Shown here: positions 1-64,000 of the stretch, piece after piece | Position numbering within the stretch: position 1 is the stretch's first letter | Layout: each line of letters starts with the position of its first letter | Assembly: GCA_902526795.1 (NCBI GenBank) | Contig: CABZMF010000001.1 | Location: 280,733-344,732, forward strand | Source: an uncultured Fidelibacterota bacterium | GTDB taxonomy: Bacteria; Fidelibacterota; Marinisomatia; Marinisomatales; Marinisomataceae | DNA length: 64,000 nt | Direction: 5' to 3' | Translations under genes and position numbers: made by a program | Notes under the pieces: generated by a model | The model's database searches: none | What the model saw: the letters and a program-made list of their open reading frames with translations, nothing else | What the model was told of the DNA's origin: nothing

Positions 1-387
1 TACGAAAATTCTTCTATAAGTAGAATGAAGCTTTTAGGAAATGTTATTCAAAAATTAAATTATGATTGTGATGGTGAATTGGTTTGGTTTTTACTGAATC
101 ATGATATGATAAAAGAAGTTAATGGTTCAAACCAAGATTTTGACGGTTTTACTGATTTTTTTAGAGGAATTAAAGGAGTAGAAGTTTCATTGATGTTATA
201 TGATTTAGGAGGAAAAGTTAGATTAAGCTTTAGATCTAAAGGTAAATATAAAGTTAATGAAATCGCAAAAAAAATGGGTGGAGGCGGTCATCCTTACGCT
301 GCTGCAGCTTTAGTAGATGGCGAATTTTCGGATGTCAAATCAACTGTTTTAAATTTAATATCAACCTATATTGGTAGTACAAAATGA
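1..387 (+). CDS. nrnA: C-terminal part of an NrnA-like oligoribonuclease/pAp phosphatase (DHH/DHHA1 family). The 5' end lies outside the window.
   Basis: The frame is open from base 1. It carries the DHHA1-type motif 'KKMGGGGHPYAAAA'. Confidence 0.7.
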   Translation, partial: YENSSISRMKLLGNVIQKLNYDCDGELVWFLLNHDMIKEVNGSNQDFDGFTDFFRGIKGVEVSLMLYDLGGKVRLSFRSKGKYKVNEIAKKMGGGGHPYAAAALVDGEFSDVKSTVLNLISTYIGSTK

Positions 388-1268
388 AAATAATTTTAGC
401 AAAAGGTTCAGGTTATTGTTTTGGTGTAAGAGATGCAGTTAAAAGTGCATATGATATGAGCGAAAAATATGGTGAAGTTTACATGCTAGGAGATATTGTC
501 CATAACGAAAGCGTTGTAAATGATTTAGAACAAAAAGGCGTAAAAGTCGTAGATAAGTTAGATCAAATTCCAAAAAATAAACCAGTTCTTTTTAGAGCTC
601 ACGGTACATCTAAGAGTGTTTGGAAAGAAGCAGAAGATAAAAAAATGAATATCATAGACGCTACATGTCCATTAGTTCACGAAATTCACAGAGATGTTAA
701 AGAATTAGAAGCAGATGGAAGAAAAATTATTATTATTGGTGATCACGGACATGATGAAGTGATTGGAATAGCAAGTCAGGTTAAAAACGCTGTAATCATT
801 TCAAATATTAAAGAAGCAAATGCATTTAGAAAAACAAAAAAAGCAGGGATTGTTAGTCAATCAACACAAACAATCGAAAATGTTCAGGAAATAATAAATA
901 TTTTAATGACAAAAGTTTTTGATTTAAGATTTGTAAATACAATTTGCTTTCCAACAAAAAGAAATCAAGAACAAATAAAAGAGCTTTCTAAAATCACCGA
1001 CCTTATGATAATTATAGGCTCTTTTACAAGTGCTAATTCAAAAAGATTGACGGAATTAAGCCTTGAAAGAAACAAAAAAACTCATCAAGTGACAAATGCT
1101 TCAGAAATTGATTCCAAATGGTTCACAAATGATTTAAATTCAGTTGGAATTTCTGCTGGAGCTTCCACTCCAGATTGGATTATCGAATCAGTGGTAAAAA
1201 AAATCAGAGAAATCACAAATACATACGAAGAGGAAATTATTTATGACAAAAGAGACTTTCAAAGTTAA
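384..1268 (+). CDS. ispH: 4-hydroxy-3-methylbut-2-enyl diphosphate reductase (MEP pathway)
   Basis: '[10 protein letters not shown]', '[10 protein letters not shown]' and '[11 protein letters not shown]' supply the three conserved Cys contexts. Length is 294 aa. Confidence 0.93.
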
Positions 1269-2115
1269 AGTAGGTCTCGCCGAAATGTTAAAGGGCGGGG
1301 TAATAATGGATGTAACAAATGTTGAGCAAGCTAAAATTGCTGAAGAAGCTGGTGCAGTTTCAGTAATGGCTCTCGAGAGAATTCCATCCGATATAAGAAA
1401 AGATGGTGGGGTGGCAAGAATGAGTAATCCCCACATGATCAAAGAAATTCAAGATAATGTATCTATTCCAGTAATGGCAAAGTGTAGAATTGGTCATTTT
1501 GCGGAAGCTCAAATTTTAGAAGCTTTGGAAGTTGATTTTATTGATGAAAGTGAAGTTCTAACAATGGCTGATGAATATTCACACGTTGACAAACATCCTT
1601 TTAAAGTACCATTTGTATGTGGTGCAAGAAACTTAGGAGAAGCACTAAGAAGAATTCACGAAGGAGCAGCATTAATTAGAACTAAAGGTGAAGCAGGTAG
1701 TGGTAATATTGTTGAGGCAGTTAGGCATATGAAAATGATTACCTCACAAATTGTTGAACTTAAGAATGCTGATTTGCTAAAGAAAGCTGAGGAATTTAAG
1801 GTTCCCTTAGATTTAGTGGAAGAGGTTGCAAAAAATCAAAAATTAAGTGTACCAAATTTTGCAGCCGGTGGAATTGCAACTCCTGCTGATGCTTCTTTAA
1901 TGATGCAGCTTGGCGCTGAAACTGTCTTTGTAGGCTCAGGAATTTTTAAGAGTGAAGATCCATCAGAAAGAGCACATGCTGTTGTCAAAGCAGTTACACA
2001 TTTTGAAAATGCTAAAGATGTTTTAACAGCATCTTATGACTTAAAAGATGCTATGAAAGGAATATTGATGTCAGATATCCCAGAAGATCAAAAATTCTCC
2101 AATAGAGGTGACTAA
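1243..2115 (+). CDS. pdxS: Pyridoxal 5'-phosphate synthase, lyase subunit
   Basis: '[10 protein letters not shown]', 'AKCRIGH' and '[11 protein letters not shown]' are present. It is followed directly by pdxT. Confidence 0.95.
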
Positions 2116-2117
2116 TA

Positions 2118-2684
2118 GTGATTGGAGTCCTTGCTCTTCAAGGTAATTTTGATTCGCATGTTAAAATTTTAGAAAAAATTAATTTAAATCATAAGCTTGT
2201 CAAAGATTCTAAAGATTTGAGCTCGCTTAGTGGTTTGATCTTGCCTGGTGGGGAGTCAACTACTATATCAAATCTTTTGAGAAGAAATAAAAATATGATT
2301 GATGAGATAAATCTTCTTGCTAGTAAAAAGCCAATTCTAGGCTCTTGTGCTGGTTTAATTTTAATGTCTAAAAATTCCAACGATAATAGAGTACATAATT
2401 TTGATTTTTTGGATATTACTACAGATAGAAATGCTTACGGAAGGCAAGTATATTCATTTGAGGCTGAAATTAATGTTAAGTATGGAAAAATTAGTTCTAA
2501 TTTAAACTCTTTATTCATTAGAGCACCAAAAGTTAATGAAATTGGTAGAAAAGTTGAAATACTTGCGACTTATAAAAACGAAATAGTTGCTGTTAAGCAG
2601 GGAAAGCATGTTGGATTATCTTGCCATCCCGAATTATTGGATGAAACTTTGATACATGAAATTTGCTTTAAAGGTAAAAAATGA
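2118..2684 (+). CDS. pdxT: Pyridoxal 5'-phosphate synthase, glutaminase subunit (GTG start)
   Basis: 'LPGGESTT', the 'GSCAGLIL' nucleophile Cys and 'CHPE' are present. It is adjacent to pdxS. Confidence 0.9.
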   Translation: MIGVLALQGNFDSHVKILEKINLNHKLVKDSKDLSSLSGLILPGGESTTISNLLRRNKNMIDEINLLASKKPILGSCAGLILMSKNSNDNRVHNFDFLDITTDRNAYGRQVYSFEAEINVKYGKISSNLNSLFIRAPKVNEIGRKVEILATYKNEIVAVKQGKHVGLSCHPELLDETLIHEICFKGKK

Positions 2685-4552
2685 AATATCTGAAAAAGAT
2701 TAATTCACCAGAAGATTTAAAAGAAATTCCAAAGGATGAATTAAGTGAAGTTTGCCAAGAGCTTCGAACATATATCACAGAAACAATTAATCAGATTGGC
2801 GGTCATTTGGCGCCTACACTTGGTGCCATTGAAATAACAACTGCAGTTCATTATGTTTTTAGTGCTCCGAAGGATAAAATAGTATGGGACACAGGTCATC
2901 AAGCATATGCTCACAAAGTACTTACTGGTAGGTATAGCCAATTTCCAACAATAAGAAGATATAAAGGATTAAGTGGTTTTTTAAAACGCTCTGAAAGCGA
3001 GTTTGATGTTTTTGGAGCTGGGCATGCATCAACTTCCATTTCTGCAGCACTTGGCATGGCAGTTAGCAGAGATTTAGATAATGATAATTTTAAAGTTATT
3101 AGTATTATTGGTGATGGAGCTTTATCAGGGGGTTTGGCTTTTGAAGCTCTCAATAATGCTGGTAACATTAGAAAACAAATGCTCGTTATTGTAAACGATA
3201 ATGATATGTCCATAAGTCCTAACGTAGGTGCTTTTAGAAACTATCTTGTTAAGATTGCGACAAACAAAAGATATAATAACCTAAGAAAAGGAATTTATAA
3301 TACTATAAAAAAGCTACCAAAAAGTCTTAAAATTTTGGAAACAATTTTGAGAAAAGCTGAATCCAGTGCAAAAAAATTCTTTCTTCCAACAACAGTTTTT
3401 GAAGATTTAGGTTTTAGATACTTTGGTCCAGTAGACGGTCACAATATTGAAGAAATGGTTGAGGTTTTAGAAAATATAAAAGATTTAAATACCCCAGTTG
3501 TTTTACATGCAATTACCAAAAAAGGAAAAGGACTCGAATACGCTGAAGATGATCCAATCAAATATCACGGGGTTAAGGAGAAAAAGGAAAATAACCAAGT
3601 AACACAAAATCAAACACCAATTTATCAAAATGTTTTTGGTGAAGTTTTATGTGATTTAGCAGATGAAAACAAAGATGTAGTGGCCATTACTGCTGCAATG
3701 AGAGAAGGAACAGGACTAGTAGAATTTTCTTCAAGATTTCCAGAAAGATTTTATGATGTTGGAATTGCTGAGGGTCACGCAGTAACTTTTAGCGGAGGAC
3801 TATCAACACAGGGAAAAATCCCAATTGTTGCTATATACTCAACTTTTTTGCAGAGAGCTTTTGATCATGTGATCCACGATGTAGCTCTTCAAAATTTGCC
3901 AGTTATTTTTTGTATGGATCGATCTGGTTTGGTTGGAGAAGATGGTGCAACTCATCACGGAGTATTAGATATCGCTTATTTAAGATGTATTCAAAATATC
4001 ATAGTTTCAGCTCCAAAAGATGGAAATGAATTAAGAGATTTGATTTACACTGCTACACTCAACAAGCAAAAACCATTTACAATTAGATATCCAAAAGAAC
4101 AATCTGTGAGGTTTGAAAAAAAATCTCCAAATCAAATTGAAATAGGTACATGGGAAGTATTAGTTCAAGGTAGCGATGTACTTATTTTGGCTGTTGGTTC
4201 GATGGTAAGTAAAAGCATGGAAGTTCATAGTATGCTTCTTGAAAAAGGTATTTCGTCAGAGGTGGTAAATTGTAGATTTATCAAGCCGATGGACAAGAAT
4301 TATTTAAAAGAATTTTTATCAAAATTTAGTTTCGTTGTTACAATTGAAGAAGGTGTAAAAGATGGAGGTTTTGGAGAAGGTATTATCAACTATTCAAATG
4401 AAAATAGTATATCTAATAAAATATTAACTTTAGGGGTTCCAAATAGGTTTGTTGATCACGGGCCCAGAAATATTTTATTACATGAAGTAGGTTTAGATTC
4501 CATAAGTATGTTTGAAAAAATTTATAACTTTTTTAGGAAAAATAATGAGTAA
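2681..4552 (+). CDS. dxs: 1-deoxy-D-xylulose-5-phosphate synthase
   Basis: 'GGHLAPTLG', the 'GDGALSGG' TPP motif and 'DRSGLVGEDGATHHG' are present. Length is 623 aa. Confidence 0.95.
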   Translation: MKYLKKINSPEDLKEIPKDELSEVCQELRTYITETINQIGGHLAPTLGAIEITTAVHYVFSAPKDKIVWDTGHQAYAHKVLTGRYSQFPTIRRYKGLSGFLKRSESEFDVFGAGHASTSISAALGMAVSRDLDNDNFKVISIIGDGALSGGLAFEALNNAGNIRKQMLVIVNDNDMSISPNVGAFRNYLVKIATNKRYNNLRKGIYNTIKKLPKSLKILETILRKAESSAKKFFLPTTVFEDLGFRYFGPVDGHNIEEMVEVLENIKDLNTPVVLHAITKKGKGLEYAEDDPIKYHGVKEKKENNQVTQNQTPIYQNVFGEVLCDLADENKDVVAITAAMREGTGLVEFSSRFPERFYDVGIAEGHAVTFSGGLSTQGKIPIVAIYSTFLQRAFDHVIHDVALQNLPVIFCMDRSGLVGEDGATHHGVLDIAYLRCIQNIIVSAPKDGNELRDLIYTATLNKQKPFTIRYPKEQSVRFEKKSPNQIEIGTWEVLVQGSDVLILAVGSMVSKSMEVHSMLLEKGISSEVVNCRFIKPMDKNYLKEFLSKFSFVVTIEEGVKDGGFGEGIINYSNENSISNKILTLGVPNRFVDHGPRNILLHEVGLDSISMFEKIYNFFRKNNE

Positions 4553-6140
4553 GAAAATTGAAAGAAAAGTTAGTTTTAAAAGTATAAGTGGTGATGATTT
4601 GAAAGATTTCTATTCATCATCTAATAAAGAGAAAGATTATAACATTAATCCGGGAATTTTTCCTTACACTCGTGGAATACATAAAAATATGTATAGAGGA
4701 AAATTATGGACTATGAGACAGTTTTCAGGATTTAGTACACCAGAGAAAACTAATGAAAGATATAAATATCTTCTTAAGAATGGTCAAACTGGATTATCTG
4801 TGGCTTATGATATGCCAACATTGATGGGTTATGACCCAGATCATGAGCTATCATCTGGAGAAGTAGGAGTTTGTGGTGTAAATGTTTCATCGTTGGAAGA
4901 TATGGAAATTTTGTTTGATGGAATTGATTTAGAAAAAATTTCAGTATCGCAAACAATTAATGGTCCAGCAATAATTCTTTTTGCATTTTATGTTGCACTT
5001 GCAAAGAAAAATAAAATTGACATAAGCAAGCTTCGAGGAACTCTTCAAAATGATGCTTTAAAAGAGTATATGGCACAAAAGGAGTGGATTTTCCCCCCAA
5101 ATCCATCAGTAAAGCTTGTTGTTGACATCATAGAATATTGTTCTCAAAATATGCCTTTTTATAATCCGGTTTCAATTAGTGGATATCATATTAGAGAGGC
5201 TGGATCAACTGCTGCTCAAGAACTTGCTTTTACGTTAAATAATGGATTTGCCTACATCGAAGAGTGTTTGGAAAGAGGACTGAAAATAGATCGCTTTGCT
5301 CATAGATTATCATTTTTCTTTAATGCACATATGGACTTTTTTGAAGAAATAGCTAAGTATAGAGCAGCAAGACGAATTTGGGCGAAAAGACTCAAAAATG
5401 AGTACGGTGCAAAAAATGAAAATTCTTTAAAGCTTAAATTTCATACCCAAACAGCTGGTTGTTCTTTAACGGCTCAACAGCCAGAAAATAATATTGTAAG
5501 AACTGCATTTGAAGCAATGTCAGCTGTTTTGGGAGGTACAAATTCACTACATACTAATTCGCTCGATGAAACATTGGCTTTACCATCCGAAAAAGCTGCA
5601 AAAATTGCTCTTAGAACACAACAGATATTGGCCTTTGAAACAGGTGTACCGAATGTTGCTGATCCTCTTGGTGGATCGTGGTATTTAGAAGAATTAACTG
5701 ATAAAATAGAAAAACAGGCAATGAAATACTTTGAAGAAATTCAAGAAATAGGAGGAACAATTCAAGCTATTGAAGAGGGATATTTTCAAAAAAAAATTGC
5801 TGAATCTGCTTCTATATATCAGGAATCTATTGACTCAAAAGAAAGAATAATCGTTGGGGTTAATGATTTTGTTGAAGAGAATGAAGAGTTAGATATAGAA
5901 ATTTTAAAAATTTCAAAAGATGCACAAATCATTCAAGAAAACAAAGTTAAAAATCTTAGAAAAAAGCGTAATAAAAAAAACTTTGAAAAAAAGATGAAAA
6001 AATTGAGCGATGCTTGTAAAAAAGATTTAAATTTAGTTCCTTTTTTGATAGAAGTTGCAGAAGCAGGTGGTACTTTGGGCGAAATCGTAGAATTAATGAA
6101 AAAAGAATATGGAGAATGGGAAGAGTCATTTGGAATATAA
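4545..6140 (+). CDS. Coenzyme-B12-dependent acyl-CoA mutase, large substrate-binding subunit only. It resembles split MCM/ICM enzymes, and no B12-binding subunit is adjacent.
   Basis: 'FPYTRGIHKNMYRGKLWTMRQFSGF', 'LSVAYDMPTLMGYD' and 'TLQNDALKEYMAQKEWIFPP' are present. I prefer the start at 'MSKK' (4545, overlapping the dxs stop) over the ORF-track start at 4512. Confidence 0.85.
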   Translation: MSKKIERKVSFKSISGDDLKDFYSSSNKEKDYNINPGIFPYTRGIHKNMYRGKLWTMRQFSGFSTPEKTNERYKYLLKNGQTGLSVAYDMPTLMGYDPDHELSSGEVGVCGVNVSSLEDMEILFDGIDLEKISVSQTINGPAIILFAFYVALAKKNKIDISKLRGTLQNDALKEYMAQKEWIFPPNPSVKLVVDIIEYCSQNMPFYNPVSISGYHIREAGSTAAQELAFTLNNGFAYIEECLERGLKIDRFAHRLSFFFNAHMDFFEEIAKYRAARRIWAKRLKNEYGAKNENSLKLKFHTQTAGCSLTAQQPENNIVRTAFEAMSAVLGGTNSLHTNSLDETLALPSEKAAKIALRTQQILAFETGVPNVADPLGGSWYLEELTDKIEKQAMKYFEEIQEIGGTIQAIEEGYFQKKIAESASIYQESIDSKERIIVGVNDFVEENEELDIEILKISKDAQIIQENKVKNLRKKRNKKNFEKKMKKLSDACKKDLNLVPFLIEVAEAGGTLGEIVELMKKEYGEWEESFGI

Positions 6141-6143
6141 TTT

Positions 6144-6551
6144 ATGAGTAAAGTTTCAACATCAATTTTAATTATTTTTATCCTCATAGTTGGTTGGATT
6201 GTTTATTTAACAAATGTTAAAAAAGATAATTCTTTAACAGTCAGATACTATTCAATTTCTGAATTAGCAAGAGAGATAGATGATATTCAAAAAGTAAAAG
6301 TTGGTGGATATATAAAGCCAAACTCAATTGAAATTTCAGATGAAGATCAGTTGGATGTATCTTTTTTTGTCTATCAAAATAATGATAGTGTTAAAGTAAA
6401 TTATTATGGAATCAGACCTGATCTATTTAAAGATGATGCCGAAGTTGTGGTTTCTGGTTCTTATACAAATAACCTTATATCAGCTACTGAACTTCAAACT
6501 AAATGTGCCTCTAGATATGAAGGGGACCTTAAAAACATTGAGAAAATATAA
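6144..6551 (+). CDS. ccmE: Cytochrome c maturation haem chaperone CcmE, variant type with CXXXY in place of HXXXY
   Basis: It has an N-terminal TM anchor. 'RPDLFKDDAEVVVSG' aligns with E. coli 'LPDLFREGQGVVVQG'. The haem-binding position reads 'KCASRY' where E. coli has 'KHDENY'. Confidence 0.85.
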   Translation: MSKVSTSILIIFILIVGWIVYLTNVKKDNSLTVRYYSISELAREIDDIQKVKVGGYIKPNSIEISDEDQLDVSFFVYQNNDSVKVNYYGIRPDLFKDDAEVVVSGSYTNNLISATELQTKCASRYEGDLKNIEKI

Positions 6552-8518
6552 TGATTTCTCAAATTGGTAGTATCGCAGTGAGCCTAGCTGGTGGTTTAAT
6601 TTTTTCTTCTTTCCTTTTTTTAGGCATCTACAGAAAATCTAAGAATGAAGTTTATTTACAAATTTCAGAAAGAGCAATTTTAGCAAGTTCTTATAGCATA
6701 TTTCTTGCATTTTTTTGCTTATTAAATGAGTTACTTATAAGTAATTTTAATTTACAATATGTAGCTCAATACACAAGTTATGAAACCCCTTTATTTTTTA
6801 AGGTTACCGCATTATGGGCTGGCCAAGCAGGATCTTTACTATTTTGGTCGTTTATAACTGCTCTCTTTACAGTTACTTATATTTTCACAACCCTAAGAAA
6901 AATGAAAAGACTTAAATTTCACTCCTTCATAATAATATCTTTTATTTATTCATTCTTTATAATTCTTTCTTCTTTTATTGCAAATCCATTTGAACCTGTA
7001 TCCTCTGATATTATTGTCCAAAATGGAAATGGTCTAAATCCTTTATTACAAAATTTCTTTATGGCTATTCACCCGCCGATATTATATGTTGGATTTACTG
7101 GTTCGGCTATTATTTTTGTAATGGCATTAGCAGCTTCTATTTCAAAAGATATTTCTTTTGATTGGGTTCAATCAATTAGAAGATGGTCTTTGTTCGTGTG
7201 GACTTTTCTTTCAGCTGGAATTATTTTGGGTGGATATTGGGCATATAATGAGTTGGGATGGGGTGGATATTGGGCATGGGATCCTGTAGAAAACTCATCA
7301 TTAATGCCTTGGCTTACTTTAACAGCTTTTATTCATTCATCTATGATTCAAGAAAAGAGAGGAATGTTAAAGAAGTGGAATTTTTTATTAGCAACATCAA
7401 CTTATATACTAGTTATTTTAGGCACATTTATTACACGAAGTGGTGTTATTTCATCTGTTCATTCGTTCACGGCTGAAAATTTAGGCCCTGTATTTTTTAC
7501 ATTTTTATCTCTTCTTATTATTTATACTATTTTTTGGTTTTTTAAGAGAAAATCTTATCTAGACACTCCAGATAAAATTGATTCTTTTTCTTCGCGAGAA
7601 GGAGGCTTTCTTTATAATAATTTAATTTTAATACTAATGTGTTTTACAATCATGTGGGGTACTCTATTTCCAATTTTATCAGAGGCGTGGGATGGAAATA
7701 AAATTTATGTTGGTGCATCTTTTTTTAATCAATTGAATATTCCAATTGGCCTAGTTTTATTATTTTTAATGGGTATTGGACCTTTGCTATCTTGGAATAA
7801 TACTTCTAGAAATGTTTTATTATCGAGATTTAAAGTACCAATGTTTATTAGTTTTTTTAGTGGATTGATTTATCTTATTTTTTCAACCTTTTTCCAACTA
7901 TATGTTTTTGTAGCTATAATGGGAGTTTCATTCACTCTAAGTTCAATTTTGGGTGAATTTTATAAATCATACAAAAGGCAAACAAGAGCATCTAATTTTC
8001 TTGACGCTCTTTTTAGAATGTTATTAAGCAATAGACATCAAAACGGAGGATATATAGTTCATATTGGAATTGTTCTATTATTTATTGGATTTATTGGAAG
8101 AGCTTTTGAAGTTGAAAAAGAATTTAGCTTATCACCTGGAGAACAGATCTATTTTGCAAATTATGTATTTAAATTAAATAGTATTAAAAGTGAGGCACGA
8201 GACAATCACTATGCTTTTTTAAGTGATATAGATGTTGTTGATAACAATAATCAATTACTAACGAATTTAAAACCTGAGAAAAGAATCTACTTTTACTGGA
8301 ACTCTGATCCTGAAAAGAGACAACCTCATAGCGAGTTAGATATTCATAGTACAATTCAAAAAGATATTTATTCTATTTTTTCTGCGTATGATGCTCAAAA
8401 AAATATTGGATACTTTAAAATAATGGTTAATCCACTTGTAAACTGGGTTTGGATAGGTGGTGTATTAATGGTACTTGGTTCTTTATTCGCTTTTTGGCCC
8501 TCAAGAAAGCGAAAATAA
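6551..8518 (+). CDS. ccmF: Cytochrome c maturation protein CcmF (haem lyase component)
   Basis: It has the WWD motif 'WGGYWAWDPVENSSLMPWL' and is polytopic, 655 aa. Confidence 0.93.
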   Translation: MISQIGSIAVSLAGGLIFSSFLFLGIYRKSKNEVYLQISERAILASSYSIFLAFFCLLNELLISNFNLQYVAQYTSYETPLFFKVTALWAGQAGSLLFWSFITALFTVTYIFTTLRKMKRLKFHSFIIISFIYSFFIILSSFIANPFEPVSSDIIVQNGNGLNPLLQNFFMAIHPPILYVGFTGSAIIFVMALAASISKDISFDWVQSIRRWSLFVWTFLSAGIILGGYWAYNELGWGGYWAWDPVENSSLMPWLTLTAFIHSSMIQEKRGMLKKWNFLLATSTYILVILGTFITRSGVISSVHSFTAENLGPVFFTFLSLLIIYTIFWFFKRKSYLDTPDKIDSFSSREGGFLYNNLILILMCFTIMWGTLFPILSEAWDGNKIYVGASFFNQLNIPIGLVLLFLMGIGPLLSWNNTSRNVLLSRFKVPMFISFFSGLIYLIFSTFFQLYVFVAIMGVSFTLSSILGEFYKSYKRQTRASNFLDALFRMLLSNRHQNGGYIVHIGIVLLFIGFIGRAFEVEKEFSLSPGEQIYFANYVFKLNSIKSEARDNHYAFLSDIDVVDNNNQLLTNLKPEKRIYFYWNSDPEKRQPHSELDIHSTIQKDIYSIFSAYDAQKNIGYFKIMVNPLVNWVWIGGVLMVLGSLFAFWPSRKRK

Positions 8519-8608
8519 GTGGAAATATTTAATCAATTTTTTATATTTTTCTTTCTAATATTGGTAATTTTCTATGTATTTTGGCCTTTGATAAAGCAAA
8601 TAAAATAA
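8519..8608 (+). CDS. Candidate 29-aa single-TM micro-ORF between ccmF and ccmA
   Basis: A GTG lies immediately after the ccmF TAA. Translation is (M)EIFNQFFIFFFLILVIFYVFWPLIKQIK. Its TAA overlaps the ccmA ATG as TAATG. It is not in the supplied ORF track. Confidence 0.35.
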   Translation: MEIFNQFFIFFFLILVIFYVFWPLIKQIK

Positions 8609-9207
8609 TGTTAACTGTAGATAATCTTTCTAAGTCATTTTCAAACACACCAATTCTAAAAAACGTAAATTTTTCATTAGAGTTAGGAAAAATTTGTTTG
8701 ATTATCGGTAATAACGGATCTGGTAAAACTACATTTCTTAAATGCTTATCAGGATTAATGAATTATGAATCTGGAACAATAAACTTCAATACAAATAACG
8801 GATATTTATTTCTTAGTGATAAGCTTAATATTTTTGGAGATTTAACTATTGAGGAAAATTTAAAGGTCCTATCAATTTATCATAATCATACTTTTGATCA
8901 ATCAGTTTTTAATGAATCCCTTGCTATTCTTAATATTAAACAATTCAAAGATTTACCTTTGAAGTTTTTATCTAGAGGAAACTTGCAAAGAAATAAATTA
9001 TGTATTGCAATGAATTTAAATTGGGACTATTTATTAATAGATGAGCCTTTTAGTAATCTAGATAAAGATGGTGTTAAAATTTTTAATGAATTGTTCAATA
9101 ATTTTAAATTAAAAAATAAATCTATTATTTTTTCAACGCATCAAAATGATAATAAATTATCCATTGACAAAGTAATTTCAGTGGAAGATTTCAAGGAAAT
9201 TAAATGA
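8608..9207 (+). CDS. ccmA: Haem exporter ABC ATPase CcmA
   Basis: Walker A 'GNNGSGKTT', Walker B 'LLIDEP' and a degenerate signature 'LSRGNLQR' are present. I prefer the ATG at 8608 over the TTG at 8581. Confidence 0.8.
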   Translation: MLTVDNLSKSFSNTPILKNVNFSLELGKICLIIGNNGSGKTTFLKCLSGLMNYESGTINFNTNNGYLFLSDKLNIFGDLTIEENLKVLSIYHNHTFDQSVFNESLAILNIKQFKDLPLKFLSRGNLQRNKLCIAMNLNWDYLLIDEPFSNLDKDGVKIFNELFNNFKLKNKSIIFSTHQNDNKLSIDKVISVEDFKEIK

Positions 9208-9863
9208 TTTTACAACTTTTAAAAAATGAATTTTATTTGGAGAGAAAGTCATCTTTTAATGTGCTATACATTTCATTTTTTGCATTTTCATGTTTAATGT
9301 TCTTACTGTTTTCTTTCCCTCTGTCAAAAGTCTATGATACAACAATTTTTACAGGTTTTTTCTGGATAATAGTTTCACTTTCAACCATTAAATTAATAGA
9401 AAATTCATTTGCAAGAGAAAAGGATTATAATATTCATGATTTAATATATTCTACATCAAGTGATTCTACATTAATATTTATAGCAAAATTATTTTCTCTC
9501 ACCATTATATTATTGATGGTTCAATTTATTATTTTTATGAGTTACATGATAATATCCGATATGAACTTTGCTATTTTGATGAGATTGATAATTCTAAGCA
9601 GCATAACAAATTTTGGACTGATATCATTCGGAATACTAATTTTTTTACTAACAAATACAAATACCTCTAAAAGTTTTTTATTTCCTGTAATATTTTTTCC
9701 ATTAATAATTCCAGTTCTTGTAAATGCTTCAAATATTCTTTTTGGAATAATTATTGGAGAAAAACTATCTTTATATATTGAATCTTGGATGATTTTATTA
9801 ACTTTTGCCCTAATTGGAACCCTTTTAGGGATTAATTTATTTGGGAGATTAATTAAACAATAA
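9204..9863 (+). CDS. ccmB: Haem exporter membrane protein CcmB
   Basis: It is a polytopic 219-aa membrane protein in the canonical position between ccmA and ccmC, with overlapping junctions. Confidence 0.7.
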   Translation: MILQLLKNEFYLERKSSFNVLYISFFAFSCLMFLLFSFPLSKVYDTTIFTGFFWIIVSLSTIKLIENSFAREKDYNIHDLIYSTSSDSTLIFIAKLFSLTIILLMVQFIIFMSYMIISDMNFAILMRLIILSSITNFGLISFGILIFLLTNTNTSKSFLFPVIFFPLIIPVLVNASNILFGIIIGEKLSLYIESWMILLTFALIGTLLGINLFGRLIKQ

Positions 9864-10510
9864 TGAGTTTAACCTTTTTTATAATAACAATTCTATTGAT
9901 GATTTTCAATTTAGTTTGGATAATTTTTTTTACTCCAATGGTTCCTGAACAAGAATGGGCTCAAAAAATATTTTATCTTCATGTTCCTATTGCTTGGTCT
10001 GGTTTTTTAGCATATTTCATTGTAATGATTAGTGGAGTTTATTTTCTTTTCACAAAAAATCTTAAATACGACAGAATTGGTTTAGCTTCAGCTGAGATAG
10101 GAACTATCTTTACTGCTTTAGTCTTAATAACTGGTCCAATTTGGGCAACGCCAATTTGGGGTCAACCCTGGGTTTGGGAACCTAGATTAATTACCACATT
10201 AGTATTATTTCTAATATATATTGGATATTTTATAATGAGAAACATCGGATTATATAGACAAAGAGCAGCACTTGTTTGTGCTATTATAGGAATTATTGCA
10301 TTTTTAGATATACCTATTATTTTTGCGTCCGTAAATTTTTGGGCTGCTGAGATTCAATCTCATCCCCAACTTGGAATGAACAAACAGCCTTCTGGAATTT
10401 TAAATCCTTTCTTATTCTCCTTATTATCATTCACTTTTTTAATGATTTTAATGCTATTGTTGAAAGTTGAAGTTCTGAAAAAAAAGGATATTGAGAATAA
10501 ATATGTTTAA
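9863..10510 (+). CDS. ccmC: Haem exporter/haem-handling protein CcmC
   Basis: It has the Trp-rich motif 'WGQPWVWEPRL' and a conserved His context 'YLHVPIAW'. Confidence 0.88.
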   Translation: MSLTFFIITILLMIFNLVWIIFFTPMVPEQEWAQKIFYLHVPIAWSGFLAYFIVMISGVYFLFTKNLKYDRIGLASAEIGTIFTALVLITGPIWATPIWGQPWVWEPRLITTLVLFLIYIGYFIMRNIGLYRQRAALVCAIIGIIAFLDIPIIFASVNFWAAEIQSHPQLGMNKQPSGILNPFLFSLLSFTFLMILMLLLKVEVLKKKDIENKYV

Positions 10511-10601
10511 TTTTTTATCTTATTTTTTGTCAGCACTTTTTGTTGTATTTATTACTATTTTTGTTTGGTTTATCATTAACATTAAAAAATATATAAATTA
10601 A
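10503..10601 (+). CDS. Candidate CcmD-like 32-aa single-TM micro-ORF
   Basis: Its ATG overlaps the ccmC stop (ATGTTTAA). Translation is MFNFLSYFLSALFVVFITIFVWFIINIKKYIN. It sits in the canonical ccmD position after ccmC. It is not in the ORF track. Confidence 0.45.
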   Translation: MFNFLSYFLSALFVVFITIFVWFIINIKKYIN

Positions 10602-10619
10602 TTCGGGGGAATTAAAAAT

Positions 10620-11684
10620 ATGGAAAGAAAAATTGTACATGTTGTTGGGACTGGTACTATAGGCGAACCGCTAATTGGAATTCTTTGTGAGCAAAGAAGT
10701 AATTTAGGAATAGATGAAGTTACTTTTCATAAACAAACCCCATTAACAAAAGATGCTCCTAAAATTAAAAATTTAATGGCCAAAGGTGCAAGACTTGCAG
10801 TTCATGAAGATAGAGTTGAAAGTTTTAAAGAAATAGGCTTGGAACCAGAATTTACAATGGAAGAGGCTGTTTCAAGAAGCTCTGTTGTTATTGATTGTAC
10901 ACCAAAAGGTTTTGGACACAAAAATAAATTAGATTTTTACGAAAAATATTCAGATAAAGTTAAAGGATTTCTTGCGCAAGGAAGTGAAGATGGTTTTGGT
11001 AAAAAATATGCCAGAGGTGTTAATGACCATGTGGTAAATTCTGAAGATCAATTTTTACAAATTGTATCGTGCAATACACACAATATTGCATGTTTGGTTA
11101 ATACAATAGCATTAAGCATTTCGCCTGATAATTTGGTCAGTGGAAAGTTTGTTTGTATTCGTAGAAGTAATGATATAAGTCAAATTGGAAGCTTTGTACC
11201 TGCACCAACAGTAAATGATCATGGTCATCCAATATACGGAACGCATCATGCTGAAGATGCTGCTGGGTTATTTAAAACTATGAATTTAGATCTTGATTTA
11301 TTTTCTTCAGCAATGAAAGTCAATTCTCAGTATATGCATACTGTTTGGTTTAATTTGAAAGTAAAAGAGCCTACCTCAAAACAAAAAGTTATTGATCTAC
11401 TTGCAAGCAATGATAGAGTATCATTAACAGAACATCATGCTGCAAATGAGGTTTTTTCATTTGGAAGAGACCAGGGATTGTATGGAAGAATTTTGAATCA
11501 AACTGTTATTGTTGAAGATTCAATTAATGTTCGTAATGACCATGAAGTATCTGGATTTTGTTTTACACCGCAGGACGGCAACTCAATTCTCTCAAGTATT
11601 GCTGCTACGGTTAGATTTTTAAATCCACATTCGTATCAAGATAAGATTAATTCCCTTGGCGGATTTTTCTTTGACAGAGTTTAA
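10620..11684 (+). CDS. Type II (archaeal-type) glyceraldehyde-3-phosphate dehydrogenase homologue
   Basis: It has the Rossmann motif 'VVGTGTIGE', plus 'VIDCTPKGFG', the catalytic-Cys context 'IVSCNTHN', 'IRRSND' and 'THHAED'. These are collinear with archaeal GAPDH as I recall it. A GGGGGA SD lies upstream. Confidence 0.7.
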   Translation: MERKIVHVVGTGTIGEPLIGILCEQRSNLGIDEVTFHKQTPLTKDAPKIKNLMAKGARLAVHEDRVESFKEIGLEPEFTMEEAVSRSSVVIDCTPKGFGHKNKLDFYEKYSDKVKGFLAQGSEDGFGKKYARGVNDHVVNSEDQFLQIVSCNTHNIACLVNTIALSISPDNLVSGKFVCIRRSNDISQIGSFVPAPTVNDHGHPIYGTHHAEDAAGLFKTMNLDLDLFSSAMKVNSQYMHTVWFNLKVKEPTSKQKVIDLLASNDRVSLTEHHAANEVFSFGRDQGLYGRILNQTVIVEDSINVRNDHEVSGFCFTPQDGNSILSSIAATVRFLNPHSYQDKINSLGGFFFDRV

Positions 11685-12316
11685 TGTATCATTATAAGAA
11701 AATAATTTCAAGACTACTTGATCAAAACATTTATATTTTATCAAACGATAAAAAAGAATCTATAATAATTGATCCGGGTTTAGGTTTTGAATTAATTGAT
11801 AATTATTTAAAGTCTGAAAATTTAAAACCAATAGCTGTTATTGCTACTCATGCACACATTGATCATATAGCTTCAGCAAATGATTGTATAGAAAATTATA
11901 GTATCCCATTTTACATATGTAAAGGTAATAGTATAATGCTCAATCACTATGATATCATGAAAGCTTATATGAATGTTAAATCAAAAAAACCTAATGTTAG
12001 TCACTGGATTGATGAATCAGCGGAAAAATTGACTATAGGTTCGTTTGATTTTAATCTTATCTATAATCCAGGACATTCTCCAGGATGTATGAGTTTTGAA
12101 ATTGATTCTTTAATTTTTTGTGGCGACCTAATTTTCAAGGGATCAATTGGAAGAACAGATCTTCAAACATCTAATCCTGAGCATATGGAACAATCACTAG
12201 AAAAGTTTGTAAATTTATTTGATGCTAATTCTACTTTGCTCCCTGGGCATCGAGAAATTACAACATTAGATTACGAATTAAAAACAAACCCATTTTTAGT
12301 TAAATATGCAAAATAA
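11684..12316 (+). CDS. MBL-fold metallo-hydrolase (GloB/YcbL-like)
   Basis: 'THAHIDH' and 'PGHSPG' metal-ligand motifs are present. Confidence 0.8.
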   Translation: MYHYKKIISRLLDQNIYILSNDKKESIIIDPGLGFELIDNYLKSENLKPIAVIATHAHIDHIASANDCIENYSIPFYICKGNSIMLNHYDIMKAYMNVKSKKPNVSHWIDESAEKLTIGSFDFNLIYNPGHSPGCMSFEIDSLIFCGDLIFKGSIGRTDLQTSNPEHMEQSLEKFVNLFDANSTLLPGHREITTLDYELKTNPFLVKYAK

Positions 12317-13622
12317 AATTATCAAAAATCTTAAGTATTTCGATTGTGAAAAGGATACACATCTTCTTTTGGCAGTATCAGGTGGAGTAGATTCTATGGT
12401 CATGTTGCATTTTTTCCAGCAAAATAAATCTTTTTTTAATTTTTCTGTTGCCCATATTAATCACTGCTATAATGCTGATTCTCAAAAGATGGAAAAATTA
12501 GTAAAAAAACAATGCGGAAATGAAAATAATTTAATTATTGAGCATATTGAAACGGAGAGCATCAAGTCAAACATTGAATCAAAATTTAGGAAGCTTAGGT
12601 ACAATGAACTTGAAAAAATTAGAAAAAAAGTTAAGGCTGATCTAATTGTTACCGCTCATCATGCTGATGATCAAGCAGAAACCATAATAATGAAAATTCT
12701 AAATTCATCTGGTTTTGATGGACTTAAAGGTATTAGAAAAAAAAATCGAAATATTATTAGACCAATGTATAATATTTCCAAATGTGAAATTAAAAAATAC
12801 GCTACTAATAATCTCATTAATTATATAGATGATCCAACTAATTTAGATATTTCTTTCACAAGAAATTTTTTAAGAAATAATGTTTTTCCAGAGTTAAAAA
12901 AACTTAAAAAAGATATACATTTACCCTTTATTGATTTCTCTAAGCGAATTAATGAAGTTCATGATCTAATAGATTTTAATGTTCAAAATTTTTGTAACTC
13001 AGTTAATTACAATGCTCAAAAAGATTTTATTGAAATTGATAAGAATGAATTTTTCAATTTACCTTTTTTAGTTCAGTTTAGAATTATAACAAATTTATGT
13101 TTTAAAAAAACTTTTAAAAAAAATGATATTCGTGATTTAAAAGATTTTTTTAGAAAAAATGATACTGGAAGCACAAGAAATTTTCTTGAAAAAACTATTT
13201 ACATTGACAAAAAATCATTATTCATATATGAAAGTTTAAATAAAGAATATTTTAAAAAAGTAGATCCTGGAAAAAAAATGAAAATAGATAATTTTACTTT
13301 CTCATGGAATTTCCATAACAAGCCAATAAGCTTTAATTCTAATGCTCAAGTAGAATATATTGATGCTTCTAAACTAAAAAGTAATTTAGTAATAAGATCA
13401 ATACGTGAAGATGATAGTTTTTTACCTCTAGGGATGAAAGGACATAAAAAAGTTATAAAATTTTTAAAAGATAAAAATTTATCTTTAATAAATAGAAAAA
13501 AATCTTTAGTTGTTTGCAATGATAGCGAAATCGTTTGGGTTGCAGGTCATCAATTAAGTGACAGATATAGAGTAAAAGATAATTCTAAAAAAATTGTAAA
13601 ATTAAATTTCTTCAGGAATTAG
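12306..13622 (+). CDS. tilS: tRNA(Ile)-lysidine synthetase
   Basis: It has the PP-loop 'SGGVDS' and 'TAHHADDQAET', and sits upstream of ftsH as in many bacteria. Confidence 0.88.
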   Translation: MQNKIIKNLKYFDCEKDTHLLLAVSGGVDSMVMLHFFQQNKSFFNFSVAHINHCYNADSQKMEKLVKKQCGNENNLIIEHIETESIKSNIESKFRKLRYNELEKIRKKVKADLIVTAHHADDQAETIIMKILNSSGFDGLKGIRKKNRNIIRPMYNISKCEIKKYATNNLINYIDDPTNLDISFTRNFLRNNVFPELKKLKKDIHLPFIDFSKRINEVHDLIDFNVQNFCNSVNYNAQKDFIEIDKNEFFNLPFLVQFRIITNLCFKKTFKKNDIRDLKDFFRKNDTGSTRNFLEKTIYIDKKSLFIYESLNKEYFKKVDPGKKMKIDNFTFSWNFHNKPISFNSNAQVEYIDASKLKSNLVIRSIREDDSFLPLGMKGHKKVIKFLKDKNLSLINRKKSLVVCNDSEIVWVAGHQLSDRYRVKDNSKKIVKLNFFRN

Positions 13623-13658
13623 TTTTTTTATTATCCATTTTTATTAAATTCTCTTCCA

Positions 13659-15554
13659 ATGAAGAATCAAAAAAACAACAAACCCAACCAAAAAAAGGCA
13701 TCTTCGGGCCCAAGTTCACTACTTATTTGGGCATCAATTATACTTTTTATTATTGCATCATTTACATTTCTGCCAGATGAATCAGCTAATGAAGTTGAAA
13801 TATCTTACAATACTTATAAAGAATTACTTTCTGAAAATAAGATAAAAGAAGCTTCCATTGAAAATGATAATTCTTTTCATGGAGAACTTTTTGAACCTGA
13901 AAACTTAACAAATAAAAATGGTGCGGAATTTTTAGATAGAATACTATTTGTTGTTTATTTACCTTCAGATTATTCAGATCAGATTGCCTTATGGGATGAG
14001 AAAAAAATTGAATATAATTTTGAAGGTGAGAAAATTGATTGGACAGCATGGTTATTAGGCTTTGCGCCATGGATATTGCTGATAGCATTCTGGTTATTTT
14101 TGATTAGAAGAATGCAAAGTTCTGGTAGTGGAATGAACAATGTTTTTAGTTTTGGAAAAAGTAAAGCAAAAGTTTTTTCTGGCAATCAAAAGAAAGTTAA
14201 GTTTAAAGATGTTGCTGGATGCGTTGAGGCTAAAGAGGAGCTTCAGGAAGTAATAGCTTATTTAAAAAGCCCTAAAAAATTTGAAAAACTTGGCGGAAAA
14301 ATTCCTAGGGGTGTTTTATTAGTTGGCCCACCTGGAACAGGTAAAACTCTATTAGCAAGAGCAGTAGCTGGAGAATCAAATGTACCTTTCTTTAGTATAA
14401 GTGGTGCGGATTTTGTAGAAATGTTTGTTGGAGTTGGCGCATCAAGAGTTAGAGATCTTTTTGAGCAGGCTAATAAAAATCAACCTGCAATTGTTTTCAT
14501 AGATGAACTAGATGCTGTCGGAAGGCAAAGGGGAGCAGGTTTAGGAGGAGGTCATGATGAAAGAGAGCAAACTTTGAATCAACTTCTTGTTGAGCTCGAT
14601 GGTTTTGAGAATTCTAACAGTGTAATTGTTATGGGAGCAACAAATAGGCCTGATGTCCTAGATTCAGCATTATTGAGACCTGGAAGGTTTGATAGGCAAG
14701 TTGTTGTAGATGTACCAGATTTAAATGGAAGACATGATATTCTTAAGATTCACACAAAGAATATAAAAATAAAACCAAAAACAGTTAAGCTGTTAGATAT
14801 TGCCAAAGGTACACCCGGAATGGTTGGTGCTGATTTAGCAAATTTAGTAAATGAGGCTGCACTACTTGCATCCAGGAAGAGAAAAACATATGTAGACAAC
14901 GGAGATTTTCAAGAAGCTCAAGATAAAGTTTTAATGGGAGTTCAAAGAAAAAGTATGGTTTTATCTCATCATGAGAAAAAAGTAACAGCGTATCACGAAG
15001 CTGGTCACGCTGTTGTTGCTTTGTTTTCTCCTGAAGCTGACCCTGTTCATAAAGTAACAATTATTCCAAGGGGTAGAGCTCTAGGAGTTACAATGCAACT
15101 TCCAATTGATGAAAAGCATGGCTACTCTAAAACTTATATTTTAAGCAGATTAGCTGTTATGATGGGAGGAAGGGCTGCTGAAGATCTAATTTTAAATGAA
15201 ATAACGACTGGTGCGTCCAATGATATTGAGCGTGCAACAAGCATAGCAAGGAGAATGGTCTGCGAATGGGGAATGAGTGATAAACTTGGACCAATGGCTT
15301 TCGGAAAAAAGAATGAAGAAATTTTCTTAGGTAGAGAAATTCAATCTCACAGAGATTACAGTGAAGAAACTGCCCAAAAGATTGATCACGAAGTCGTATC
15401 CATCATTAAAAATGCTCAAGATTCTGCAAAAAAAATATTAGAAAATAATATTGAATCATTACACCTTATGGCTGAACAATTGCTTGAGCACGAAACAATA
15501 GATGAATCAGATATTAAAGTCATAATGTCTGGTAAGAAAATCAAAAAAAAATAG
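13659..15554 (+). CDS. ftsH: ATP-dependent zinc metalloprotease FtsH
   Basis: 'GPPGTGKT', 'IVFIDELDA' and the zinc site 'HEAGHA' are present, with two N-terminal TM segments. Confidence 0.97.
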
Positions 15555-15557
15555 TTC

Positions 15558-16409
15558 ATGAATATCAAAAATCTCAATGATTGGCTTTTAAGTAAAAAAA
15601 AGCGATCACTTATAATGGGGATATTAAATGTTACACCAGATTCATTCTCTGATGGTGGAGATTATTATGAAAAAAATCTCGCAGTCGAACACGCATTAAA
15701 AATGGTAAATCAGGGTGCCGATATTATAGATATTGGGGGAGAATCAACTAGACCATTTTCTGAACCAGTATCTTTTGATGAAGAAATTTCCAGGGTAATT
15801 CCTGTAATTAAAGGAATCAGAGAAAATTCAGATGTATGCATATCAATTGATACAACAAAATCAAAAGTAGCTCTGGCAGCTCTTGAGTCAGGTGCATCAT
15901 TTATTAATGATATTAGTGCTATGGAAACAGACCCAGCAATGGTAAATGTCGCTTTAAAATTTGATTGCCCATTAGTTTTAATGCACATGAAAGGAAAACC
16001 AAAAAACATGCAAGATAATCCTTTATATAAGTCACTTATTAAAGATATAAAAAATTATCTTTTTGAAAGGGTTGACTTCGCAATTTCCAAAGGTATTGAT
16101 AGAAAAAAAATAATAATTGATCCAGGAATTGGTTTTGGAAAAACCGTTGAAAATAATTTTGAATTAATAAATAATTTAGAACAATTCGTTGAAATGAAAT
16201 TACCCGTGCTTCTCGGAGCTTCAAGGAAATCTTTTATTGGAGTCACATTAGATCTTCCTGAAAAAGAAAGGATGGAAGGTTCAATCGCTGCTAATATAAT
16301 TGGATTACAAAAAGGTGCAAAAATTTTTAGAGTCCATGATGTTGTTGAAACAAATAGAGCTATGGTTATTGCAAATAAAATTTTCAATTCAAACAATTTA
16401 ATTAACTAA
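15558..16409 (+). CDS. folP: Dihydropteroate synthase
   Basis: 'GILNVTPDSFSDGG', 'DIGGESTRP' and 'DPGIGFGK' are present. Confidence 0.93.
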   Translation: MNIKNLNDWLLSKKKRSLIMGILNVTPDSFSDGGDYYEKNLAVEHALKMVNQGADIIDIGGESTRPFSEPVSFDEEISRVIPVIKGIRENSDVCISIDTTKSKVALAALESGASFINDISAMETDPAMVNVALKFDCPLVLMHMKGKPKNMQDNPLYKSLIKDIKNYLFERVDFAISKGIDRKKIIIDPGIGFGKTVENNFELINNLEQFVEMKLPVLLGASRKSFIGVTLDLPEKERMEGSIAANIIGLQKGAKIFRVHDVVETNRAMVIANKIFNSNNLIN

Positions 16410-16417
16410 ATTAATAT

Positions 16418-17197
16418 ATGAACCTTTTTGAGATAAGTTTTTTAAAGTTTACACTTACTGACCTTTTTGACTTGATTTTAGTAACCTTCATATTCTCTTA
16501 TGCATATTCATATTTCAGGGGTACAAGAGGAGGTCAAATGCTCATCGGTTTGTTAATTATTTTTTTTGCAGGGTTTATTATTAATATTTTAGGATTTAAA
16601 GCTACTTCATGGCTTATAAATCTTTTTCAAACTGTATGGGTAGTAGTATTTGTAATCCTGTTTCAACCTGAAATAAGAAGATTGCTAACTTCAGTTGGTC
16701 AAAATCGTATTTTAAGAAAGCTTTTCCAAATTGAGAAAAATGAAATTCAAGAAGATATTTTATCAAGTATCGCAGAAATAAAAAGAAATAATTGGGGAGC
16801 TTTACTTGTTTTTGAAAGAGAAAACTCATTAAAAAATGTTGTTTCAGATGCTGTACCTATGCATGCTTCATTTAGTCCTGAGTTACTGGTTTCAATTTTT
16901 AATCCATCATCTCCTTTACATGACGGAGCAGTAGTTATTCATAATAATCTTATTGAGGCAGCAGCATGTATATTACCACTTACAGAAAGTAAAACTTTAA
17001 ATCCTGAAATGGGTACACGACACAGAGCAGCGTTAGGAATTTCCGAGGAAAGCGACGCAATTGCAGTAGTTATATCAGAAGAGAGCGGAAAAATTTCTGT
17101 TGCAGAGAATGGATTTTTTATAAGTTCAGGCCTTTCTTTAGATGCTCTTGGTAAAGTTCTTAAAGATAAAATGAATGAATTTATTGAGGAAGTTTAA
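16418..17197 (+). CDS. cdaA: Diadenylate cyclase (c-di-AMP synthase), membrane-anchored CdaA type
   Basis: It has three N-terminal TM segments and a DAC domain with 'HDGAVVI' and 'GTRHRAALGISEESDA'. Confidence 0.9.
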   Translation: MNLFEISFLKFTLTDLFDLILVTFIFSYAYSYFRGTRGGQMLIGLLIIFFAGFIINILGFKATSWLINLFQTVWVVVFVILFQPEIRRLLTSVGQNRILRKLFQIEKNEIQEDILSSIAEIKRNNWGALLVFERENSLKNVVSDAVPMHASFSPELLVSIFNPSSPLHDGAVVIHNNLIEAAACILPLTESKTLNPEMGTRHRAALGISEESDAIAVVISEESGKISVAENGFFISSGLSLDALGKVLKDKMNEFIEEV

Positions 17198-17199
17198 AT

Positions 17200-18675
17200 A
17201 TGTTAAAAGATAAGATTTTAGATTTATTAAATAGATCCGACTTTATGACTTTATCTACGAGTGTTGCAGGAAACCCCTCTGCAGCAAATGTTTACTTTGC
17301 TAATGATGGTTTAGATATATATTTTTTTACTTTTAATCCATCAAGAAAAGCTGTTCAAATATCAATGAATCCTAAAGTTCAAATTGTGATTAGGCCAGAC
17401 GGGGAAGATGGTATAAAAGAATTGCAAATAGATGCTTACGCTTCAAAAGTTTCAGATAAGAAAGAGATAGACAAAGCAAGAAAAGCAATATTAAATGTTA
17501 CAAAAGCTTTCTCTGAATATATGCACGATGATTTCTTAATTACCAATGATGTAATTGGCTATTACAAGATCAAACCAACTACAATAAAATATGTCGATTT
17601 TTTTGCGGAAAAACAATTTGAATGGATTGAAATTCCTGAAAATAGGATAGGCCTATTTACTGAAATAAAAAATAGTATTGTTAATACTTTAAAATATTGG
17701 GTTGCTGTTGTAAGAGCACCTTTCCTAACAGCAACAATTGCCCCTATAATGCTTGGTTCAGCTATTGCTTATAAACAGTTTGGTGCTTTTGATTGGTCAA
17801 TATTTTGGATGGTATTAATGGGTGCTGTTTGTGCTCAAATTGGTACAAATAATATTAATGATTATTTTGATCATAAAACTAGAAATGATGAAATGAATAA
17901 GTTAGCTAGCCCTTTTAACGGTGGGTCAAGGGCTATTCAATCTGGATTAATTACCCCTACAAATATGCTCCTGCTTTCAATTTTCTTTTTTTCGTGTACA
18001 ATCTTTGTTGGTCTTAATTTAAACAACCTCTTTTTTGATGGAAAGGTTGATTCAATCTTAATGTATATGGGATATTTGGGTGTATTTTTGGGAGTGATGT
18101 ATACTGGATTTTTTAAACTTGCATACAATGGTCTCGGCGATTTAGCAGTATTTATTGGTTTTGGTCCTCTTATGGTGTATGGTGCAGCTTTGATGCAAAA
18201 CTTAGCAGTAGCACCAACTCAATCAATTGATCCAATAGTTACAATATTTTACTCAGTTCCTGTTGGAATATTTATTGCCTTAGTCCTTTTTATAAATTGT
18301 TTCCAAGATTATAATGCTGATAAGGCCGCAAATAAAAATAGCTGGGTTGTTAAATTAGCTGGTCCAGATGAAAAAGCTAATTATAGAAAACCATTTTCAG
18401 TTTGGAAAATTTTAATGGTTATTTCATTTCTTTTGATTGTTGGAGCATCTGTTTATGCACAAAATTATTTTACATTAATAGCATTAATTCCATTACTTAT
18501 TTTTAATTTTGCATCTAAAAAAGGTTCTGAGTGGTTAGTTGAATGGGAAAAAGAAGATGCTAATCTTCAGCAATTACCTTATGAACTATTAATTGTTAAT
18601 GTATCAACAATTGGGATTCATTTTTTAACTGGAGTACTGTTAACAATTGGAGTATTACTAAGTGTATGGATTTAA
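17200..18675 (+). CDS. Fusion protein. The N-terminal part is a PNPOx-like FMN-binding split-barrel domain. The C-terminal part is a MenA-like UbiA-family prenyltransferase.
   Basis: Residues ~1-150 resemble the pyridoxamine-5'-phosphate-oxidase/general-stress-protein-26 fold ('FMTLSTSVAGNPSAANVYFA'). Residues ~165-491 are collinear with E. coli MenA ('NNINDYFDHKTRND', 'YNGLGDLAVFIGFGP', 'FQDYNADKAANKNSWVVKLAG'). Confidence 0.75.
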   Translation: MLKDKILDLLNRSDFMTLSTSVAGNPSAANVYFANDGLDIYFFTFNPSRKAVQISMNPKVQIVIRPDGEDGIKELQIDAYASKVSDKKEIDKARKAILNVTKAFSEYMHDDFLITNDVIGYYKIKPTTIKYVDFFAEKQFEWIEIPENRIGLFTEIKNSIVNTLKYWVAVVRAPFLTATIAPIMLGSAIAYKQFGAFDWSIFWMVLMGAVCAQIGTNNINDYFDHKTRNDEMNKLASPFNGGSRAIQSGLITPTNMLLLSIFFFSCTIFVGLNLNNLFFDGKVDSILMYMGYLGVFLGVMYTGFFKLAYNGLGDLAVFIGFGPLMVYGAALMQNLAVAPTQSIDPIVTIFYSVPVGIFIALVLFINCFQDYNADKAANKNSWVVKLAGPDEKANYRKPFSVWKILMVISFLLIVGASVYAQNYFTLIALIPLLIFNFASKKGSEWLVEWEKEDANLQQLPYELLIVNVSTIGIHFLTGVLLTIGVLLSVWI

Positions 18676-19761
18676 AAGAAGCATATTCGTTATCTTTAGA
18701 AAAATATAATCAAATTAGGAGGCATCTTTGACCTTGAATCAAAGACCTCTGAGCTTAAAAAATTAAAAGAGCAAATTTCTAATCCCACAATGTGGGAAAA
18801 TAAATCTGAATCTACCTCTGTAATGAAAAAAATATCTTTTCTTGAAAAAGATATTACCTTAAGAAAAAATCTTGTTCAAAAAGCTGAAGATGTAGAAGTA
18901 CTTTTTGAATTCTTAAATGAAAATCAAGTTAAAGAAGAAGAAGTTAAAAAAGAGCTTAATACCTTTTCTAATCTTCTGAAGGAGTTTGAATTAAAACTAA
19001 TATTAAATGGTAAAAATGATATTAACGATGCTATAATTACAATTCACCCTGGTGCAGGAGGTACAGAAAGTCAAGATTGGGCTGAAATGCTGTATCGCAT
19101 GTATTCCATGTGGTCAGAATCAAAAGGTTTTAAATTTAATGTTATCGACTTCCAAAACGGTGATGAAGCAGGATTAAAAGATTGTACCGTTGAAATTTCT
19201 GGTGATTATGCTTATGGTTTATTACAAGCTGAGATTGGTATTCATAGACTAGTTAGGATTTCTCCATTTGACTCTAATAGCAGAAGACATACATCATTTG
19301 CTTCAGTGTCAGTTTCTCCAGCAGTTAATGAAGATATTGATATTGAAATAAATCAAAAAGATTTAAGAATAGATACATTTAGGTCAAGCGGTGCTGGCGG
19401 TCAACATGTTAATAAAACAGATTCAGCAATAAGAATAACTCATATGCCATCAGGTATTGTTTCTCAATGTCAAACGCAAAGATCCCAGCACAAAAATAAA
19501 GAGCAAGCATTAAAAGTATTAAAATCAAAACTTTTTCAATTAGAAGTTGAGAAGCAGATTCTTAATAAAAAAGAACTTGAAGGAGAAAAAAAAGATATTG
19601 GTTGGGGTAGTCAAATTAGATCCTATGTTTTTCATCCTTATAACATGATTAAAGATCATAGAACCAAACATGAGGTAGGAAATATAAAATCAGTTATGGA
19701 CGGTAATATTGATGATTTTATATATAGTTATTTATTAGATAAAATGGAAAAAAATAAATAA
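18666..19761 (+). CDS. prfB: Peptide chain release factor 2, requiring a programmed +1 frameshift at 18729
   Basis: Frame 0 reads ATG(18666) MDLKEAYSLSLEKYNQIRRHL and then TGA. The +1 frame continues DLESKTSELKKLKEQISNPTMWEN... into the 323-aa ORF. 'SPF' and 'SGAGGQHVN' are present. Confidence 0.93.
18717..18732 (+). other. prfB programmed +1 frameshift cassette
   Basis: AGGAGG-CAT-CTT-TGA-C: an internal SD 3 nt before the slippery CTT, followed by an in-frame UGA-C. E. coli has AGGGGG-TAT-CTT-TGA-C. Confidence 0.9.
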
Positions 19762-19770
19762 GTTTTCTAA

Positions 19771-21246
19771 ATGGAAAATAAAAGTTTAAAACAAATTATA
19801 GACAACCGACTTGAAAAGTTAAAAAAAATCCGCGAATTAGGGATTGAGCCTTACGCATATGAATATATTAGCTCTCATCACACATCAGAAATAAATGAAA
19901 AGTTAATTGATACTAAAGTTTCTTTAGCAGGAAGACTTATGTCTCTTAGAAAAATGGGTAAAGCATCATTCGCTAACATTCAGGACCAGGAGGGACGTAT
20001 CCAATTTTATATTGCAAGAGACGACGTTGGTGAAGATAATTATAATTTATTTAAACTAACGGATATAGGTGATTTTGTTGGGATTGAGGGCAAGGTTTTT
20101 AAAACTAAAACAGATGCATTAACAATTAAAGTTTCCCATCTAACAATCTTATCTAAAAACATAAAGCCAATACCTGATGTAAAAGAAAAAAATGGAGAGA
20201 AATATAATTTAGTTTCAGATAAAGAATTCAGATATAGAAAAAGATTTCTTGATTTAATCATTAATCCTGAAATAAAAAAAAATTATATAAAAAGATTTAA
20301 AATAATTAATTCTACAAGATCGTTTTTAAATGATCATGGATATATTGAAGTAGAAACCCCTGTATTACAACCAATATATGGAGGGGCAAATGCCAAGCCA
20401 TTTATCACACACCATAACGCATTAGATCAGGATTTTTATCTTCGTATTGCTACAGAATTGTATTTGAAGCAATTGATTGTAGGTGGATTTGAGAAGGTTT
20501 ATGAACTTTCTAAAGATTTTAGAAATGAGGGTATCGATAGGAGCCATAATCCTGAATTCACCATGTTGGAATTTTATCAAGCTTATTCAGATTATAATTT
20601 TATGATGGATTTTGTTGAGGAAATGTTCAAAAAAGTTATCAAAGATCTCGATATGAAAAAAATATCATGGGATGGCCATAAAATTGATTTTAGCAAAAAG
20701 TTTGCACGAAAAACTATGGGAGAACTAATTAAGGATCAAACTGGAAATGATATTGATATCTCTGACCATTCAGCCGTCTACAAGGTTTGTAAAGATTTAA
20801 AACTGGAGGTTAGTAAAAAAGATAGCTTAGCAACTTTAATCGATGAAATCATGAGAAGAAAAGTTGAACCTAATCTAATTCAACCTACATATGTAATCAA
20901 TCATCCTGTCGAAATTTCACCTTTAGCTAAAGTAAATAGAGATGGAGATAAAGATTTTACAGAAAGATTTGAATTATTTATTGCAGGAATGGAATTTGCA
21001 AATGGTTTTTCAGAGTTAAATGATCCAATTGATCAGAGAAAAAGATTTGAAGATCAAGCAAGAAAGAAAGATGGTGGAGATGAAGAAGCATTTCCAATTG
21101 ATGAAAACTTTCTTGAAGCGGTTGAGACTGGAATGCCTCCAACAGCAGGGGTAGGTATTGGAATTGATAGATTAGTTATGCTATTAATTGATACTCGATG
21201 GATAAGAGATGCCATAATTTTCCCTACATTAAAATCCCTTAAATGA
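19771..21246 (+). CDS. lysS: Lysyl-tRNA synthetase, class II
   Basis: 'FRNEGIDRSHNPEFTMLE' (motif 2) and 'GVGIGIDRLVMLL' (motif 3) are present. prfB-lysS synteny is conserved. Confidence 0.95.
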   Translation: MENKSLKQIIDNRLEKLKKIRELGIEPYAYEYISSHHTSEINEKLIDTKVSLAGRLMSLRKMGKASFANIQDQEGRIQFYIARDDVGEDNYNLFKLTDIGDFVGIEGKVFKTKTDALTIKVSHLTILSKNIKPIPDVKEKNGEKYNLVSDKEFRYRKRFLDLIINPEIKKNYIKRFKIINSTRSFLNDHGYIEVETPVLQPIYGGANAKPFITHHNALDQDFYLRIATELYLKQLIVGGFEKVYELSKDFRNEGIDRSHNPEFTMLEFYQAYSDYNFMMDFVEEMFKKVIKDLDMKKISWDGHKIDFSKKFARKTMGELIKDQTGNDIDISDHSAVYKVCKDLKLEVSKKDSLATLIDEIMRRKVEPNLIQPTYVINHPVEISPLAKVNRDGDKDFTERFELFIAGMEFANGFSELNDPIDQRKRFEDQARKKDGGDEEAFPIDENFLEAVETGMPPTAGVGIGIDRLVMLLIDTRWIRDAIIFPTLKSLK

Positions 21247-22391
21247 AGCTCGTATTATTTTTAATTAAAAAATTATTTATTTCAAAAAATAGTAGTTTAG
21301 TTTTTCGCCTTACAAACTTTATTACCATAATTAGTCTTTCATTGGGAGTTGCATCATTAAATATTGTTATAAGTTCTATTGATGGTTTCGAATCCGAAAT
21401 TTCAAAAAAATTATCAAATCTGAGTGGATATAGTTCAATTAATCATTTATTTGAAGATGAAATCATTCAAAACGAGTTTAATCAACCATTCATATTTGAT
21501 AAAATACCATATTTAGAAAAGGTAGCATTATTAAAATCAAAAAATGACTCCCAAAGCATCAATATAAATGCATATCCAATAAACGATTTTAATAAAATTG
21601 GACTATTCAATTCATTTGATTCTAATAAAATAAAAAATGAATCAATCATTATTGGAAAAAAATTAGCAGAAAATCTTGATCTAAAACTTGGAGATCAAGT
21701 AGTTATTTTCAATCCAAAAAAGCTTGGAAATTTTTCTAACCAAAATAGATATGACTTCTTTATTATAGCACATATTTATAATTCTGGTATAACTGAATTT
21801 GATGAGAAAAATATTTTTACTTCTTTAGAAAATCTTCAAAAGTATTTTAGTTTAGAAAATTATATTTCTGGATGGGTGAGCATAGACCCAAATGATGACA
21901 TTGTAGATTACCCTTTTTATGAAATGACTATATACGATAAGTATTCGAGTCTTTTTGACTGGATAAATACTCAAAAATGGCCAATTTTATTTATTTTTAG
22001 TTTAATTGCAGTAGTATCATTTTTTGGGCTTTTAAGTTCTTTAAGTATTTTATTTGATGAAAAGAAAATGGATTTCACAATACTCAAAATATATGGATTA
22101 TCTAACAAGTCAATTTCAAAGATATTTATTTTTCAATCAATGATCCTTGCATCGATTGGATCAACAATTGGTATATTGTTATCCTATGTTTTTATTCAAC
22201 TCCAGAATGAGTTTAAATTAATTAGTATTGAAAAGAATATTTATTTTGTTGATTACCTTCCTATGGAATTTAATCTTAGTAACTCACTTTTAATTTTCGT
22301 CATAAGTGTAATATTAAGTTTTATTATATCCGCTTCATCTGTAAAAAGATTTGCATACTTTAATCCAATGTATGTTTTGAGGAGCAAATGA
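21243..22391 (+). CDS. LolC/LolE-family (FtsX/MacB-type) ABC transporter permease
   Basis: It has an N-terminal TM, a periplasmic domain and a C-terminal FtsX-like 3-TM bundle. It overlaps its neighbours within the lol-like operon. Confidence 0.75.
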   Translation: MKLVLFLIKKLFISKNSSLVFRLTNFITIISLSLGVASLNIVISSIDGFESEISKKLSNLSGYSSINHLFEDEIIQNEFNQPFIFDKIPYLEKVALLKSKNDSQSININAYPINDFNKIGLFNSFDSNKIKNESIIIGKKLAENLDLKLGDQVVIFNPKKLGNFSNQNRYDFFIIAHIYNSGITEFDEKNIFTSLENLQKYFSLENYISGWVSIDPNDDIVDYPFYEMTIYDKYSSLFDWINTQKWPILFIFSLIAVVSFFGLLSSLSILFDEKKMDFTILKIYGLSNKSISKIFIFQSMILASIGSTIGILLSYVFIQLQNEFKLISIEKNIYFVDYLPMEFNLSNSLLIFVISVILSFIISASSVKRFAYFNPMYVLRSK

Positions 22392-23518
22392 AAATTTATT
22401 TATTAATCGCTAAAAGATTTCTATTTCCAAGAAATGATTTTCGTTCAAATACGATTAATTTTATATCATTTATTGGTCTTTTCATTGGCGCTGCTGCAAT
22501 AGTGTTATCTGTTTCTGTACTTAATGGTTTTCAAGGAATTTTACAAACTGAAACTAAAAAAATTTATGGTGATTATTTGGTTGAAAATATAAGCAATGCT
22601 GGTTTTTTTAATGATTTAAATATAGATAATGAAAATTATTCAATTTTCAAGGAGAATGAATTTCTAATTGTATCTAATAAAAAACAGAACTTAATTGAAT
22701 TTAAATCTGTATCTAATGAATCTTTGAATGATTTTTACGAACTTGATTTACAAAATAATTTCAAGGCATTATCCAACGAAGAGGTAATAATTGGTAATTT
22801 GCTTGCAAATCGACTAAATGTTGATATTGGAGATAGCATTCAATTAATATCTAAAGATTTTAAACTTAATCCCTATAGTCTTCCTGATATTTATGAGTTC
22901 AGGGTTGCAAATATTTTTTCAAATAGAATTTTAAGAGCTAATGATTTTTTAGTATTTGGAGTAAATAAAGAAATTTTCAAAAAAGCGAATCTCTCTGCAG
23001 AGATAAATGGAAATATTGGAAGCATTAATGATTCATCAACAACATTCTTATCTTGGAAAGATAGAAATCGTCAGCTTTTTGAAGCAACTGAAATTGAGAA
23101 AAAAATAACTTTTTTTACTTTATTGTTAATTATTATAATCGCCTCATTTAATCTATCGTCATCAATCATGCAGATTTCATCAAAAAAAATAAGGGATCTA
23201 GCAATTTTTTTATCAATTGGTATGAAAAAAAATGATATCAAAAAAATATTTATAATTTACAGTTATTTAATCGGGCTTTCTGCATTATGTGCAGGCATTC
23301 TTTTTGCTTTATTAGTAATTTTATTACAAAATAAATTATCATTAATAAAATTATCTCCTGAATTTTACTTAGTTGATACTTTACCAATGGAAATATTTGT
23401 TTTTGATATAGTACTACTTTTATTTGGTTCAGTATTTTTAATAGGAATTTTTACAAATGTTCCTTTGAGATTCATAAACAATTTGAGTCCTGTAAAAATA
23501 ATTAATAAACAATTATGA
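22388..23518 (+). CDS. LolC/LolE-family ABC transporter permease (second paralogue)
   Basis: It has the same architecture as the preceding gene and 4-nt overlaps on both sides. Confidence 0.75.
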   Translation: MKIYLLIAKRFLFPRNDFRSNTINFISFIGLFIGAAAIVLSVSVLNGFQGILQTETKKIYGDYLVENISNAGFFNDLNIDNENYSIFKENEFLIVSNKKQNLIEFKSVSNESLNDFYELDLQNNFKALSNEEVIIGNLLANRLNVDIGDSIQLISKDFKLNPYSLPDIYEFRVANIFSNRILRANDFLVFGVNKEIFKKANLSAEINGNIGSINDSSTTFLSWKDRNRQLFEATEIEKKITFFTLLLIIIIASFNLSSSIMQISSKKIRDLAIFLSIGMKKNDIKKIFIIYSYLIGLSALCAGILFALLVILLQNKLSLIKLSPEFYLVDTLPMEIFVFDIVLLLFGSVFLIGIFTNVPLRFINNLSPVKIINKQL

Positions 23519-24177
23519 TTGTAGATATAAAAAAACTTAAAAAAACTTTTTTAGATGGAAGTAAAAAACTTCACGTTTTAAAAGATATTAATCTTCAAAT
23601 AGATAAAGGTAGTATTGTAACAATAAAAGGTCCCTCAGGTTCTGGAAAATCAACATTATTAAGTATTATTGGAACCTTAGATAATGCTGATAGTGGAGAA
23701 CTTATCATTAATGGCATTAGTATTAAGGAAAACATCGATATCGATAAGCTTAGAAATAAGAGCATAGGTTTTGTATTTCAATTTCATAATCTAATTTCTG
23801 AACTTACCCTCCATGAAAATGTTAGTCTTCCAAGAATGATAGCCAAAGAACAATTAAACAAAGAGGAGCTAATCGAACTTTTTGAATACTTTAATCTTAA
23901 ACATAGAATGAATTCATTCCCAAATGATTTATCAGGAGGTGAAAAGCAAAGGGTTGCAGTCATGCGTGCTATTATTAATAATCCATCAATTATTATTGCA
24001 GATGAGCCAACAGGAAATCTTGATAAAGAAAATGCATTAAAAATGATGTCTCTTTTTCAAAAATTGAATACGGAAAAAAAACTCACAATAATTATTGCAA
24101 CGCACGATGAGCATATTTTTAATATCGGTCACAAAAAATATCAATTGGTTGACGGTGCTCTTAAATTGGTTCATTAG
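23515..24177 (+). CDS. lolD: LolD-like ABC transporter ATP-binding protein
   Basis: 'GPSGSGKST', 'LSGGEKQR' and 'IIADEPTGNLD' are present. Confidence 0.8.
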   Translation: MIVDIKKLKKTFLDGSKKLHVLKDINLQIDKGSIVTIKGPSGSGKSTLLSIIGTLDNADSGELIINGISIKENIDIDKLRNKSIGFVFQFHNLISELTLHENVSLPRMIAKEQLNKEELIELFEYFNLKHRMNSFPNDLSGGEKQRVAVMRAIINNPSIIIADEPTGNLDKENALKMMSLFQKLNTEKKLTIIIATHDEHIFNIGHKKYQLVDGALKLVH

Positions 24178-24225
24178 TATGACTTAATGGCATATAATTT
24201 GTCAATTATGTCATTAAATATTCTT

Positions 24226-24241
24226 TGGCACCATCTTTGCA
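24226..24241 (+). promoter_or_regulatory. Sigma-54 type -24/-12 promoter element upstream of dnaK
   Basis: TGGCAC-CATCT-TTGCA matches TGGCAC-N5-TTGCW at every specified position. It ends 37 nt before the dnaK ATG, and an AAGGAG SD lies in the predicted leader. Confidence 0.5.
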
Positions 24242-24278
24242 ACTATATAGTTGAAAAAAAATTTTAAGGAGAATTATA

Positions 24279-26189
24279 ATGGGAAAAATTATTGGTATAG
24301 ATTTAGGAACTACAAATTCTTGCGTTGCTGTGATGGAAGGTGGAGAACCAACCGTTATTACAAGTCCTGAAGGTGGTAGAACAACTCCTTCCGTCATTGG
24401 ATTTACAAAGGATGGAGAAAGGCTTGTTGGTGATCCTGCTAAAAGACAAGCAGTAACTAACCCAAAAAATACTATTTATTCAATCAAAAGATTTATGGGA
24501 AGAACCCCTGCCGAAATCAAAAAAGACATTCAAGAGGTGCCTTATAAAGTATCTGTTGATGGAAAAAAAATTAACGTAGAAGCAGATGGTAAAAAATATC
24601 AGCCACAGGAAATAAGCGCGATGGTACTTCAAAAAATGAAACAAATGGCTGAGCAATACTTAGGTACAACTGTATCAGATGCTGTAATTACAGTTCCAGC
24701 TTATTTTAACGATTCGCAAAGAAAAGCTACAAAGGATGCTGGAAAAATTGCGGGTTTAAATGTCAAAAGAATTATTAATGAACCAACTGCTGCTTCATTA
24801 GCGTATGGTTTTGATAAGAAAAAAGATGAAAAAGTTGCTGTATTTGATTTAGGTGGTGGAACATTTGATATTTCTATACTTGATATATTAAATGATGAAG
24901 GCCAAAGTATTGAAGTAAATGCTAGTAATGGTGATGGAAGGCTTGGAGGTGACGATTTCGACCAAAAAATTGTCGATTGGCTTGCTGATGAGTTCAAAAA
25001 AAATGAGGGTATTGATTTAAGAAAAGATCCAATGGCATTACAGAGATTGAAAGAATCAGCTGAAAATGCAAAAAAGGAGCTTTCTTCATCAAAACAATCA
25101 GAAATAAACTTACCATTCATTACTGCTGATTCATCAGGTCCTAAACATTTAAATATGACCTTAACAAGAGCAAATTTTGAACAATTAGTTAGTGATTTAG
25201 TCGAAAGAGTTGTTGCGCCCTGCAAACAAGCTTTAAAAGATTCAAAATTATCACCTTCAGATATCAATGAAGTTATTCTTGTTGGTGGTTCAACTAGAAT
25301 TCCAGCTATTCAGGATAAGGTAAAAGAGATTTTTGGTAAAGAGCCAAATAAAAGTGTCAATCCAGATGAAGTGGTTGCATTGGGAGCTGCTATTCAAGGA
25401 GGTGTTCTTGCTGGTGATGTTGACGATGTTCTATTACTTGATGTAACTCCGTTAACCTTAGGAATTGAAACAATGGGTGGCGTGTCAACTCCATTAATTG
25501 AGAAGAATACTACCATACCTACCCAAAAGTCACAAATTTTTTCAACTGCTGCTGATAATCAACCAATGGTTGAAATCCATGTTGTTCAAGGAGAAAGATC
25601 TCTTGCAAAAGATAATAAAAGCTTAGGAAGATTTCATTTAGATGGAATTCCTCCTGCTCCAAGGGGTACACCTCAAATCGAAGTATCTTTTGATATGGAT
25701 GCTGATGGAATCTTAAATGTCAAAGCTGTTGATAAGGCTACTTCAAAAGAGCAAAGTATTAGAATTGAAGCTCAGAGTGGTTTATCTGAACAAGAAATTG
25801 AAAAAATGGTAAATGATGCAAAAAAGCATGAAGCAGAAGATAAGGCCAAAAAAGAAGAAATTGATACTAGAAATCAAGCTGAACAACTTGCTTTTCAAAC
25901 TGAAAAACAAATGAAGGATTTGGATGATAAGTTATCTGAAGACGATAAAAGTGATTTGAAAGAAGCTTTAGAAAAGCTTAAAAAAGCTAGTGAATCATCA
26001 GTTGTTGAAGATATTAAATCAGAGATGGAAAACCTAAATTCTGTCTGGAGCTCAAAAGCTTCATCAATGTATGATTCTTCTAACGCTAATTCCGAACCAA
26101 AAGATTCTGTTAAAGACTCAGGTTCAAATTCAGAAACAAAAGATGACAAGAAAATTAAAGATGCTGATTTTGAAGTAGTTGAAGACTAG
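24279..26189 (+). CDS. dnaK: Molecular chaperone DnaK (Hsp70)
   Basis: 'GIDLGTTNS', 'DLGGGTFD' and '[11 protein letters not shown]' are present. Length is 636 aa. Confidence 0.98.
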
Positions 26190-26232
26190 TTTTAGATTTT
26201 TTATTAATCTATAATTACTTAGTTTTTTAAGT

Positions 26233-27432
26233 ATGAATAGTACAATTGTTAAATTCTTAAAGACAGCTGTTAGCGTTGCTGTTGCATTCTTATGCTTTAC
26301 AGTTATTATATTACTAGCTTTTTACTTTTATCTTTCAGATGGAGTTGAGTTTAAGCTTGATAAATCAAATCAAACTTTAAATAGCCTAACAAAAAGATTC
26401 GAACTCGATTTTAAGGAAACTTCTTCAATTTACTTTAAAGCTAGAGAAGAAAATATTGATGCATATATCACATTAGAGGATGTAATAATTAAACGTTCTG
26501 GAAATATTTTAATCAATTCTAAAAATATAACTTTAAATACCACCCTAAATTTTGCTAAAACAGTACAGTTTGTATTTGAAATTGTTTTAAATAATAATAC
26601 AGATTTAAATTTGATTAATCCTGTAAGCATAAAGCTTCAAAATCCAGTTTATAACCTTGCTAGTATTAATAATCAAAAAGCTGAAATTGATAGAAGTGAA
26701 AGATTTTTTCCTGTAATTATTAAAGCTGAAAATGGAATTTTATTTGATGGAGATATAGAAATTGGTCAATTTGACTTAATCTTAAATTTAAACCAATATT
26801 CTGAAAATCCTACCATCGAAAAGTATAAGCTCAGATTAAAATCATCTGAAAACTTTCCTCTTAGTTATATTACTAAGTTTTTCGAAGATGTAGAAAGCAT
26901 TGGAGATTTAAAAGAAGAAGTATCATTTGACATTACTTTAGAAGATGCCAATGTGAATAGTTTTGATTTAACTCAAAAACTTAATGGAATAATTCAAATC
27001 AGAAATACTACATTGAGATTGAAAACTTTTCCAGTTGAATTAAAACCTGAGCCAATTAGAAGATTAGATTTAGATTTAAATATCATAAATAACATTGGAC
27101 AAGCAACTTTAGTTGGAACAGTGTACAATCCTAAAAAAAACTTGGGTCTCCAAACAGAGCCTAACTTACAGATTGGAGGAACTTTAAACTTTGAAGAAAT
27201 TTCGAAACCTGAACTGAATTTAATCGTTAATGGTTATGATATATACTTTGCTAAGCTCGAAAATTTGAACTTAAATGGTATCACGGATTTAACAGTCTCA
27301 ATAATTGGTAAAAATGTATTAGATTTACAGGGTTCCTTAAAGATTAAAAAAAGTAATGGTTTTTTAGTCCCATTAAAAGATACTGAATTTGAAACAAAAC
27401 ATAGAGTAAGAAACGGTTATGAAAAAAAATGA
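26233..27432 (+). CDS. Hypothetical N-terminally membrane-anchored, beta-rich protein (weak AsmA/TamB-like flavour only)
   Basis: It has a single N-terminal TM ('VSVAVAFLCFTVIILLAFYFYL') and an Asn/Leu/Ile-rich repetitive beta-type sequence. It overlaps the moxR start by 14 nt. I recognised no diagnostic motif. Confidence 0.5.
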   Translation: MNSTIVKFLKTAVSVAVAFLCFTVIILLAFYFYLSDGVEFKLDKSNQTLNSLTKRFELDFKETSSIYFKAREENIDAYITLEDVIIKRSGNILINSKNITLNTTLNFAKTVQFVFEIVLNNNTDLNLINPVSIKLQNPVYNLASINNQKAEIDRSERFFPVIIKAENGILFDGDIEIGQFDLILNLNQYSENPTIEKYKLRLKSSENFPLSYITKFFEDVESIGDLKEEVSFDITLEDANVNSFDLTQKLNGIIQIRNTTLRLKTFPVELKPEPIRRLDLDLNIINNIGQATLVGTVYNPKKNLGLQTEPNLQIGGTLNFEEISKPELNLIVNGYDIYFAKLENLNLNGITDLTVSIIGKNVLDLQGSLKIKKSNGFLVPLKDTEFETKHRVRNGYEKK

Positions 27433-28411
27433 ATTAGATAGACTAAATTCTAAAATTCAAAAGAAATCTATTTTTATTGAATCTTTGAGAGAAAACATTT
27501 CAAAAGTTATCGTTGGACAAAATGATTTAATTGATAAGATCCTAATTTCTATAATTTCAAATGGTCATATATTACTTGAGGGCGTACCTGGATTAGCAAA
27601 AACTTTAACAATTAACACGGTAGCTAATTTAATAAATGCTGATTTCAAAAGAATTCAATTTACTCCAGATATGCTCCCTTCAGATTTATTAGGTACACTT
27701 ATTTATAATCAAAAGACGGGAGAATTTAACACGAAAAAAGGTCCTATCTTTTCAAATATTATTCTTGCTGATGAAATCAACCGTGCTCCTTCAAAAGTTC
27801 AAAGTGCTTTATTGGAATCTATGCAAGAAAAACAAGTTACAATTGGAGATAACACTTATAAACTATCAAAACCATTTTTAGTATTAGCTACTCAAAATCC
27901 AATTGAACAAGAAGGTACTTACCCTTTACCCGAAGCACAAGTTGATAGATTTATGATGAAGGTAATTATAGATTATCCCTCAATTGATGATGAAAAAGAA
28001 ATCATTCATAGAGCCAATACTCAAACTGATAGTAAAATAAAATCTGTTATAAAAACAAAAACAATTCTAGATGCACAAAATCTTATTAATGATATATACA
28101 TAGATTCAAAAATCTCAGAATACATTTTAAATATCGTTTTTGCTACAAGAAATCCGAAAGAATATAATTTGTCAAAACTTATCGATTTAATTTCATTTGG
28201 AGCATCTCCAAGAGCGTCAATAAATTTAGTTTTAGCATCAAAAGCTAAAGCATTTATTGATGGCAGAGGTTACGTCATTCCCGAAGATATAAAGTATGTT
28301 GCTAAAGATATTTTGAGGCATAGAATTTTACTTACATATGAGGCTGAGGCAGAGGACATTACTTCCGAGGATATTATTGATCAACTTCTTCAAGAAGTTC
28401 CTGTTCCTTAA
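27419..28411 (+). CDS. MoxR-family AAA+ ATPase
   Basis: 'EGVPGLAKT' (Walker A), 'ILADEINRA' (Walker B) and 'ATQNPIEQEGTYPLPEAQVDRF' are present. Confidence 0.93.
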   Translation: MKKNELDRLNSKIQKKSIFIESLRENISKVIVGQNDLIDKILISIISNGHILLEGVPGLAKTLTINTVANLINADFKRIQFTPDMLPSDLLGTLIYNQKTGEFNTKKGPIFSNIILADEINRAPSKVQSALLESMQEKQVTIGDNTYKLSKPFLVLATQNPIEQEGTYPLPEAQVDRFMMKVIIDYPSIDDEKEIIHRANTQTDSKIKSVIKTKTILDAQNLINDIYIDSKISEYILNIVFATRNPKEYNLSKLIDLISFGASPRASINLVLASKAKAFIDGRGYVIPEDIKYVAKDILRHRILLTYEAEAEDITSEDIIDQLLQEVPVP

Positions 28412-28421
28412 TAATTAAACA

Positions 28422-29300
28422 ATGTCAAAAGAAATTCTCAAAAAAGTTCGTCGAATTGAAATAAGAACTAAAAATATCGTTAATGACTTTTTTGGTGGAG
28501 ATTATCACTCAAATTTCAAAGGAAGAGGAATGACTTTTTCTGAAGTAAGAGAATATGTTCCTGGTGATGATGTTAGATCTATTGATTGGAATGTAACAGC
28601 CAGAACTGGAAAACCGCACATTAAAATTTTTGAAGAGGAAAGAGAGCTATCTGTATTAATTCTTATCGACGTTAGCAGTTCTGGAGTTTTTGGTTCTAAA
28701 AAAGACTTAAAAATTGATTTAGGTATCGAAATTGCAGCTATGTTAAGTTTTTCAGCTATTAAAAATAATGATAAAGTTGGACTCGCATTATTCAGTGATA
28801 AAGTTGAAAAATATATTCCACCAAAAAAAGGAAAGAAACATGTCTTAAGACTTATTACTGATATTATGAATCATGATTTTGATAATAGCAATAAACGTAC
28901 TTCAATTAAAAATGCAATTGATTTTGCAAACAAGATATCAAAAAGAAAAAGCGTAATCTTTATAATTTCAGATTTTATAGATGATAATTTTTGGAATGAA
29001 CTAAAATTTTTAAATTTTAAGCATGATGTGGTTGGATTACAGATTTATGATTCTTACGAAAAAAATTTCCCTGATATTGGTCTAATAAACATTCATGACT
29101 CGGAAAGTGGTAATTCTACTTGGATTGATACATCAAGTAAAAAAAATAGAGAGAGATTTAAAAAAAATTCAAATGAGAAGCTTAATAATTTTTCAAAAAA
29201 ATGTAAAAATATTGGTTTTGATTTATTACAAATTAATACAGATGATGATTATATAAAGTTTCTCATGCAATTTTTTAGATCAAGAGCAAAAAGAAGCTAA
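28422..29300 (+). CDS. DUF58-family protein (vWA-like MoxR partner)
   Basis: It has 'VREYVPGDDVRSIDW' and sits directly downstream of moxR, as in Bat operons. Confidence 0.85.
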   Translation: MSKEILKKVRRIEIRTKNIVNDFFGGDYHSNFKGRGMTFSEVREYVPGDDVRSIDWNVTARTGKPHIKIFEEERELSVLILIDVSSSGVFGSKKDLKIDLGIEIAAMLSFSAIKNNDKVGLALFSDKVEKYIPPKKGKKHVLRLITDIMNHDFDNSNKRTSIKNAIDFANKISKRKSVIFIISDFIDDNFWNELKFLNFKHDVVGLQIYDSYEKNFPDIGLINIHDSESGNSTWIDTSSKKNRERFKKNSNEKLNNFSKKCKNIGFDLLQINTDDDYIKFLMQFFRSRAKRS

Positions 29301-30163
29301 TGAAATGTTTTATTTTAATTTCTCTAATTTTTATTTTTTCTTGCCAAGAAAATATAAAAGATCCCAGTATATTTTTCAAAACTTCCCCTGAAGCTACTCA
29401 AATTGGTTATCCAGTCACTCATAACATAACTATTAATGATTTAGGAGATTTATATAGTCTTGATTCAGTTGAATGGGCAGATTCGTCTTTATGGTTGTCT
29501 GATTCTTTAAAAGTTTTTATTAAAGAATCACAAATTGATACTTTTAAAAATTCAATATCTATTAATTATCAAATTACTTTTTGGGATACAGGTACAGTAG
29601 TGATACCACCTTTAAATGCTAATATTAGCTTTCCAGATTCTGTAAGTAGTACGATTTTTAGAACAGACTCATCATTTGTTTATGTATCAACAGTTATCGA
29701 TAGTTCAATGAAGAATATTATTGATGATAAGCCACTTAAAGATATTCAATTTCCAATTGAAAGATTAAAGTTGTTTTCATTGTTTTTAATAATAATTTTT
29801 ATTCTACTTGTTGCTCAATTAATTAGGAAAAGAAACACTAAAAAATTGTTAAATAGAAATTTTTTTAATTTTAATCCAAAATCAAAAGCCTTAAATGACA
29901 TTAAAAAAATTGATTTAACAAAAAATTCTGAAGAATTCTTTTTTGAAATTTCAGAATTACTCAGGAAATATTTCCAAAATAATTTTTATATAATATCTTT
30001 TGAAATGACTTCGTCAGAATTAAAAGAATTTTTTAAAGATAAAGATCTAAATAAATTATTAAATGAGATAGACCAAGTGAAATTTGCCAAAAAAGACCCA
30101 AACTTAGCTCAAAAAAAAGAAATTCTTGTTCTTCTAAAAAAAGTTATAAGAAAACTTCTATAA
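29300..30163 (+). CDS. BatD-like membrane lipoprotein (tentative)
   Basis: It has a lipoprotein signal 'LISLIFIFSC', an extracytoplasmic beta domain, one central TM ('LFSLFLIIIFILLVAQLI') followed by a basic stretch, and a cytoplasmic tail. It follows DUF58. Confidence 0.45.
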   Translation: MKCFILISLIFIFSCQENIKDPSIFFKTSPEATQIGYPVTHNITINDLGDLYSLDSVEWADSSLWLSDSLKVFIKESQIDTFKNSISINYQITFWDTGTVVIPPLNANISFPDSVSSTIFRTDSSFVYVSTVIDSSMKNIIDDKPLKDIQFPIERLKLFSLFLIIIFILLVAQLIRKRNTKKLLNRNFFNFNPKSKALNDIKKIDLTKNSEEFFFEISELLRKYFQNNFYIISFEMTSSELKEFFKDKDLNKLLNEIDQVKFAKKDPNLAQKKEILVLLKKVIRKLL

Positions 30164-30190
30164 AGCAATTAATTCAATTAATTTAAATGT

Positions 30191-30754
30191 ATGAGTACTA
30201 CAGCAGATATTAAAAATGGAGCAGTAATAAATTTTAAGGATACCCGAATGAAAATTATAGAATTCCAACATGTAAAACCTGGTAAAGGGCCAGCTTTTGT
30301 TAGAACAAAACTAAAAAATATTCAATCTGGTAAAATAATTGATCACACTTTTAATTCTGGAGCAAAAATAGAATTCATAAGGGTTACTTCCAGAAAATTT
30401 CAATACCTTTACAGAGATGGAGATAGTTTTGTTTTTATGGATCATAATACATATGAACAACTCAACGTAGATAAATTATTAATGGATAATGGATTTTTTT
30501 ATATTAAGGAAGGCGATAGTATAGAAATTTCTTTTGATAATGATGAGATAATTAGTTTACTTTTACCCTCAAAAACTATTCTTAAAGTAACTCAAACTGA
30601 TCCAGGTCATAAAGGTAACACAGCAACAAATGCATTAAAGCCAGCTGTCTTAGAAACAGGGTTAGAAGTTCAAGTTCCATTATTCATCAATGAAGGTGAT
30701 TTAGTCAAAATAGATACTAAGGATGGTTCTTACTCAGAAAGAGTAAAACAATAG
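30191..30754 (+). CDS. efp: Elongation factor P
   Basis: 'HVKPGKGPAFVRTKLKN' is present. Length is 187 aa. efp-accB-accC synteny is conserved. Confidence 0.95.
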   Translation: MSTTADIKNGAVINFKDTRMKIIEFQHVKPGKGPAFVRTKLKNIQSGKIIDHTFNSGAKIEFIRVTSRKFQYLYRDGDSFVFMDHNTYEQLNVDKLLMDNGFFYIKEGDSIEISFDNDEIISLLLPSKTILKVTQTDPGHKGNTATNALKPAVLETGLEVQVPLFINEGDLVKIDTKDGSYSERVKQ

Positions 30755-30758
30755 CTAA

Positions 30759-31229
30759 ATGTGGAAAGATAAAATAAAAGAAATTATTTATATGCTAGAA
30801 AATAGTGATATTAATGAAATTGAAGTAAGATTTTGGTTTAAAAAAATAAAGGTTACAAAAAAACCTCCTGTTTTAAATGTTGATCCATCTAAACTATCTT
30901 CTGAAAACCTAAATATTCCAAACCTGAACAAAGATATTTCTTCGAAAGAAAACTTGAATGAGCATAAAGATACTCATTCTGAAAATTTAATAGAAATTAA
31001 GTCTCCCATGCCTGGAACTTTTTATTCAGCTCCTGATCCTGAATCAACTTCTTTTGTAAATATAGGTGATAATGTTAATGCAGGCGATACAGTCTGTATT
31101 GTAGAAGCTATGAAAATTATGAATGAAATTCAGGTTGAAGAATCTGGTATTATTGAAGAGATTTTAGTTGATAATTCAAGCCCTGTTGAATTTGATCAAG
31201 TTCTATTCAAATTAAAACCATCTAATTAA
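30759..31229 (+). CDS. accB: Acetyl-CoA carboxylase biotin carboxyl carrier protein
   Basis: It has the biotinylation motif 'EAMKIMNEI'. Confidence 0.92.
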
Positions 31230-31231
31230 TC

Positions 31232-32599
31232 ATGTTCAAAAAAATTCTTATTGCAAATAGGGGTGAGATTGCTATCAGAGTAATTAGGGCATGTAATGAG
31301 ATGGGCATTAAAACAGTTGCGGTTTATTCTAAGACAGATAATAATTCATTACATGTAAAGTTTGCGGATGAAGCCATATGTATTGGGAAAGGTCCTGCTC
31401 TAGAAAGTTATCTCAATATTCCCAGAATCATTTCTGCTGGAGAAATTACCAATGCCGATGCTATTCATCCAGGTTATGGTTTTCTTGCTGAAAACGCACA
31501 GTTTAGTAAAATTTGCAAAGAAAATGGATTTACTTTTATTGGTCCAGACTCAGAGATTATTGATTTAATGGGTGATAAAGTAAATGCAAGAAATGCTGCA
31601 AAAAACGCAGGAGTCCCAATAATTCCAGGAAGCAATATTCTATCATCAATTGAAGAATTAAAAGAAATTGCTGAAAGAATAGGATATCCTGTAATGTTAA
31701 AAGCTGTTGCTGGTGGTGGTGGAAAAGGTATGCGAATTATTGATAATTCAAAAGAAGCAGAGAAAGGCTTTAATATTATTCAAAATGAAGCAGGAATGGC
31801 ATTTAATAATTCAGAAATTTATGTTGAAAAATTTATTGAAAATGGTCGCCACATTGAAGTTCAAGTATTATCTGACAAATTTGGTAATCATATTCATTTA
31901 GGTGAAAGAGAATGTTCTATTCAAAGAAGTAATCAAAAATTAATTGAGGAATCTCCATCACTTTTTGTAGATGATTTTTTAAGAAGTGAATTGACCTCTA
32001 ACGCTTTAAATTTAGCAAAAAAAGTAAACTATGTTGGTGTAGGAACAATTGAATTTTTGGTTGATGAAGAGAAAAATTTTTATTTTATTGAAATGAATAC
32101 AAGGATTCAGGTTGAGCATACTGTAACCGAAATGGTATATATGATAGATCTTATTAAAGAACAAATTAGAATACATTTTGGAGAAGTGTTACCTATTAAA
32201 CAGAAAGATATATCTATGAATGGTCATGCTATTGAATGCAGAATAAATGCAGAAGATCCTTTTAATGATTTTATTCCATCACCGAAGAAAATTGAGTCAT
32301 TGAATTTTGCTGGAGGCATAGGTGTAAGAATTGATTCATTCATTTATGCAGGATATCACATACCTACCAATTATGATTCGATGTTAGGAAAATTAATTGT
32401 TCATTCTTCTTCAAGGGAAAAAGCATTAATTAGGATGAAAAGAGCGCTTCAGGAAACCTTTATAGAAGGTCCAAAAACAACATTACCGCTTTTAAAAATT
32501 ATTTTTGAAAATAAAGACTTTAATAATGGAAATTTTGACATAAATTTTTTAGGTAAATTTCTAAAAAAAATAAAGGAAAAAGAAAATGAATCATCCTGA
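31232..32599 (+). CDS. accC: Acetyl-CoA carboxylase biotin carboxylase subunit
   Basis: 'GGGGKGMR', 'EMNTRIQVEH' and an ATP-grasp layout are present. Confidence 0.96.
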   Translation: MFKKILIANRGEIAIRVIRACNEMGIKTVAVYSKTDNNSLHVKFADEAICIGKGPALESYLNIPRIISAGEITNADAIHPGYGFLAENAQFSKICKENGFTFIGPDSEIIDLMGDKVNARNAAKNAGVPIIPGSNILSSIEELKEIAERIGYPVMLKAVAGGGGKGMRIIDNSKEAEKGFNIIQNEAGMAFNNSEIYVEKFIENGRHIEVQVLSDKFGNHIHLGERECSIQRSNQKLIEESPSLFVDDFLRSELTSNALNLAKKVNYVGVGTIEFLVDEEKNFYFIEMNTRIQVEHTVTEMVYMIDLIKEQIRIHFGEVLPIKQKDISMNGHAIECRINAEDPFNDFIPSPKKIESLNFAGGIGVRIDSFIYAGYHIPTNYDSMLGKLIVHSSSREKALIRMKRALQETFIEGPKTTLPLLKIIFENKDFNNGNFDINFLGKFLKKIKEKENESS

Positions 32600-32963
32600 T
32601 AACTTAATGTATACTTCAGAACATGAATGGGTAAAAATTGAAGATAATATAGCAACGGTTGGTATTACTGATTTTGCACAAGGTGAACTTGGAGATATTA
32701 TTTTTTTAGAGTTTCCTGAAGTTGAAGAAACATTTAATGAAGGGGATGTTTTTGGCACCATAGAAGCAGTAAAGACTGTATCTGACTTATTTATGCCAGT
32801 TTCTGGAAAAATTGTTGAAGTTAATGAAGCATTAAATGATGACCCTGAAAATGTCAATTCAAGCCCATATGATGGAGGTTGGATGGTTAAAATTGAATTA
32901 TCCCCAAAGTCTGATAAAGATTCGTTGCTTGATTCAAAATCATATGTTGAAATGATTAGTTAA
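32586..32963 (+). CDS. gcvH: Glycine cleavage system H protein
   Basis: It has the lipoylation site 'IEAVKTVSD'. Length is 125 aa. Confidence 0.92.
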   Translation: MNHPDNLMYTSEHEWVKIEDNIATVGITDFAQGELGDIIFLEFPEVEETFNEGDVFGTIEAVKTVSDLFMPVSGKIVEVNEALNDDPENVNSSPYDGGWMVKIELSPKSDKDSLLDSKSYVEMIS

Positions 32964-32965
32964 AC

Positions 32966-33874
32966 ATGCTTAAAAACTTAGAGCATTTCGTTCAGGTTTT
33001 AAAAATTGAAAAAAATTATTCTTCAAATACGATTGTTTCATATTTATCTGACTTAAAATCTTTCGAAAAATATTTATTAAAAAGAAAAATTACGTTCAAA
33101 CAAGTAGCTGATAAATCTGAACTAGTTAAAAAGTATTTTAGATACTTGAGTAGAAGCAAAATTTCGTCCAGTTCAATTAAAAGAAAATTTTCATCACTTT
33201 CTTCATATTTTTCATATCTCATTGACAGAAGAATAATAAAAAGAAATCCATTAAACGGAGTTTACACACCAAAGTTAGCAAAAAAATTACCTACTGTATT
33301 GACAGTAGATGAAATAAAGAAAATATTTAAACAGTCTGAGAATACGGATAATGAATTACTTGGTTTAAGGGATAGATGTATAATTGAATTACTTTACTCA
33401 TGCGGTTTAAGAGTAAGTGAATTATGTGATTTGAAAATAAATAACATTCAGTTTGATTTAAACGTAATACGGTTTTTCGGTAAGGGAAATAAAGAAAGAA
33501 TAATTCCATTAACATTTTACGCAAAAGAATGGATTGAAAAGTATTTATATCAATCTAGACAAATACTCTCAAACAGAAAGGCATCTGAGCAGAAATATGT
33601 TTTTTTAAGTAATAATGGAAAAAGATTAACTCGGGCAGCAATTTGGCAGTCTATTAAAAAGTATGTTAATGCTGCTGGTATTACTAAGACTGTCTCTCCA
33701 CATACTTTTAGACATTCCTTTGCAACTCATCTTGTAGATGGAGGAGCAAATTTAATTGAAATACAAAAATTACTTGGTCATTCAGATATATCAACTACAG
33801 AAATATATGTTCATCTATCAAAAGAGTTTATTGACAGTGAATACATGAAAGCTTTTGATAAAAAAAAGAATTAA
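32966..33874 (+). CDS. xerD: Tyrosine site-specific recombinase, XerC/XerD type
   Basis: 'GLRVSEL', 'HTFRHSFATHL' and 'LGHSDISTTEIYVH' supply the R-H-R-Y catalytic residues. Confidence 0.8.
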   Translation: MLKNLEHFVQVLKIEKNYSSNTIVSYLSDLKSFEKYLLKRKITFKQVADKSELVKKYFRYLSRSKISSSSIKRKFSSLSSYFSYLIDRRIIKRNPLNGVYTPKLAKKLPTVLTVDEIKKIFKQSENTDNELLGLRDRCIIELLYSCGLRVSELCDLKINNIQFDLNVIRFFGKGNKERIIPLTFYAKEWIEKYLYQSRQILSNRKASEQKYVFLSNNGKRLTRAAIWQSIKKYVNAAGITKTVSPHTFRHSFATHLVDGGANLIEIQKLLGHSDISTTEIYVHLSKEFIDSEYMKAFDKKKN

Positions 33875-33887
33875 TTATCTTTAACAT

Positions 33888-34508
33888 ATGGGAATAGCAA
33901 GTTTACCTTTAGAAATACAATTGATTTTGGTGCCTACGATCTTGTTTGCACTCACTTTTCATGAATATGCTCACGCAAGAGTAGCATATCTTCTTGGAGA
34001 TTATACTTCATATTATCAGAATAGAATGAACCTAAATCCTTTTAATCATTTAGACCCATTTGGAACTTTTGCACTATATTTTCTTGGGTTTGGGTGGGCT
34101 AAACCAGTACCTGTCCTAATGCAAAATCTTAAAAACCCAAGGTCTGATATGATGTTAATTGCTATGGCTGGACCTGCATCAAATATGTTTCTTGCATTTG
34201 TAGCATCTATAATTTATCGTTTAAATTTTTATCTTCAGTTAAGCGAGGAGGTTATTTTCCCGTTAGAAATATTTATACAAATAAATATAGTTTTGGCTAT
34301 TTTTAATTTATTACCATTAAATCCTTTAGATGGATCAAGAATTCTACCATTAATTGTTAAAGATCCAAGAACATTATATAATATTGAAGTTTATGGACCA
34401 AGAATTTTAATTGGTCTCATAATTTTAAATTTGATTGGTATTCCTATTTTATCTACAATTATTTTAACTCCCGTTTCAATTATTTTTCATTTATTAACCG
34501 GTACATAA
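33888..34508 (+). CDS. Site-2 protease family (peptidase M50) membrane metalloprotease
   Basis: 'HEYAHA' lies in a TM segment and 'NLLPLNPLDGSR' is the second motif. Confidence 0.85.
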   Translation: MGIASLPLEIQLILVPTILFALTFHEYAHARVAYLLGDYTSYYQNRMNLNPFNHLDPFGTFALYFLGFGWAKPVPVLMQNLKNPRSDMMLIAMAGPASNMFLAFVASIIYRLNFYLQLSEEVIFPLEIFIQINIVLAIFNLLPLNPLDGSRILPLIVKDPRTLYNIEVYGPRILIGLIILNLIGIPILSTIILTPVSIIFHLLTGT

Positions 34509-34509
34509 T

Positions 34510-35418
34510 ATGAAAAAGATTTTTTCAATTTTTGGTCCAACTGGAATTGGAAAATCTAGTTTAGCAATAGAATTAGCCAAAAAGAGTAACGGCGAAATCA
34601 TTGGTGTTGATTCTAGGCAGATTTATAAAGGAATTGCAGTAGGTACTGCTCAACCTAGCCCCACGCAAATAGAAAGAATTCAACATCACTTAATAGGTAT
34701 TAAGGAATTAAATGAAAAAATATCTGCTGGAGAATACATCACATTGATTGATGAAAAAATCGATCAAATTTTATCAGAAGGTAAAACACCAATTCTTTGT
34801 GGTGGGACTGGTCTTTATTTTAAATCGTTGATTGAAGGTATCTTTGAAGGTAGTCATACAAATGAAAAAATAAGAAATAGTTTAGAAGAAGAGTACGAAA
34901 TAAATAAAGAAAAATTATATGAAAGACTTCAAAAATTTGACCCTAATTATGCTACCAAAGTTCACATAAATAATAAAAAAAGGTTAGTCAGAGCGCTTGA
35001 AATTTTTAAAACAACAGGAAAAACAATGTCTGAAAATTTTGATTTAATTCCCAAAACCAGTAAATATGCAGATAATTATTACTTTGTTTATTTAAGAATG
35101 AATAATGAATTATTACATCCTCGAATTTATAAAAGAATAGGTGTTATGATCGAAGATGGTATGGTAAATGAAGTTCAAAAAATATTAAGTAACAAAATAG
35201 ATATTTCACATATTAATTATATTGGTTTTAAAGAATTATCGTCTTTTCTTAATGATAAAATTTCAATAAATGATGCTATTGAAAGTATATTTATTAGAAC
35301 AAGACAGTATGCAAAACGACAAAAAAAATGGTTTAATTCAAATAGTTATGATTTATCATTTGATTTAGATAAAGTTTCTGAAAATGATATTGTTGATAAA
35401 TTGATTCAAATAAACTAA
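34510..35418 (+). CDS. miaA: tRNA dimethylallyltransferase
   Basis: P-loop 'GPTGIGKS', 'VDSRQIYKG' and 'GGTGLY' are present. Confidence 0.93.
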   Translation: MKKIFSIFGPTGIGKSSLAIELAKKSNGEIIGVDSRQIYKGIAVGTAQPSPTQIERIQHHLIGIKELNEKISAGEYITLIDEKIDQILSEGKTPILCGGTGLYFKSLIEGIFEGSHTNEKIRNSLEEEYEINKEKLYERLQKFDPNYATKVHINNKKRLVRALEIFKTTGKTMSENFDLIPKTSKYADNYYFVYLRMNNELLHPRIYKRIGVMIEDGMVNEVQKILSNKIDISHINYIGFKELSSFLNDKISINDAIESIFIRTRQYAKRQKKWFNSNSYDLSFDLDKVSENDIVDKLIQIN

Positions 35419-35443
35419 TTTTCGCAAACATTTGGAGAATTAA

Positions 35444-36370
35444 ATGCTAAAAAGCAAACATCTTATAGGTCTTGAACATTTTCCAACCTCTGATTTAAAT
35501 AAAATAATTGACACTTCTTTTAAATTCAAAGATATCCTTAAGACCGAAGACAGAAAAGCTATTTTACTTAAAGGCAAAACCATCGTTAACATGTTTTTTG
35601 AAAATTCAACTAGAACAAAAATTAGCTTTTCATTGGCTGAAAAAAGACTTGGTGCAGATAGTATTAATTTCTCTGCTTCAACAAGTAGTGTAAAAAAAGG
35701 CGAAACTTTAAAGGATACTGTACAAAATATAGAATCAATGAAGATAGATGGTGCTGTTATTAGGCATGGAGACCCTGGATCTGCATTAAAGCTAACTGAA
35801 TATATTGATGGATCAGTTATCAATGCAGGAGATGGTTCTCATGAACATCCAACTCAAGCTATTTTAGATATGGTTACTTTAAAAGAAAAGTTTGGAAAAA
35901 TAAATGGTCTTAAGATTGGTATAATTGGAGACATTTTAAATAGCAGAGTTGCAAGAAGTGATATTTTTGCTTTAAAAAAACTTGGAGCTGAAATTGTTGT
36001 TTGCGGACCAAGTACTTTACTTCCGAGTGATGCAAAAAAATTAGGAATAAATATTACATATAACTTGAATGAAGTTTTGAAATGGTGTGATGCTGTAATT
36101 GCTTTACGTATTCAATTAGAAAGAATGCATTTAGGAAGAATTCCTTCAAAAAGAGAATATCATAGTGAATTTGGATTGACTTTTGAAAGAATAAGTAAGT
36201 TAAAGAAAGATATTGTTATAATGCACCCTGGTCCAATGAATAGAGGTGTTGAAATTGATAGTAAAGTTGCTGACTCTGATAATGCTGTTATTCTTGATCA
36301 AGTATTAAATGGAGTCGCATCTAGAATGTCTATTCTTTATTTATTGCTTGGCGAAGGAGGTATGAAATAA
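35444..36370 (+). CDS. pyrB: Aspartate carbamoyltransferase catalytic subunit
   Basis: 'NSTRTKISF', 'HEHPTQA' and 'HPGP' are present. Confidence 0.94.
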   Translation: MLKSKHLIGLEHFPTSDLNKIIDTSFKFKDILKTEDRKAILLKGKTIVNMFFENSTRTKISFSLAEKRLGADSINFSASTSSVKKGETLKDTVQNIESMKIDGAVIRHGDPGSALKLTEYIDGSVINAGDGSHEHPTQAILDMVTLKEKFGKINGLKIGIIGDILNSRVARSDIFALKKLGAEIVVCGPSTLLPSDAKKLGINITYNLNEVLKWCDAVIALRIQLERMHLGRIPSKREYHSEFGLTFERISKLKKDIVIMHPGPMNRGVEIDSKVADSDNAVILDQVLNGVASRMSILYLLLGEGGMK

Positions 36371-37665
36371 TGATTCCAAGTAAAAGTACAAGAAAAGTTT
36401 TATTAAAGTCAGGCAGAATTATAGATCCTTTTTCTAAGAAAACATTCATTGGAGATATCCTCATCGAAAATGGAAAAATTGCTAAAATTGGCGAAAAAAT
36501 ACAATCAAAAGGTAAAGACTTTAATATTGTAGATTGTAAAGGATTAATTGTAACTCATGGTTTTTGTGATATTCATGCTCATTTCAGAGAACCTGGAAGG
36601 GAAGATAAAGAAACCTTAGAGTCTGGTTCTTATGCAGCCCTTGGCGGTGGATTTACACAAGTATGTACAATGGCAAATACCGACCCAACAATTGACTCGC
36701 CTGAACACATTTATTATGTAGTAAGTAAAAGCTCAAAACTTCCAATAGATATTTTTCCTATAGGCGCTGTTTCGAAGGGTTTAAAAGGTGAAGATCTTAC
36801 TGAAATGTTATTAATGCAAAAAAATGGAGCGATAGCTTTTAGCGACGATGGTATGCCAATTCAAAATGCTCAATTTATGAAACTTGCCTTGACGTACGCG
36901 AAAATGCTCAATGTTCCAATTATGAACCATGCTGAAGATATTTTTTTAAGAAATAATGGAGTAATGAATGCATCTTCAACATCAAATAATTTAGGACTTA
37001 AAGGTAATACTAGTTTAGCAGAAGCTGTAATGGTTTATAGAGATTTATTATTAGCTCAATCATTAAGTTCAAAACTCCATTTACTTCACATATCTACAAA
37101 AGAGACAGTTGAATTATTAAAAAAATTTAAAAATAAAAATTCACCAATTACTGCCGAAGTATCTCCTCATCACCTTTTTTTTATTGATGAGGATGTAAAT
37201 AAATTTGATACAATGATTAAAGTTGCTCCTCCTGTAAGAGGAAAGGATGATAGAAAAGCATTAATCGAGGGAATAAAGTCTGGTCTTATTGATTGTATTG
37301 CAACCGATCATGCTCCTCACACGATTGAAGATAAGGAAACTACTTTTAATGATGCAGAATTTGGAATGATAGGACTTGAATCCTGTTTTGGTGCCGTAAA
37401 TAAGGTCTTAGTAAAGGAGAATGGTATGAGTTTAAAATCTTTAATTGAAAAACTTACTGTAAATCCAAGAAAAGTAATGAGCTTAGAACAGAATTTATTC
37501 TCTATCGGATGCAAAGCACAAATTACTGTTTTGAACCCCAATGAAAAATGGACTTTCAAAAATGAACACATTTTATCAAAATCATCTAATTCCCCATTTT
37601 TAGGAAAAGAGCTAATTGGTAGAGTGAAATATGTCGTTTCAAAAAATCAATTTTTCTCATTATAA
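36370..37665 (+). CDS. pyrC: Dihydroorotase (class I, about 430 aa)
   Basis: 'CDIHAHFREPG' and 'ATDHAPH' are present. It is coupled to pyrB. Confidence 0.9.
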   Translation: MIPSKSTRKVLLKSGRIIDPFSKKTFIGDILIENGKIAKIGEKIQSKGKDFNIVDCKGLIVTHGFCDIHAHFREPGREDKETLESGSYAALGGGFTQVCTMANTDPTIDSPEHIYYVVSKSSKLPIDIFPIGAVSKGLKGEDLTEMLLMQKNGAIAFSDDGMPIQNAQFMKLALTYAKMLNVPIMNHAEDIFLRNNGVMNASSTSNNLGLKGNTSLAEAVMVYRDLLLAQSLSSKLHLLHISTKETVELLKKFKNKNSPITAEVSPHHLFFIDEDVNKFDTMIKVAPPVRGKDDRKALIEGIKSGLIDCIATDHAPHTIEDKETTFNDAEFGMIGLESCFGAVNKVLVKENGMSLKSLIEKLTVNPRKVMSLEQNLFSIGCKAQITVLNPNEKWTFKNEHILSKSSNSPFLGKELIGRVKYVVSKNQFFSL

Positions 37666-37682
37666 AATCCCTATTTTAATCA

Positions 37683-37711
37683 TTGACTAATGAGAACACA
37701 TCGTTTAAGTT
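37683..37711 (+). promoter_or_regulatory. Putative sigma-70 type promoter of the rplM-rpsI-rpsB-tsf-frr operon
   Basis: TTGACT, then 17 nt, then TAAGTT, in the 46-nt gap after pyrC. Confidence 0.35.
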
Positions 37712-37732
37712 TTGAAGCATTTTTATAAAATT

Positions 37733-38170
37733 ATGAATAAGATGACAAAAACAATATCTGGAAAGAACGTTAGCCAGCAGTGGTGGTTATTTGACGCATC
37801 GGACAAGGTGCTAGGAAGATTTGCATCTGAAGTTGCGCAGGTCCTTAGAGGTAAGCACCGTCCAGACTATTCTCCTAATATTTATATGGGTGATGCTGTT
37901 ATTATAGTTAATGCTGATAAAATAAGAATCACTGGAAATAAATCTGAATCAAAAAAATATTTTAGACATTCAGGCTATCCTGGTGGAGTTAAATATGCAA
38001 GCTTTAACGACTTGATGAAAAATGATTCAGACAAAGTTCTTTTGAGTGCCGTTAAAGGTATGTTACCAAAAAATAAGCTTGGAAGGGAAATTTCAAAGCA
38101 TATTAGAATTTATAAAGATACAAATCACGGTCATGAAGCTCAGCAACCAAAAGAATGGAGTTCTAATTGA
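37733..38170 (+). CDS. rplM: 50S ribosomal protein L13
   Basis: 'QQWWLFDASDKVLGRFAS' is present. The start is ambiguous (ATG 37733 or 37742). The TTG at 37712 in the ORF track overlaps the putative -10. Confidence 0.93.
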   Translation: MNKMTKTISGKNVSQQWWLFDASDKVLGRFASEVAQVLRGKHRPDYSPNIYMGDAVIIVNADKIRITGNKSESKKYFRHSGYPGGVKYASFNDLMKNDSDKVLLSAVKGMLPKNKLGREISKHIRIYKDTNHGHEAQQPKEWSSN

Positions 38171-38568
38171 TGAACAATGAATTTTATAATGGCGTTGGAA
38201 GAAGAAAAAATTCTATAGCAAGAGTTTATATTAAAGATGGGAAGGGAAAATTTTCGATAAACAACGTTTCTAATGATATAAATACATATTTAAAAAGGGA
38301 ATCCCTTGTCATTCATGCAGTTAAACCACTAGAGGTCTTAAATCTAAAAGACAAATATGATATAAAAATTAATGTTGATGGTGGTGGATTAACTGGACAA
38401 GCAGGAGCAATACAATTAGGAATTGCAAGAGCTTTATTAAAAATAGACAAAGACTTTAGATCTCAGCTTAAATCACATGGACTATTAACTAGAGATGCAA
38501 GAGAAGTTGAAAGAAAAAAATACGGTCAACCGGGAGCCAGAAAAAAGTTCCAATTTTCAAAAAGATAA
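38170..38568 (+). CDS. rpsI: 30S ribosomal protein S9
   Basis: 'GGGLTGQAGA' and a C-terminal 'KKFQFSKR' are present. The ATG overlaps the rplM TGA. Confidence 0.95.
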   Translation: MNNEFYNGVGRRKNSIARVYIKDGKGKFSINNVSNDINTYLKRESLVIHAVKPLEVLNLKDKYDIKINVDGGGLTGQAGAIQLGIARALLKIDKDFRSQLKSHGLLTRDAREVERKKYGQPGARKKFQFSKR

Positions 38569-38572
38569 AAAT

Positions 38573-39307
38573 ATGCAAAAAGTCACCAAAGAGGATTTAC
38601 TTAATTCAGGAGCACATTTTGGACATGTCAGCAGCAAAACTGATCCAAACTTTAAAGACTTTGTTGTTTCTCAAAAAAATGGTATTGATATAATTAATTT
38701 AGATGATACTTTAAATGGGCTAGATAAAGCTTCAAATTTTATATCCAAGATTGTTCAAAGAAATGGAGAAATTCTTTTTGTTGGTACTAAAAAACATGCC
38801 AAAGATGTTATACAGCAGGAAGCAGACAGATGTGGAATGTTTTATGTTGTCGAAAGATGGTTAGGGGGTACATTAACTAATTTTTCTACAATTAAAAAAA
38901 GTATCAAAAGATTACATTCTCTAGAAAAAGATGGATCTGCAATTTTTGAAGATCTCACAAAAAAAGAAATTTTACAGTTGAACAGAGAAAAAATTAAGCT
39001 TTCAGACCAGCATAGAGGTATTAAAGATATGAAAAAGCTTCCTAGCGCTATTGTTATAGTTGATGGAAAGACTGAATCTATTGCAATCCAAGAAGCAAAA
39101 AAACTTGAAATTCCAATTATTTGTATTGTTGATTCAAATACTGACCCATTACTTTGCGATTATCCAATTCCTGCAAATGACGATTCAATTAGGACTATCC
39201 AATTAATTGTCAATGAAATCGCAAATATTATTATTTCTTCTAGTAAAAAAGACGATGATAAATCTGATAACGCTACAGACGATCCAGTAGTTAAAAAGGA
39301 TAAGTAA
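38573..39307 (+). CDS. rpsB: 30S ribosomal protein S2
   Basis: 'LLNSGAHFGH' is present. I prefer the start at the 27th codon of the track ORF (MQKVTKEDLL), because the longer form overlaps rpsI. Confidence 0.93.
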   Translation: MQKVTKEDLLNSGAHFGHVSSKTDPNFKDFVVSQKNGIDIINLDDTLNGLDKASNFISKIVQRNGEILFVGTKKHAKDVIQQEADRCGMFYVVERWLGGTLTNFSTIKKSIKRLHSLEKDGSAIFEDLTKKEILQLNREKIKLSDQHRGIKDMKKLPSAIVIVDGKTESIAIQEAKKLEIPIICIVDSNTDPLLCDYPIPANDDSIRTIQLIVNEIANIIISSSKKDDDKSDNATDDPVVKKDK

Positions 39308-39904
39308 ATGAGTGTAGATGCAAAGTTAGTCAAGACTTTAAGAGAAAGAACTGGTGCTGGAATGATGGATTGTAAGAAAGCATTAGTTGAAGCAAAGGGT
39401 GATCTTGATTCTGCGGTTGATTTTTTAAGAAAAGCAGGAATCGCAAAAGCAGAAAAAAAATCGTCAAGAGCAGCCAACGAGGGAATAATTTTTTCCTATA
39501 TTCATCATGGAAACAAGTTAGGTGTATTAGTTGAATTATGTTGCGAAACAGATTTTGTAGCTAAAACAGATGGATTTAACGATTTAGCTGCATCAATAGC
39601 TATGCAAGTTGCAGCATCTAACCCTATTGCTATAGATGAATCTGGGATAGCTCAAGAGATTTTGGATAAAGAAAAAGAAATTTTTATGGAACAGGCTAAA
39701 TCATCTGGAAAGCCTGACAATGTCATTCAAAAAATAGTAGATGGAAAGTTAAACAAGTTTATTGAAGATAATTGTCTAATCAATCAATCTTTTGTAAAAA
39801 ATCCTGATATGACTATATCTCAACTTGTTCAAGAAGCTGTAGCAAAACTTGGTGAGAACATTACGATAAGCAGATTCGTTAGATTTGCTCTTGGTGAACA
39901 ATAA
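39308..39904 (+). CDS. tsf: Elongation factor Ts (short form)
   Basis: 'LRERTGAGMMDCKKAL' is present. Confidence 0.93.
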   Translation: MSVDAKLVKTLRERTGAGMMDCKKALVEAKGDLDSAVDFLRKAGIAKAEKKSSRAANEGIIFSYIHHGNKLGVLVELCCETDFVAKTDGFNDLAASIAMQVAASNPIAIDESGIAQEILDKEKEIFMEQAKSSGKPDNVIQKIVDGKLNKFIEDNCLINQSFVKNPDMTISQLVQEAVAKLGENITISRFVRFALGEQ

Positions 39905-39917
39905 ATTGAGTTAAAAA

Positions 39918-40475
39918 ATGTTAAATCAAAGTATCGACTCAGCCAGATCTAAAATGGAACAAACTATTTCTTTTGTAACAAGTGAAATCAGTAAAATAAG
40001 AACTGGAAGAGCAAATACAGGAATTTTTAATAATATATTGGTTAATTATTATGATAATGATACACCTCTGAATCAAATTGCAAATATAGCAGCTTTAGAT
40101 GCAATTACGATTAGTATACAACCTTTTGATAAAACTGTTATTGATGATATTGAAAAGGCCATATTGGAGTCCGATTTAGGTTTTAATCCAACTAATAATG
40201 GCAATAGTATAATGATTACTTTTCCGCCCTTATCTGCAGAAAGAAGACAAGAATTAGTTAAGGTGTCTTCGAAAATTATTGAAGATGGTAGGATATCAGT
40301 TCGTAATATCAGAAGAGAAATTATTCAGTCTGCTAAACGTATTGAAGATGAACAAAATATTTCAGAAGATAATATGAAAAATTTCATGGATGACATTCAA
40401 GATGTTACCGATTCTTTTATCAATAAGCTAAATTCTATTCAAAAAGAAAAAGAAGTAGAAATATTAGATAACTAA
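39918..40475 (+). CDS. frr: Ribosome recycling factor
   Basis: Length is 185 aa. 'KIRTGRAN' and 'PPLSAERRQELVK' are present. Confidence 0.93.
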   Translation: MLNQSIDSARSKMEQTISFVTSEISKIRTGRANTGIFNNILVNYYDNDTPLNQIANIAALDAITISIQPFDKTVIDDIEKAILESDLGFNPTNNGNSIMITFPPLSAERRQELVKVSSKIIEDGRISVRNIRREIIQSAKRIEDEQNISEDNMKNFMDDIQDVTDSFINKLNSIQKEKEVEILDN

Positions 40476-40484
40476 GTTATTTAC

Positions 40485-42872
40485 TTACTCGCATTTAGAC
40501 CAACCGCAATCTTTACAAATTAAGCATCCACCTTCGTTAACAATACCATTTCCATCACACTCAGTGCAGTGCTGGCCATATTCTTTGGCTTGGCTAGTTC
40601 GCGTCAGAGGAGTTTCTTCAGCTATTTCAAACTGGCTTTTTTTTTTACTAGGAGGAGCATCGCCATTGACAAATGTTTCAAGCGCTCTTCCTATGGCATC
40701 AGGCGTTGACAGAATTAGTTGACCGTCTTCCCATGTAGGGTTTGGTCCGCTGATTCCTTTGAGCTGATTGATTATACTATTCGGATCCACGCCGGAACGC
40801 AATGCAAGAGATATTAATCTGCTTATTGCTTCCGTCTGTGCAGCAACTGTTCCACCTGCTTTACCTATTGCAGTAAACACTTCACAAAGGCCATTTTCAT
40901 CTTCATTTACAGTCACATATAAAGTACCATCCCCTGTTCTCATTCGTCTTGTTTTTCCTTCCGTAGTGGATGGACGTGTACGAGCAGTTTTCATTTCTTC
41001 GCTTTCGGAGGATTTTTCTTCGCCTTCAGATGACTTATCATCTGTTATTAGAATACCTTCTCTTGAACCCTCTCTGTACACAGTAATACCTTTGAGATCT
41101 GCCTTGTAGGCCGTCATGTATATGTCTGCTACTGTATTTACTGTTGTTTCCTCCGCAAGGTTTACTGTAGATGAAATTGAGCTATCGATATATTTCTGGA
41201 CAACTCCTTGCATTTTGACTCTAAAAAATGGATCAACATTGTGCGCTGTAACAACATATTTTGGTAAGTTTTCATCTGTTCCAAACATTTCTTTTACCAC
41301 AGGGTGATAAACGGTAAATGTATCAAACTCTTTTCCTAGGCTATCATTCTTTTTTACTTTTCTTTTGTATGATGTTGCAAAAATAGGTTCAACGCCAGAT
41401 GTTACTCTTGCGACAATTGCACCACTTCCTGTTGGGGCTACTGTTGTTAGAGTACAATTTCTGACTCCATGATTTTTAATTTTTGTTTGTAGTTTTTTTG
41501 GGAGATCTTGTACAAAAAGACTCTGTGAATATCCGTCCCAATCAAAATTTGGAAACTGGCCCTTTTCTTTTGCTAGTTCAACACTTGTTTCATATGCTGT
41601 GTCTCGGTGTATTTCCATAATTTTTCCGATAGTCTCAAGTGCTTCATCAGAATCATACTGTATCCCCATTTTAACAAGCATATCACCTAAGCCCAGTATT
41701 CCTAGGCCAACTCTTCTATCATTCTTGGCATTCTGTTTTTGTTCTTCAAGTGCATGTCGATCAAGATTATAATCAATCACATTATCTAAGAATCTGGCTC
41801 CAACCGCTGTAGTTTCTTTGAAATCATCGAAATCGAAATTTCCATTTTGATCTACAAATCTTTCTAAGTTTAATGCACCAAGGTTGCAGCATCCACCATC
41901 TGGTAATGGTTGCTCTGCGCATGGGTTAGTTGAAACTAGAGGACTGCAGTATTCTGCGTTATGATATTTTGTCATTGTATCCCAGAACAGCAAACCGGGC
42001 TCCGCGCTTGCGTGTGCATGTTCGATGATTTTCATCCATAGCTCTTTTGCTTTTACTGTTGTGTATACTTTTCCACCCCACTGTAGATCAAAGTCTGAAT
42101 CTGATTGAACTGCACTCATGAATTCGTCTGTTAATAAAACTGAAATATTAGAGTATTTAACCATATCAATATCACCGGTTTTAATCTCGATAAATTTTTC
42201 AATATCAGGATGATCAACTCTGAGGGTCTGCATATTGGCGCCTCTTCTGCCATGTTGTGCTATTGTGTTAGTGTTTTCACTAAAAAGATTCATAAAACCA
42301 ACAGGACCACAAGAATTTCCACCAGTCCCAAGAATCTCATCTCCACCTGGCCTCAGAATTGATAAATCATGACCACAGCCACCACCATATTTATAGGTCA
42401 TCGCTTCTTCAATGACACAATCATATATGGACTTAATAGAATCGGTTTTGATACCTACAACATAGCAATTGTTTAATGTTGTTGTGATATCTTCACGACC
42501 CGCACCGTGCATAATTCTTCCGCCAGGAACAAATTTAAAATTTTTCAATGCTTCGAAGAATGCTAACTCCCATTTCTTTTGTAGCTTAGGGGTTTTCTCA
42601 ACACTTGCTAATGCCTTTGCCTGACGATTCCATAGGTGCCATGGATGCTTTTCGCCTGGCGCTAAATATTTCATTTCAAGAACGCTTCGACCGAGGTCGT
42701 CTTCTTTATAATAATTCTCTACTGTATATTCTTTTGGACAACCTTCCTCGTTTGTATTGGTATCGATAGATTCCTTGATGTTAAAACCCAAAATTTGATT
42801 CTTGAGATCAGAATCAATCTTCGGATTTTTTTCTGTTTCATTTGGAAAGTTTATTTCAATTGCTTCCGCCAT
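40485..42872 (-). CDS. nrdJ: Class II (adenosylcobalamin-dependent) ribonucleotide reductase
   Basis: 'STNPCAEQPLPDGGCCNLGALNL' carries the active-site Cys/Glu context. The C-terminal Cys-rich tail is 'CTECDGNG...CLICKDCGWSKCE'. Confidence 0.9.
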   Translation of the reverse strand: MAEAIEINFPNETEKNPKIDSDLKNQILGFNIKESIDTNTNEEGCPKEYTVENYYKEDDLGRSVLEMKYLAPGEKHPWHLWNRQAKALASVEKTPKLQKKWELAFFEALKNFKFVPGGRIMHGAGREDITTTLNNCYVVGIKTDSIKSIYDCVIEEAMTYKYGGGCGHDLSILRPGGDEILGTGGNSCGPVGFMNLFSENTNTIAQHGRRGANMQTLRVDHPDIEKFIEIKTGDIDMVKYSNISVLLTDEFMSAVQSDSDFDLQWGGKVYTTVKAKELWMKIIEHAHASAEPGLLFWDTMTKYHNAEYCSPLVSTNPCAEQPLPDGGCCNLGALNLERFVDQNGNFDFDDFKETTAVGARFLDNVIDYNLDRHALEEQKQNAKNDRRVGLGILGLGDMLVKMGIQYDSDEALETIGKIMEIHRDTAYETSVELAKEKGQFPNFDWDGYSQSLFVQDLPKKLQTKIKNHGVRNCTLTTVAPTGSGAIVARVTSGVEPIFATSYKRKVKKNDSLGKEFDTFTVYHPVVKEMFGTDENLPKYVVTAHNVDPFFRVKMQGVVQKYIDSSISSTVNLAEETTVNTVADIYMTAYKADLKGITVYREGSREGILITDDKSSEGEEKSSESEEMKTARTRPSTTEGKTRRMRTGDGTLYVTVNEDENGLCEVFTAIGKAGGTVAAQTEAISRLISLALRSGVDPNSIINQLKGISGPNPTWEDGQLILSTPDAIGRALETFVNGDAPPSKKKSQFEIAEETPLTRTSQAKEYGQHCTECDGNGIVNEGGCLICKDCGWSKCE

Positions 42873-42997
42873 AATTCTTATTTTTCATACCCCTGTTACG
42901 TTAATATATATCGGTGTCTACAGACACAATTCTCCAAAAGAGATTATTTTTTTTGCAAATACGTAGCTTCCGAAAAGCTAATTGGCTGGCTTTTCAA

Positions 42998-43025
42998 ATT
43001 ATTTAATTTTTTTTATCTTAGTCAA
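42998..43025 (-). promoter_or_regulatory. Putative nrdJ promoter
   Basis: On the minus strand, TTGACT, then 16 nt, then AATAAT. This predicts a leader of about 115-120 nt. Confidence 0.3.
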
Positions 43026-43142
43026 GTGTAAAAATGAAAAATCTTATTTTTTTTATAAATATGGTGCATAACACAAGAAAAGGCGATATAGTTACAAAAT
43101 TATGCCTACTTGTTTTGAATTGTTTTCTGTGGTAATATTTGG

Positions 43143-43151
43143 TGCTATAAT
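43143..43151 (+). promoter_or_regulatory. Extended -10 element (TGcTATAAT) 6 nt upstream of the oxidoreductase ATG
   Basis: TGCTATAAT-gtataa-ATG with no SD. The geometry predicts a leaderless or near-leaderless mRNA. Confidence 0.35.
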
Positions 43152-43157
43152 GTATAA

Positions 43158-46100
43158 ATGACAGATATACAATTGAAAAGTAAATTCACCTTAAACGACA
43201 AGTATACCCTTCTGGAGGGTAGGATAATACTATCTGGTATTCAAGCTCTCGTACGCCTTCTGCTTGATCAAAATAGATCAGACCTAATTAAAGGGTTAAA
43301 TACAGGGACCTTAGTTTCAGGGTATCGTGGATCACCAGTGGGTGTTTTGGATATCAATCTTGTTCGAAACAAAAAATTATTAGACCAACACAACATAAAT
43401 TTTATACCTGGCGTAAATGAAGATCTTGGTGCCACTCTAATATATGGTAGTCAAATGGCAGGTATGGTTTCAAATGTCAAATATGATGGAGTACTGGGTA
43501 TGTGGTATGGAAAAGCCCCTGGAGTAGATAGATCCGGAGATATATTCAGACATGCCAATTTTTTAGGTGTTGGAAAAAATGGTGGAGTTTTGGCTGTTGC
43601 TGGGGATGATCCGTCATGTAAATCGTCAACGCTTCCTTCTCAGTCTGAGCCAGCATTATTTGATGCAATGATGCCAATTTTTTATCCAGGAAATGTCCAA
43701 GAAATTTTAGATTTAGGAAGATACGCATATGAAATGTCACGTTATTCAGGCTTATGGTCTGGCTTTAAAATTGTTACTGATATTGCAGATGCATTTGGAA
43801 GTGCAATTGTGCACCCCGAAAGAATAAATATAAATATTCCTAATTTTGAATATAATGGTGAACCTTGGAAGCATACTCAGAATGCTAAATTAGTTGGACA
43901 TCATAGTTTACCAACAGAAAAGGAAATCCACCTTGGAAGAATAAAAGCTGCTAAACAATTTTTAGCTTCAAATAACATAAATAAAATAACTATTAAGTCT
44001 GAAAAAGATTCTATAGGAATCATCACTGCTGGAAAGACTTATTATGATCTTGTAGAGGCTCTTGACTCTCTCGGCTGGCATGAAAATTTCTTAAATGAAA
44101 AAGGAATTAGAGTATTAAAACTTGGAGCAACCTTTCCAGTTGATAGTCATATAATTAACAAATTTTCCAAAAGTTTGAATGAAATTTTTGTAATTGAAGA
44201 AAAAAGATCATTCATTGAAATGTTAGTAAAAGAGGAGGTTTACAATTATCCAAATAAACCATTAATAATTGGAAAAAATGATGAAAATAACCAATCTTTA
44301 GTACCTGGATATGGAGAACTTACTGCAGACGATTTATCAAAAATTATTTTCAATAGATATTCATCAAGGTTAGGGGTTGAATCAGATAATAATAAAATAA
44401 AAATCATTTCAGAGGTGGATAAAAGAATATATGGTGAATCGTTAACTTCTAGATCTATGTATTTTTGTTCTGGATGCCCGCACAATACTTCAACAGTTAA
44501 GTTACCTGAAGGCGATTCAGCATTTGGAGGTATTGGCTGTCATTTGATGGCTATGTTTGTTGATGATGGTAAAGCTTTTGGAACGACACATATGGGAGGT
44601 GAAGGTGCCCAATGGGCTGGAATGGAGCCATTTATTGAAAAAGAACATATGTTCCAAAATATTGGTGATGGTACATTTTTTCACTCTGGTTCTTTAGCAT
44701 TAAGACAAGCAATTGCAACAAATTCTCATATAACTTATAAAATATTATATAATCGTGCTGTTGCGATGACAGGCGCACAAGATCCAGATGGAGCCCTAGA
44801 TTTACCAGAATTGACAAAATACCTTAAATCACAGGGAGTTAGAAAAGTAATTATTACTACAGATGATACTTCTGCATATAATTCTATTGAAAAATCTAGA
44901 TGGGATAAAGATATTGAAATTTTACATAGAGATAAAATTGTTGAAGCTCAAAATAAATTGAAAGCAATTAAAGGTGTTACTGTCTTAATCCATGATCAAT
45001 CTTGTGCTGCCAATCTAAGAAGATTGAGAAAAAGAGGATTAGTTCATGAACCAAAAAAGAGAATTTTTATAAATGAGGCAGTCTGTGAAGGTTGTGGAGA
45101 TTGCGGAGTTAAATCTAATTGTCTAAGTGTTCAACCTATAAAGACTGAATATGGAAGAAAAACCCAAATTGATCAGCCTTCATGCAACAAGGATTATTCA
45201 TGCGTTGAAGGAAATTGTCCGTCTTTCATACAAGTTATTCCTTCAGAAAATGATGATAAAAGAAGATTACCAGAAATAGGATTTAATGCCTCTACTATTC
45301 CAAATCCAACTAAAATTCAAAAAGACGTTACAAATATTTTCATGCTTGGGATCGGAGGAACTGGTGTTGTAACAGTAAATCAAATAATATCTACAGCAGC
45401 ATTTATTGAAAATAAGAAAGTTATTGCGCTTGATCAAACAGGTTTGAGTCAAAAAGGTGGATCTGTAGTTTCACATTTAAAAATTGTAAAAAACGATAAA
45501 GAGTTTTCTAGTAGAGTAGCTAATGGTGAATCTGATGCATACTTGGTTTTTGACCTTTTAACGGGCGTTAACCCAAAAAATATGGCAAAATTAAGTGCAA
45601 AAAATTCTACCTCAGTTATTTCCACTTCTGAGATTCCCACTGGGGATATGGTTAGGTCAACAGCTGAGGAATATCCTGAGACGTCATTTATGATAGATTT
45701 AATTAGAGAATACTCAAAAAATAATACTTTATTGAACGCAACAGAGTTATCTGAACATTTCTTTGGAAGTAATATGCAAGCAAATTTTATTATTATTGGT
45801 GCAGCTTTTCAATCTGGTTGCATTCCAATCTCAAGTGAATCTATTGAAAAGGCTATTGAAATTAATGGTGTTGCAGTAAAGCAAAATACTGATGCATTTA
45901 ACATTGGAAGAAAAGTTGTTGCAGATCCTCATTGGATAAACACAATTGATCTTTATAGATCAGGAAGTTTAGCTTCAAAGCCAAATCTTTCTTCAAAAGC
46001 AATAAGTCTTATAGACTCAATTTCCCCAGATAAAGAATTAAAAAGAATTCTTGAACACAGGACTCAAGAGTTAATTGAATACCAAAACTTATCTTATGCT

Positions 46101-46679
46101 AAGGAGTACATAACTTTTATTGATAACGTTTACAAGAAGGAGCAAAATTTAAGATCTAATTCAGAGCTTACTCAAAATGTAGCAAGGTATTTATATAAAC
46201 TTATGGCAACAAAAGACGAATATGAAGTGGCAAGGTTATCTCTAAAAGCTGAGCTTGACACAGCCATAAGCCAAGAATTTGGTAAGTCTGCAAAAATTAA
46301 TTATATGCTTCATCCACCATTTTTAAAAGCAATGGAGAATATACCAATTTTAAATAAGCTTCCAGGAGTCAAATCAAAATTAGCACTCGGTTCATGGTTT
46401 AAAGTTTTCTATATAATCCTTAAAAATATGAAGTTTCTCAGAGGAACACCATTTGATTTTATGGCATGGTTTAGTAGAGATGTTAGAAAAGCAGATTCTA
46501 AAGCACTAAGACACTATAAATCTACTATTACTAATAACTTAAATGAAATAGGAAATGGTAAATACCAAAATCTTAAAGATTTCTCTGTTCTACCTGACAT
46601 TATTAGAGGATATGAGGAGGTAAGGTTGGAAACTATGACGGAATATTATCAAAAATCTGAAAATATTTTCAAGTCTTAG
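43158..46679 (+). CDS. Indolepyruvate/2-oxoacid:ferredoxin oxidoreductase family protein (fused alpha-beta, about 1170 aa)
   Basis: The N-terminus 'LNDKYTLLEGRIILSGIQALVRL', the TPP region 'GIGCH...GDGTFFHSG' and the ferredoxin-like 'CEGCGDCGVKSNC' are present. Confidence 0.88.
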   Translation: MTDIQLKSKFTLNDKYTLLEGRIILSGIQALVRLLLDQNRSDLIKGLNTGTLVSGYRGSPVGVLDINLVRNKKLLDQHNINFIPGVNEDLGATLIYGSQMAGMVSNVKYDGVLGMWYGKAPGVDRSGDIFRHANFLGVGKNGGVLAVAGDDPSCKSSTLPSQSEPALFDAMMPIFYPGNVQEILDLGRYAYEMSRYSGLWSGFKIVTDIADAFGSAIVHPERININIPNFEYNGEPWKHTQNAKLVGHHSLPTEKEIHLGRIKAAKQFLASNNINKITIKSEKDSIGIITAGKTYYDLVEALDSLGWHENFLNEKGIRVLKLGATFPVDSHIINKFSKSLNEIFVIEEKRSFIEMLVKEEVYNYPNKPLIIGKNDENNQSLVPGYGELTADDLSKIIFNRYSSRLGVESDNNKIKIISEVDKRIYGESLTSRSMYFCSGCPHNTSTVKLPEGDSAFGGIGCHLMAMFVDDGKAFGTTHMGGEGAQWAGMEPFIEKEHMFQNIGDGTFFHSGSLALRQAIATNSHITYKILYNRAVAMTGAQDPDGALDLPELTKYLKSQGVRKVIITTDDTSAYNSIEKSRWDKDIEILHRDKIVEAQNKLKAIKGVTVLIHDQSCAANLRRLRKRGLVHEPKKRIFINEAVCEGCGDCGVKSNCLSVQPIKTEYGRKTQIDQPSCNKDYSCVEGNCPSFIQVIPSENDDKRRLPEIGFNASTIPNPTKIQKDVTNIFMLGIGGTGVVTVNQIISTAAFIENKKVIALDQTGLSQKGGSVVSHLKIVKNDKEFSSRVANGESDAYLVFDLLTGVNPKNMAKLSAKNSTSVISTSEIPTGDMVRSTAEEYPETSFMIDLIREYSKNNTLLNATELSEHFFGSNMQANFIIIGAAFQSGCIPISSESIEKAIEINGVAVKQNTDAFNIGRKVVADPHWINTIDLYRSGSLASKPNLSSKAISLIDSISPDKELKRILEHRTQELIEYQNLSYAKEYITFIDNVYKKEQNLRSNSELTQNVARYLYKLMATKDEYEVARLSLKAELDTAISQEFGKSAKINYMLHPPFLKAMENIPILNKLPGVKSKLALGSWFKVFYIILKNMKFLRGTPFDFMAWFSRDVRKADSKALRHYKSTITNNLNEIGNGKYQNLKDFSVLPDIIRGYEEVRLETMTEYYQKSENIFKS

Positions 46680-46738
46680 AAATTTAATACTATTTTAACT
46701 TATACAAACTTATATTAGATAAACTTATAAGACAAGAA

Positions 46739-49321
46739 ATGTACATGCTAAAAAAACTATTTGTAGTACTTTTGTGTGTTGGTATATCATTTGCTCAACA
46801 TAACCACAGTCATCATAACCATAGCCTTTCTCATAATGAACATGGAGAAGAATATATCAGATGTGCAACAGATGAGCTAGAGCAAGAATTACAGCTTTTA
46901 AGACCAGAGTTTATTGCAGAACGTGACGCACAAATTGAAAAAGCAAGAAAGCTTTTGAGAGAAAACCCTCAATGGAGAACCGATAGCAGTACACAAAATA
47001 CAATATATGTGCCTGTGGTTTTTCATGTTTTATATTTTAATAATGGAGATAATACTTCAGCTTCTCAAATTGGCGCAAATTTTGACCAAATTAATTTAGA
47101 CTTTCAAAATATAAATCCTGATGGCGATGAAATTCCATCAGCCCCAAATCCAAGTGATGCACCCTTCGATCCAGGCATTGATTATAGCCATCAAGCTGTT
47201 AGAGGAACTCACAATGTTGTTTTTGTCGGAGCAGCAGGAGAGACTACGGGAAGTCAACTAATTGAAGGTACTACAATTTTAAGATACCAAATAAATCAAT
47301 CCAGTGTAGGTGGTGTTAGTGATGCGAGCAGTATTGCAGGAAGTACCACTCCTGACCAAAGTTCATGGCCTGGAGGTTCCGGAGGATATAAAAATGGTTA
47401 TCTTAATATTTACCTTGCACCATTAACCGGTGGATTGTTGGGTCAAGCTTATCTTGGTTTTCCTGAGTCTGTTGTTCTTAACGATAGTGTTGGTTCAGTT
47501 GAAAGTCCTGGTACAGCTGGAGGATACAATAGAGGAAGAACTTTAACTCATGAGTTAGGTCATAATTTTACATTTAATCATATTTTTAATTCTAACAACT
47601 GTGGAAATCAACTTTGGAGTGATATCCCTGCTCAATATGTTAACAATCGTGGCGCTAATATCTATGAATGGCCTACTGGAAGTGGAAATTTTTATGGGAG
47701 AGAAGCTGAAAACAGTTGTATTTCTACAAGTGGTAAAGGCGACCAATTTATGAACTACATGGACTATGTATATGATGACCAAATGAGAATGTTTTCTGAG
47801 CAGCAAGCATTAGATGGATATGCATGGGCACAATCAAGAAACTGGGCTCAAGTTGTAAGTGGTGTTAGTACTCAGATTTCATCAAGTGTTTCCTATGCAA
47901 CCTCTGATGATGGGTTTACCGTTGATGTAAACTTTGGAGAACAGGTTTCAGGGTTTACGCAAGATGATTTAGTATTAACTAATGCAATAGTTACAAATTT
48001 CAATGATGCAGATGGAACTAATTTTAGTTTTGATGTAGAAGCTATTGTAGATGGTGAAGTAAAAGTATCAATTGCAGCAAACAGTTGTGTTGGTGTTGAT
48101 TCTGGAAATAGTAATTTTGAATCAAATGAAGTTGTTGTAATTGTAGACAGGGTAGCACCAATAGCTGGATCATTATCAATTGATAATATCCAGGATTCAC
48201 AATATATAACAAAGGCTCCGTCTTTAAACATTTCATTAAATGACTTCACTGATGCTACTAGTGGAGTTGGATTGTATTATGTTTCTGTAGGGCTATCTCC
48301 TCAAGGGCAGGAAATTTTACCATTCACAGCATATTCAGACTCTGGAATAAATTTAAATAATTTAGGTTTGCTTGATTATCAACAATACTATGTTAATGTC
48401 TATGCTCAAGATTTGGTTGGTTTAAATTCTTCGACAGTCAGTTCAACATTTTATTACTTTGGTACTTTACTCGGAGATACGAATAATGACTGGATAATTG
48501 ATTTTGAAGATTATGCAAGTTTCATTTCAAATTTTCCAGGAGTTGATATTGCTCCTGTAACCGGAAGTGCACCATATTTCTTCCCGAACTTTGATGGAGT
48601 TTCTGATGCAAATGATTTAGCAATGTTTGAATCAATGTGGAATTGGTCAATATCTGAAAATGGCAGAACAGTACCAAATTATACAGTTCAAGGCACAGCT
48701 CCATATTTGAGAATATTAAATGGGCAATTAATCGTTAGGTTCCCGCTGGCTGCATCAACAGCTCAGTTTTATTTTGAATACGACACTGAAAAATATTTGA
48801 TTGACTATTTATCAAGTAACCTAAGTAGTAATGTTGTTTTAAGTGCAAATAGTCAAGAGGATGGAATAATTCAAGTTGAAGCAGCAGACTATCGAACTGA
48901 TAGAACAAGTCCATTGGAGATGGCGTTTAGTTTCCAAAACTTGACAGATAACTATGAGTTTATGAGAGTTAGTTATTCTTCATATAGTAAGTCCAATCTT
49001 CTTGTATCTGAAGGATATAACTTAATTCAAACTGCACCATCAACATATCGTTTGTCTCAAAGTTACCCTAATCCATTCACTGAAGGTGGTACAACTATTG
49101 AATTTGATATGCCAGTTACTGAGCAAATTACAATGGTAATACTTGATGTTAGAGGAAGAGTTGTGAGAACATTAATTAAAAATGAGCAGCGATTTGGTTA
49201 TCAATCTGTAGTTTGGGATGCTAAAAATGATGATGGTGATAAAGTTAGTAGTGGTGTCTATTTTTATCAGATAAGATCTAACAACTTTAATGCTGTTGGC
49301 AAACTTGTATTTGTTAAGTAG
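46739..49321 (+). CDS. Secreted multidomain zinc metalloprotease (M43/pappalysin-cytophagalysin-like) with a T9SS-type C-terminal sorting domain
   Basis: It has a signal peptide, a His-rich 'HNHSHHNHSLSHNEH' stretch, the zinc site 'HELGHNFTFNH' with 'QFMNYMDY', a dockerin-like 'GDTNNDWIIDFEDY' and the C-terminal 'YPNPFTEGGTTIEF...SGVYFYQI...KLVFVK'. Confidence 0.8.
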   Translation: MYMLKKLFVVLLCVGISFAQHNHSHHNHSLSHNEHGEEYIRCATDELEQELQLLRPEFIAERDAQIEKARKLLRENPQWRTDSSTQNTIYVPVVFHVLYFNNGDNTSASQIGANFDQINLDFQNINPDGDEIPSAPNPSDAPFDPGIDYSHQAVRGTHNVVFVGAAGETTGSQLIEGTTILRYQINQSSVGGVSDASSIAGSTTPDQSSWPGGSGGYKNGYLNIYLAPLTGGLLGQAYLGFPESVVLNDSVGSVESPGTAGGYNRGRTLTHELGHNFTFNHIFNSNNCGNQLWSDIPAQYVNNRGANIYEWPTGSGNFYGREAENSCISTSGKGDQFMNYMDYVYDDQMRMFSEQQALDGYAWAQSRNWAQVVSGVSTQISSSVSYATSDDGFTVDVNFGEQVSGFTQDDLVLTNAIVTNFNDADGTNFSFDVEAIVDGEVKVSIAANSCVGVDSGNSNFESNEVVVIVDRVAPIAGSLSIDNIQDSQYITKAPSLNISLNDFTDATSGVGLYYVSVGLSPQGQEILPFTAYSDSGINLNNLGLLDYQQYYVNVYAQDLVGLNSSTVSSTFYYFGTLLGDTNNDWIIDFEDYASFISNFPGVDIAPVTGSAPYFFPNFDGVSDANDLAMFESMWNWSISENGRTVPNYTVQGTAPYLRILNGQLIVRFPLAASTAQFYFEYDTEKYLIDYLSSNLSSNVVLSANSQEDGIIQVEAADYRTDRTSPLEMAFSFQNLTDNYEFMRVSYSSYSKSNLLVSEGYNLIQTAPSTYRLSQSYPNPFTEGGTTIEFDMPVTEQITMVILDVRGRVVRTLIKNEQRFGYQSVVWDAKNDDGDKVSSGVYFYQIRSNNFNAVGKLVFVK

Positions 49322-49329
49322 ATTACTTA

Positions 49330-50295
49330 ATGCTAACTGAAAGACCTACTCTATCAGACATAAAAGATGCTCGCTTCAGAACAAAATCTATTGTTCGTAA
49401 TACACCAATTTTAACATCAGAATACTTTAATGATCTGCTTGGCATGGAACTTTTCTTCAAGTGTGAAAATTTTCAGAAAACTGGATCTTTTAAAATTAGA
49501 GGAGCATCGAACGCAATTTTTTCTCTCACCGAAGATGAGGCAATTCAAGGTGTTGCATGTCAATCTTCTGGAAATCATGGTGGAGCAATAGCATGTGCTG
49601 CCAAATTAAAAGGTGTTCATGCAGATGTGGTTATGGCAAAGAGTGTTTCAAAAGCTAAAATTCATAATGTTAAAAGATATAATGGAAACATGATTTTTTG
49701 CGAATCGATGAGTGAAAGAGATGATTTATTTTTAAAAACTGTTAAAGAAAACAATAGAATATCAATTCATCCATATGATAATTACGATGTGATAGCTGGT
49801 CAAGGTACCATTGTACTAGAAATTGTTGAGCAAGTCCCTGAATTTGATTCTGTTGTTGTTCCAATTGGAGGTGGCGGTCTAATTAGTGGTATCTCATTAG
49901 CTCTTAAAGAATTAAAGCCATCCACTAAGCTAATAGGTTGTGAGCCTGAAAATGTTGATGATACATTTCAAATGTATAAAGCTAATAAACGCATTGAAAT
50001 GGCTCATAGAATATCTGTAGCAGATGGTTTAATGGCTATTGTAGGCCAACTAACACTACCCATCATTCAAGAAAATGTTAATGATATTGTATTAGCTTCG
50101 GAGAAAGAGATTATTGATACTACACGTTTAGTATGGGAACGCATGAAAATTGTTATAGAACCTTCTTGCGCATTAGTATTAGCTGCGGTAATTAAAAATA
50201 AAGAAAAGTTTACTGGACAAAAAATAGTATTGGTTATAACAGGTGGTAATGTTGATCTCGTTACTTTACCTTGGTTGGAAGTTGGAAAAGATTAA
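49330..50295 (+). CDS. PLP-dependent serine/threonine dehydratase family protein (serine racemase/threo-3-hydroxyaspartate lyase-like, no ACT domain)
   Basis: 'TGSFKIRGA' (PLP Lys), 'SSGNHG' and 'GGGGLISG' are present. Confidence 0.85.
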   Translation: MLTERPTLSDIKDARFRTKSIVRNTPILTSEYFNDLLGMELFFKCENFQKTGSFKIRGASNAIFSLTEDEAIQGVACQSSGNHGGAIACAAKLKGVHADVVMAKSVSKAKIHNVKRYNGNMIFCESMSERDDLFLKTVKENNRISIHPYDNYDVIAGQGTIVLEIVEQVPEFDSVVVPIGGGGLISGISLALKELKPSTKLIGCEPENVDDTFQMYKANKRIEMAHRISVADGLMAIVGQLTLPIIQENVNDIVLASEKEIIDTTRLVWERMKIVIEPSCALVLAAVIKNKEKFTGQKIVLVITGGNVDLVTLPWLEVGKD

Positions 50296-50317
50296 TTTTT
50301 ATAATTAGAATCAGATA

Positions 50318-50349
50318 TAAAAAAAGCCCTCAAATTGAGGGCTTTTTTT
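50318..50349. terminator. Bidirectional rho-independent terminator between convergent genes
   Basis: AAAAAAGCCCTCAAATTGAGGGCTTTTTTT: a perfect GC-rich stem flanked by an A-tract and a T-tract. Confidence 0.85.
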
Positions 50350-50368
50350 ATTACTTAAATAATTAAGT

Positions 50369-53300
50369 TTACAGATCGTATCCTACACTAAGTGAAGAGA
50401 ATCTACCCATTAGTGGCATTAGAAATCCTTCTCTGTGAACAACATCTGTAATGTTGTCTATATTTAATCCAACTGATAAACCATCTACAGATTTAACATC
50501 CCAGTTAGCATTAACACTAACTGTGTAGAAACCTGGTATATGACCTGAATTGTCTTGCCATCCTTCTGCAAAGAAAGAATCTTGATATCTTAAATTTGCT
50601 CCGTATGAGACATTATCATCAGTATGACTAAACCCAGCACCTAATTTGAATTGAGGAGTGTTCATATATACAGTTTCCTCAACACCTTCGAACATTGAAG
50701 TTACTTCCTCATCACTAAGATAAGAACCATTAATAGTGAAGTTCCAATCTGAAGATGGGAAATAAGTTAATGTAGCTTCAATACCATTAAGGTCTAATGG
50801 TTCGGTAAGCTGTTTATAACCCATAATCCAATTACCACCATAGATATTTTGTTCTGGAGTAATTGCACCAATTGGTACTTGACCTATACCAAGTAACATC
50901 TGAGCAGCTAATTCATCTGCACCAGTACCATTTCCATTACCACCCAATGCTGGAGCATCCATAACTGAAATTAAACCGGTAAGATTTGCATCACCAGCCA
51001 TTCCTGTCATTAATGCAGCAACATAACTTTGTGCATCACCAGCAACTGAAACTGAACCTGATAATGATGTTTTTAGTCCAGTTACATAATTATCAACATT
51101 TAATTTATAAACATCTACAGATAATGCCATGTTGTCTGAAACTAAACCATTATATCCAATCTCTGTTTGTGTCCAAGTTGTTTCTTGAATTTTTGGAATA
51201 TCTGGATAGTTAGTTGAAGGGTCAACTACATTGAATCCTAAATCTGTCACAACATTACCAAAACTACTTGGCATTGCAGTTGCAGCTAAACCTAGAAGTG
51301 CCTGTGCAGCAGCACCAGCTTGTGCAGCTCCATAAGCAGCAGCGCCTGCAACATCTCCTGTTGCAGCTGCATAAGCAGCTCCTACAGCTTGTCCATAACC
51401 GCCTACAAGTGCAGCACCATTATCACTAGCTAAAAACAATCCTGCAGTGATAGGAGCCCATACACCAAATGCGGCAGCATTAATTGTACTATTATTAAGA
51501 GCATAATTAGTATTTACATCTAGCCCTAGTGCTGTAGACCAATTTGATCTAAATGTTGGAGTACCATTGGCATCTCTATCATAAGTCCAACCAGTTGTAG
51601 TTGAACCCATAGCTTTAATCTGGAAATCTGGATTGAATGGTAACACTACTCCAGTTGGATTAGTTGCGCTAGTAAAATCAATTCCAAAAACATTACCGTA
51701 TACGAAGTCTCTACGAACAGCAATATCTAGATTTTTAGTAAAGTTTCCAGGAAGGTCAATATTTTGACCATATGTTAAACGAAAACTTCCTCTAACGTCA
51801 TTTGGTGACCAAACCATTCCAAACTTAGGAGCAAAAACACCATCAGTTCCTATATCTTCTAAATAGTTATTTTGATCGTATCTACCAGTAGCTACAACTT
51901 TAAATTCGTCACTAAATTTCTTTTCATATGAGTAGTAAAGTCCCATATTATCAAAGTTATCAATATCCTCGTTTTTACCATTAATAGTTCCATTTGTTTC
52001 TGGAGTTCTGCTTAATACGTCTAAGCCTAATAAAAGCGATTGGTCATTTTTTAATTCAAGAGCATGTTGAAGTTGAAATGCAGTATTTTTAGACTGATCG
52101 TAAATAATATTTCCTGTTGAAAGGTTATATGTAGTTTTCTGATCATTTACATTTGAGAATAAGTTAACAAATAAGTTACCTCCTAAAATGTCTTGTCTAA
52201 AATAAGAAACTTGCATTTGATACAACCATGCATCGTCTGAATGTGCTCTTCCAATACCGGTAAATTCTAATGCACTAATATTTCCAGCTCTTAAATTAAC
52301 TGTAAGATTAGATTTTAGATCAGGACGAAACACAGTCTTTGAATCAAAGAATGTTGCTTCTGGTGAAAAAGGTTCATCTGCAGAAGCAGTATTAGGTGAT
52401 CCACCAACTGGGTCATTATATCCACCACGTGTATAATCTACATATGGATAAGTTACAGTTTGTTCACCTCTTCTAATTAATAGTGGTTCAAAATAAGTAT
52501 GACCGTCTAAAGCAGCGTCAGCTTGAGTTCTAGGCATATTAGATGCCCAGTCATCAAAAGTAGTATGAGTAACTGTAAATCTTGTAGCAGCTCTACTACC
52601 AATTTGACCTGCAAAACGACCATATAATTTCAAATAATTTCTTTCACCAGCAGTTACTTCAACTCTGGGACCTTGATTGAAAGGAGATTTTGTAAACATG
52701 GAAATAACTCCTTGTTGGGTATCTGGACCATACATAGGTGGCGCAGGACCTCTTAAAACCTCAACTCTTTCAATATCATCGTCTCCAGGAGCCATGAACT
52801 GTAGTAATTGAGCATTAATAACTGGAGCACGTGACCATCTGTTATCAACAACAGCATGAACCGCACCAGTAAAAATACCATTAAATCCTCTTACTGTCAT
52901 ATTTTGTGATTCTAGACCAGTTTTCATTGTTTCAATTCCAGCTTTGTTAGCTAAAATATCTACAAAGTAAACAGCATTTCGTGCTGATAATTCATCAGCT
53001 GAAATAACTTCAACACTAGCAGGGGCCTCAGTTATCAACTCTCTTTTAAGAGAAGCTGATACAACAACTTGATCAAGAACTAAATTTCCTTTTTCAAGAG
53101 TCAAATTAACTGAACTAGAAGCACCACCACTTACTGTAACTGAAGCACTAGCATCATCATATCCAATAAAAGATGCAGTAACAGTGTAAGTACCATCACC
53201 CAGGCCTGAAATTGAGAATGATCCATCTTGATTAGATGAAGCTCCAGCTTCAGTACCTTCAACAGCTACATTTGCTCCAGCTAATGCGTTTCCTTCATCA

Positions 53301-53392
53301 TCAGAAACAGTTCCGACAACACTTTGCGCTATAAGCGATGTAACTGAAAAAACTAGGGCAAATGTATATTTAAAACTCTGTTTAAATTTCAT
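50369..53392 (-). CDS. TonB-dependent outer-membrane receptor with an N-terminal carboxypeptidase-regulatory-like domain
   Basis: It has a signal peptide, 'VVGTVSDDEGNALAGANVAVEG...YTVTASFIGY', a plug ('VEVLRGPAPPMYGPDTQQGVISMFTK') and a long beta-barrel. Length is 1007 aa. Confidence 0.88.
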   Translation of the reverse strand: MKFKQSFKYTFALVFSVTSLIAQSVVGTVSDDEGNALAGANVAVEGTEAGASSNQDGSFSISGLGDGTYTVTASFIGYDDASASVTVSGGASSSVNLTLEKGNLVLDQVVVSASLKRELITEAPASVEVISADELSARNAVYFVDILANKAGIETMKTGLESQNMTVRGFNGIFTGAVHAVVDNRWSRAPVINAQLLQFMAPGDDDIERVEVLRGPAPPMYGPDTQQGVISMFTKSPFNQGPRVEVTAGERNYLKLYGRFAGQIGSRAATRFTVTHTTFDDWASNMPRTQADAALDGHTYFEPLLIRRGEQTVTYPYVDYTRGGYNDPVGGSPNTASADEPFSPEATFFDSKTVFRPDLKSNLTVNLRAGNISALEFTGIGRAHSDDAWLYQMQVSYFRQDILGGNLFVNLFSNVNDQKTTYNLSTGNIIYDQSKNTAFQLQHALELKNDQSLLLGLDVLSRTPETNGTINGKNEDIDNFDNMGLYYSYEKKFSDEFKVVATGRYDQNNYLEDIGTDGVFAPKFGMVWSPNDVRGSFRLTYGQNIDLPGNFTKNLDIAVRRDFVYGNVFGIDFTSATNPTGVVLPFNPDFQIKAMGSTTTGWTYDRDANGTPTFRSNWSTALGLDVNTNYALNNSTINAAAFGVWAPITAGLFLASDNGAALVGGYGQAVGAAYAAATGDVAGAAAYGAAQAGAAAQALLGLAATAMPSSFGNVVTDLGFNVVDPSTNYPDIPKIQETTWTQTEIGYNGLVSDNMALSVDVYKLNVDNYVTGLKTSLSGSVSVAGDAQSYVAALMTGMAGDANLTGLISVMDAPALGGNGNGTGADELAAQMLLGIGQVPIGAITPEQNIYGGNWIMGYKQLTEPLDLNGIEATLTYFPSSDWNFTINGSYLSDEEVTSMFEGVEETVYMNTPQFKLGAGFSHTDDNVSYGANLRYQDSFFAEGWQDNSGHIPGFYTVSVNANWDVKSVDGLSVGLNIDNITDVVHREGFLMPLMGRFSSLSVGYDL

Positions 53393-53533
53393 TATTTATA
53401 CCTCTTTTTTATTATTATTAGTTAGTTGTTTTACGCGCACTTTTTGCACGAAAATTTTAATTATTTTCAAAGGTAAAGCCATAAATGAAAAAAACCAAAC
53501 AAAAAATCCGTACTATTATTAACTTAGTTTTCA

Positions 53534-54031
53534 ATGCAAGTAATTAAAAAAATAGTAATTTTAGTAATTTTTACAATAAATGCTCATTCTCAAACAATGG
53601 AACAATTAATGGAAGACAACAAAAAAAAATTAACAGATATGCAGTATTATGTGACACAGGACTGTGGAACTGAACCAGCCTTTAACAATGAATATTGGGA
53701 TCACAAAGAACCAGGGATATATGTAGATGTAGTGTCGGGAGAAGCCCTATTCGCCTCTACACATAAATATGATTCAAATTCTGGATGGCCGTCATTTTAC
53801 CAACCAATTGAAGAAAAAAATGTAAAATTTGAACAAGATTATCAATTAATATTGCCTCGTACAGAAGTTAAAAGTAGTCAAGGAGATTCGCACCTTGGAC
53901 ATGTTTTCAATGATGGTCCAAACCCAACTGGATTACGATATTGTATAAATTCAGCTGCTTTAAAATTTATTCCAGTCAAAGAAATGGAAGAAAAAGGGTA
54001 TAAAAAATATCTATACCTCTTTGATACTTAA
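53534..54031 (+). CDS. msrB: Peptide-methionine (R)-S-oxide reductase MsrB. The start is ambiguous (53534 with a signal-like N-terminus, or 53597).
   Basis: 'GWPSF' and catalytic 'GLRYCINS' are present. It lacks the Zn-binding CxxC pairs. Confidence 0.88.
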   Translation: MQVIKKIVILVIFTINAHSQTMEQLMEDNKKKLTDMQYYVTQDCGTEPAFNNEYWDHKEPGIYVDVVSGEALFASTHKYDSNSGWPSFYQPIEEKNVKFEQDYQLILPRTEVKSSQGDSHLGHVFNDGPNPTGLRYCINSAALKFIPVKEMEEKGYKKYLYLFDT

Positions 54032-55380
54032 TGGAAAAAGAATCTCGATTAAAAGCATTTTTAGCTAATCCTTCTAAATCTATGTGGAATATGGCCCTTC
54101 CTATTATTGCAGGAATGATGGTTCAGACACTATTTAATGTAGTTGATATAATGTTTATTGGATGGTTGGGTGCTGATGAAGTTACTGCTGTTGCATTTGT
54201 AAGTCCTTTATTTTTCATAATTATTGGTCTTGGAGTTGGAATCGGCACTGGAGCGACTGCTACAATTGCACAATATATAGGAAAAAAAGATAAGACTAAT
54301 GCTGAAAAAACTGCAAACCAAACCATTTTAATTGGTTTTTTCAGTACAATAATATTAACTGTTCTTGGTGTAATTTATGGAAGAGAATTACTATATGTTT
54401 TAGGAGCTGAAGGCAATATTTTATCAATATCATATTCTTATTTAAGAATTTTAACTTTTGGGCTTGGACTAGTCATTTTTTCAATGTTTTTTAGAGCAGT
54501 TTTAGCTGGAGAGGGCGAAACAAAAATTCCAATGATAATAGGTCTAATTGGAACAATATTAAATCTTATACTTGATCCAATACTTATCTTTACTTTTGAA
54601 TTAGGTGTTCGAGGAGCAGCATTTGCTACAATTATTAGTCAAATAGTTATGGTATTTTCATATTTATTTATCATTTTTATTAAGAAATCAACATACATTG
54701 AATTTAATCTAAGAGATTTACAATTTGATAGATTCATCTTGTCAAAGATCTTTCAAATAGGAATTCCATCTTCTTTATCAATGTTAATTATATCATTTGG
54801 TCAAGTTGTAATGAACAAGATTCTTGTAAATTATTCAACTGAAGCCGTTGCTGCTTATCAAATTGTTTCTCGTCTCGATATGTTACTCTTTATGCCAATA
54901 TTAGGAATTGCTATTAGTTTAACAACTATTGTAGGAATGTTTTATGGTTCCCAGGAGTTTGAAAAGCTATTAGCAGTTGTTTATTATGGAATTAACAGGG
55001 CAGTTGTTATCACAACAATGAGCGTAATTATATTATTTTTATTAGCCAATAATATTTTACCAGTCTTTAGTTCAAATTCATTGGTTATTGATATTGGTGT
55101 AACATATTTAAAAATTATTATTTTAGCATATCCAGCTGTTGGAATTAGTGTGATCTGTTCAAGGGTTTGTCAAGCACTTGGTCAAGGCATGCCTTTATTG
55201 ATAACTACTATAACAAGGGTAATTTTGCTAACGGCTCCAATGTCATATTATTTTTATTTAATTGGTAAACCAATTGAATGGGTTTGGTATTCTCAGGTTT
55301 TTGCTATTTTAATTGCAGCAGCCATATCTTATTTTTGGATGAGATTTTATTTTAAAAAGTTTAATATTTTTGGAGCTTAG
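54031..55380 (+). CDS. MATE-family efflux transporter
   Basis: It is a 12-TM protein of 449 aa. The N-terminus 'NMALPIIAGMMVQTLFNVVDIMFIG' is typical of MatE repeats. Confidence 0.85.
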   Translation: MEKESRLKAFLANPSKSMWNMALPIIAGMMVQTLFNVVDIMFIGWLGADEVTAVAFVSPLFFIIIGLGVGIGTGATATIAQYIGKKDKTNAEKTANQTILIGFFSTIILTVLGVIYGRELLYVLGAEGNILSISYSYLRILTFGLGLVIFSMFFRAVLAGEGETKIPMIIGLIGTILNLILDPILIFTFELGVRGAAFATIISQIVMVFSYLFIIFIKKSTYIEFNLRDLQFDRFILSKIFQIGIPSSLSMLIISFGQVVMNKILVNYSTEAVAAYQIVSRLDMLLFMPILGIAISLTTIVGMFYGSQEFEKLLAVVYYGINRAVVITTMSVIILFLLANNILPVFSSNSLVIDIGVTYLKIIILAYPAVGISVICSRVCQALGQGMPLLITTITRVILLTAPMSYYFYLIGKPIEWVWYSQVFAILIAAAISYFWMRFYFKKFNIFGA

Positions 55381-55396
55381 CTAAAAAGTTAATTTA

Positions 55397-55852
55397 ATGA
55401 GAATTTTTGAAAATCTTTCTGAGGTCAAAGAATTGACTGGTCAAGAACTAGGAGTCAGTGATTGGCAAAGAATAAATCAAAGACAAATAACAAGATTTGG
55501 AAAAGTTACAGGAGATGAACAATGGATTCATATGGCTCCCATAAAAGCAAAACTTTTGTCACCTTTTAAAAGTACGATTGCACATGGTTTCCTTGTACTT
55601 TCATTGCTTCCAAAGTTTTTAGAAAAAACATATTCAATAAAATCAGCGAAAATGGGAGTTAACTACGGATTAAACCGAGTTAGATTTACTGCACCTGTTC
55701 CTGTTGGAAGTTATTTAAGAGGAAGAGTATTATTGAAAGATTATCAAGAAATTAAAAATGGTGCTAAACTAACCGTTGAAATTACGGTTGAATTGAAAGA
55801 TAATGATAAACCTGCTTGTATTGCGGAACAAATTTTTTTGATTTATGAATAG
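55397..55852 (+). CDS. MaoC-like (R)-specific enoyl-CoA hydratase/dehydratase (hot-dog fold)
   Basis: 'GDEQWIHMAP' and 'TIAHGFL' are present. Length is 151 aa. Confidence 0.8.
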   Translation: MRIFENLSEVKELTGQELGVSDWQRINQRQITRFGKVTGDEQWIHMAPIKAKLLSPFKSTIAHGFLVLSLLPKFLEKTYSIKSAKMGVNYGLNRVRFTAPVPVGSYLRGRVLLKDYQEIKNGAKLTVEITVELKDNDKPACIAEQIFLIYE

Positions 55853-56564
55853 TTTAGATAATCATATTTCTAATTTGTATTTAATAAGGCATGGTCAAGC
55901 ATCATTTGGTGAAAAAGACTATGATAATCTAAGTAAAAAAGGTATTAAGCAATCTACCATTTTAGGAAAAAAATTATTAAAGCAAAAAATTTCATTTGAG
56001 ACAACAATAATCGGGCCATTAAAAAGACATAGACAAACTTTTGAAAGAATAAATGAAGGATATGGTGGAAGTTTAAATAATCCAGTTATAATTGAAGAAT
56101 TTGCGGAAAATCAATTAATGGATATTGCTCAATACTTCATACCAATAATGTTAGGTTCAGATAAAAATCTAAAAGAAATTTTTGATTCTGTACCATTTTG
56201 GAAAAGAAAAAGACTATTTTTGAAATATTTTGATATTATAGCGAAACAATGGATACATAATGAACTAGATTTATCAGATAAAGGATTTGAAAGCTACGAT
56301 AGTTTTAGACAGCGCATAAGAAAAGCTGTCAAAAAAGTATCATCCATCATGAAAGGAAATTCAAATACAATGGTAGTTTCATCCGGTGGAGCTATAACAG
56401 GTGTATATGCTGAATATTACCCATTAAATGTTGAAGAAATAATGGAATTAAATTTCAAAATTAAGAATGCATCTGTATCTTTATTTAAGAAAGAAAATGA
56501 TACTTTTACATTAGATTCATTTAATCGTAGTTTAATACCACGTTACTTAGAAACTTTTATTTAG
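55845..56564 (+). CDS. Histidine phosphatase (PGAM-like) superfamily protein
   Basis: It has the N-terminal 'LYLIRHGQASF' RHG motif. The usual downstream 'SHGG' reads 'SSGGAITG'. Confidence 0.7.
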   Translation: MNSLDNHISNLYLIRHGQASFGEKDYDNLSKKGIKQSTILGKKLLKQKISFETTIIGPLKRHRQTFERINEGYGGSLNNPVIIEEFAENQLMDIAQYFIPIMLGSDKNLKEIFDSVPFWKRKRLFLKYFDIIAKQWIHNELDLSDKGFESYDSFRQRIRKAVKKVSSIMKGNSNTMVVSSGGAITGVYAEYYPLNVEEIMELNFKIKNASVSLFKKENDTFTLDSFNRSLIPRYLETFI

Positions 56565-56571
56565 AGAAATT

Positions 56572-57768
56572 ATGGCACTATCAAGCGAAAAATTTAAAAA
56601 AATAAAATCTAGAATTCAAAAATTTGTAAATGAGGAAATGGTTCCTCACGAACAAGATTATAACGTAAATCATAAATTTGCGGATCATTTAACATCTTTA
56701 GAGGAAAAAAGAAATCTTGTGAGAAAAATGGGTTTATTTGCGCCACAAATTCCAAAAGAGCATGGAGGTTTAGGATTAAGCTTACATCAACTTGGACAAA
56801 TTTATGAAATTCTTGGGAAGACTTTTTACGGATTATATGTATTTAATTGTCAAGCACCTGATGCTGGAAATATGGAAATTTTAATGGAGCATGGATCTAA
56901 TTATCAAAAGCAAACATTTTTGAATCCGTTAGTTGATGGAAAAATAAGAAGTTGCTTTTCAATGACAGAACCTGAATTCTCAGGATCGAATCCTTTAATA
57001 ATGGGAACTACAGCAGTTAAAGATGGATCAAATTATATCATCAATGGCCATAAATGGTTTACTTCATCTGCAGATGGTGCTGATTTTGCAATTGTAATGG
57101 TTATTACAGACCCAAAAAATGAAAATCCATATATGAGAGCTTCTCAAATAATAGTTCCAACCAAAACAGAAGGATTTAATTTTATTAGAAATATATCTGT
57201 GATGGGAGACGAAGGAGATGGATGGAATGCTCATGCAGAAATAATTTATGATAACTGTATTGTTCCTGAAGAAAATATTTTAGGTCCTTTAGGAGCTGGA
57301 TTCAAGATAGCTCAAGATAGGCTTGGTCCTGGTAGAATCCACCATTGTATGAGATGGATAGGAGAATGCGAAAAAGCTTTCGATATGATGTGTGAAAGAG
57401 CTGCATCAAGAGAATTAGCACCAGGAAAGCCATTAGCTTTAAAGCAAACAATTCAAAATTGGATTGCTGAATCAAGAGCAGAAATTAATGCTTCTAGATT
57501 AATGGTTTTAGATGCAGCAAAAAAAATTGATAATGAAGGCGTACATTCAGCAAAAGTCGAAATTTCAACTATAAAATTTTATGTAGCACAAGTACTGCAA
57601 AATGTACTAGATAGAGCAGTACAAGTTCATGGCGCATTAGGAATGACCGATGATACTCCACTTGCATCTCTATATCGGCATGAAAGATCTGCTAGAATTT
57701 ATGATGGAGCAGATGAAGTTCATAAATCAAGGGTTGCAAAAGAAATAATGAAGCAATATTTGAAATAG
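56572..57768 (+). CDS. Acyl-CoA dehydrogenase family protein of the ACAD10/ACAD11 type
   Basis: 'RLGPGRIHHCMRWIG' is present, and 'ARIYDGADEVH' has Asp at the canonical YEG catalytic-Glu position. Confidence 0.85.
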   Translation: MALSSEKFKKIKSRIQKFVNEEMVPHEQDYNVNHKFADHLTSLEEKRNLVRKMGLFAPQIPKEHGGLGLSLHQLGQIYEILGKTFYGLYVFNCQAPDAGNMEILMEHGSNYQKQTFLNPLVDGKIRSCFSMTEPEFSGSNPLIMGTTAVKDGSNYIINGHKWFTSSADGADFAIVMVITDPKNENPYMRASQIIVPTKTEGFNFIRNISVMGDEGDGWNAHAEIIYDNCIVPEENILGPLGAGFKIAQDRLGPGRIHHCMRWIGECEKAFDMMCERAASRELAPGKPLALKQTIQNWIAESRAEINASRLMVLDAAKKIDNEGVHSAKVEISTIKFYVAQVLQNVLDRAVQVHGALGMTDDTPLASLYRHERSARIYDGADEVHKSRVAKEIMKQYLK

Positions 57769-57780
57769 GGTTTCAAACTT

Positions 57781-58929
57781 TTGAGAGTTCCTCTAAAGCT
57801 TAGATTCTTCTATTTACTTTCATTCTTTTTAAAGAATAATAAAACTCCAAATTTTTCTATTGATATTCCTATAAATGTTCGAGATGGTGAAGAGTTTCCT
57901 ATTAAAAACCTTGAAAATTTTTTACGAGAAAGAAACTTTGAGAATGATAGTCTAATTCTCAAGCAATTTCCTAGCGGATATTCAAATTTAACTTATTTTC
58001 TAAAGTCATCAACTAAAGAATTTGTTCTAAGAAGACCCCCTTATGGTGCCAAAAGCTTAAAAGGCGGCCATGATATGCTTCGAGAATATAATGTATTAAG
58101 AAATTTAAAATCTCAATTCAATAAAGTTCCTGAAGTACATTTATATTGTGATAAAACAGACGTCATTGGAGCTCCATTTTACATAATGGATAGAGTTGAA
58201 GGATATATCATTAGGCCCAACTTACAACATAAAGATTCTCCAGGTAGAGAAGTAATTAAAAATATTTCAAATTCTTTGGTTTCAACGCTTGTTGAATTAC
58301 ATAATGTTGATATAAATAAAGCAAATCTAAACAGTCTCGGAAATGTTGAAGGTTATATAAAAAGACAGATAGATGGATGGATTAAAAGATATAATCATTC
58401 AAAAACTGACTCAATCGCAGATATGGATTTTATTGCATCTTGGCTTGACGAAAATCAACCATCAGAAGTAAAGGGTTCAATAATACATAATGATTTCAAG
58501 TATGACAACTTAGTCTTAGATAGAGAAAATTTTTCAAAAATTATTGCTGTTTTGGATTGGGAAATGGCAACAATTGGTGATCCTTTTATGGACCTAGGAA
58601 CTACACTCGGATACTGGGTAGATAAAAATGATCTTCCAGAATTAAAACTTTTTCAATTAAGTGCAACAACATTAGATGGAAATCCCTCAAGAGAGGGTAT
58701 TTTAGATATGTATGAAAGAAAATCTGGTAAAACAATACCCAACCCTGTCTTTTATTATGTTTATGGTTTATTTAAAATAGCAGTTATTGCGCAGCAAATT
58801 TATTTTAGATATAAAAAAGGTTATACAAAGGACAGAAGATTTAGCTTACTTAACTTAGCTGTAATGTCGCTATCGGTAATGGCTAAACAGGCAATAGTGA
58901 AAAAAAGGTTAAGTGATTTATTTGAATAA
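57781..58929 (+). CDS. Phosphotransferase (APH/ChoK kinase-like) family protein, ACAD10/11 N-domain type. TTG start, uncertain.
   Basis: 'PSGYSNLTY', 'FVLRRPP', the catalytic loop 'IIHNDFKYDNLVL' and 'VLDWEMATIGDPFMDL' are present. Confidence 0.82.
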   Translation: MRVPLKLRFFYLLSFFLKNNKTPNFSIDIPINVRDGEEFPIKNLENFLRERNFENDSLILKQFPSGYSNLTYFLKSSTKEFVLRRPPYGAKSLKGGHDMLREYNVLRNLKSQFNKVPEVHLYCDKTDVIGAPFYIMDRVEGYIIRPNLQHKDSPGREVIKNISNSLVSTLVELHNVDINKANLNSLGNVEGYIKRQIDGWIKRYNHSKTDSIADMDFIASWLDENQPSEVKGSIIHNDFKYDNLVLDRENFSKIIAVLDWEMATIGDPFMDLGTTLGYWVDKNDLPELKLFQLSATTLDGNPSREGILDMYERKSGKTIPNPVFYYVYGLFKIAVIAQQIYFRYKKGYTKDRRFSLLNLAVMSLSVMAKQAIVKKRLSDLFE

Positions 58930-58958
58930 AAAAAAGGCCTTCATTTGAAGGCCTTTTT
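58928..58958. terminator. Bidirectional rho-independent terminator between the kinase-like gene and proteorhodopsin
   Basis: AAAAAAAAGGCCTTCATTTGAAGGCCTTTTT. Confidence 0.85.
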
Positions 58959-58974
58959 AGTAAAAATGAATTGA

Positions 58975-59658
58975 TTATTTTGTATCCATCTTAGCAGCAG
59001 CGTAAACAATCATACCAATAAGAATTTTATTTACAAAATCAGCTAAATTGTAAACTTGATTAGTTAGATCCATATCAACTCCACCTGTAGTAAAGTACCC
59101 AAGGAAATAACCTATAGGATAGATTGCCCATCCAAATGTTACAATTTTTTTCATGCCATCAAATGCGTAAGCAGCAGCAGCATTTTTTGAACCTGCATTA
59201 ACTTCAGCAGCTTCACCTGACCAGATTTCTCTTAACATTAATCCCCAGCAAAGCATACCGCCAGCAAAACCAACTACTGGTGTAACTAAAGCGTCTGCAT
59301 TTGCAACATTTACTTCACCTAAGTAACCAAAAATTAACATTAAAACTGAAAAACCTAGTAATCTATTAAGTACACCAGCACTTACAGCTGTGACAGCAGC
59401 AAGTACGATGTAGAATTCTACCATTTGAAGAGGAACAGTGATTAACCAATCAATGTATCTAATTGATACAACATCAGTTGCATCTAAATTACCTCTCATA
59501 TAGTAGTAATGAACCGCAGCGATAAAGCAAACCATACCTGAAACTGTCAATGCAGTTTTCCATTTTGGATTAACATTATCTCTTTCTAGCCATAAGAAAA
59601 GACCAGTTGCGAGTAAAGCCATATTTGTTACAAAAAATGTAAACTCTGTAAAGCCCAT
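58975..59658 (-). CDS. Proteorhodopsin (DTE-motif light-driven proton pump, Gln at the spectral tuning site, so blue-absorbing type)
   Basis: It has seven hydrophobic helices. Helix C reads 'RYIDWLITVPLQMVEFY' and helix B 'AVHYYYMRG'. 'GWAIYPIGYF' is present. Helix G 'YNLADFVNKILIG' carries the Schiff-base Lys. A GAGGT SD lies 9 nt upstream. Confidence 0.93.
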   Translation of the reverse strand: MGFTEFTFFVTNMALLATGLFLWLERDNVNPKWKTALTVSGMVCFIAAVHYYYMRGNLDATDVVSIRYIDWLITVPLQMVEFYIVLAAVTAVSAGVLNRLLGFSVLMLIFGYLGEVNVANADALVTPVVGFAGGMLCWGLMLREIWSGEAAEVNAGSKNAAAAYAFDGMKKIVTFGWAIYPIGYFLGYFTTGGVDMDLTNQVYNLADFVNKILIGMIVYAAAKMDTK

Positions 59659-59736
59659 ACTTTATACCTCATATTTTTGTTATATTATTGTAAATATAAA
59701 GCAAAAATTATTTAAAACTCAAATTATTTTAAAAAT

Positions 59737-60333
59737 ATGTTAAAAAGAGAATTTCAGGAAATATATGGTAAAATAAATCTATTGATGAAAAAAGCTTTAG
59801 AAAATTCAGCCCATCCCTATCGAACATTTTCGTTGGCATCTTTAGATAAAGAAATGCCAAAATTAAGGACAGTTGTTCTAAGAGAATTTTCATTTGAAAA
59901 CTTTTTTCTTGATTGCCATTCAGATATAAGGAGTCCTAAGGTTATTGAGTTTAAAAAAAATAATAAATTTTCAGCTCTATTTTATTCATCTGAAGAAAAA
60001 ATACAATTAAGGTTTAACGGTAAAGTAGAAATTTTTCATAATAACTCTATTACTAAAAAAAGGTGGAAATTTATAACACCTTCTTCAAGAAGATGTTACA
60101 TGGGTCCTTTTAGTCCGTCAGATCACCTTGAAGAATATCACTCAAATATTCCTGAAAACGTTAAATTTGAAAATCCGTCCAAGAAAGAGTCTGACAAAGG
60201 CTATGAAAATTTTGTTGTTATTCGATGTCATTTTGATGAACTAGATTATTTAAAATTAAAGTATAGCGGTCATTTAAGATGCAAACTAATTTTTGAAAAT
60301 AAAAATATTAATGGCGTTTGGTTGGCTCCATAG
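59737..60333 (+). CDS. Pyridoxamine 5'-phosphate oxidase (PdxH)-family FMN-binding protein, divergent
   Basis: 'YRTFSLASLDKEMPKLRTVVLREF' and 'KIQLRFNGKVE' are present. The C-terminal 'WLAP' resembles the PdxH C-terminus. Confidence 0.55.
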   Translation: MLKREFQEIYGKINLLMKKALENSAHPYRTFSLASLDKEMPKLRTVVLREFSFENFFLDCHSDIRSPKVIEFKKNNKFSALFYSSEEKIQLRFNGKVEIFHNNSITKKRWKFITPSSRRCYMGPFSPSDHLEEYHSNIPENVKFENPSKKESDKGYENFVVIRCHFDELDYLKLKYSGHLRCKLIFENKNINGVWLAP

Positions 60334-60335
60334 TT

Positions 60336-60446
60336 ATGAAAAGTACTATTATTTTAATGACTATCTTTGTGGTTTTAGGAACAGTATTTAATTTTTTAAC
60401 AATAAAGCGTTTTTTAAAGAAAAGAAAAAATGAAGAAAATTAAATC
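60336..60446 (+). CDS. Candidate 36-aa single-TM micro-ORF
   Basis: Translation is MKSTIILMTIFVVLGTVFNFLTIKRFLKKRKNEEN. It starts 2 nt after the preceding stop and overlaps the rhodanese start by 17 nt. It is not in the ORF track. Confidence 0.35.
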
Positions 60447-60801
60447 AATCCTATTTTTTTTAGTATTAACTTTTTCTATGATTTTTTGTTCAAAAAATTC
60501 CGACGTTGTATCAATGTATGAATTTCAAAATAACATTTTAAATGAAAAATCTATAGTTCTTGATGTTAGAACAGAAGAGGAATATTTTGGGCCTCTTGGG
60601 CACATTGATGGTGCAATTTTGATACCTATTGATGAACTAGGAAATAGACTTAATGAATTAGAAATTTACAAAGAAGAAACTATTTATGTTGTTTGTAGAA
60701 GTGGAAATAGATCCAACTTTGGAAAAAATATTTTAAATGAAAATAATTTCAAAGCTGTAAATGTTGACGGTGGAATGTTAGAATGGAAGACGGATTTATG
60801 A
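60430..60801 (+). CDS. Rhodanese-domain lipoprotein (single-domain sulfurtransferase-like)
   Basis: It has the lipobox 'TFSMIFCS' and the active-site loop 'VVCRSGNRS'. Confidence 0.8.
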   Translation: MKKIKSILFFLVLTFSMIFCSKNSDVVSMYEFQNNILNEKSIVLDVRTEEEYFGPLGHIDGAILIPIDELGNRLNELEIYKEETIYVVCRSGNRSNFGKNILNENNFKAVNVDGGMLEWKTDL

Positions 60802-60902
60802 GAGACAAGAAAGAAATAGTTCTTTTTTATAAAAAGTCATTTTTAACAATTCTTATAATTTTAATAATACTTTTAATCCCTTTCTTTTTTTATGCGAATT
60901 AA
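60798..60902 (+). CDS. Candidate 34-aa single-TM micro-ORF
   Basis: Translation is MRDKKEIVLFYKKSFLTILIILIILLIPFFFYAN. Its ATG overlaps the rhodanese TGA (ATGA), and its stop overlaps the next gene's start. It is not in the ORF track. Confidence 0.35.
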   Translation: MRDKKEIVLFYKKSFLTILIILIILLIPFFFYAN

Positions 60903-61527
60903 GCAAAAGTATATTATTGATTTTGCAAAGGGAGTCACATGGCTTTTAGTTATCAGTCTAATTTTTTTATATAATCAGACTGAAAATCTAACTGCATGGA
61001 TATATTTTTGCCTACATGGATCTTATGGTTTAATGTGGGTTTCAAAAAGTTATATTTTCCCGGATAAAACCTGGGAAAGCAGAGTGGGTATTCCATATGC
61101 ATTACTGATTTTGTTTGGTTTAATATTATATTGGTCGCCAGCTTTCATTATTAATATTACAGCTCACCAGGCTTCATTAGAAATGATCGTTTTAGCAATT
61201 TTTATTTTCATAATAGGTGCATTCTATCATTTTGCTTCAGATATGCAAAAATTCATTTTTTTAAAATATAAATCAGGTTTAATAACAGATGGATTCTGGA
61301 AACAATGTAGGCACCCAAATTATTTTGGAGAGCTTTTAATTTATTTAAGTTTTATAATTCTTGTACTTGAGTCCTCATTATGGTGGATTCCAACTTTAAT
61401 CCTCGGTTTGTTTATCGTTTCAGTATGGATTCCTAATATGATAGCGATAGAAAAGTCTTTATCAAGATTTGACGAGCATGAATCTTATAAGAAAAATACC
61501 GCATTAATAATCCCATATATCTTATAA
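60892..61527 (+). CDS. DUF1295/steroid-5-alpha-reductase-ICMT-clan polytopic membrane protein
   Basis: 'LITDGFWKQCRHPNYFGELLIY' is present. Confidence 0.7.
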   Translation: MRIKQKYIIDFAKGVTWLLVISLIFLYNQTENLTAWIYFCLHGSYGLMWVSKSYIFPDKTWESRVGIPYALLILFGLILYWSPAFIINITAHQASLEMIVLAIFIFIIGAFYHFASDMQKFIFLKYKSGLITDGFWKQCRHPNYFGELLIYLSFIILVLESSLWWIPTLILGLFIVSVWIPNMIAIEKSLSRFDEHESYKKNTALIIPYIL

Positions 61528-61913
61528 TGAAATCTGAAATTATTATCTTTTACGATGGGATTTGTATTCTATGTTCTAATGCTATCAATTTTGTCCAGAA
61601 AAATGACCAAAAAAATTTATTTTTTTTTAGTCCACTACAATCTAACTATGCAAAGAAGACTATTGATAAAAAGTTTATTAGAGAATTAAATACTGTTGTT
61701 GTAATGAAAGATGGAAATCTCTTTACCAACTCCAAAGCTGCTTTTATTGTCTTGGATGCTTTAAATCATCCAATAAGATATTTTAAATTTATTGTACCAA
61801 CTTTCATTGCAGATATTGTCTATAAATTCGTTGCCGGAAGAAGATATAGCTGGTTTGGAAAAAAAGAAGAATGTATTTTTCCAGTAGGTAATTCAAAATT
61901 TTTAATTGATTAA
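61527..61913 (+). CDS. DCC-family thiol-disulfide oxidoreductase (DUF393)
   Basis: It has the N-terminal 'IIFYDGICILCSNAINF' (DGxCxxC). Confidence 0.75.
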   Translation: MKSEIIIFYDGICILCSNAINFVQKNDQKNLFFFSPLQSNYAKKTIDKKFIRELNTVVVMKDGNLFTNSKAAFIVLDALNHPIRYFKFIVPTFIADIVYKFVAGRRYSWFGKKEECIFPVGNSKFLID

Positions 61914-62323
61914 TGAAAAAAGAGCAATTTTCAAGATTTTATAAAATGGAAACTAGATGGTATGACGAAGACATGCTTGGTCATATTAACCATGGTACAG
62001 CCGTTGCTTATTTTGAAGATGCTCGTATAAGACATGCTCATGATATTGGTCTATTCCCATACAATAATGATAAATTTCCATTTATTGTTGCATCAATGAC
62101 ATTCAATTTTTTAAGACAAATTAAACATCCAAAGAATATTACAGTTGGATTAAGAGTTTCAAGAATTGGAGGTAAAAGTTTTGATTACGAATATGGATTA
62201 TTTATGGAAAATGATGATGAATGTGCAATTTCATGTCAAATGACAATGGTGTGTTTTGATTTTATAAATCAACACAGCGTAAAAGTCTTTGAAGAAGTTA
62301 AAAAAGAATTTAAAGGGGAATAA
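61913..62323 (+). CDS. Acyl-CoA thioesterase, 4HBT/YbgC-like hot-dog fold
   Basis: 'RWYDEDMLGHINHGTAVAYFEDAR' is present. Length is 136 aa. Confidence 0.75.
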   Translation: MKKEQFSRFYKMETRWYDEDMLGHINHGTAVAYFEDARIRHAHDIGLFPYNNDKFPFIVASMTFNFLRQIKHPKNITVGLRVSRIGGKSFDYEYGLFMENDDECAISCQMTMVCFDFINQHSVKVFEEVKKEFKGE

Positions 62324-62325
62324 AA

Positions 62326-63069
62326 ATGCAAATAAATATCGAAAATGAAATTAAAACTATTAAAATGGGTGATAAAGGTCCCAATCTTTTAAGCGTCGAA
62401 AGGGCTAATGAAATAATTTCAGAGCTTAATAAAAATGATTGTAAGGCAGTTATAATATTAGGAAATGAAAAGGTTTTCAGTGCTGGATTAAATCTTAAAC
62501 ACCTACAAAAGGCCAAAGAGGCGAGTGAAGTATCTTTGATTTTCAAAACACTGAGGGAGTTATTGGTAGCATCAAGAAAGTTTCCAGGTCCTGTCATAAG
62601 TATTGTTTCAGGACATGCAATTGCAGGTGGTTGCCTTTTAGCTCTTGCTTCAGATTACAGATATGGTGTTCATGGAATGCATAGAATGGGTCTTAATGAA
62701 ATGGCGATTGGTATTGATCTTCCGCCAGATATGTTATCAATAATTGCACATACTATAAGTAAAAATCATTTATTTGAGGTTGCTACACAATGTAGAATGT
62801 ATACACCTACGGAAGCACTTAAAAAGGGTCTTTTACATGAAATCGTAGGCTATAGATTTACAAGTAAAAAGAAAGCAACTTTAAAAGCTTTAGATAAGGC
62901 AAAGAAACTTGCAAAGTTTTACATTGATGCTGGCGAACCTTTTGTTAGGTTAAAGCAATCTCTTATGCATGATACAGATTTTGATTATCAAATTCTAATT
63001 GATAACTGGTTTAGTTCAGAAACTCAGGACAAAATCAACTCAGTCATGTCTTCCTTAAACAAAAAATGA
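62326..63069 (+). CDS. Enoyl-CoA hydratase/isomerase (crotonase) family protein
   Basis: 'VFSAGLNLKHL' and 'GHAIAGGCLLALASDYR' are oxyanion-hole segments. Confidence 0.8.
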   Translation: MQINIENEIKTIKMGDKGPNLLSVERANEIISELNKNDCKAVIILGNEKVFSAGLNLKHLQKAKEASEVSLIFKTLRELLVASRKFPGPVISIVSGHAIAGGCLLALASDYRYGVHGMHRMGLNEMAIGIDLPPDMLSIIAHTISKNHLFEVATQCRMYTPTEALKKGLLHEIVGYRFTSKKKATLKALDKAKKLAKFYIDAGEPFVRLKQSLMHDTDFDYQILIDNWFSSETQDKINSVMSSLNKK

Positions 63070-63968
63070 AAATAGTTGTTGCAGGTGGCACAGGTTTTAT
63101 CGGAAAAAAAATTGTTCGATCTTTAACTGGAAAAGATTTTACAGTTTTTGTATTAACCAGAAATATTAAAAAACATAAAAGATTATCAACTGAAAATATA
63201 AAGCTCATTGACTGGAATACAGTTAATCCTGCGCTTTTGAAAGATGTTAAAATTCTTATAAAGTTAAATGGAGAAAAAGTTGATCAGTTTTGGACAAACT
63301 CTGTAAAAAATAAAATTTTTGAAAGCAGAATTGAAACAACAAAAATGCTTTATGATTTTTGTATAAAAAATGAAATTATTCCTCAAAAGTTAATAAATGC
63401 ATCCGCAGTTGGTATTTATGCATTAAATAGTGCTAAATATAATTTTTCTTCAGATGAAAAATCACAAAAAGGAGATACTTTTTTATCAAAGGTTTGTGAC
63501 GCAAATGAACAAAGCACAAAAATTTTTAATAACTTTAAAAATACTAATATAATTCAACTTAGAATAGGTGTAGTTTTAAGAAAGAAAATAATTTCCTTAT
63601 TATCAATTAATTTATTCTTATCATTGCCAATTCCTGGGAAAAAAAATAATTATTTTCCTTGGGTTCATGTTGATGATATTGTTGGTTTTATAGAATATAG
63701 TATTGATAATAATCTTAGCGGTGTTTTCAATTTAGTTGGTCCTGAACTAACAACTCATCAAATATTTTTTAAGGCAATTTTAAATAACACAAAAAGCTTC
63801 ATATCTTGGGTTATTTTTCTACCAGATTGTATTACAAAATTATTTTTTAGAAGTATGAGTGAAATGTTTCTTTTTGGTCCAAAAATAGAACCTCTTAGAA
63901 CACTTAGAAGTGGATATAATTATAAATTTTCATCTTTATCAGATGCTTTATCTAATTTGTCTGAATAA
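63066..63968 (+). CDS. TIGR01777/SDR39U1-like NAD-dependent epimerase family protein (DUF1731 C-terminus)
   Basis: 'IVVAGGTGFIGKK' and the C-terminal 'GPKIEPLRTLRSGYNYKF' are present. Confidence 0.75.
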   Translation: MKIVVAGGTGFIGKKIVRSLTGKDFTVFVLTRNIKKHKRLSTENIKLIDWNTVNPALLKDVKILIKLNGEKVDQFWTNSVKNKIFESRIETTKMLYDFCIKNEIIPQKLINASAVGIYALNSAKYNFSSDEKSQKGDTFLSKVCDANEQSTKIFNNFKNTNIIQLRIGVVLRKKIISLLSINLFLSLPIPGKKNNYFPWVHVDDIVGFIEYSIDNNLSGVFNLVGPELTTHQIFFKAILNNTKSFISWVIFLPDCITKLFFRSMSEMFLFGPKIEPLRTLRSGYNYKFSSLSDALSNLSE

Positions 63969-64000
63969 ATAGCTTGGAAAATTTTTAGAATTTGGTAAAT

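Follow-up and report, generated by a model that had tools for sequence, protein, structure and literature searches.

MenA, a drug target, catalyzes the committed step of menaquinone synthesis at the membrane, and the E. coli enzyme (b3930; TIGR00751) has two Asp-rich motifs, an R-x-x-Q motif, and a nine-TM layout. Human UBIAD1 (menaquinone-4 synthase; 8djk), which prenylates a naphthoquinone head group, is a eukaryotic protein without a fused cofactor-binding domain. General stress protein 26 and its relatives (GSP26/COG3871; 3ec6, 3db0, and 2i02) are free-standing, soluble split-barrel proteins with no established biochemical function, and the split-barrel fold is also that of Ddn, one of the mycobacterial F420H2-dependent quinone reductases (Ddn/Fqr), which belong to another split-barrel subfamily, are separate proteins, and are not biosynthetic. 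Ddn, which is deazaflavin dependent, converts menadione and 1,4-naphthoquinone to quinols and is believed to be seated at the membrane via an amphipathic helix (PMC3567243). The prenylated naphthoquinone may also need a dedicated reduction after MenA and before MenG has acted: according to the part of PMC5299476 that cites Fatihi 2015, NdbB/NDC1 must reduce demethylphylloquinone ahead of MenG in cyanobacteria and plants. The joining of a soluble redox enzyme to a UbiA-family prenyltransferase has a precedent in the IspH-UbiA 'Rosetta stone' fusions (PMC4746011), although there the partner is the 4Fe-4S enzyme IspH, which supplies the prenyl donor, and the logic is different.

Here, we describe a gene at positions 17200..18675 (+) of a 64-kb stretch of DNA from an uncultured Fidelibacterota bacterium (the window, meaning that entire stretch), whose 491-aa product (ATG start, stop codon within this range) joins a GSP26-type barrel to a MenA-type enzyme, so that the barrel, unlike GSP26 itself, is tethered to a membrane protein. 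A literature search found no description of a characterized UbiA or MenA enzyme to which a cofactor-binding domain is fused, of a PNPOx-UbiA or PNPOx-MenA fusion, or of menaquinone synthesis in Marinimicrobia, in agreement with a preliminary annotation made from the DNA alone (the sequence-only reading), which knew of no characterized precedent; the Caldithrix genome paper held nothing useful about quinones. Database entries for the fusion proteins are labeled just 'DHNA octaprenyltransferase' or 'UbiA family prenyltransferase'.

A split barrel fused to a MenA-type prenyltransferase

The sequence-only reading proposed a single ORF while allowing that a sequencing or assembly frameshift, or an internal start, might conceal two separate genes. 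The ORF is continuous over its 491 codons, and the same two-domain protein recurs across hundreds of independent assemblies, in at least 271 species-level genomes, single-cell and long-contig assemblies among them, as well as in hundreds of metagenomic clusters. The carriers include SAR406/Marinimicrobia, Ca. Actinomarina (Actinomarinales), SAR202/Anaerolineales (Chloroflexota), Calditrichaceae, Asgard-labelled contigs, and others, and conservation in relatives is full-length over a range from 93% down to ~27% identity. Between the domains lies the motif FEWIEIPEN (aa 140-148; 17617..17643, +), a family-specific linker strand in which F140, E141, and P146 are 80% and N148 is 90% conserved among 110 sequences and which is modeled by AF2 with a pLDDT of 90-96. 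Selection on either half is strongly purifying (dN/dS 0.03-0.04 in the N-domain, 0.03-0.12 in the C-domain). The idea that two neighboring genes were joined by a frameshift or are separately translated from an internal start can essentially be dismissed, given the recurrence of the ORF, the conserved junction with its high linker pLDDT, and the lack of any in-frame ATG, GTG, or TTG between codons 140 and 175, and no evidence was found in its favor; the fusion is genuine.

The N-domain (aa 1-150; 17200..17649, +), which is predicted to be cytoplasmic, matches Pfam PNPOx_N (PF01243) over residues 2-93 at 39.8 bits against a cutoff of 28.1, and the same model recognizes 17 of 19 diverse N-domains of the family. 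A profile built from these 19 gives a full-length match to General stress protein 26 (3ec6; E 8.6e-17) and also matches 3db0 (E 3.7e-13), while Foldseek returns 2i02, 3db0, and 3ec6 with TM scores of 0.80-0.85 (0.85 for 3db0, 0.84 for 3ec6; E 1.2e-6 for 2i02), and the AF2 model places strands at residues 15-22, 25-36, 39-45, 59-64, 73-83, and 119-133. Pfam, profile, and structural comparison therefore agree on a GSP26/PNPOx-type barrel for the first ~150 residues, as originally assigned, and the concern that this region might match no split-barrel profile is removed by the PNPOx_N score. Pyridoxamine 5'-phosphate oxidase proper was considered and ruled out, as the PdxH model (TIGR00558) scores 13.8 bits against a cutoff of 180 and a PNP_phzG_C-type region is missing; by the window annotation, the organism has the PdxS/PdxT route. 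The F420-dependent PPOX-class models (TIGR03618 and relatives) also fall well short (22.4 vs 79.05, 15.2 vs 84.9, and 14.9 vs 125.3), a further difference from Ddn and Fqr. Similarity in fold and profile to the haem-binding split barrels (HugZ/HutZ/HOZ) is present, although weaker than that to GSP26, and the Foldseek list for the model includes the haem-binding barrels 6m0a, 5bnc, and 3gas, along with PhzG. No His or Cys occurs among the N-domain positions conserved at 80% or more in 110 sequences, which argues against His- or Cys-ligated haem. Membership in the split-barrel fold does not by itself imply FMN binding, since the group also includes haem-binding proteins and regulators (PMC11602992).

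Within the barrel, the motif NPSRKAVQISMNP (aa 46-58; 17335..17373, +), aligned to 'SKKITDIENNPNV' in 3ec6, is a candidate cofactor-phosphate-binding stretch in which, among 110 fusion proteins, R49 is 80%, K50 89%, Q53 96%, and N57 96% conserved; contact with a ligand is presumed. The polar residues K130 and N148 are also conserved in the 110 sequences. In several distant fusion clades, K50 gives way to non-basic residues, and over the whole family only Q53, G79, and P126 are near-invariant. Conservation of the N-domain across the 110 sequences is on par with that of the C-domain, and this pattern, like the dN/dS values, indicates that the N-domain is functional.

The barrel is followed by a helix (aa 152-171; 17653..17712, +) that leads to TM1, begins upstream of the first hydrophobic segment (168-190), is separated from the next helix (173-194) in the AF2 model, and probably lies along the membrane surface. 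The remainder of the protein (aa 172-491; 17713..18672, +) is a MenA/UBIAD1-type prenyltransferase that matches Pfam UbiA (PF01040) over residues 181-435 at 82 bits against a cutoff of 34.2. Residues 161-490 align end to end with residues 6-306 of E. coli MenA (25% identity, E 3e-18), so the proposed collinearity with that enzyme holds throughout. The sequence-only reading had counted about eight TM helices; nine hydrophobic segments are found, in agreement with the long helices of the AF2 model. Both of the Asp-rich motifs it named are also in place, with their key residues invariant in 110 homologues. The first, NDYFDHKTRND (residues 220-230; 17857..17889, +), lies in the predicted cytoplasmic loop between TM2 and TM3 and aligns to NDYGDAVKGSD in E. 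coli MenA (N220, D221, and D230 100%, D224 99% conserved), and it is followed in both proteins by R-x-x-Q. The second, N366-C-F-Q-D370-Y-N-A-D374-K-A-A-N-K379 (18295..18336, +), lies in the predicted cytoplasmic loop between TM6 and TM7 and aligns to NNLRDINSDRENGK in E. coli MenA (N366, D370, and D374 100%, K379 99%); the form originally quoted, QDYNADKAANKN, is found at residues 369-380. These motifs occupy loops 220-245 and 365-399, and an N-terminus-inside topology places both loops and the N-domain in the cytoplasm, from which we strongly infer that the barrel is on the active-site side of the membrane. The AF2 model of the fusion has a mean pLDDT of 93.7 and a pTM of 0.89, and this pTM together with the high-pLDDT linker suggests that the barrel may be rigidly docked.

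Aside from its additional 150-aa barrel and conserved linker, the fusion differs from E. coli MenA in a longer loop after motif 1, which carries the family-specific insert DExNKxxxPFNGGSR (PFNGGSR in the present protein), in a conserved insert in the TM8-9 loop, and in its location outside any men operon. The top NCBIfam matches of the C-domain are all MenA models, each below its cutoff: TIGR00751 only just (96.1 vs 102.15), NF004751 by far (118.8 vs 264), with the remaining MenA equivalogs lower. No CyoE/CtaB model is among the significant C-domain family matches. The closest solved structure is that of UBIAD1 (8djk; sequence E 6.8e-10, Foldseek TM 0.76), and the Foldseek matches to 8djk, 4tq4, and 4tq3 all have a probability of 1.00.

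Genomic context and the menaquinone pathway

In the window, the fusion gene lies 2 nt downstream of cdaA (16418..17197, +; TIGR00159, 213.6 bits against a cutoff of 188.8), and its last 10 nt are overlapped by the ATG of prfB (18666..19761, +), which has a programmed +1 frameshift. The gene order ftsH-folP-cdaA-fusion-prfB-lysS is restricted to one Marinimicrobia clade. A position directly after cdaA, where cdaR often lies in other bacteria, was correctly described in the sequence-only reading, but since the adjacency is confined to a single clade it appears coincidental, and we reject a functional link to cdaA or cdaR.

Outside this clade, the fusion gene can be followed immediately, in the same orientation and at a spacing of -28 to +78 nt, by a MenG/UbiE gene (TIGR01934, 184-200 bits against a cutoff of 158). 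Such a pair is present at 16 of the 17 loci from Actinomarina, at 5 from Marinimicrobia-B/Fidelibacterota, and at locus L083; the last encodes a 31%-identical fusion and lies on a GTPase-rich contig. A UbiE-like protein (P0366) and a fusion protein (P0062) are each encoded on a contig of 6125 bp, but these two contigs are unrelated. The Actinomarina fusion loci also carry a DsbB-family gene and a redoxin gene alongside, the DsbB family being quinone dependent, and at another locus (L089) a flavodoxin-like gene adjoins a stand-alone MenA-like gene. No MenG/UbiE gene is beside the fusion in the window or its clade; the search for the MenG of this clade covered relatives of at least 50% identity. 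Nor did tblastn with E. coli MenB, MenC, MenD, MenE, MenF, and MenH detect menB-F in the window or within 8 kb of the gene at 85 loci; in SAR202, the same searches matched only generic crotonases and ligases. No men or mqn gene is among the 56 annotated ORFs of the 66 in the window that are at least 110 aa long, the other 10 being short or nested on the opposite strand. An enoyl-CoA hydratase gene in the window (62326-63069) was considered as MenB and rejected on its annotation.

The presence of MenG/UbiE next to the fusion in three distant lineages points to a demethylmenaquinone-type product rather than an exotic acceptor, and a role in the synthesis of menaquinone-type (prenyl-naphthoquinone) quinones is strongly inferred, although the subthreshold scores to the MenA equivalog models and the absence of men/mqn neighbors at the searched loci count against it.

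Possible roles of the N-terminal domain

We tentatively favor, at somewhat less than even odds, an N-domain that is a flavin module holding the naphthoquinone head group in its reduced form for prenylation and methylation. The C-domain would polyprenylate a head group of the 1,4-dihydroxy-naphthoate type to give demethylmenaquinol, which the MenG/UbiE methyltransferase would then C-methylate. The N-domain, most likely binding flavin (FMN) on the cytoplasmic face beside the active site, would act as a two-electron naphthoquinone reductase that keeps the head group as, or restores it to, the hydroquinone, its targets being oxidized DHNA/naphthoquinone prior to prenylation and/or demethylmenaquinone prior to methylation. 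Such a reduction might be useful in oxic seawater, where low-potential quinols auto-oxidize. In this scheme, the bound flavin, the reduction that it would carry out, and the source of the electrons are all hypothetical, and the coupling of redox chemistry to prenylation that the sequence-only reading had suggested is plausible. Ddn and Fqr offer a functional analogy for this role and NdbB/NDC1 an analogous step, although the latter is a type II NAD(P)H dehydrogenase of unrelated fold encoded by a separate gene. Several observations stand against the reductase: the GSP26 subfamily is without an established catalytic function, K50 has its non-basic replacements, near-invariant positions in the barrel are few, no NAD(P)H-binding domain is present in the fusion, sister MenA-like proteins carry other N-domains, and E. 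coli MenA works in air without any such domain.

These sister proteins add weight to the main rival explanation, which we regard as only slightly less likely, that the N-domain is a ligand-binding input (for flavin, haem, or a quinone-like aromatic) rather than a catalyst. Occupancy or redox state of the barrel would change its packing on the cytoplasmic cap loops and so gate the prenyltransferase, linking its activity to quinone-pool or redox homeostasis. A PAS_9 domain occurs at the same N-terminal position of MenA-like sisters (P0156, P0171, and P0173), among them a Marinimicrobia cluster of 97 members, and another class (P0151) has an N-domain of ~190 aa with a predicted H-NOX-like fold (Foldseek TM 0.60-0.69). 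Both are classic sensor folds, and their presence at this position makes ligand-sensing inputs the easier explanation of the N-domains. In a rough NJ tree of the C-domains, which is poorly resolved, includes some 'stand-alone' entries that are likely gene fragments, and is too unresolved to distinguish one fusion event from several, the fused, stand-alone, and other-N forms are intermixed, implying that the N-domain behaves as an exchangeable accessory. The near-invariance of only three N-domain positions family-wide fits a sensor as well, the modeled rigid, high-confidence linker would suit allosteric coupling, and regulatory split-barrel proteins exist, namely CREG and GluTRBP (PMC11602992). 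However, the sisters with PAS or H-NOX-like domains may be paralogues that serve different functions: the PAS-MenA-like form, a paralogue present in low-GC Marinimicrobia, adjoins a TENA/haem-oxygenase-like gene and not MenG. GC content and tetranucleotide similarity, as indicators that PAS-MenA and PNPOx-MenA occur in one genome, are non-discriminating among low-GC marine genomes. It also weighs against a sensor that most characterized members of the PNPOx-like barrel group are flavoenzymes and that, to our knowledge, such barrels are not a recognized signaling input domain.

The absence of menB-F at the loci searched, where MenG is the sole linked gene, raises a third explanation, which we consider unlikely, in which the N-domain captures DHNA, naphthoquinone, or menadione of external origin and passes it on, perhaps once reduced, to the prenyltransferase. 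With MenG as the second gene, streamlined plankton without a DHNA pathway would thereby have a salvage route to menaquinone. Planar aromatics can be accommodated by split-barrel, PAS, and H-NOX/V4R-type folds alike, although no DHNA-binding split barrel is known. The carriers of the fusion (SAR406, Actinomarinales, Chloroflexota, and Asgard-labelled contigs) show close overlap with the lineages for which haem auxotrophy is predicted (bioRxiv 10.1101/2021.01.11.426183), and host-associated bacteria have been described that possess only menA and ubiE and for which DHNA serves as a growth factor (PMC5738691). On the other hand, men genes are often scattered and the searches covered loci rather than whole genomes, and the overlap with haem auxotrophy may simply reflect genome streamlining. 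A fully self-sufficient version, in which the barrel takes oxidized DHNA/naphthoquinone from seawater and reduces it by means of flavin, MenA prenylates it, and the adjacent MenG finishes the menaquinone, is less likely still.

PNPOx-like split barrels are obligate dimers, and most of the family-wide conservation of the N-domain is at structural positions (G79 and P126), so a ligand-free domain that serves only as a scaffold for dimerization or folding, or is a decaying relic, may also be envisioned. Its dN/dS rules out decay, and the conservation of surface- or pocket-type polar residues (R49, K50, Q53, N57, K130, and N148) in 110 sequences speaks against a pure scaffold, making this reading as a whole improbable. 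Most doubtful among the functional alternatives is an aromatic acceptor other than DHNA, as the sequence-only reading had suggested, in which a flavin/deazaflavin, haem/tetrapyrrole, or phenazine-like molecule bound or made by the barrel is converted to a new prenylated cofactor: although the subthreshold MenA scores, the insert after the first Asp motif, and the haem barrels and PhzG in the Foldseek list are in keeping with it, the suggestion is not supported, and against it stand the restriction of significant C-domain family matches to MenA or prenyltransferase models, the full collinearity with E. coli MenA including R-x-x-Q, the MenG/UbiE adjacency in three lineages, and the lack of a conserved His or Cys in the barrel.

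Implications for marine bacteria and the MenA-like family

Among the uncultured bacteria of the ocean, some of the most abundant, namely SAR406, Ca. Actinomarina, and SAR202, have the enzyme in this fused form. A barrel that reduces quinones, as we tentatively favor, would be the bacterial equivalent, in a fusion, of the NdbB/NDC1 step and would explain how low-potential naphthoquinols are handled in oxic water, whereas a sensor would be a rare instance in which quinone synthesis is controlled directly at the post-translational level. Should the salvage explanation prove true, SAR406, Actinomarina, and SAR202 would rely on a public good, a 'quinone head-group' dissolved in the water, alongside their predicted haem auxotrophy, and a new exchanged growth factor would become relevant for efforts to culture these lineages. 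The MenA-like subfamily may more generally be a modular platform on which PNPOx, PAS, and H-NOX-like N-domains tune quinone synthesis, and the fusion offers a testable function for the GSP26 family.

A split barrel and a MenA-type prenyltransferase in one gene

The fusion gene (17200-18675, forward strand) is a single ORF with an ATG start encoding 491 aa, and it lies at 31% GC in a co-directional run of housekeeping genes (ftsH, folP, cdaA, the fusion, prfB, lysS, and lolCE/D). Consistent with the sequence-only reading, this one ORF carries both a split barrel and a MenA-type prenyltransferase, with Pfam matches above cutoff for PNPOx_N (aa 2-93; 39.8 bits against 28.1) and for UbiA (aa 181-435; 82 bits against 34.2), and all features tested for the two superfamilies are present. 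Significant NCBIfam matches of the C-terminal two-thirds are to MenA/prenyltransferase models exclusively, and every one falls below its curated cutoff (nearest TIGR00751, 96.1 against 102.15); by sequence score the protein lies formally outside the MenA equivalog family, though it is MenA-like in alignment. E. coli MenA residues 6-306 are collinear end to end with aa 161-490 (25% identity, E 3e-18), and both Asp-rich motifs align as anticipated, NDYFDHKTRND with NDYGDAVKGSD and FQDYNADKAANKN with LRDINSDRENGKN. The predicted membrane domain also held, although hydropathy gives nine hydrophobic segments rather than the proposed 8 or so TM helices; an inside N-terminus would put the N-domain and both Asp loops (220-245 and 365-399) in the cytoplasm.

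The two-domain protein recurs in 556 word-indexed matches, from 93% down to ~51% identity and mostly named Candidatus Marinimicrobia, and exhaustive searching extends it to many 50%-identity clusters, down to ~27-30% identity. Its occurrence elsewhere, which the earlier reading had left to be checked, is therefore clear: at least 271 GTDB species genomes encode a relative, and the best 80 of these 271 are all full length. Lineage labels include Marinimicrobia/Fidelibacterota, SAR202 and Dehalococcoidia, Anaerolineales, Calditrichaceae, Ca. Actinomarina/OCS155, Chlorobiota, Bacteroidetes, and Zhuqueibacter, with a Hodarchaeales label on one cluster. The nearest relatives are SAR406 single-cell genomes (93% amino-acid identity for the fusion, 85.6% nucleotide identity over 17.5 kb). 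Against close relatives, dN/dS ranges from 0.025 to 0.043 in the N-domain and from 0.033 to 0.115 in the C-domain, the two domains are about equally conserved over 110 sequences (0.63 and 0.60, respectively), and codons 140-175 contain no in-frame ATG, GTG, or TTG. Because of this recurrence, purifying pattern of dN/dS, similar conservation, and lack of a junction start codon, a frameshift, a mis-assembly, or a separate internal gene is excluded for practical purposes, and the earlier concern that either a frameshift or an internal start might split the fusion into two genes has been answered in the negative.

Within the gene, nucleotide identity to the closest single-cell genomes (L001, L002, and L004) runs from 0.78 to 0.87 over the opening 600 nt and from 0.90 to 0.98 at nt 600-1350, a stretch at window ~17800-18550 that stands against the 85.6% background over 17.5 kb. 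dS is 1.4-2.3 in the N-domain and 0.24-0.27 in the C-domain. This patch looks like local recombination or synonymous-site constraint.

In an AF2 model made from 29 diverse homologs (mean pLDDT 93.7, pTM 0.89), a beta-barrel (15-133), a conserved strand (140-144), and a linker helix (152-171) precede the helical membrane domain. We infer that the linker helix lies on the membrane surface, and the pTM together with the high-confidence linker suggests that the N-domain may be docked over the prenyltransferase active site. In Foldseek comparisons with the PDB, the C-domain matches UBIAD1 (8djk, TM 0.76) and AfUbiA, and the N-domain matches PNPOx-like split barrels (2i02, E 1.2e-6; 3db0, TM 0.85; GSP26 3ec6, TM 0.84) and, more weakly, heme-binding split barrels. 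The lone N-domain sequence matches 3db0 and 3ec6 weakly, and a profile of 19 diverse N-domains matches GSP26 over its full length (E 8.6e-17), which, with the Pfam PNPOx_N match, bears out the proposed fold. PdxH, an F420-class FDOR (by score), and a HugZ-type heme protein were rejected as its identity. The window holds a second split-barrel protein, a stand-alone PPOX-type gene (59737-60333, forward; PF12766; TIGR04026 48.6 bits, cutoff 220), divergent from a bacteriorhodopsin-family (proteorhodopsin-type) gene (58975-59658, reverse).

Our search of the literature found no description of such a PNPOx-UbiA/MenA fusion, in line with the earlier statement that no characterized UbiA or MenA enzyme is known with such an N-domain; the closest parallel among UbiA fusions is IspH-UbiA (PMC4746011).

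Linkage to MenG/UbiE and the surrounding genes

Clustering of neighboring ORFs identified a single gene family linked to the fusion across phyla, the MenG/UbiE methyltransferase (184-200 bits against TIGR01934, cutoff 158; 124 bits for a shorter Actinomarina form). In 16 of the 17 Actinomarina loci, in five Marinimicrobia-B/Fidelibacterota loci (one more has it a few kb upstream), and on the Arf/Ras/Roc-rich contig L083, whose fusion is 31% identical, it is the next gene downstream in the same orientation, the gap being -28 to +78 nt. From this adjacency, we strongly infer that the fusion enzyme acts just ahead of the C-methylation of a prenyl-naphthoquinone, a MenA-type role. The same linkage argues against an exotic acceptor, contrary to the earlier suggestion of one other than DHNA. 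The check for further pathway genes found no menB-F in the window or within 8 kb at 85 related loci, and no mqn genes in the window.

Other neighbors vary. Actinomarina loci also hold a DsbB-family gene, a redoxin gene, and ABC exporter genes; the acyl-CoA synthetase (Chloroflexi, Calditrichaceae) and pntAB contexts of other relatives are uninformative. The position directly after cdaA, noted earlier as the cdaR slot, is correct, but the adjacency is confined to the window's clade. Downstream, prfB (18666-19761, forward) carries the well-known programmed +1 frameshift. In frame 0, MDLKEAYSLSLEKYNQIRRHL is followed by TGA (18729-18731) within AGGAGG..CTT TGA C, and translation picks up again at 18730. 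The prfB start codon, ATG at 18666, overlaps the final 10 nt of the fusion gene, and this overlap suggests translational coupling.

Further upstream (384-4552 and 6144-10510), ispH and dxs of the MEP pathway, which supplies the prenyl donor, flank pdxS/pdxT and are followed by a system I cytochrome c maturation cluster (ccmE, ccmF, ccmA, and ccmC) in which an unmatched ORF (9204-9863) occupies the expected place of ccmB. The ORFs at 25-387, 10620-11684, 26233-27432, and 29300-30163 (120-399 aa) matched nothing in Pfam or NCBIfam at the thresholds applied. A 1173-aa protein with POR and DUF6537 domains (43158-46679, forward) is presumably an indolepyruvate/2-oxoacid:ferredoxin oxidoreductase-like enzyme; after it comes an 860-aa protein bearing a T9SS C-terminal sorting domain.

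Candidate roles of the N-terminal domain

Aromatic prenylation needs an electron-rich hydroquinone, and such quinols auto-oxidize in air. We tentatively consider that the N-domain may be a flavin-dependent quinone reductase. Its family is mostly flavin-binding, R49, K50, Q53, and N57 are conserved and in register with the GSP26 motif, and it has no conserved His or Cys, which speaks against classical heme ligation. The order of barrel and then linker helix beside the membrane recalls Ddn, likewise a split barrel. Ddn reduces menadione and naphthoquinone and is considered to be attached to the membrane through an amphipathic helix (PMC3567243). By a further analogy, such an activity would parallel the dedicated reductase that phylloquinone synthesis requires between the MenA and MenG steps (PMC5299476), and one stand-alone MenA-like gene is flanked by polyprenyl synthase and flavodoxin-like genes. 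However, having this fold is no proof of FMN binding, and some members are regulators (PMC11602992). K50 is not kept in distant clades, near-invariance across the whole family is limited to Q53, G79, and P126, and the fusion lacks a dinucleotide-binding domain.

The subfamily signature (RAPFLTAT... NDYFDH... PFxGGSRxIQ) is also found behind different N-terminal domains. PAS_9 precedes it in P0156 (a 97-member Marinimicrobia cluster), P0171 (from a Micrarchaeia-labeled MAG), and P0173; the form of low-GC Marinimicrobia (P0156/P0295; 426 aa, at 10001-11281 of locus L082) is common in Tara samples; a TENA_THI-4/Haem_oxygenas_2 gene comes after it, and a HamA_HO-like gene is close by. In a third form (P0151, P0164, P0183, P0198, P0211, P0228, and P0253 of alignment A5), a ~190-aa domain with no significant Pfam match precedes the same MenA-like domain, and its AF2 model (pLDDT 84.6) resembles H-NOX domains (TM 0.60-0.69, E about 1e-3); heme binding by it is doubtful, as none of its residues is invariant in the alignment. 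Stand-alone MenA-like forms are interspersed among these in a rough tree. The one noted above between polyprenyl synthase and flavodoxin-like genes is P0168. Its run of geranylgeranyl-reductase-like, polyprenyl synthase, UbiA, and flavodoxin-like genes (3559-7668 of L089, a contig of archaeal appearance) resembles a compact cluster for quinone side chains and redox functions.

Three different ligand-binding folds thus occupy one N-terminal position, a pattern better matched by an input domain that can be exchanged (a sensor or aromatic-ligand binder) than by a fixed catalytic partner. It is because of this swapping that the quinone reductase is favored only tentatively, with the sensor rated almost as probable. 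A salvage enzyme that captures, reduces, and prenylates a head group seems improbable, but it would fit two observations: the carriers (SAR406, Actinomarina, Chloroflexota, and Asgard-labeled contigs; loci L001-L083) nearly coincide with predicted heme auxotrophs, namely SAR406, Actinomarinales, Chloroflexota, and Asgard (bioRxiv 10.1101/2021.01.11.426183), and some host-associated bacteria have only menA and ubiE and use DHNA as a growth factor (PMC5738691). Each of these mechanisms is put forward as a hypothesis for a fusion that is itself real, abundant, and uncharacterized.

Follow-up and report, generated by a model that had tools for sequence, protein, structure and literature searches.

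The window, namely the whole 64-kb stretch of DNA that was analysed, is densely packed, with about 97.5% of coding sequence and only about 15 intergenic gaps. The genome had been described as AT-rich in an earlier note on this DNA, in line with a GC content of 27 to 36% along the window and about 30% overall. The gene at the center of this work is dnaK, encoding the Hsp70 chaperone (24279-26189, forward strand, 636 aa), which is recognised by the Pfam HSP70 model with 870 bits and by the NCBIfam DnaK equivalog with 1003 bits, for a cut-off of 648 bits. Its protein cluster bears the name DnaK [Candidatus Marinimicrobia bacterium] and its nearest relatives are found in Marinimicrobia (SAR406, Neomarinimicrobiota) genomes, including a single-cell genome with 93% identity. 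The local gene order is lolE-like, lolE-like, lolD-like, dnaK, an open reading frame (ORF) of 399 aa, moxR and a gene for a DUF58/VWA protein. The last gene of the lolE-lolE-lolD-like unit (23515-24177, forward strand) encodes an ABC ATPase matching Pfam ABC_tran, for which the best NCBIfam model is LolD with 226 bits, under the cut-off of that model.

Downstream, the 399-aa ORF (26233-27432, forward strand) starts 43 nt past dnaK and remains unassigned to any family, as it is without match in Pfam or NCBIfam. It nevertheless follows dnaK syntenically in ten close relatives (L001-L010), with 45-79% identity. A scan for terminators between both genes retrieved no terminator-like site and the ORF may therefore be co-transcribed with dnaK. 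A MoxR ATPase (27419-28411), with a weak PF00158 match of the generic AAA+ type, and the DUF58/VWA protein stand after this ORF. Among other genes of the window, ftsH at 13659 has no intergenic gap, a bacteriorhodopsin-family protein of 227 aa is encoded on the reverse strand at 58975-59658 (Pfam E = 3.6e-37), and a secreted protein of 860 aa is encoded on the forward strand at 46739-49321. Ig-like domains are present in the latter along with a weak match to M43 peptidases, and its C-terminus bears a T9SS sorting domain, an indication that this Marinimicrobia genome encodes a type IX secretion system. The window was extended by about 20 kb through exact-protein look-ups, which added a gene of the sigma-70 family but no rpoN. 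This gene, beyond the right end of the window, encodes an RpoD/RpoS-like factor of 330 aa (L081 10982-11974; L082 10126-11118) and is followed by genes for malate synthase and isocitrate lyase. RpoH (sigma-32) models score much lower on it than RpoD/RpoS-like ones, and it is probably the housekeeping sigma factor.

The gap between the LolD-like stop codon (24177) and the dnaK start (24279) measures 101 nt, as previously stated, and harbors on the forward strand, at 24226-24241, the sequence TGGCAC-CATCT-TTGCA (TGGCACCATCTTTGCA). This is a -24/-12 element of the sigma-54 type that matches the consensus TGGCAC-N5-TTGCW at 11 of 11 specified positions. Its position, its register and its distance to dnaK had all been read correctly in the earlier note: the GG (24227-24228) and GC (24239-24240) doublets stand in the 12-nt register proper to sigma-54, and 37 nt separate the end of the motif from the ATG. 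The Shine-Dalgarno sequence AAGGAG (24266-24271, forward strand), as read from the sequence, lies 7 nt ahead of the ATG within the predicted leader, and its AGGAG is retained in the 11 close relatives.

The element is rare. TGGCAC-N5-TTGCW occurs exactly once on both strands of the window, which agrees with the initial impression that no comparable match was present elsewhere, and a matrix ranking puts the dnaK-gap element ahead of every other site of the window, as it does for nearly all close relatives. The chance occurrence that had been deemed unlikely can be quantified with dinucleotide shuffles, from which 0.02 exact matches are expected. Since one exact match did arise somewhere in 2 of 100 shuffles of the window, a functionless consensus match could be envisaged; however, the observed match has the correct place and orientation within one of the few intergenic gaps (about 15), and its conservation at the same place in 14 other species, detailed below, effectively refutes this explanation, to which we give almost no credence. 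With relaxed patterns, all other matches of the window are intragenic (for instance those at 51269 and 61993), except one at 24188-24203 in the same gap. Over the window and its 20-kb extension, no relaxed match other than the two of the dnaK gap is both intergenic and correctly oriented.

Two relaxed matches were considered as promoters and rejected. The one at 46780, a candidate clpB promoter, sits in the signal peptide of the T9SS-sorted M43-like peptidase and is therefore a chance match. The second, weaker -24/-12-like element of the dnaK gap, TGGCAT-ATAAT-TTGTC (24188-24203, forward strand), was examined as a tandem promoter and rejected as the primary one because its GG, present in the window, L001, L004, L005 and L010, is lost in six of the ten close relatives (L002, L003 and L006-L009). 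Rather than an independent promoter, this element is more likely to be a side effect of the array of TGNCA repeats described below.

Conservation of the motif upstream of orthologous dnaK genes had been proposed as a check. We fetched dnaK loci from 80 species genomes, including 14 Marinimicrobia (L001-L014), and GG-N10-TTG(C/T) was present in 14 of these 14 species, the distance to the ATG being 35-49 nt across the 15 Marinimicrobia when the window is included. In the alignment of the 15 sequences, which has a mean column identity of 62%, the invariant columns are the GG and A of the -24 box, one T of the spacer, the TTG of the -12 box, two lone bases of the leader and the start codon. Synteny is retained in L001-L010, where identity drops to about 60% for LolD and to about 45% for the 399-aa ORF, so that neutral sequence is saturated. 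In L011-L014, the immediate upstream gene is different, lolD lies 2.6 kb away and the adjoining upstream sequence is unrelated, yet the element is still present. The C of the canonical -12 GC is not conserved: the -12 box reads TTGC in 11 AT-rich Marinimicrobia genomes and TTGT in four distant ones, and this position is mostly A or T in Bacteroidota, a departure from the canonical doublet that speaks against the sigma-54 reading. Taken as a comparison of orthologous regions, the conservation as a whole supports this reading.

Other types of promoters were searched in the gap. A sigma-70 scan revealed no correctly placed promoter, its best match having a -10 box that falls on the ATG, and the number of sigma-70 matches in the gap was under the shuffle expectation. 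Similarly, an Rfam scan of the gap retrieved no element. The earlier note had also put forward a promoter of the Bacteroidota (FCB) type, made of TTG (24225-24227), 18 nt and TATAGTTG (24246-24253, forward strand); in that case, TTG would act as -33 box and TATAGTTG as -7 box of a sigma-A promoter of dnaK, and the -24/-12 likeness would be incidental, or both promoters would overlap. Its coordinates and geometry are right, and other observations in the window would suit it. Indeed, an exact TAnnTTTG is found 57-76 nt upstream of four other genes (10556, 53468 on the reverse strand, 59672 and 60362), its density reaches 1.86 per kb in intergenic regions versus 0.72 in coding ones, and the housekeeping-like sigma factor encoded beside the window has, with 330 aa, the short size seen in Bacteroidota. 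The boxes at these four genes and their intergenic density suggest that this genome may use promoters of the Bacteroidota type, and Marinimicrobia may thus rely on Bacteroidota-style housekeeping promoters, four boxes being a very small sample. At dnaK itself, on the contrary, the reading finds no support. The box matches TAnnTTTG at only 7 of 8 positions, with a G at the fifth, the exact TAnnTTTG is found at this site in none of the ten close relatives, TAnnnTTG is kept in two of them (L002 and L007) and TTG is wholly absent in six. Moreover, the invariant bases belong to the -24 and -12 boxes and none to the -7 box. We hence regard a sigma-A promoter as quite unlikely here.

The classical regulators of dnaK were looked for as well. 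A sigma-32-like site (CTTGAAA-N13-17-CCCCATnT upstream of dnaK) was absent from the gap of the window, and one poor match was found among the 15 loci. The CIRCE pattern, searched as TTAGCACTC-N9-GAGTGCTAA upstream of the operon, was absent near dnaK in the window and in L001-L014. It was present 1.7-1.9 kb upstream of dnaK in five non-Marinimicrobia loci (L032, L036, L043, L060 and L072), which include Zixibacteria and a Desulfuromonadota genome, a spacing that fits an hrcA-grpE-dnaK operon. All five are without a -24/-12 element and both designs are therefore complementary across lineages, a distribution in these loci that suggests mutual exclusion between HrcA and sigma-54 control of dnaK.

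The element extends beyond Marinimicrobia. In 40 further dnaK loci of the FCB superphylum, almost all from Bacteroidota (Bacteroidales, Cytophagales, Chitinophagales and Flavobacteriales), the best upstream match to the sigma-54 matrix is TGGCA(C/T)-N5-TTGN, located 23-85 nt ahead of the ATG and often outranking every other match within the 8 kb of the locus. At the -12 box, 27 of these loci have TTGA, 10 have TTGT and one has TTGC. A -24/-12-type element, TGGTACGTGCCTTGCG, was also found at the dnaK locus of a Gemmatimonadales (L028), where it follows TGCCAAATTGGCAC at 2907-2941, and the composite of upstream site and promoter may thus extend past Bacteroidota and Marinimicrobia. The Ignavibacteria and Zixibacteria dnaK loci among those fetched were without a -24/-12 element.

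Experimental precedents are available in Bacteroidota. Sequencing of RNA 5' ends in Flavobacterium psychrophilum defined a sigma-54-type motif, SM4, to which mapped starts of groES-groEL, lon, dnaK, grpE-dnaJ, htpG, clpB, skp and other genes were assigned, and the remFG promoter became less active when conserved SM4 bases were mutated (Guerin et al., 2021, PMC9723704). In the same species, ftsH belongs to the chaperone co-expression cluster (PMC9723704). The SM4 strings of groES (TGGCAT-AATTT-CTGA), lon (TGGCAC-AATCC-TTGA) and clpB (TGGAAT-AACAA-TTGA) given in the supplement (PMC9723704) have the same form as the elements that we detected in silico upstream of FCB dnaK genes. In these strings, the frame of which we checked with a sigma-A example from the same table, mapped 5' ends lie 12-13 nt past the -12 position (12 for lon, 13 for groES). 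Transposed to the window, where the -12 C is at 24240, this sigma-54 geometry would place the dnaK start within 24251-24254 on the forward strand, at about 24252-24253, with a predicted leader of about 26 nt. More broadly, sigma-54 promoters were reported to be enriched upstream of DnaK, DnaJ, GrpE, GroEL, GroES and IbpA genes in Bacteroidota and Planctomycetota (PLoS One 2025, PMC12316311). The same survey, based on KEGG genomes, found rpoN in all FCB phyla sampled, namely Bacteroidota, Chlorobiota, Ignavibacteriota, Fibrobacterota and Gemmatimonadota, and did not include Marinimicrobia (PMC12316311).

The claim that sigma-54 control of the main Hsp70 would be an unusual design thus has to be narrowed. 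It stands against the textbook regulation by sigma-32 or HrcA, but not for the FCB superphylum, since such control is documented in Bacteroidota and predicted for Planctomycetota (PMC9723704, PMC12316311). It is unusual only relative to Proteobacteria and Firmicutes and is therefore to be expected in a member of the FCB superphylum. The dnaK element described here extends the documented FCB design to another phylum, the Marinimicrobia.

Upstream of the element, the gap contains phased repeats. A proximal pair of TGNCA pentamers, TGTCA-ATTA-TGTCA (24200-24213, forward strand), has members beginning 26 and 17 nt upstream of the T in TGGCAC and is a candidate activator site centred near -45 from the predicted start. 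A distal imperfect palindrome, ATGAC-TTAAT-GGCAT (ATGACTTAATGGCAT, 24179-24193, forward strand), begins two bases past the lolD-like stop codon and is a candidate second regulator site; its counterpart in L004 and L005 is perfect (ATGCCATATAGGCAT). When 55 loci were anchored on the T of TGGCAY, TGNCA pentamers were 10-20 fold enriched from -50 to -17, with peaks at -46 and -38 in Marinimicrobia. Of these 55 loci, 23 contain a TGNCA-N3-5-TGNCA pair, where 0.07 would be expected from shuffles and 0.45 from random genomic 70-mers. Their promoter-proximal member starts at -17 +/- 1 (11 cases) or -27 +/- 1 (10 cases), two classes that differ by one helical turn. Beyond the Marinimicrobia, the phased pair was noted among the dnaK upstream regions of L026-L080 and among L087-L099, L110 and L112.

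The recurrence of TGNCA at roughly helical spacing, with the -24 box itself included, raises the question of whether the whole of 24179-24241 might be an array of half-sites (TGACT, TGGCA, TGTCA, TGTCA, TGGCA and TTGCA) for a dimeric factor, such as a heat-labile repressor, with sigma-54 uninvolved and the -24/-12 boxes being merely its last two members. The -12 region is also TGACA or TGTCA in 14 of the 40 Bacteroidota loci, and the -12 C is itself unconserved beyond the close clade, which would both suit such an array. We nevertheless find it very unlikely, given that the spacing between the -24 and -12 boxes is 11 nt versus 8-9 nt in the upstream pairs, that the gap is without a sigma-70-type or sigma-A-type promoter to repress, and that in F. 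psychrophilum both the position of mapped starts past the -12 box, as per sigma-54 geometry, and the effect of SM4 mutations at remFG (PMC9723704) favor a promoter.

The distribution of the pair among promoters is informative. Among SM4 promoters of F. psychrophilum, those of groES, lon and clpB have a TGNCA-like pentamer at -17 or -20, whereas the skp, remF and dxs-upstream ones have none. A scan of metagenomes for the pair together with the -24/-12 element, from which the dnaK-specific spacer base was excluded, returned 28 loci, among which no second Marinimicrobia gene and several chance matches in coding sequence. The composite was found ahead of an Hsp20-like gene in several Bacteroidales-like contigs reaching far enough, ahead of groES in the Bacteroidales-like L097 (Cpn10 E = 1.8e-29), and ahead of rsfS followed by a 651-aa FtsH-like ORF in the Bacteroidales-like L099. 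Altogether, this pattern indicates that the pair marks a proteostasis subset of sigma-54 promoters. An additional case is L107, where at least three tandem copies of TGGCAAAAATGTCAC followed by TGGCACGGTTTTTGC are found at 30-150, with no recognisable chaperone gene downstream; the module of upstream site and promoter may there have been recruited to another role, possibly within a mobile element.

The TGNCA pair is probably the site of an activator of the enhancer-binding protein family. The two pair classes are centred about -45 or -55 from the start, much nearer than classical sigma-54 enhancers, and the repeats could therefore bind something other than an activator. The 10-bp step between both classes suggests contact with the polymerase on a given face of the helix. 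This site is not described in PMC9723704 or PMC12316311, literature searches revealed no heat-shock activator, and a phased TGNCA pair common to two phyla is possibly new. Taken jointly, these observations led us to consider that the pair could be recognised by a single enhancer-binding protein, devoted to heat shock and deeply conserved, within an ancestral sigma-54 proteostasis regulon, a proposal that we hold at slightly below an even chance. The activator would then act unusually close to the promoter, at about -45 or -55, and Marinimicrobia and Bacteroidota (perhaps also Gemmatimonadota, in view of L028) would descend from a common ancestor that already used sigma-54 with this activator, rather than sigma-32 or HrcA, across the whole regulon.

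Genes for the corresponding proteins were searched in the readable sequence. No RpoN box and no GAFTGA signature was found by six-frame analysis in the window, in its extension of about 20 kb (about 84 kb in total) and in 113 loci, and Pfam scans of 30 ORFs of the window revealed neither rpoN nor an activator. A literature search on sigma-54 or on the sigma factor content of Marinimicrobia retrieved nothing. Based on its sequence and conservation, we consider it very likely that the 24226-24241 element is a functional sigma-54 (RpoN) dependent promoter of dnaK. According to this model, the sigma-54 RNA polymerase would bind the -24 GG and the -12 GC in a closed complex unable to open alone, and an AAA+ enhancer-binding protein would open it through ATP hydrolysis. 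This activator would bind the TGNCA pair at 24200-24213, and probably also 24179-24193, their centres being near -45 and -65 from the start. Transcription would begin around 24252-24253 and yield a leader of about 26 nt carrying a strong Shine-Dalgarno sequence, presumably upon stress. The promoter would then be part of a sigma-54 proteostasis (heat-shock) circuit common to Marinimicrobia and Bacteroidota, in which it would replace control by sigma-32 or HrcA/CIRCE. By analogy with Bacteroidota, the host genome may encode a broader sigma-54 regulon of the F. psychrophilum SM4 / cluster B254 type, dnaK being the sole chaperone gene in the readable sequence.

If this model is true, the main chaperone of the abundant, uncultured and streamlined SAR406 bacteria of the ocean is controlled by sigma-54 together with an ATP-dependent activator, and sigma-54 control of chaperones dates from a deep node within the FCB superphylum. 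The novelty is limited by the fact that sigma-54 promoters on FCB chaperone genes have already been published. The promoter and its upstream site could be used to read the stress responses of SAR406 in ocean metatranscriptomes. The most interesting by-product is the common TGNCA pair, because it offers a concrete lead to the heat-shock activator of Bacteroidota, including gut Bacteroides and fish-pathogenic Flavobacterium.

The closest known system is that of F. psychrophilum SM4 (PMC9723704), with which the window shares a -24/-12 element upstream of dnaK. Elements are also present there at groESL, grpE-dnaJ, htpG, lon and clpB, whereas dnaK alone was examined in the window; its -12 boxes are TTGA or CTGA, whereas that of the window is the canonical TTGC; and its starts are mapped 12-13 nt past the -12 box, whereas that of the window, in a different phylum (Marinimicrobia), is predicted. 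In the survey of PMC12316311, the same class of genes is preceded by sigma-54 matches, with enrichment at the phylum level, but no Marinimicrobia was included and no upstream activator site was described. Control of dnaK by sigma-32 or HrcA/CIRCE shares the target gene and presumably the physiological purpose. Unlike in this classical control, the sigma-32 and CIRCE sites are absent upstream of dnaK in the window and in the Marinimicrobia loci. Classical sigma-54 enhancers are located about 80-150 nt upstream, often with looping assisted by IHF. Compared to the enterobacterial sigma-54 promoters glnAp2 and pspA (TGGCAC-N5-TTGCW), the element of the window matches all specified positions and the register, whereas enterobacterial enhancers are distant and the dnaK gap, with 101 nt in all, accommodates candidate sites centred near -45 and -65.

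Follow-up and report, generated by a model that had tools for sequence, protein, structure and literature searches.

Genomic Context and Gene Organization

The window, i.e. the whole 64-kb stretch of DNA that was analysed, contains 61 genes whose summed lengths correspond to 97.8% of it (overlaps counted twice), and it has a G+C content of 30.8%. The tRNA scan and the Rfam scan of the 64-kb window were both empty. Of these genes 58 are located on the plus strand. The minus strand encodes a class II ribonucleotide reductase (40485-42872) and a TonB-dependent receptor (50369-53392), both recognized by Pfam, and a proteorhodopsin (58975..59658), so that the rhodopsin gene is indeed one of only three minus-strand genes, as had been noted before. 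Its ORF starts with ATG and encodes 227 amino acids with the N-terminus MGFTEFTFFVTNMALLATG; the protein contains the DTE residues, Q78, H50, R67, D207 and K211, and a signal peptide is absent. It matches the Pfam family Bac_rhodopsin (PF01036) with 3.6e-37, residues 4-222 corresponding to profile positions 3-221 of 224, and it has seven hydrophobic segments, the first of which begins at residue 3-6. The NCBIfam scan returned zero models for the rhodopsin and for the FA_hydroxylase gene that neighbours the rhodopsin gene in relatives.

An in-frame TAA is present two codons upstream of the rhodopsin ATG, and therefore an N-terminal extension of the protein is ruled out. Alignment places residue 3 of the rhodopsin at residue 28 of GPR, which means that the protein has neither a signal peptide nor an extracellular N-tail. 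Together, the upstream stop codon and the GPR alignment uphold the original prediction that the protein starts in helix A without a cleavable leader.

The rhodopsin gene has its own Shine-Dalgarno sequence, as was claimed before: the core GAGG is located 8 nt upstream of the ATG (59667..59670, minus strand), and translation would start from this site. Most related loci have kept it as GAGGTATA or AGAGGTATA, and four have the variants CGAGGTAATA and GGGGTATT. Within the window such a core is a minority feature that precedes only 14 of the 61 genes (7.6% of random 17-mers contain it); besides rhodopsin, these include dnaK and the TonB-dependent receptor gene. Further upstream, the 78-nt divergent intergenic region contains the promoter-like sequence TTGAGT-18-TATATT (59693..59722, minus strand), which is conserved across lineages. 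Seventeen related loci were examined, in which the rhodopsin cassettes are only about 71-85% identical, and it recurs in 13 of them. In the loci L007, L009, L022 and L033 the upstream region is different, and TATATT and AATTTAACAA are retained. This AATTTAACAA element, which follows the promoter element downstream and reads AATATAACAA in the window, recurs together with an SD of the GAGGTATA type in nearly all loci. A scan for the sigma-70 consensus found 5 sites, where 6.0 would be expected by chance in DNA as AT-rich as this, and gives no support on its own; it is the conservation of the hexamers across related loci that supports a real promoter and a probably monocistronic transcript. Rhodopsin would then form a transcription unit by itself, driven by a conserved sigma-70-like promoter of its own.

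On the other side, the stop codon of a convergent APH-family gene (58929) and that of the rhodopsin gene (58975) are separated by a gap of 45 nt. This gap is filled by a bidirectional intrinsic-terminator hairpin (58931..58958, both strands) with a 12-bp stem, which is common to both genes. The folding energy of the hairpin is -17.0 kcal/mol (z = -4.7) on the minus strand and -17.5 kcal/mol (z = -4.5) on the plus strand, none of the 200 shuffled sequences folded as well, and a run of eight U follows the hairpin on the rhodopsin strand. Folding on both strands thus agrees with the earlier description of a hairpin shared with a convergent kinase-like gene, and transcription of rhodopsin would end here, at a structure that would also terminate the APH gene.

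Diagnostic Residues and Spectral Tuning

Three strings had been quoted as hallmarks of a proton-pumping proteorhodopsin, and they were located in the protein at residues 67-83 (RYIDWLITVPLQMVEFY), 50-56 (HYYYMRG) and 204-215 (NLADFVNKILIG). Global alignment to GPR in native numbering pairs H50 with H75, R67 with R94, D70 with D97, W71 with W98 and T74 with T101 in helices B and C, the tuning site Q78 with L105 and the donor E81 with E108, and further W177 with W197, Y180 with Y200, D207 with D227, N210 with N230 and K211 with K231. Helix C therefore carries the acceptor D70, T74 and the donor E81, in addition to R67. H50, the partner of the acceptor Asp, lies within HYYYMRG in helix B, and the string YNLADFVNK holds D207, N210 and the Schiff-base K211. 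The alignment was checked for a mis-assigned Lys or D/T/E residue, and every residue falls where it had been put. Since the Asp acceptor, the Thr, the Glu donor, the helix-B His and the Schiff-base Lys all align to solved proteorhodopsins, these assignments were right.

The same is true for the tuning position, for which Gln had been proposed at the site that distinguishes L and Q forms. Blue-absorbing proteorhodopsins have Gln at GPR position 105, and Q78, which aligns with L105 of the green form, falls in the same column as the Q of Med12 (4jq6), whose helix C (RYIDWLITVPLQIIEFY) is nearly identical to that of the window protein. Med12 was also the best match of the rhodopsin in the PDB (phmmer E = 2.1e-53, full length), followed by green proteorhodopsin (7b03, 8cnk, 2l6x) with E about 3e-52, likewise over the full length. 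Flotillin-associated rhodopsins (9r21, 9r22, 9r23) matched with E = 1e-45 to 1e-48, and were followed by the blue HOT75 and then by more distant pumps (ESR, GR, xanthorhodopsin). Identities in global alignment were 50% with Med12, over the whole 7TM core, and 48% with the green form.

In the 120 most similar proteins listed, the tuning site is Q in 53 and L in 66, and the donor E is present in all 119 that have a recognisable helix-C motif. All full-length clade members among these 120 lack a leader. The Q forms have the N-terminus M(G/D/E)FT(E/T/S)FTFF and the L forms a hydrophilic N-tail of 15-28 residues. Exceptions are P0045, P0051 and P0053, in which the N-terminal part is foreign; starting with the conserved RYIDWL motif, P0045 does not differ from the window protein. 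These three could be chimeric assemblies or products of natural recombination. Since Q and the leaderless form are typical across the listed relatives, both features are, as far as these relatives indicate, characters of the clade and not peculiar to the window gene.

Host and Environmental Distribution

An FCB-type host had been suggested on the basis of a protease with a T9SS C-terminal domain and a Bat-like module. The Pfam scan found both: a T9SS-tail protease (46739-49321, plus strand) with Por_Secre_tail and a weak M43 match, and a MoxR/DUF58-VWA module (27419-29300, plus strand). The suggestion is borne out by the occurrence of the rhodopsin gene in single-cell and metagenome-assembled genomes of Marinimicrobia/Neomarinimicrobiota. 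In a collection of 5.8 billion proteins, the identical protein (P0001) occurs on 86 contigs and a single-residue variant (P0002, I182L), named ‘proteorhodopsin [uncultured bacterium]’, on 82 contigs, while variants with 99% identity are named ‘MAG: bacteriorhodopsin [Candidatus Neomarinimicrobiota bacterium]’. Six Tara Oceans scaffolds have the same gene order as the window, and one of them, TARA_SAMEA2621859_METAG-scaffold_84, matches the last 15 kb of the window with 99.4% identity. A scan for rhodopsin loci in a single genome of each GTDB species yielded 20 of them, and colinearity was seen in those that were aligned to the window; by their titles 16 of the 20 belong to Marinimicrobia/Neomarinimicrobiota, three to ‘uncultured bacterium’ and one, on a 5.5-kb contig, to ‘Gammaproteobacteria’.

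At codon level, the rhodopsin gene differs from that of the single-cell genome (SAG) AG-899-G06 by 22 synonymous and one nonsynonymous differences, and from that of the Tara scaffolds by 6-8 synonymous and zero nonsynonymous differences. The gene is under strong purifying selection.

Epipelagic, streamlined Marinimicrobia carry proteorhodopsin, which is highly expressed in surface water (Hawley et al., 2017, PMC5688066; Getz et al., 2018, PMC6143742), and several Marinimicrobia clades acquired it independently (PMC5688066; PMC6143742). The window rhodopsin is thus an already known, ordinary and catalogued Marinimicrobia gene. The result confirms published knowledge, namely that abundant uncultured SAR406/Marinimicrobia of the surface ocean possess a standard blue-tuned pump, and its value lies in the correct annotation.

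Probable Exchange of the Rhodopsin Cassette between Species

The rhodopsin gene is part of a tract of about 870 nt (58925..59790, both strands) that appears to have recombined recently as a cassette. Besides the rhodopsin ORF and its terminator, this tract includes the intergenic region and the initial ~50 nt of the PNPOx-like gene. In 60-nt bins, the tract of the window is 93-100% identical to those of SAG AG-899-G06 (locus L018) and the metagenome-assembled genome (MAG) GCA_045560245.1 (locus L011), and on both sides identity to these loci falls abruptly to 63-88%. Taken as a whole the cassette is 97% identical between the window and these two loci, versus 75-80% in one comparison of the flanks and 70-83% in another. 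L018 and L011 were produced independently of each other, one as a SAG and the other as a MAG. Their flanking genes are closest to those of the loci L024 and L025 (81-96%, in most cases 88% or more), and the rhodopsin cassettes of the two pairs are only 83-84% identical. A second case is formed by L024 and L030, with 99-100% identity in the cassette versus about 75-86% in the flanks.

The window genome and AG-899-G06, with flanks that are 70-83% identical, belong to different species. Since the cassette is 97% identical and the flanks are far less so, the simplest explanation is that alleles of the cassette have been replaced, recently and more than once, through homologous recombination between related Marinimicrobia species at this conserved locus. 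Such an exchange fits the known mobility of proteorhodopsin and takes the conclusion of independent acquisition (PMC6143742) to a finer scale. A rhodopsin allele that moves together with its promoter and terminator at a fixed locus would free the colour variants from the genome background. The exchange is only a mildly new point, and it leaves the identity of the gene unchanged.

Source of the Retinal

The original prediction had found no homologue of blh or crtE/B/I/Y in the 64 kb. This was corroborated by a Pfam scan of all 61 window proteins, which gave no match for phytoene synthase, phytoene desaturase, lycopene cyclase, Blh/BCD or RPE65-type proteins, and by tblastn searches with a bona fide Blh that adjoins a rhodopsin on a Polymorphobacter plasmid. 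With this query the best hit in the six-frame window had E = 8.9, and 35 related Marinimicrobia rhodopsin loci (with at most 10 kb of flank per side) gave none at E ≤ 1, in both cases with a search that is insensitive at Blh-family distances. A PR-crtEIBY-blh cluster, in which the retinal genes are linked to rhodopsin, is therefore found neither in the window nor in the 35 related loci. ORFs of 491, 323 and 382 amino acids at 17.2-22.4 kb were considered as crtI, crtB and crtY, and were rejected, as the region encodes a PNPOx-UbiA/MenA-like fusion, PrfB, LysS and LolC/E-type permeases. The window does contain dxs and ispH of the MEP pathway. In relatives, the 10 kb downstream encode sigma-70, MAPEG, Der, MFS and malate synthase, and no crt or blh gene.

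Contigs of related genomes reach 440-730 kb, so the window represents a small fraction of the genome, and a lack of retinal genes in 64 kb is uninformative about the genome as a whole. The genes for proteorhodopsin and for retinal synthesis lie apart in a number of marine lineages, SAR11 among them. We consider it rather doubtful that the known retinal-synthesis genes are absent genome-wide in this lineage. The literature searched on Marinimicrobia/Marinisomatota does not mention genes for retinal or carotenoids, and the two genome papers cited above (PMC5688066; PMC6143742) are silent on them; a search for newly described retinal pathways found nothing relevant. Elsewhere, there are bacteria that carry a rhodopsin but no known retinal genes, and retinal is nevertheless made by at least one of them (PMC7734400). 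Whether or not these Marinimicrobia synthesize their own retinal bears on the share of oceanic rhodopsin phototrophy that relies on a shared chromophore.

Proposed Function and Alternative Explanations

We propose that the window gene very probably encodes a blue-absorbing DTE proteorhodopsin, i.e. a retinal-binding, light-driven outward proton pump of epipelagic, genome-streamlined Marinimicrobia (SAR406). Helix A, from about residue 3-6, would function as a reverse signal-anchor that leaves an N-tail of roughly five residues outside. With this predicted topology the K/R-rich A-B loop (ERDNVNPKWK) is inside, which is consistent with an N-tail on the outside. As in the proteorhodopsin family, all-trans-retinal would be bound as a Schiff base on K211. 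Upon photoisomerisation the proton would be transferred to D70, tuned by H50, within a counter-ion complex with R67 and D207, and E81 would reprotonate the Schiff base, both steps being predicted from the family. Q78, the one residue on which the colour prediction rests, would set the absorption maximum near 490 nm, suited to the blue light of the open ocean. Outward pumping of protons would supplement respiration in this oligotroph, and the retinal would be supplied by genes located elsewhere in the genome or by the environment.

The protein could also be a non-pumping paralogue, a sensory or flotillin-associated type of rhodopsin that signals or regulates and does not energise the membrane. 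The presence of the three flotillin-associated rhodopsins among the better PDB matches would fit this, as would the short leaderless N-termini that were reported for non-pumping deep-water SAR11 rhodopsins (PMC5864233), but the latter have a DTT-T motif, unlike the DTE of the window protein (PMC5864233), and in the PDB search both green and blue pumps outscore the flotillin-associated rhodopsins. The window rhodopsin has a complete DTE motif with the carboxylic donor E81, as well as H50 and D207, and it differs from what is expected of a sensory rhodopsin in that the gene appears monocistronic, with a promoter and terminator of its own, and keeps this donor. An example of a rhodopsin that adjoins a flotillin-domain gene is found on a Hoeflea plasmid, but Pfam detected no flotillin/Band_7 family member among the 61 window genes or the neighbouring genes of the relatives, and no transducer or signalling gene adjoins the rhodopsin gene in the window or in relatives. 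Because the DTE motif is intact, such neighbours are lacking and pumps score better, a sensory or flotillin-type role seems very improbable. That the protein pumps but absorbs green light despite Q78, with other pocket residues offsetting the tuning switch, could be argued from its identity of only about 50% to characterised blue proteorhodopsins. Yet the solved blue Med12 shares both the Gln column and an almost identical helix C, and the clade is cleanly split into 53 Q forms and 66 L forms, as expected of a functional colour switch. This split makes a green-absorbing pump improbable.

A further explanation concerns the chromophore: a streamlined lineage could have lost the synthesis of retinal and depend on scavenged retinal or an undescribed pathway, in which case the apoprotein would be functional only occasionally or never. 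We judge this unlikely, although it deserves more weight than the two preceding alternatives. It would account for the lack of crt, blh and carotenoid-cleavage genes in the 64 kb and of a Blh match around rhodopsin in the 35 related loci, and it would fit both the silence of the Marinimicrobia genome papers on retinal genes and the production of retinal without the known genes elsewhere (PMC7734400). Against it stand the small part of the genome that the window covers and the presence of dxs and ispH. Moreover, use of the protein is indicated by the strong purifying selection (22 synonymous versus one nonsynonymous difference) and by the repeated spread of the cassette. A wider reading, in which the lineage has no known retinal gene at all, runs its pump on scavenged retinal or through an undescribed pathway and in addition repeatedly exchanges the 0.87-kb cassette among co-occurring species, is doubtful. 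A blue-absorbing proton pump remains our preferred interpretation.

Comparison with Known Rhodopsin Systems

The flotillin-associated rhodopsins (9r21-9r23) belong, like the window protein, to the proteorhodopsin superclade. They have a DTT, DTL or DNI motif and an adjacent flotillin gene, whereas the window rhodopsin has the DTE motif and no neighbouring flotillin gene. The green proteorhodopsin of SAR86 EBAC31A08 (2l6x, 7b03, 8cnk) has the fold and the proton-transfer residues in common with the window protein at 48% identity, but it has L105 in place of Q78 and 25 extra N-terminal residues, which comprise the signal peptide and the tail. Med12 (4jq6) and HOT75 (4kly, 4knf) are more alike in their residues, as they share DTE, Q105, H75, R94, D227 and K231. 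Compared to these two, the D-E loop of the window rhodopsin (the VANADALVTP region) is six residues longer and the B-C loop two residues shorter. Furthermore, Med12 and HOT75, which we take to be proteobacterial, presumably have a cleavable signal peptide and an N-tail, whereas the window protein starts at helix A.

Closer relatives are found within the Marinimicrobia. A sister clade with L105 (P0066, P0099; GCA_028037475.1) is 70-75% identical, occupies the equivalent locus and has a DTE motif and no leader. It differs from the window in the L at the tuning site, in a longer N-tail (MYVINLMGMDPSTLTG...) and in an FA_hydroxylase-family gene beside the rhodopsin gene that is absent in the window. 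In the public Marinimicrobia copies of SAG AG-899-G06 (contig CACBFQ010000002.1) and MAG GCA_045560245.1, the protein differs from that of the window by only 0-2 amino acids and is likewise leaderless. The genes on both flanks are as in the window, with APH, ACAD and others on one side and PNPOx-like, rhodanese, DUF1295, DCC1-like, 4HBT, ECH and SDR genes on the other.

Exchange of the Proteorhodopsin Cassette Between Species

The proteorhodopsin cassette of the window (58925–59790, about 870 nt), which comprises a putative promoter region, the ORF and the terminator, has 93–100% identity to the corresponding loci of SAG AG-899-G06 (L018) and MAG GCA_045560245.1 (L011), but its flanks are just 70–83% identical to those of the same two genomes and the breakpoints are sharp. 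Together, these breakpoints and the difference in identity between cassette and flanks indicate a recent replacement of the cassette between species by recombination. Two further Marinimicrobia genomes share a cassette with 99–100% identity and flanks with about 75–86% identity (L024, 9940–10840, compared with L030), which is a second, independent instance of the same type. The TonB-dependent receptor gene (50369–53392) has 92–93% identity to L011, L019 and L020 and 68–72% identity to L018, L023, L024 and L025, and the genes adjoining it show a steady identity of about 73–84%. Like the proteorhodopsin cassette, this gene is mosaic.

Upstream of the rhodopsin gene, diverged lineages share a strongly conserved region (59659–59736 and its equivalents in L018–L037), whose conservation exceeds that of many coding flanks. 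Of 17 related loci, 13 have the sequence TTTGAGTTTTAAATAATTTTTGCTTTATATT in this region, and nearly all have AATTTAACAA as well as a Shine–Dalgarno sequence of the GAGGTATA type.

Among the 120 proteins closest to the window proteorhodopsin in a large protein collection, members of the Marinimicrobia clade fall into two forms by their tuning-site residue, which is Q (blue) in 53 and L (green) in 66; the N-terminal tail has 5 residues in Q forms and 15–28 in L forms. Three public proteins of this set (P0045, P0051 and P0053) have an N-terminal part derived from another proteorhodopsin, which in P0045 includes a signal peptide. From the RYIDWL motif to its end P0045 is identical to the window rhodopsin. 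All three are located on short contigs and may represent assembly chimeras or else recombinants that arose naturally.

Genes Neighboring the Proteorhodopsin Gene

The genes that diverge from the rhodopsin gene (59737–63968) encode PNPOx-like, rhodanese, DUF1295, DCC1-like thiol-disulfide oxidoreductase, 4HBT thioesterase, enoyl-CoA hydratase and YfcH/DUF1731 SDR proteins, and their order is unchanged in the related loci with listed gene calls. Families like these recur in photo-oxidative-stress regulons elsewhere. In sister lineages, which include both green and blue forms, a gene for a 236-aa membrane protein of the FA_hydroxylase family (PF04116) lies near the rhodopsin gene, between the PNPOx-like and rhodanese genes (L007, 8536–9246; L009, 8539–9249); in the window, just a 96-nt spacer (60334–60429) separates these two genes. 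An NCBIfam search assigned no name to this protein. Since its Pfam superfamily includes carotene hydroxylases, a link to carotenoids is conceivable.

Other Features of the Window

Gene orientation is extremely biased, with 58 of the 61 genes on the plus strand; summed gene lengths amount to 97.8% of the window and the G+C content is 30.8%. Shine–Dalgarno cores precede just 23% of the genes, and tRNA and Rfam scans of the whole window gave no matches. The gene at 17200–18675 encodes a 491-aa protein in which a PNPOx_N (FMN-binding) domain is fused to a UbiA/MenA-like prenyltransferase and which scores under the NCBIfam MenA cut-offs. Three ORFs had no match in the Pfam scan: 10620–11684 (354 aa), 26233–27432 (399 aa) and 29300–30163 (287 aa), the latter two bordering the MoxR/DUF58-VWA (Bat-like) module on either side.

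A Plasmid Rhodopsin Gene Beside a Flotillin-Domain Gene

On the plasmid NZ_CP011481.1 of Hoeflea sp. IMCC20628 (L016, 7899–10346), a rhodopsin gene lies directly upstream of a flotillin-domain gene, which is the layout described for flotillin-associated rhodopsins.
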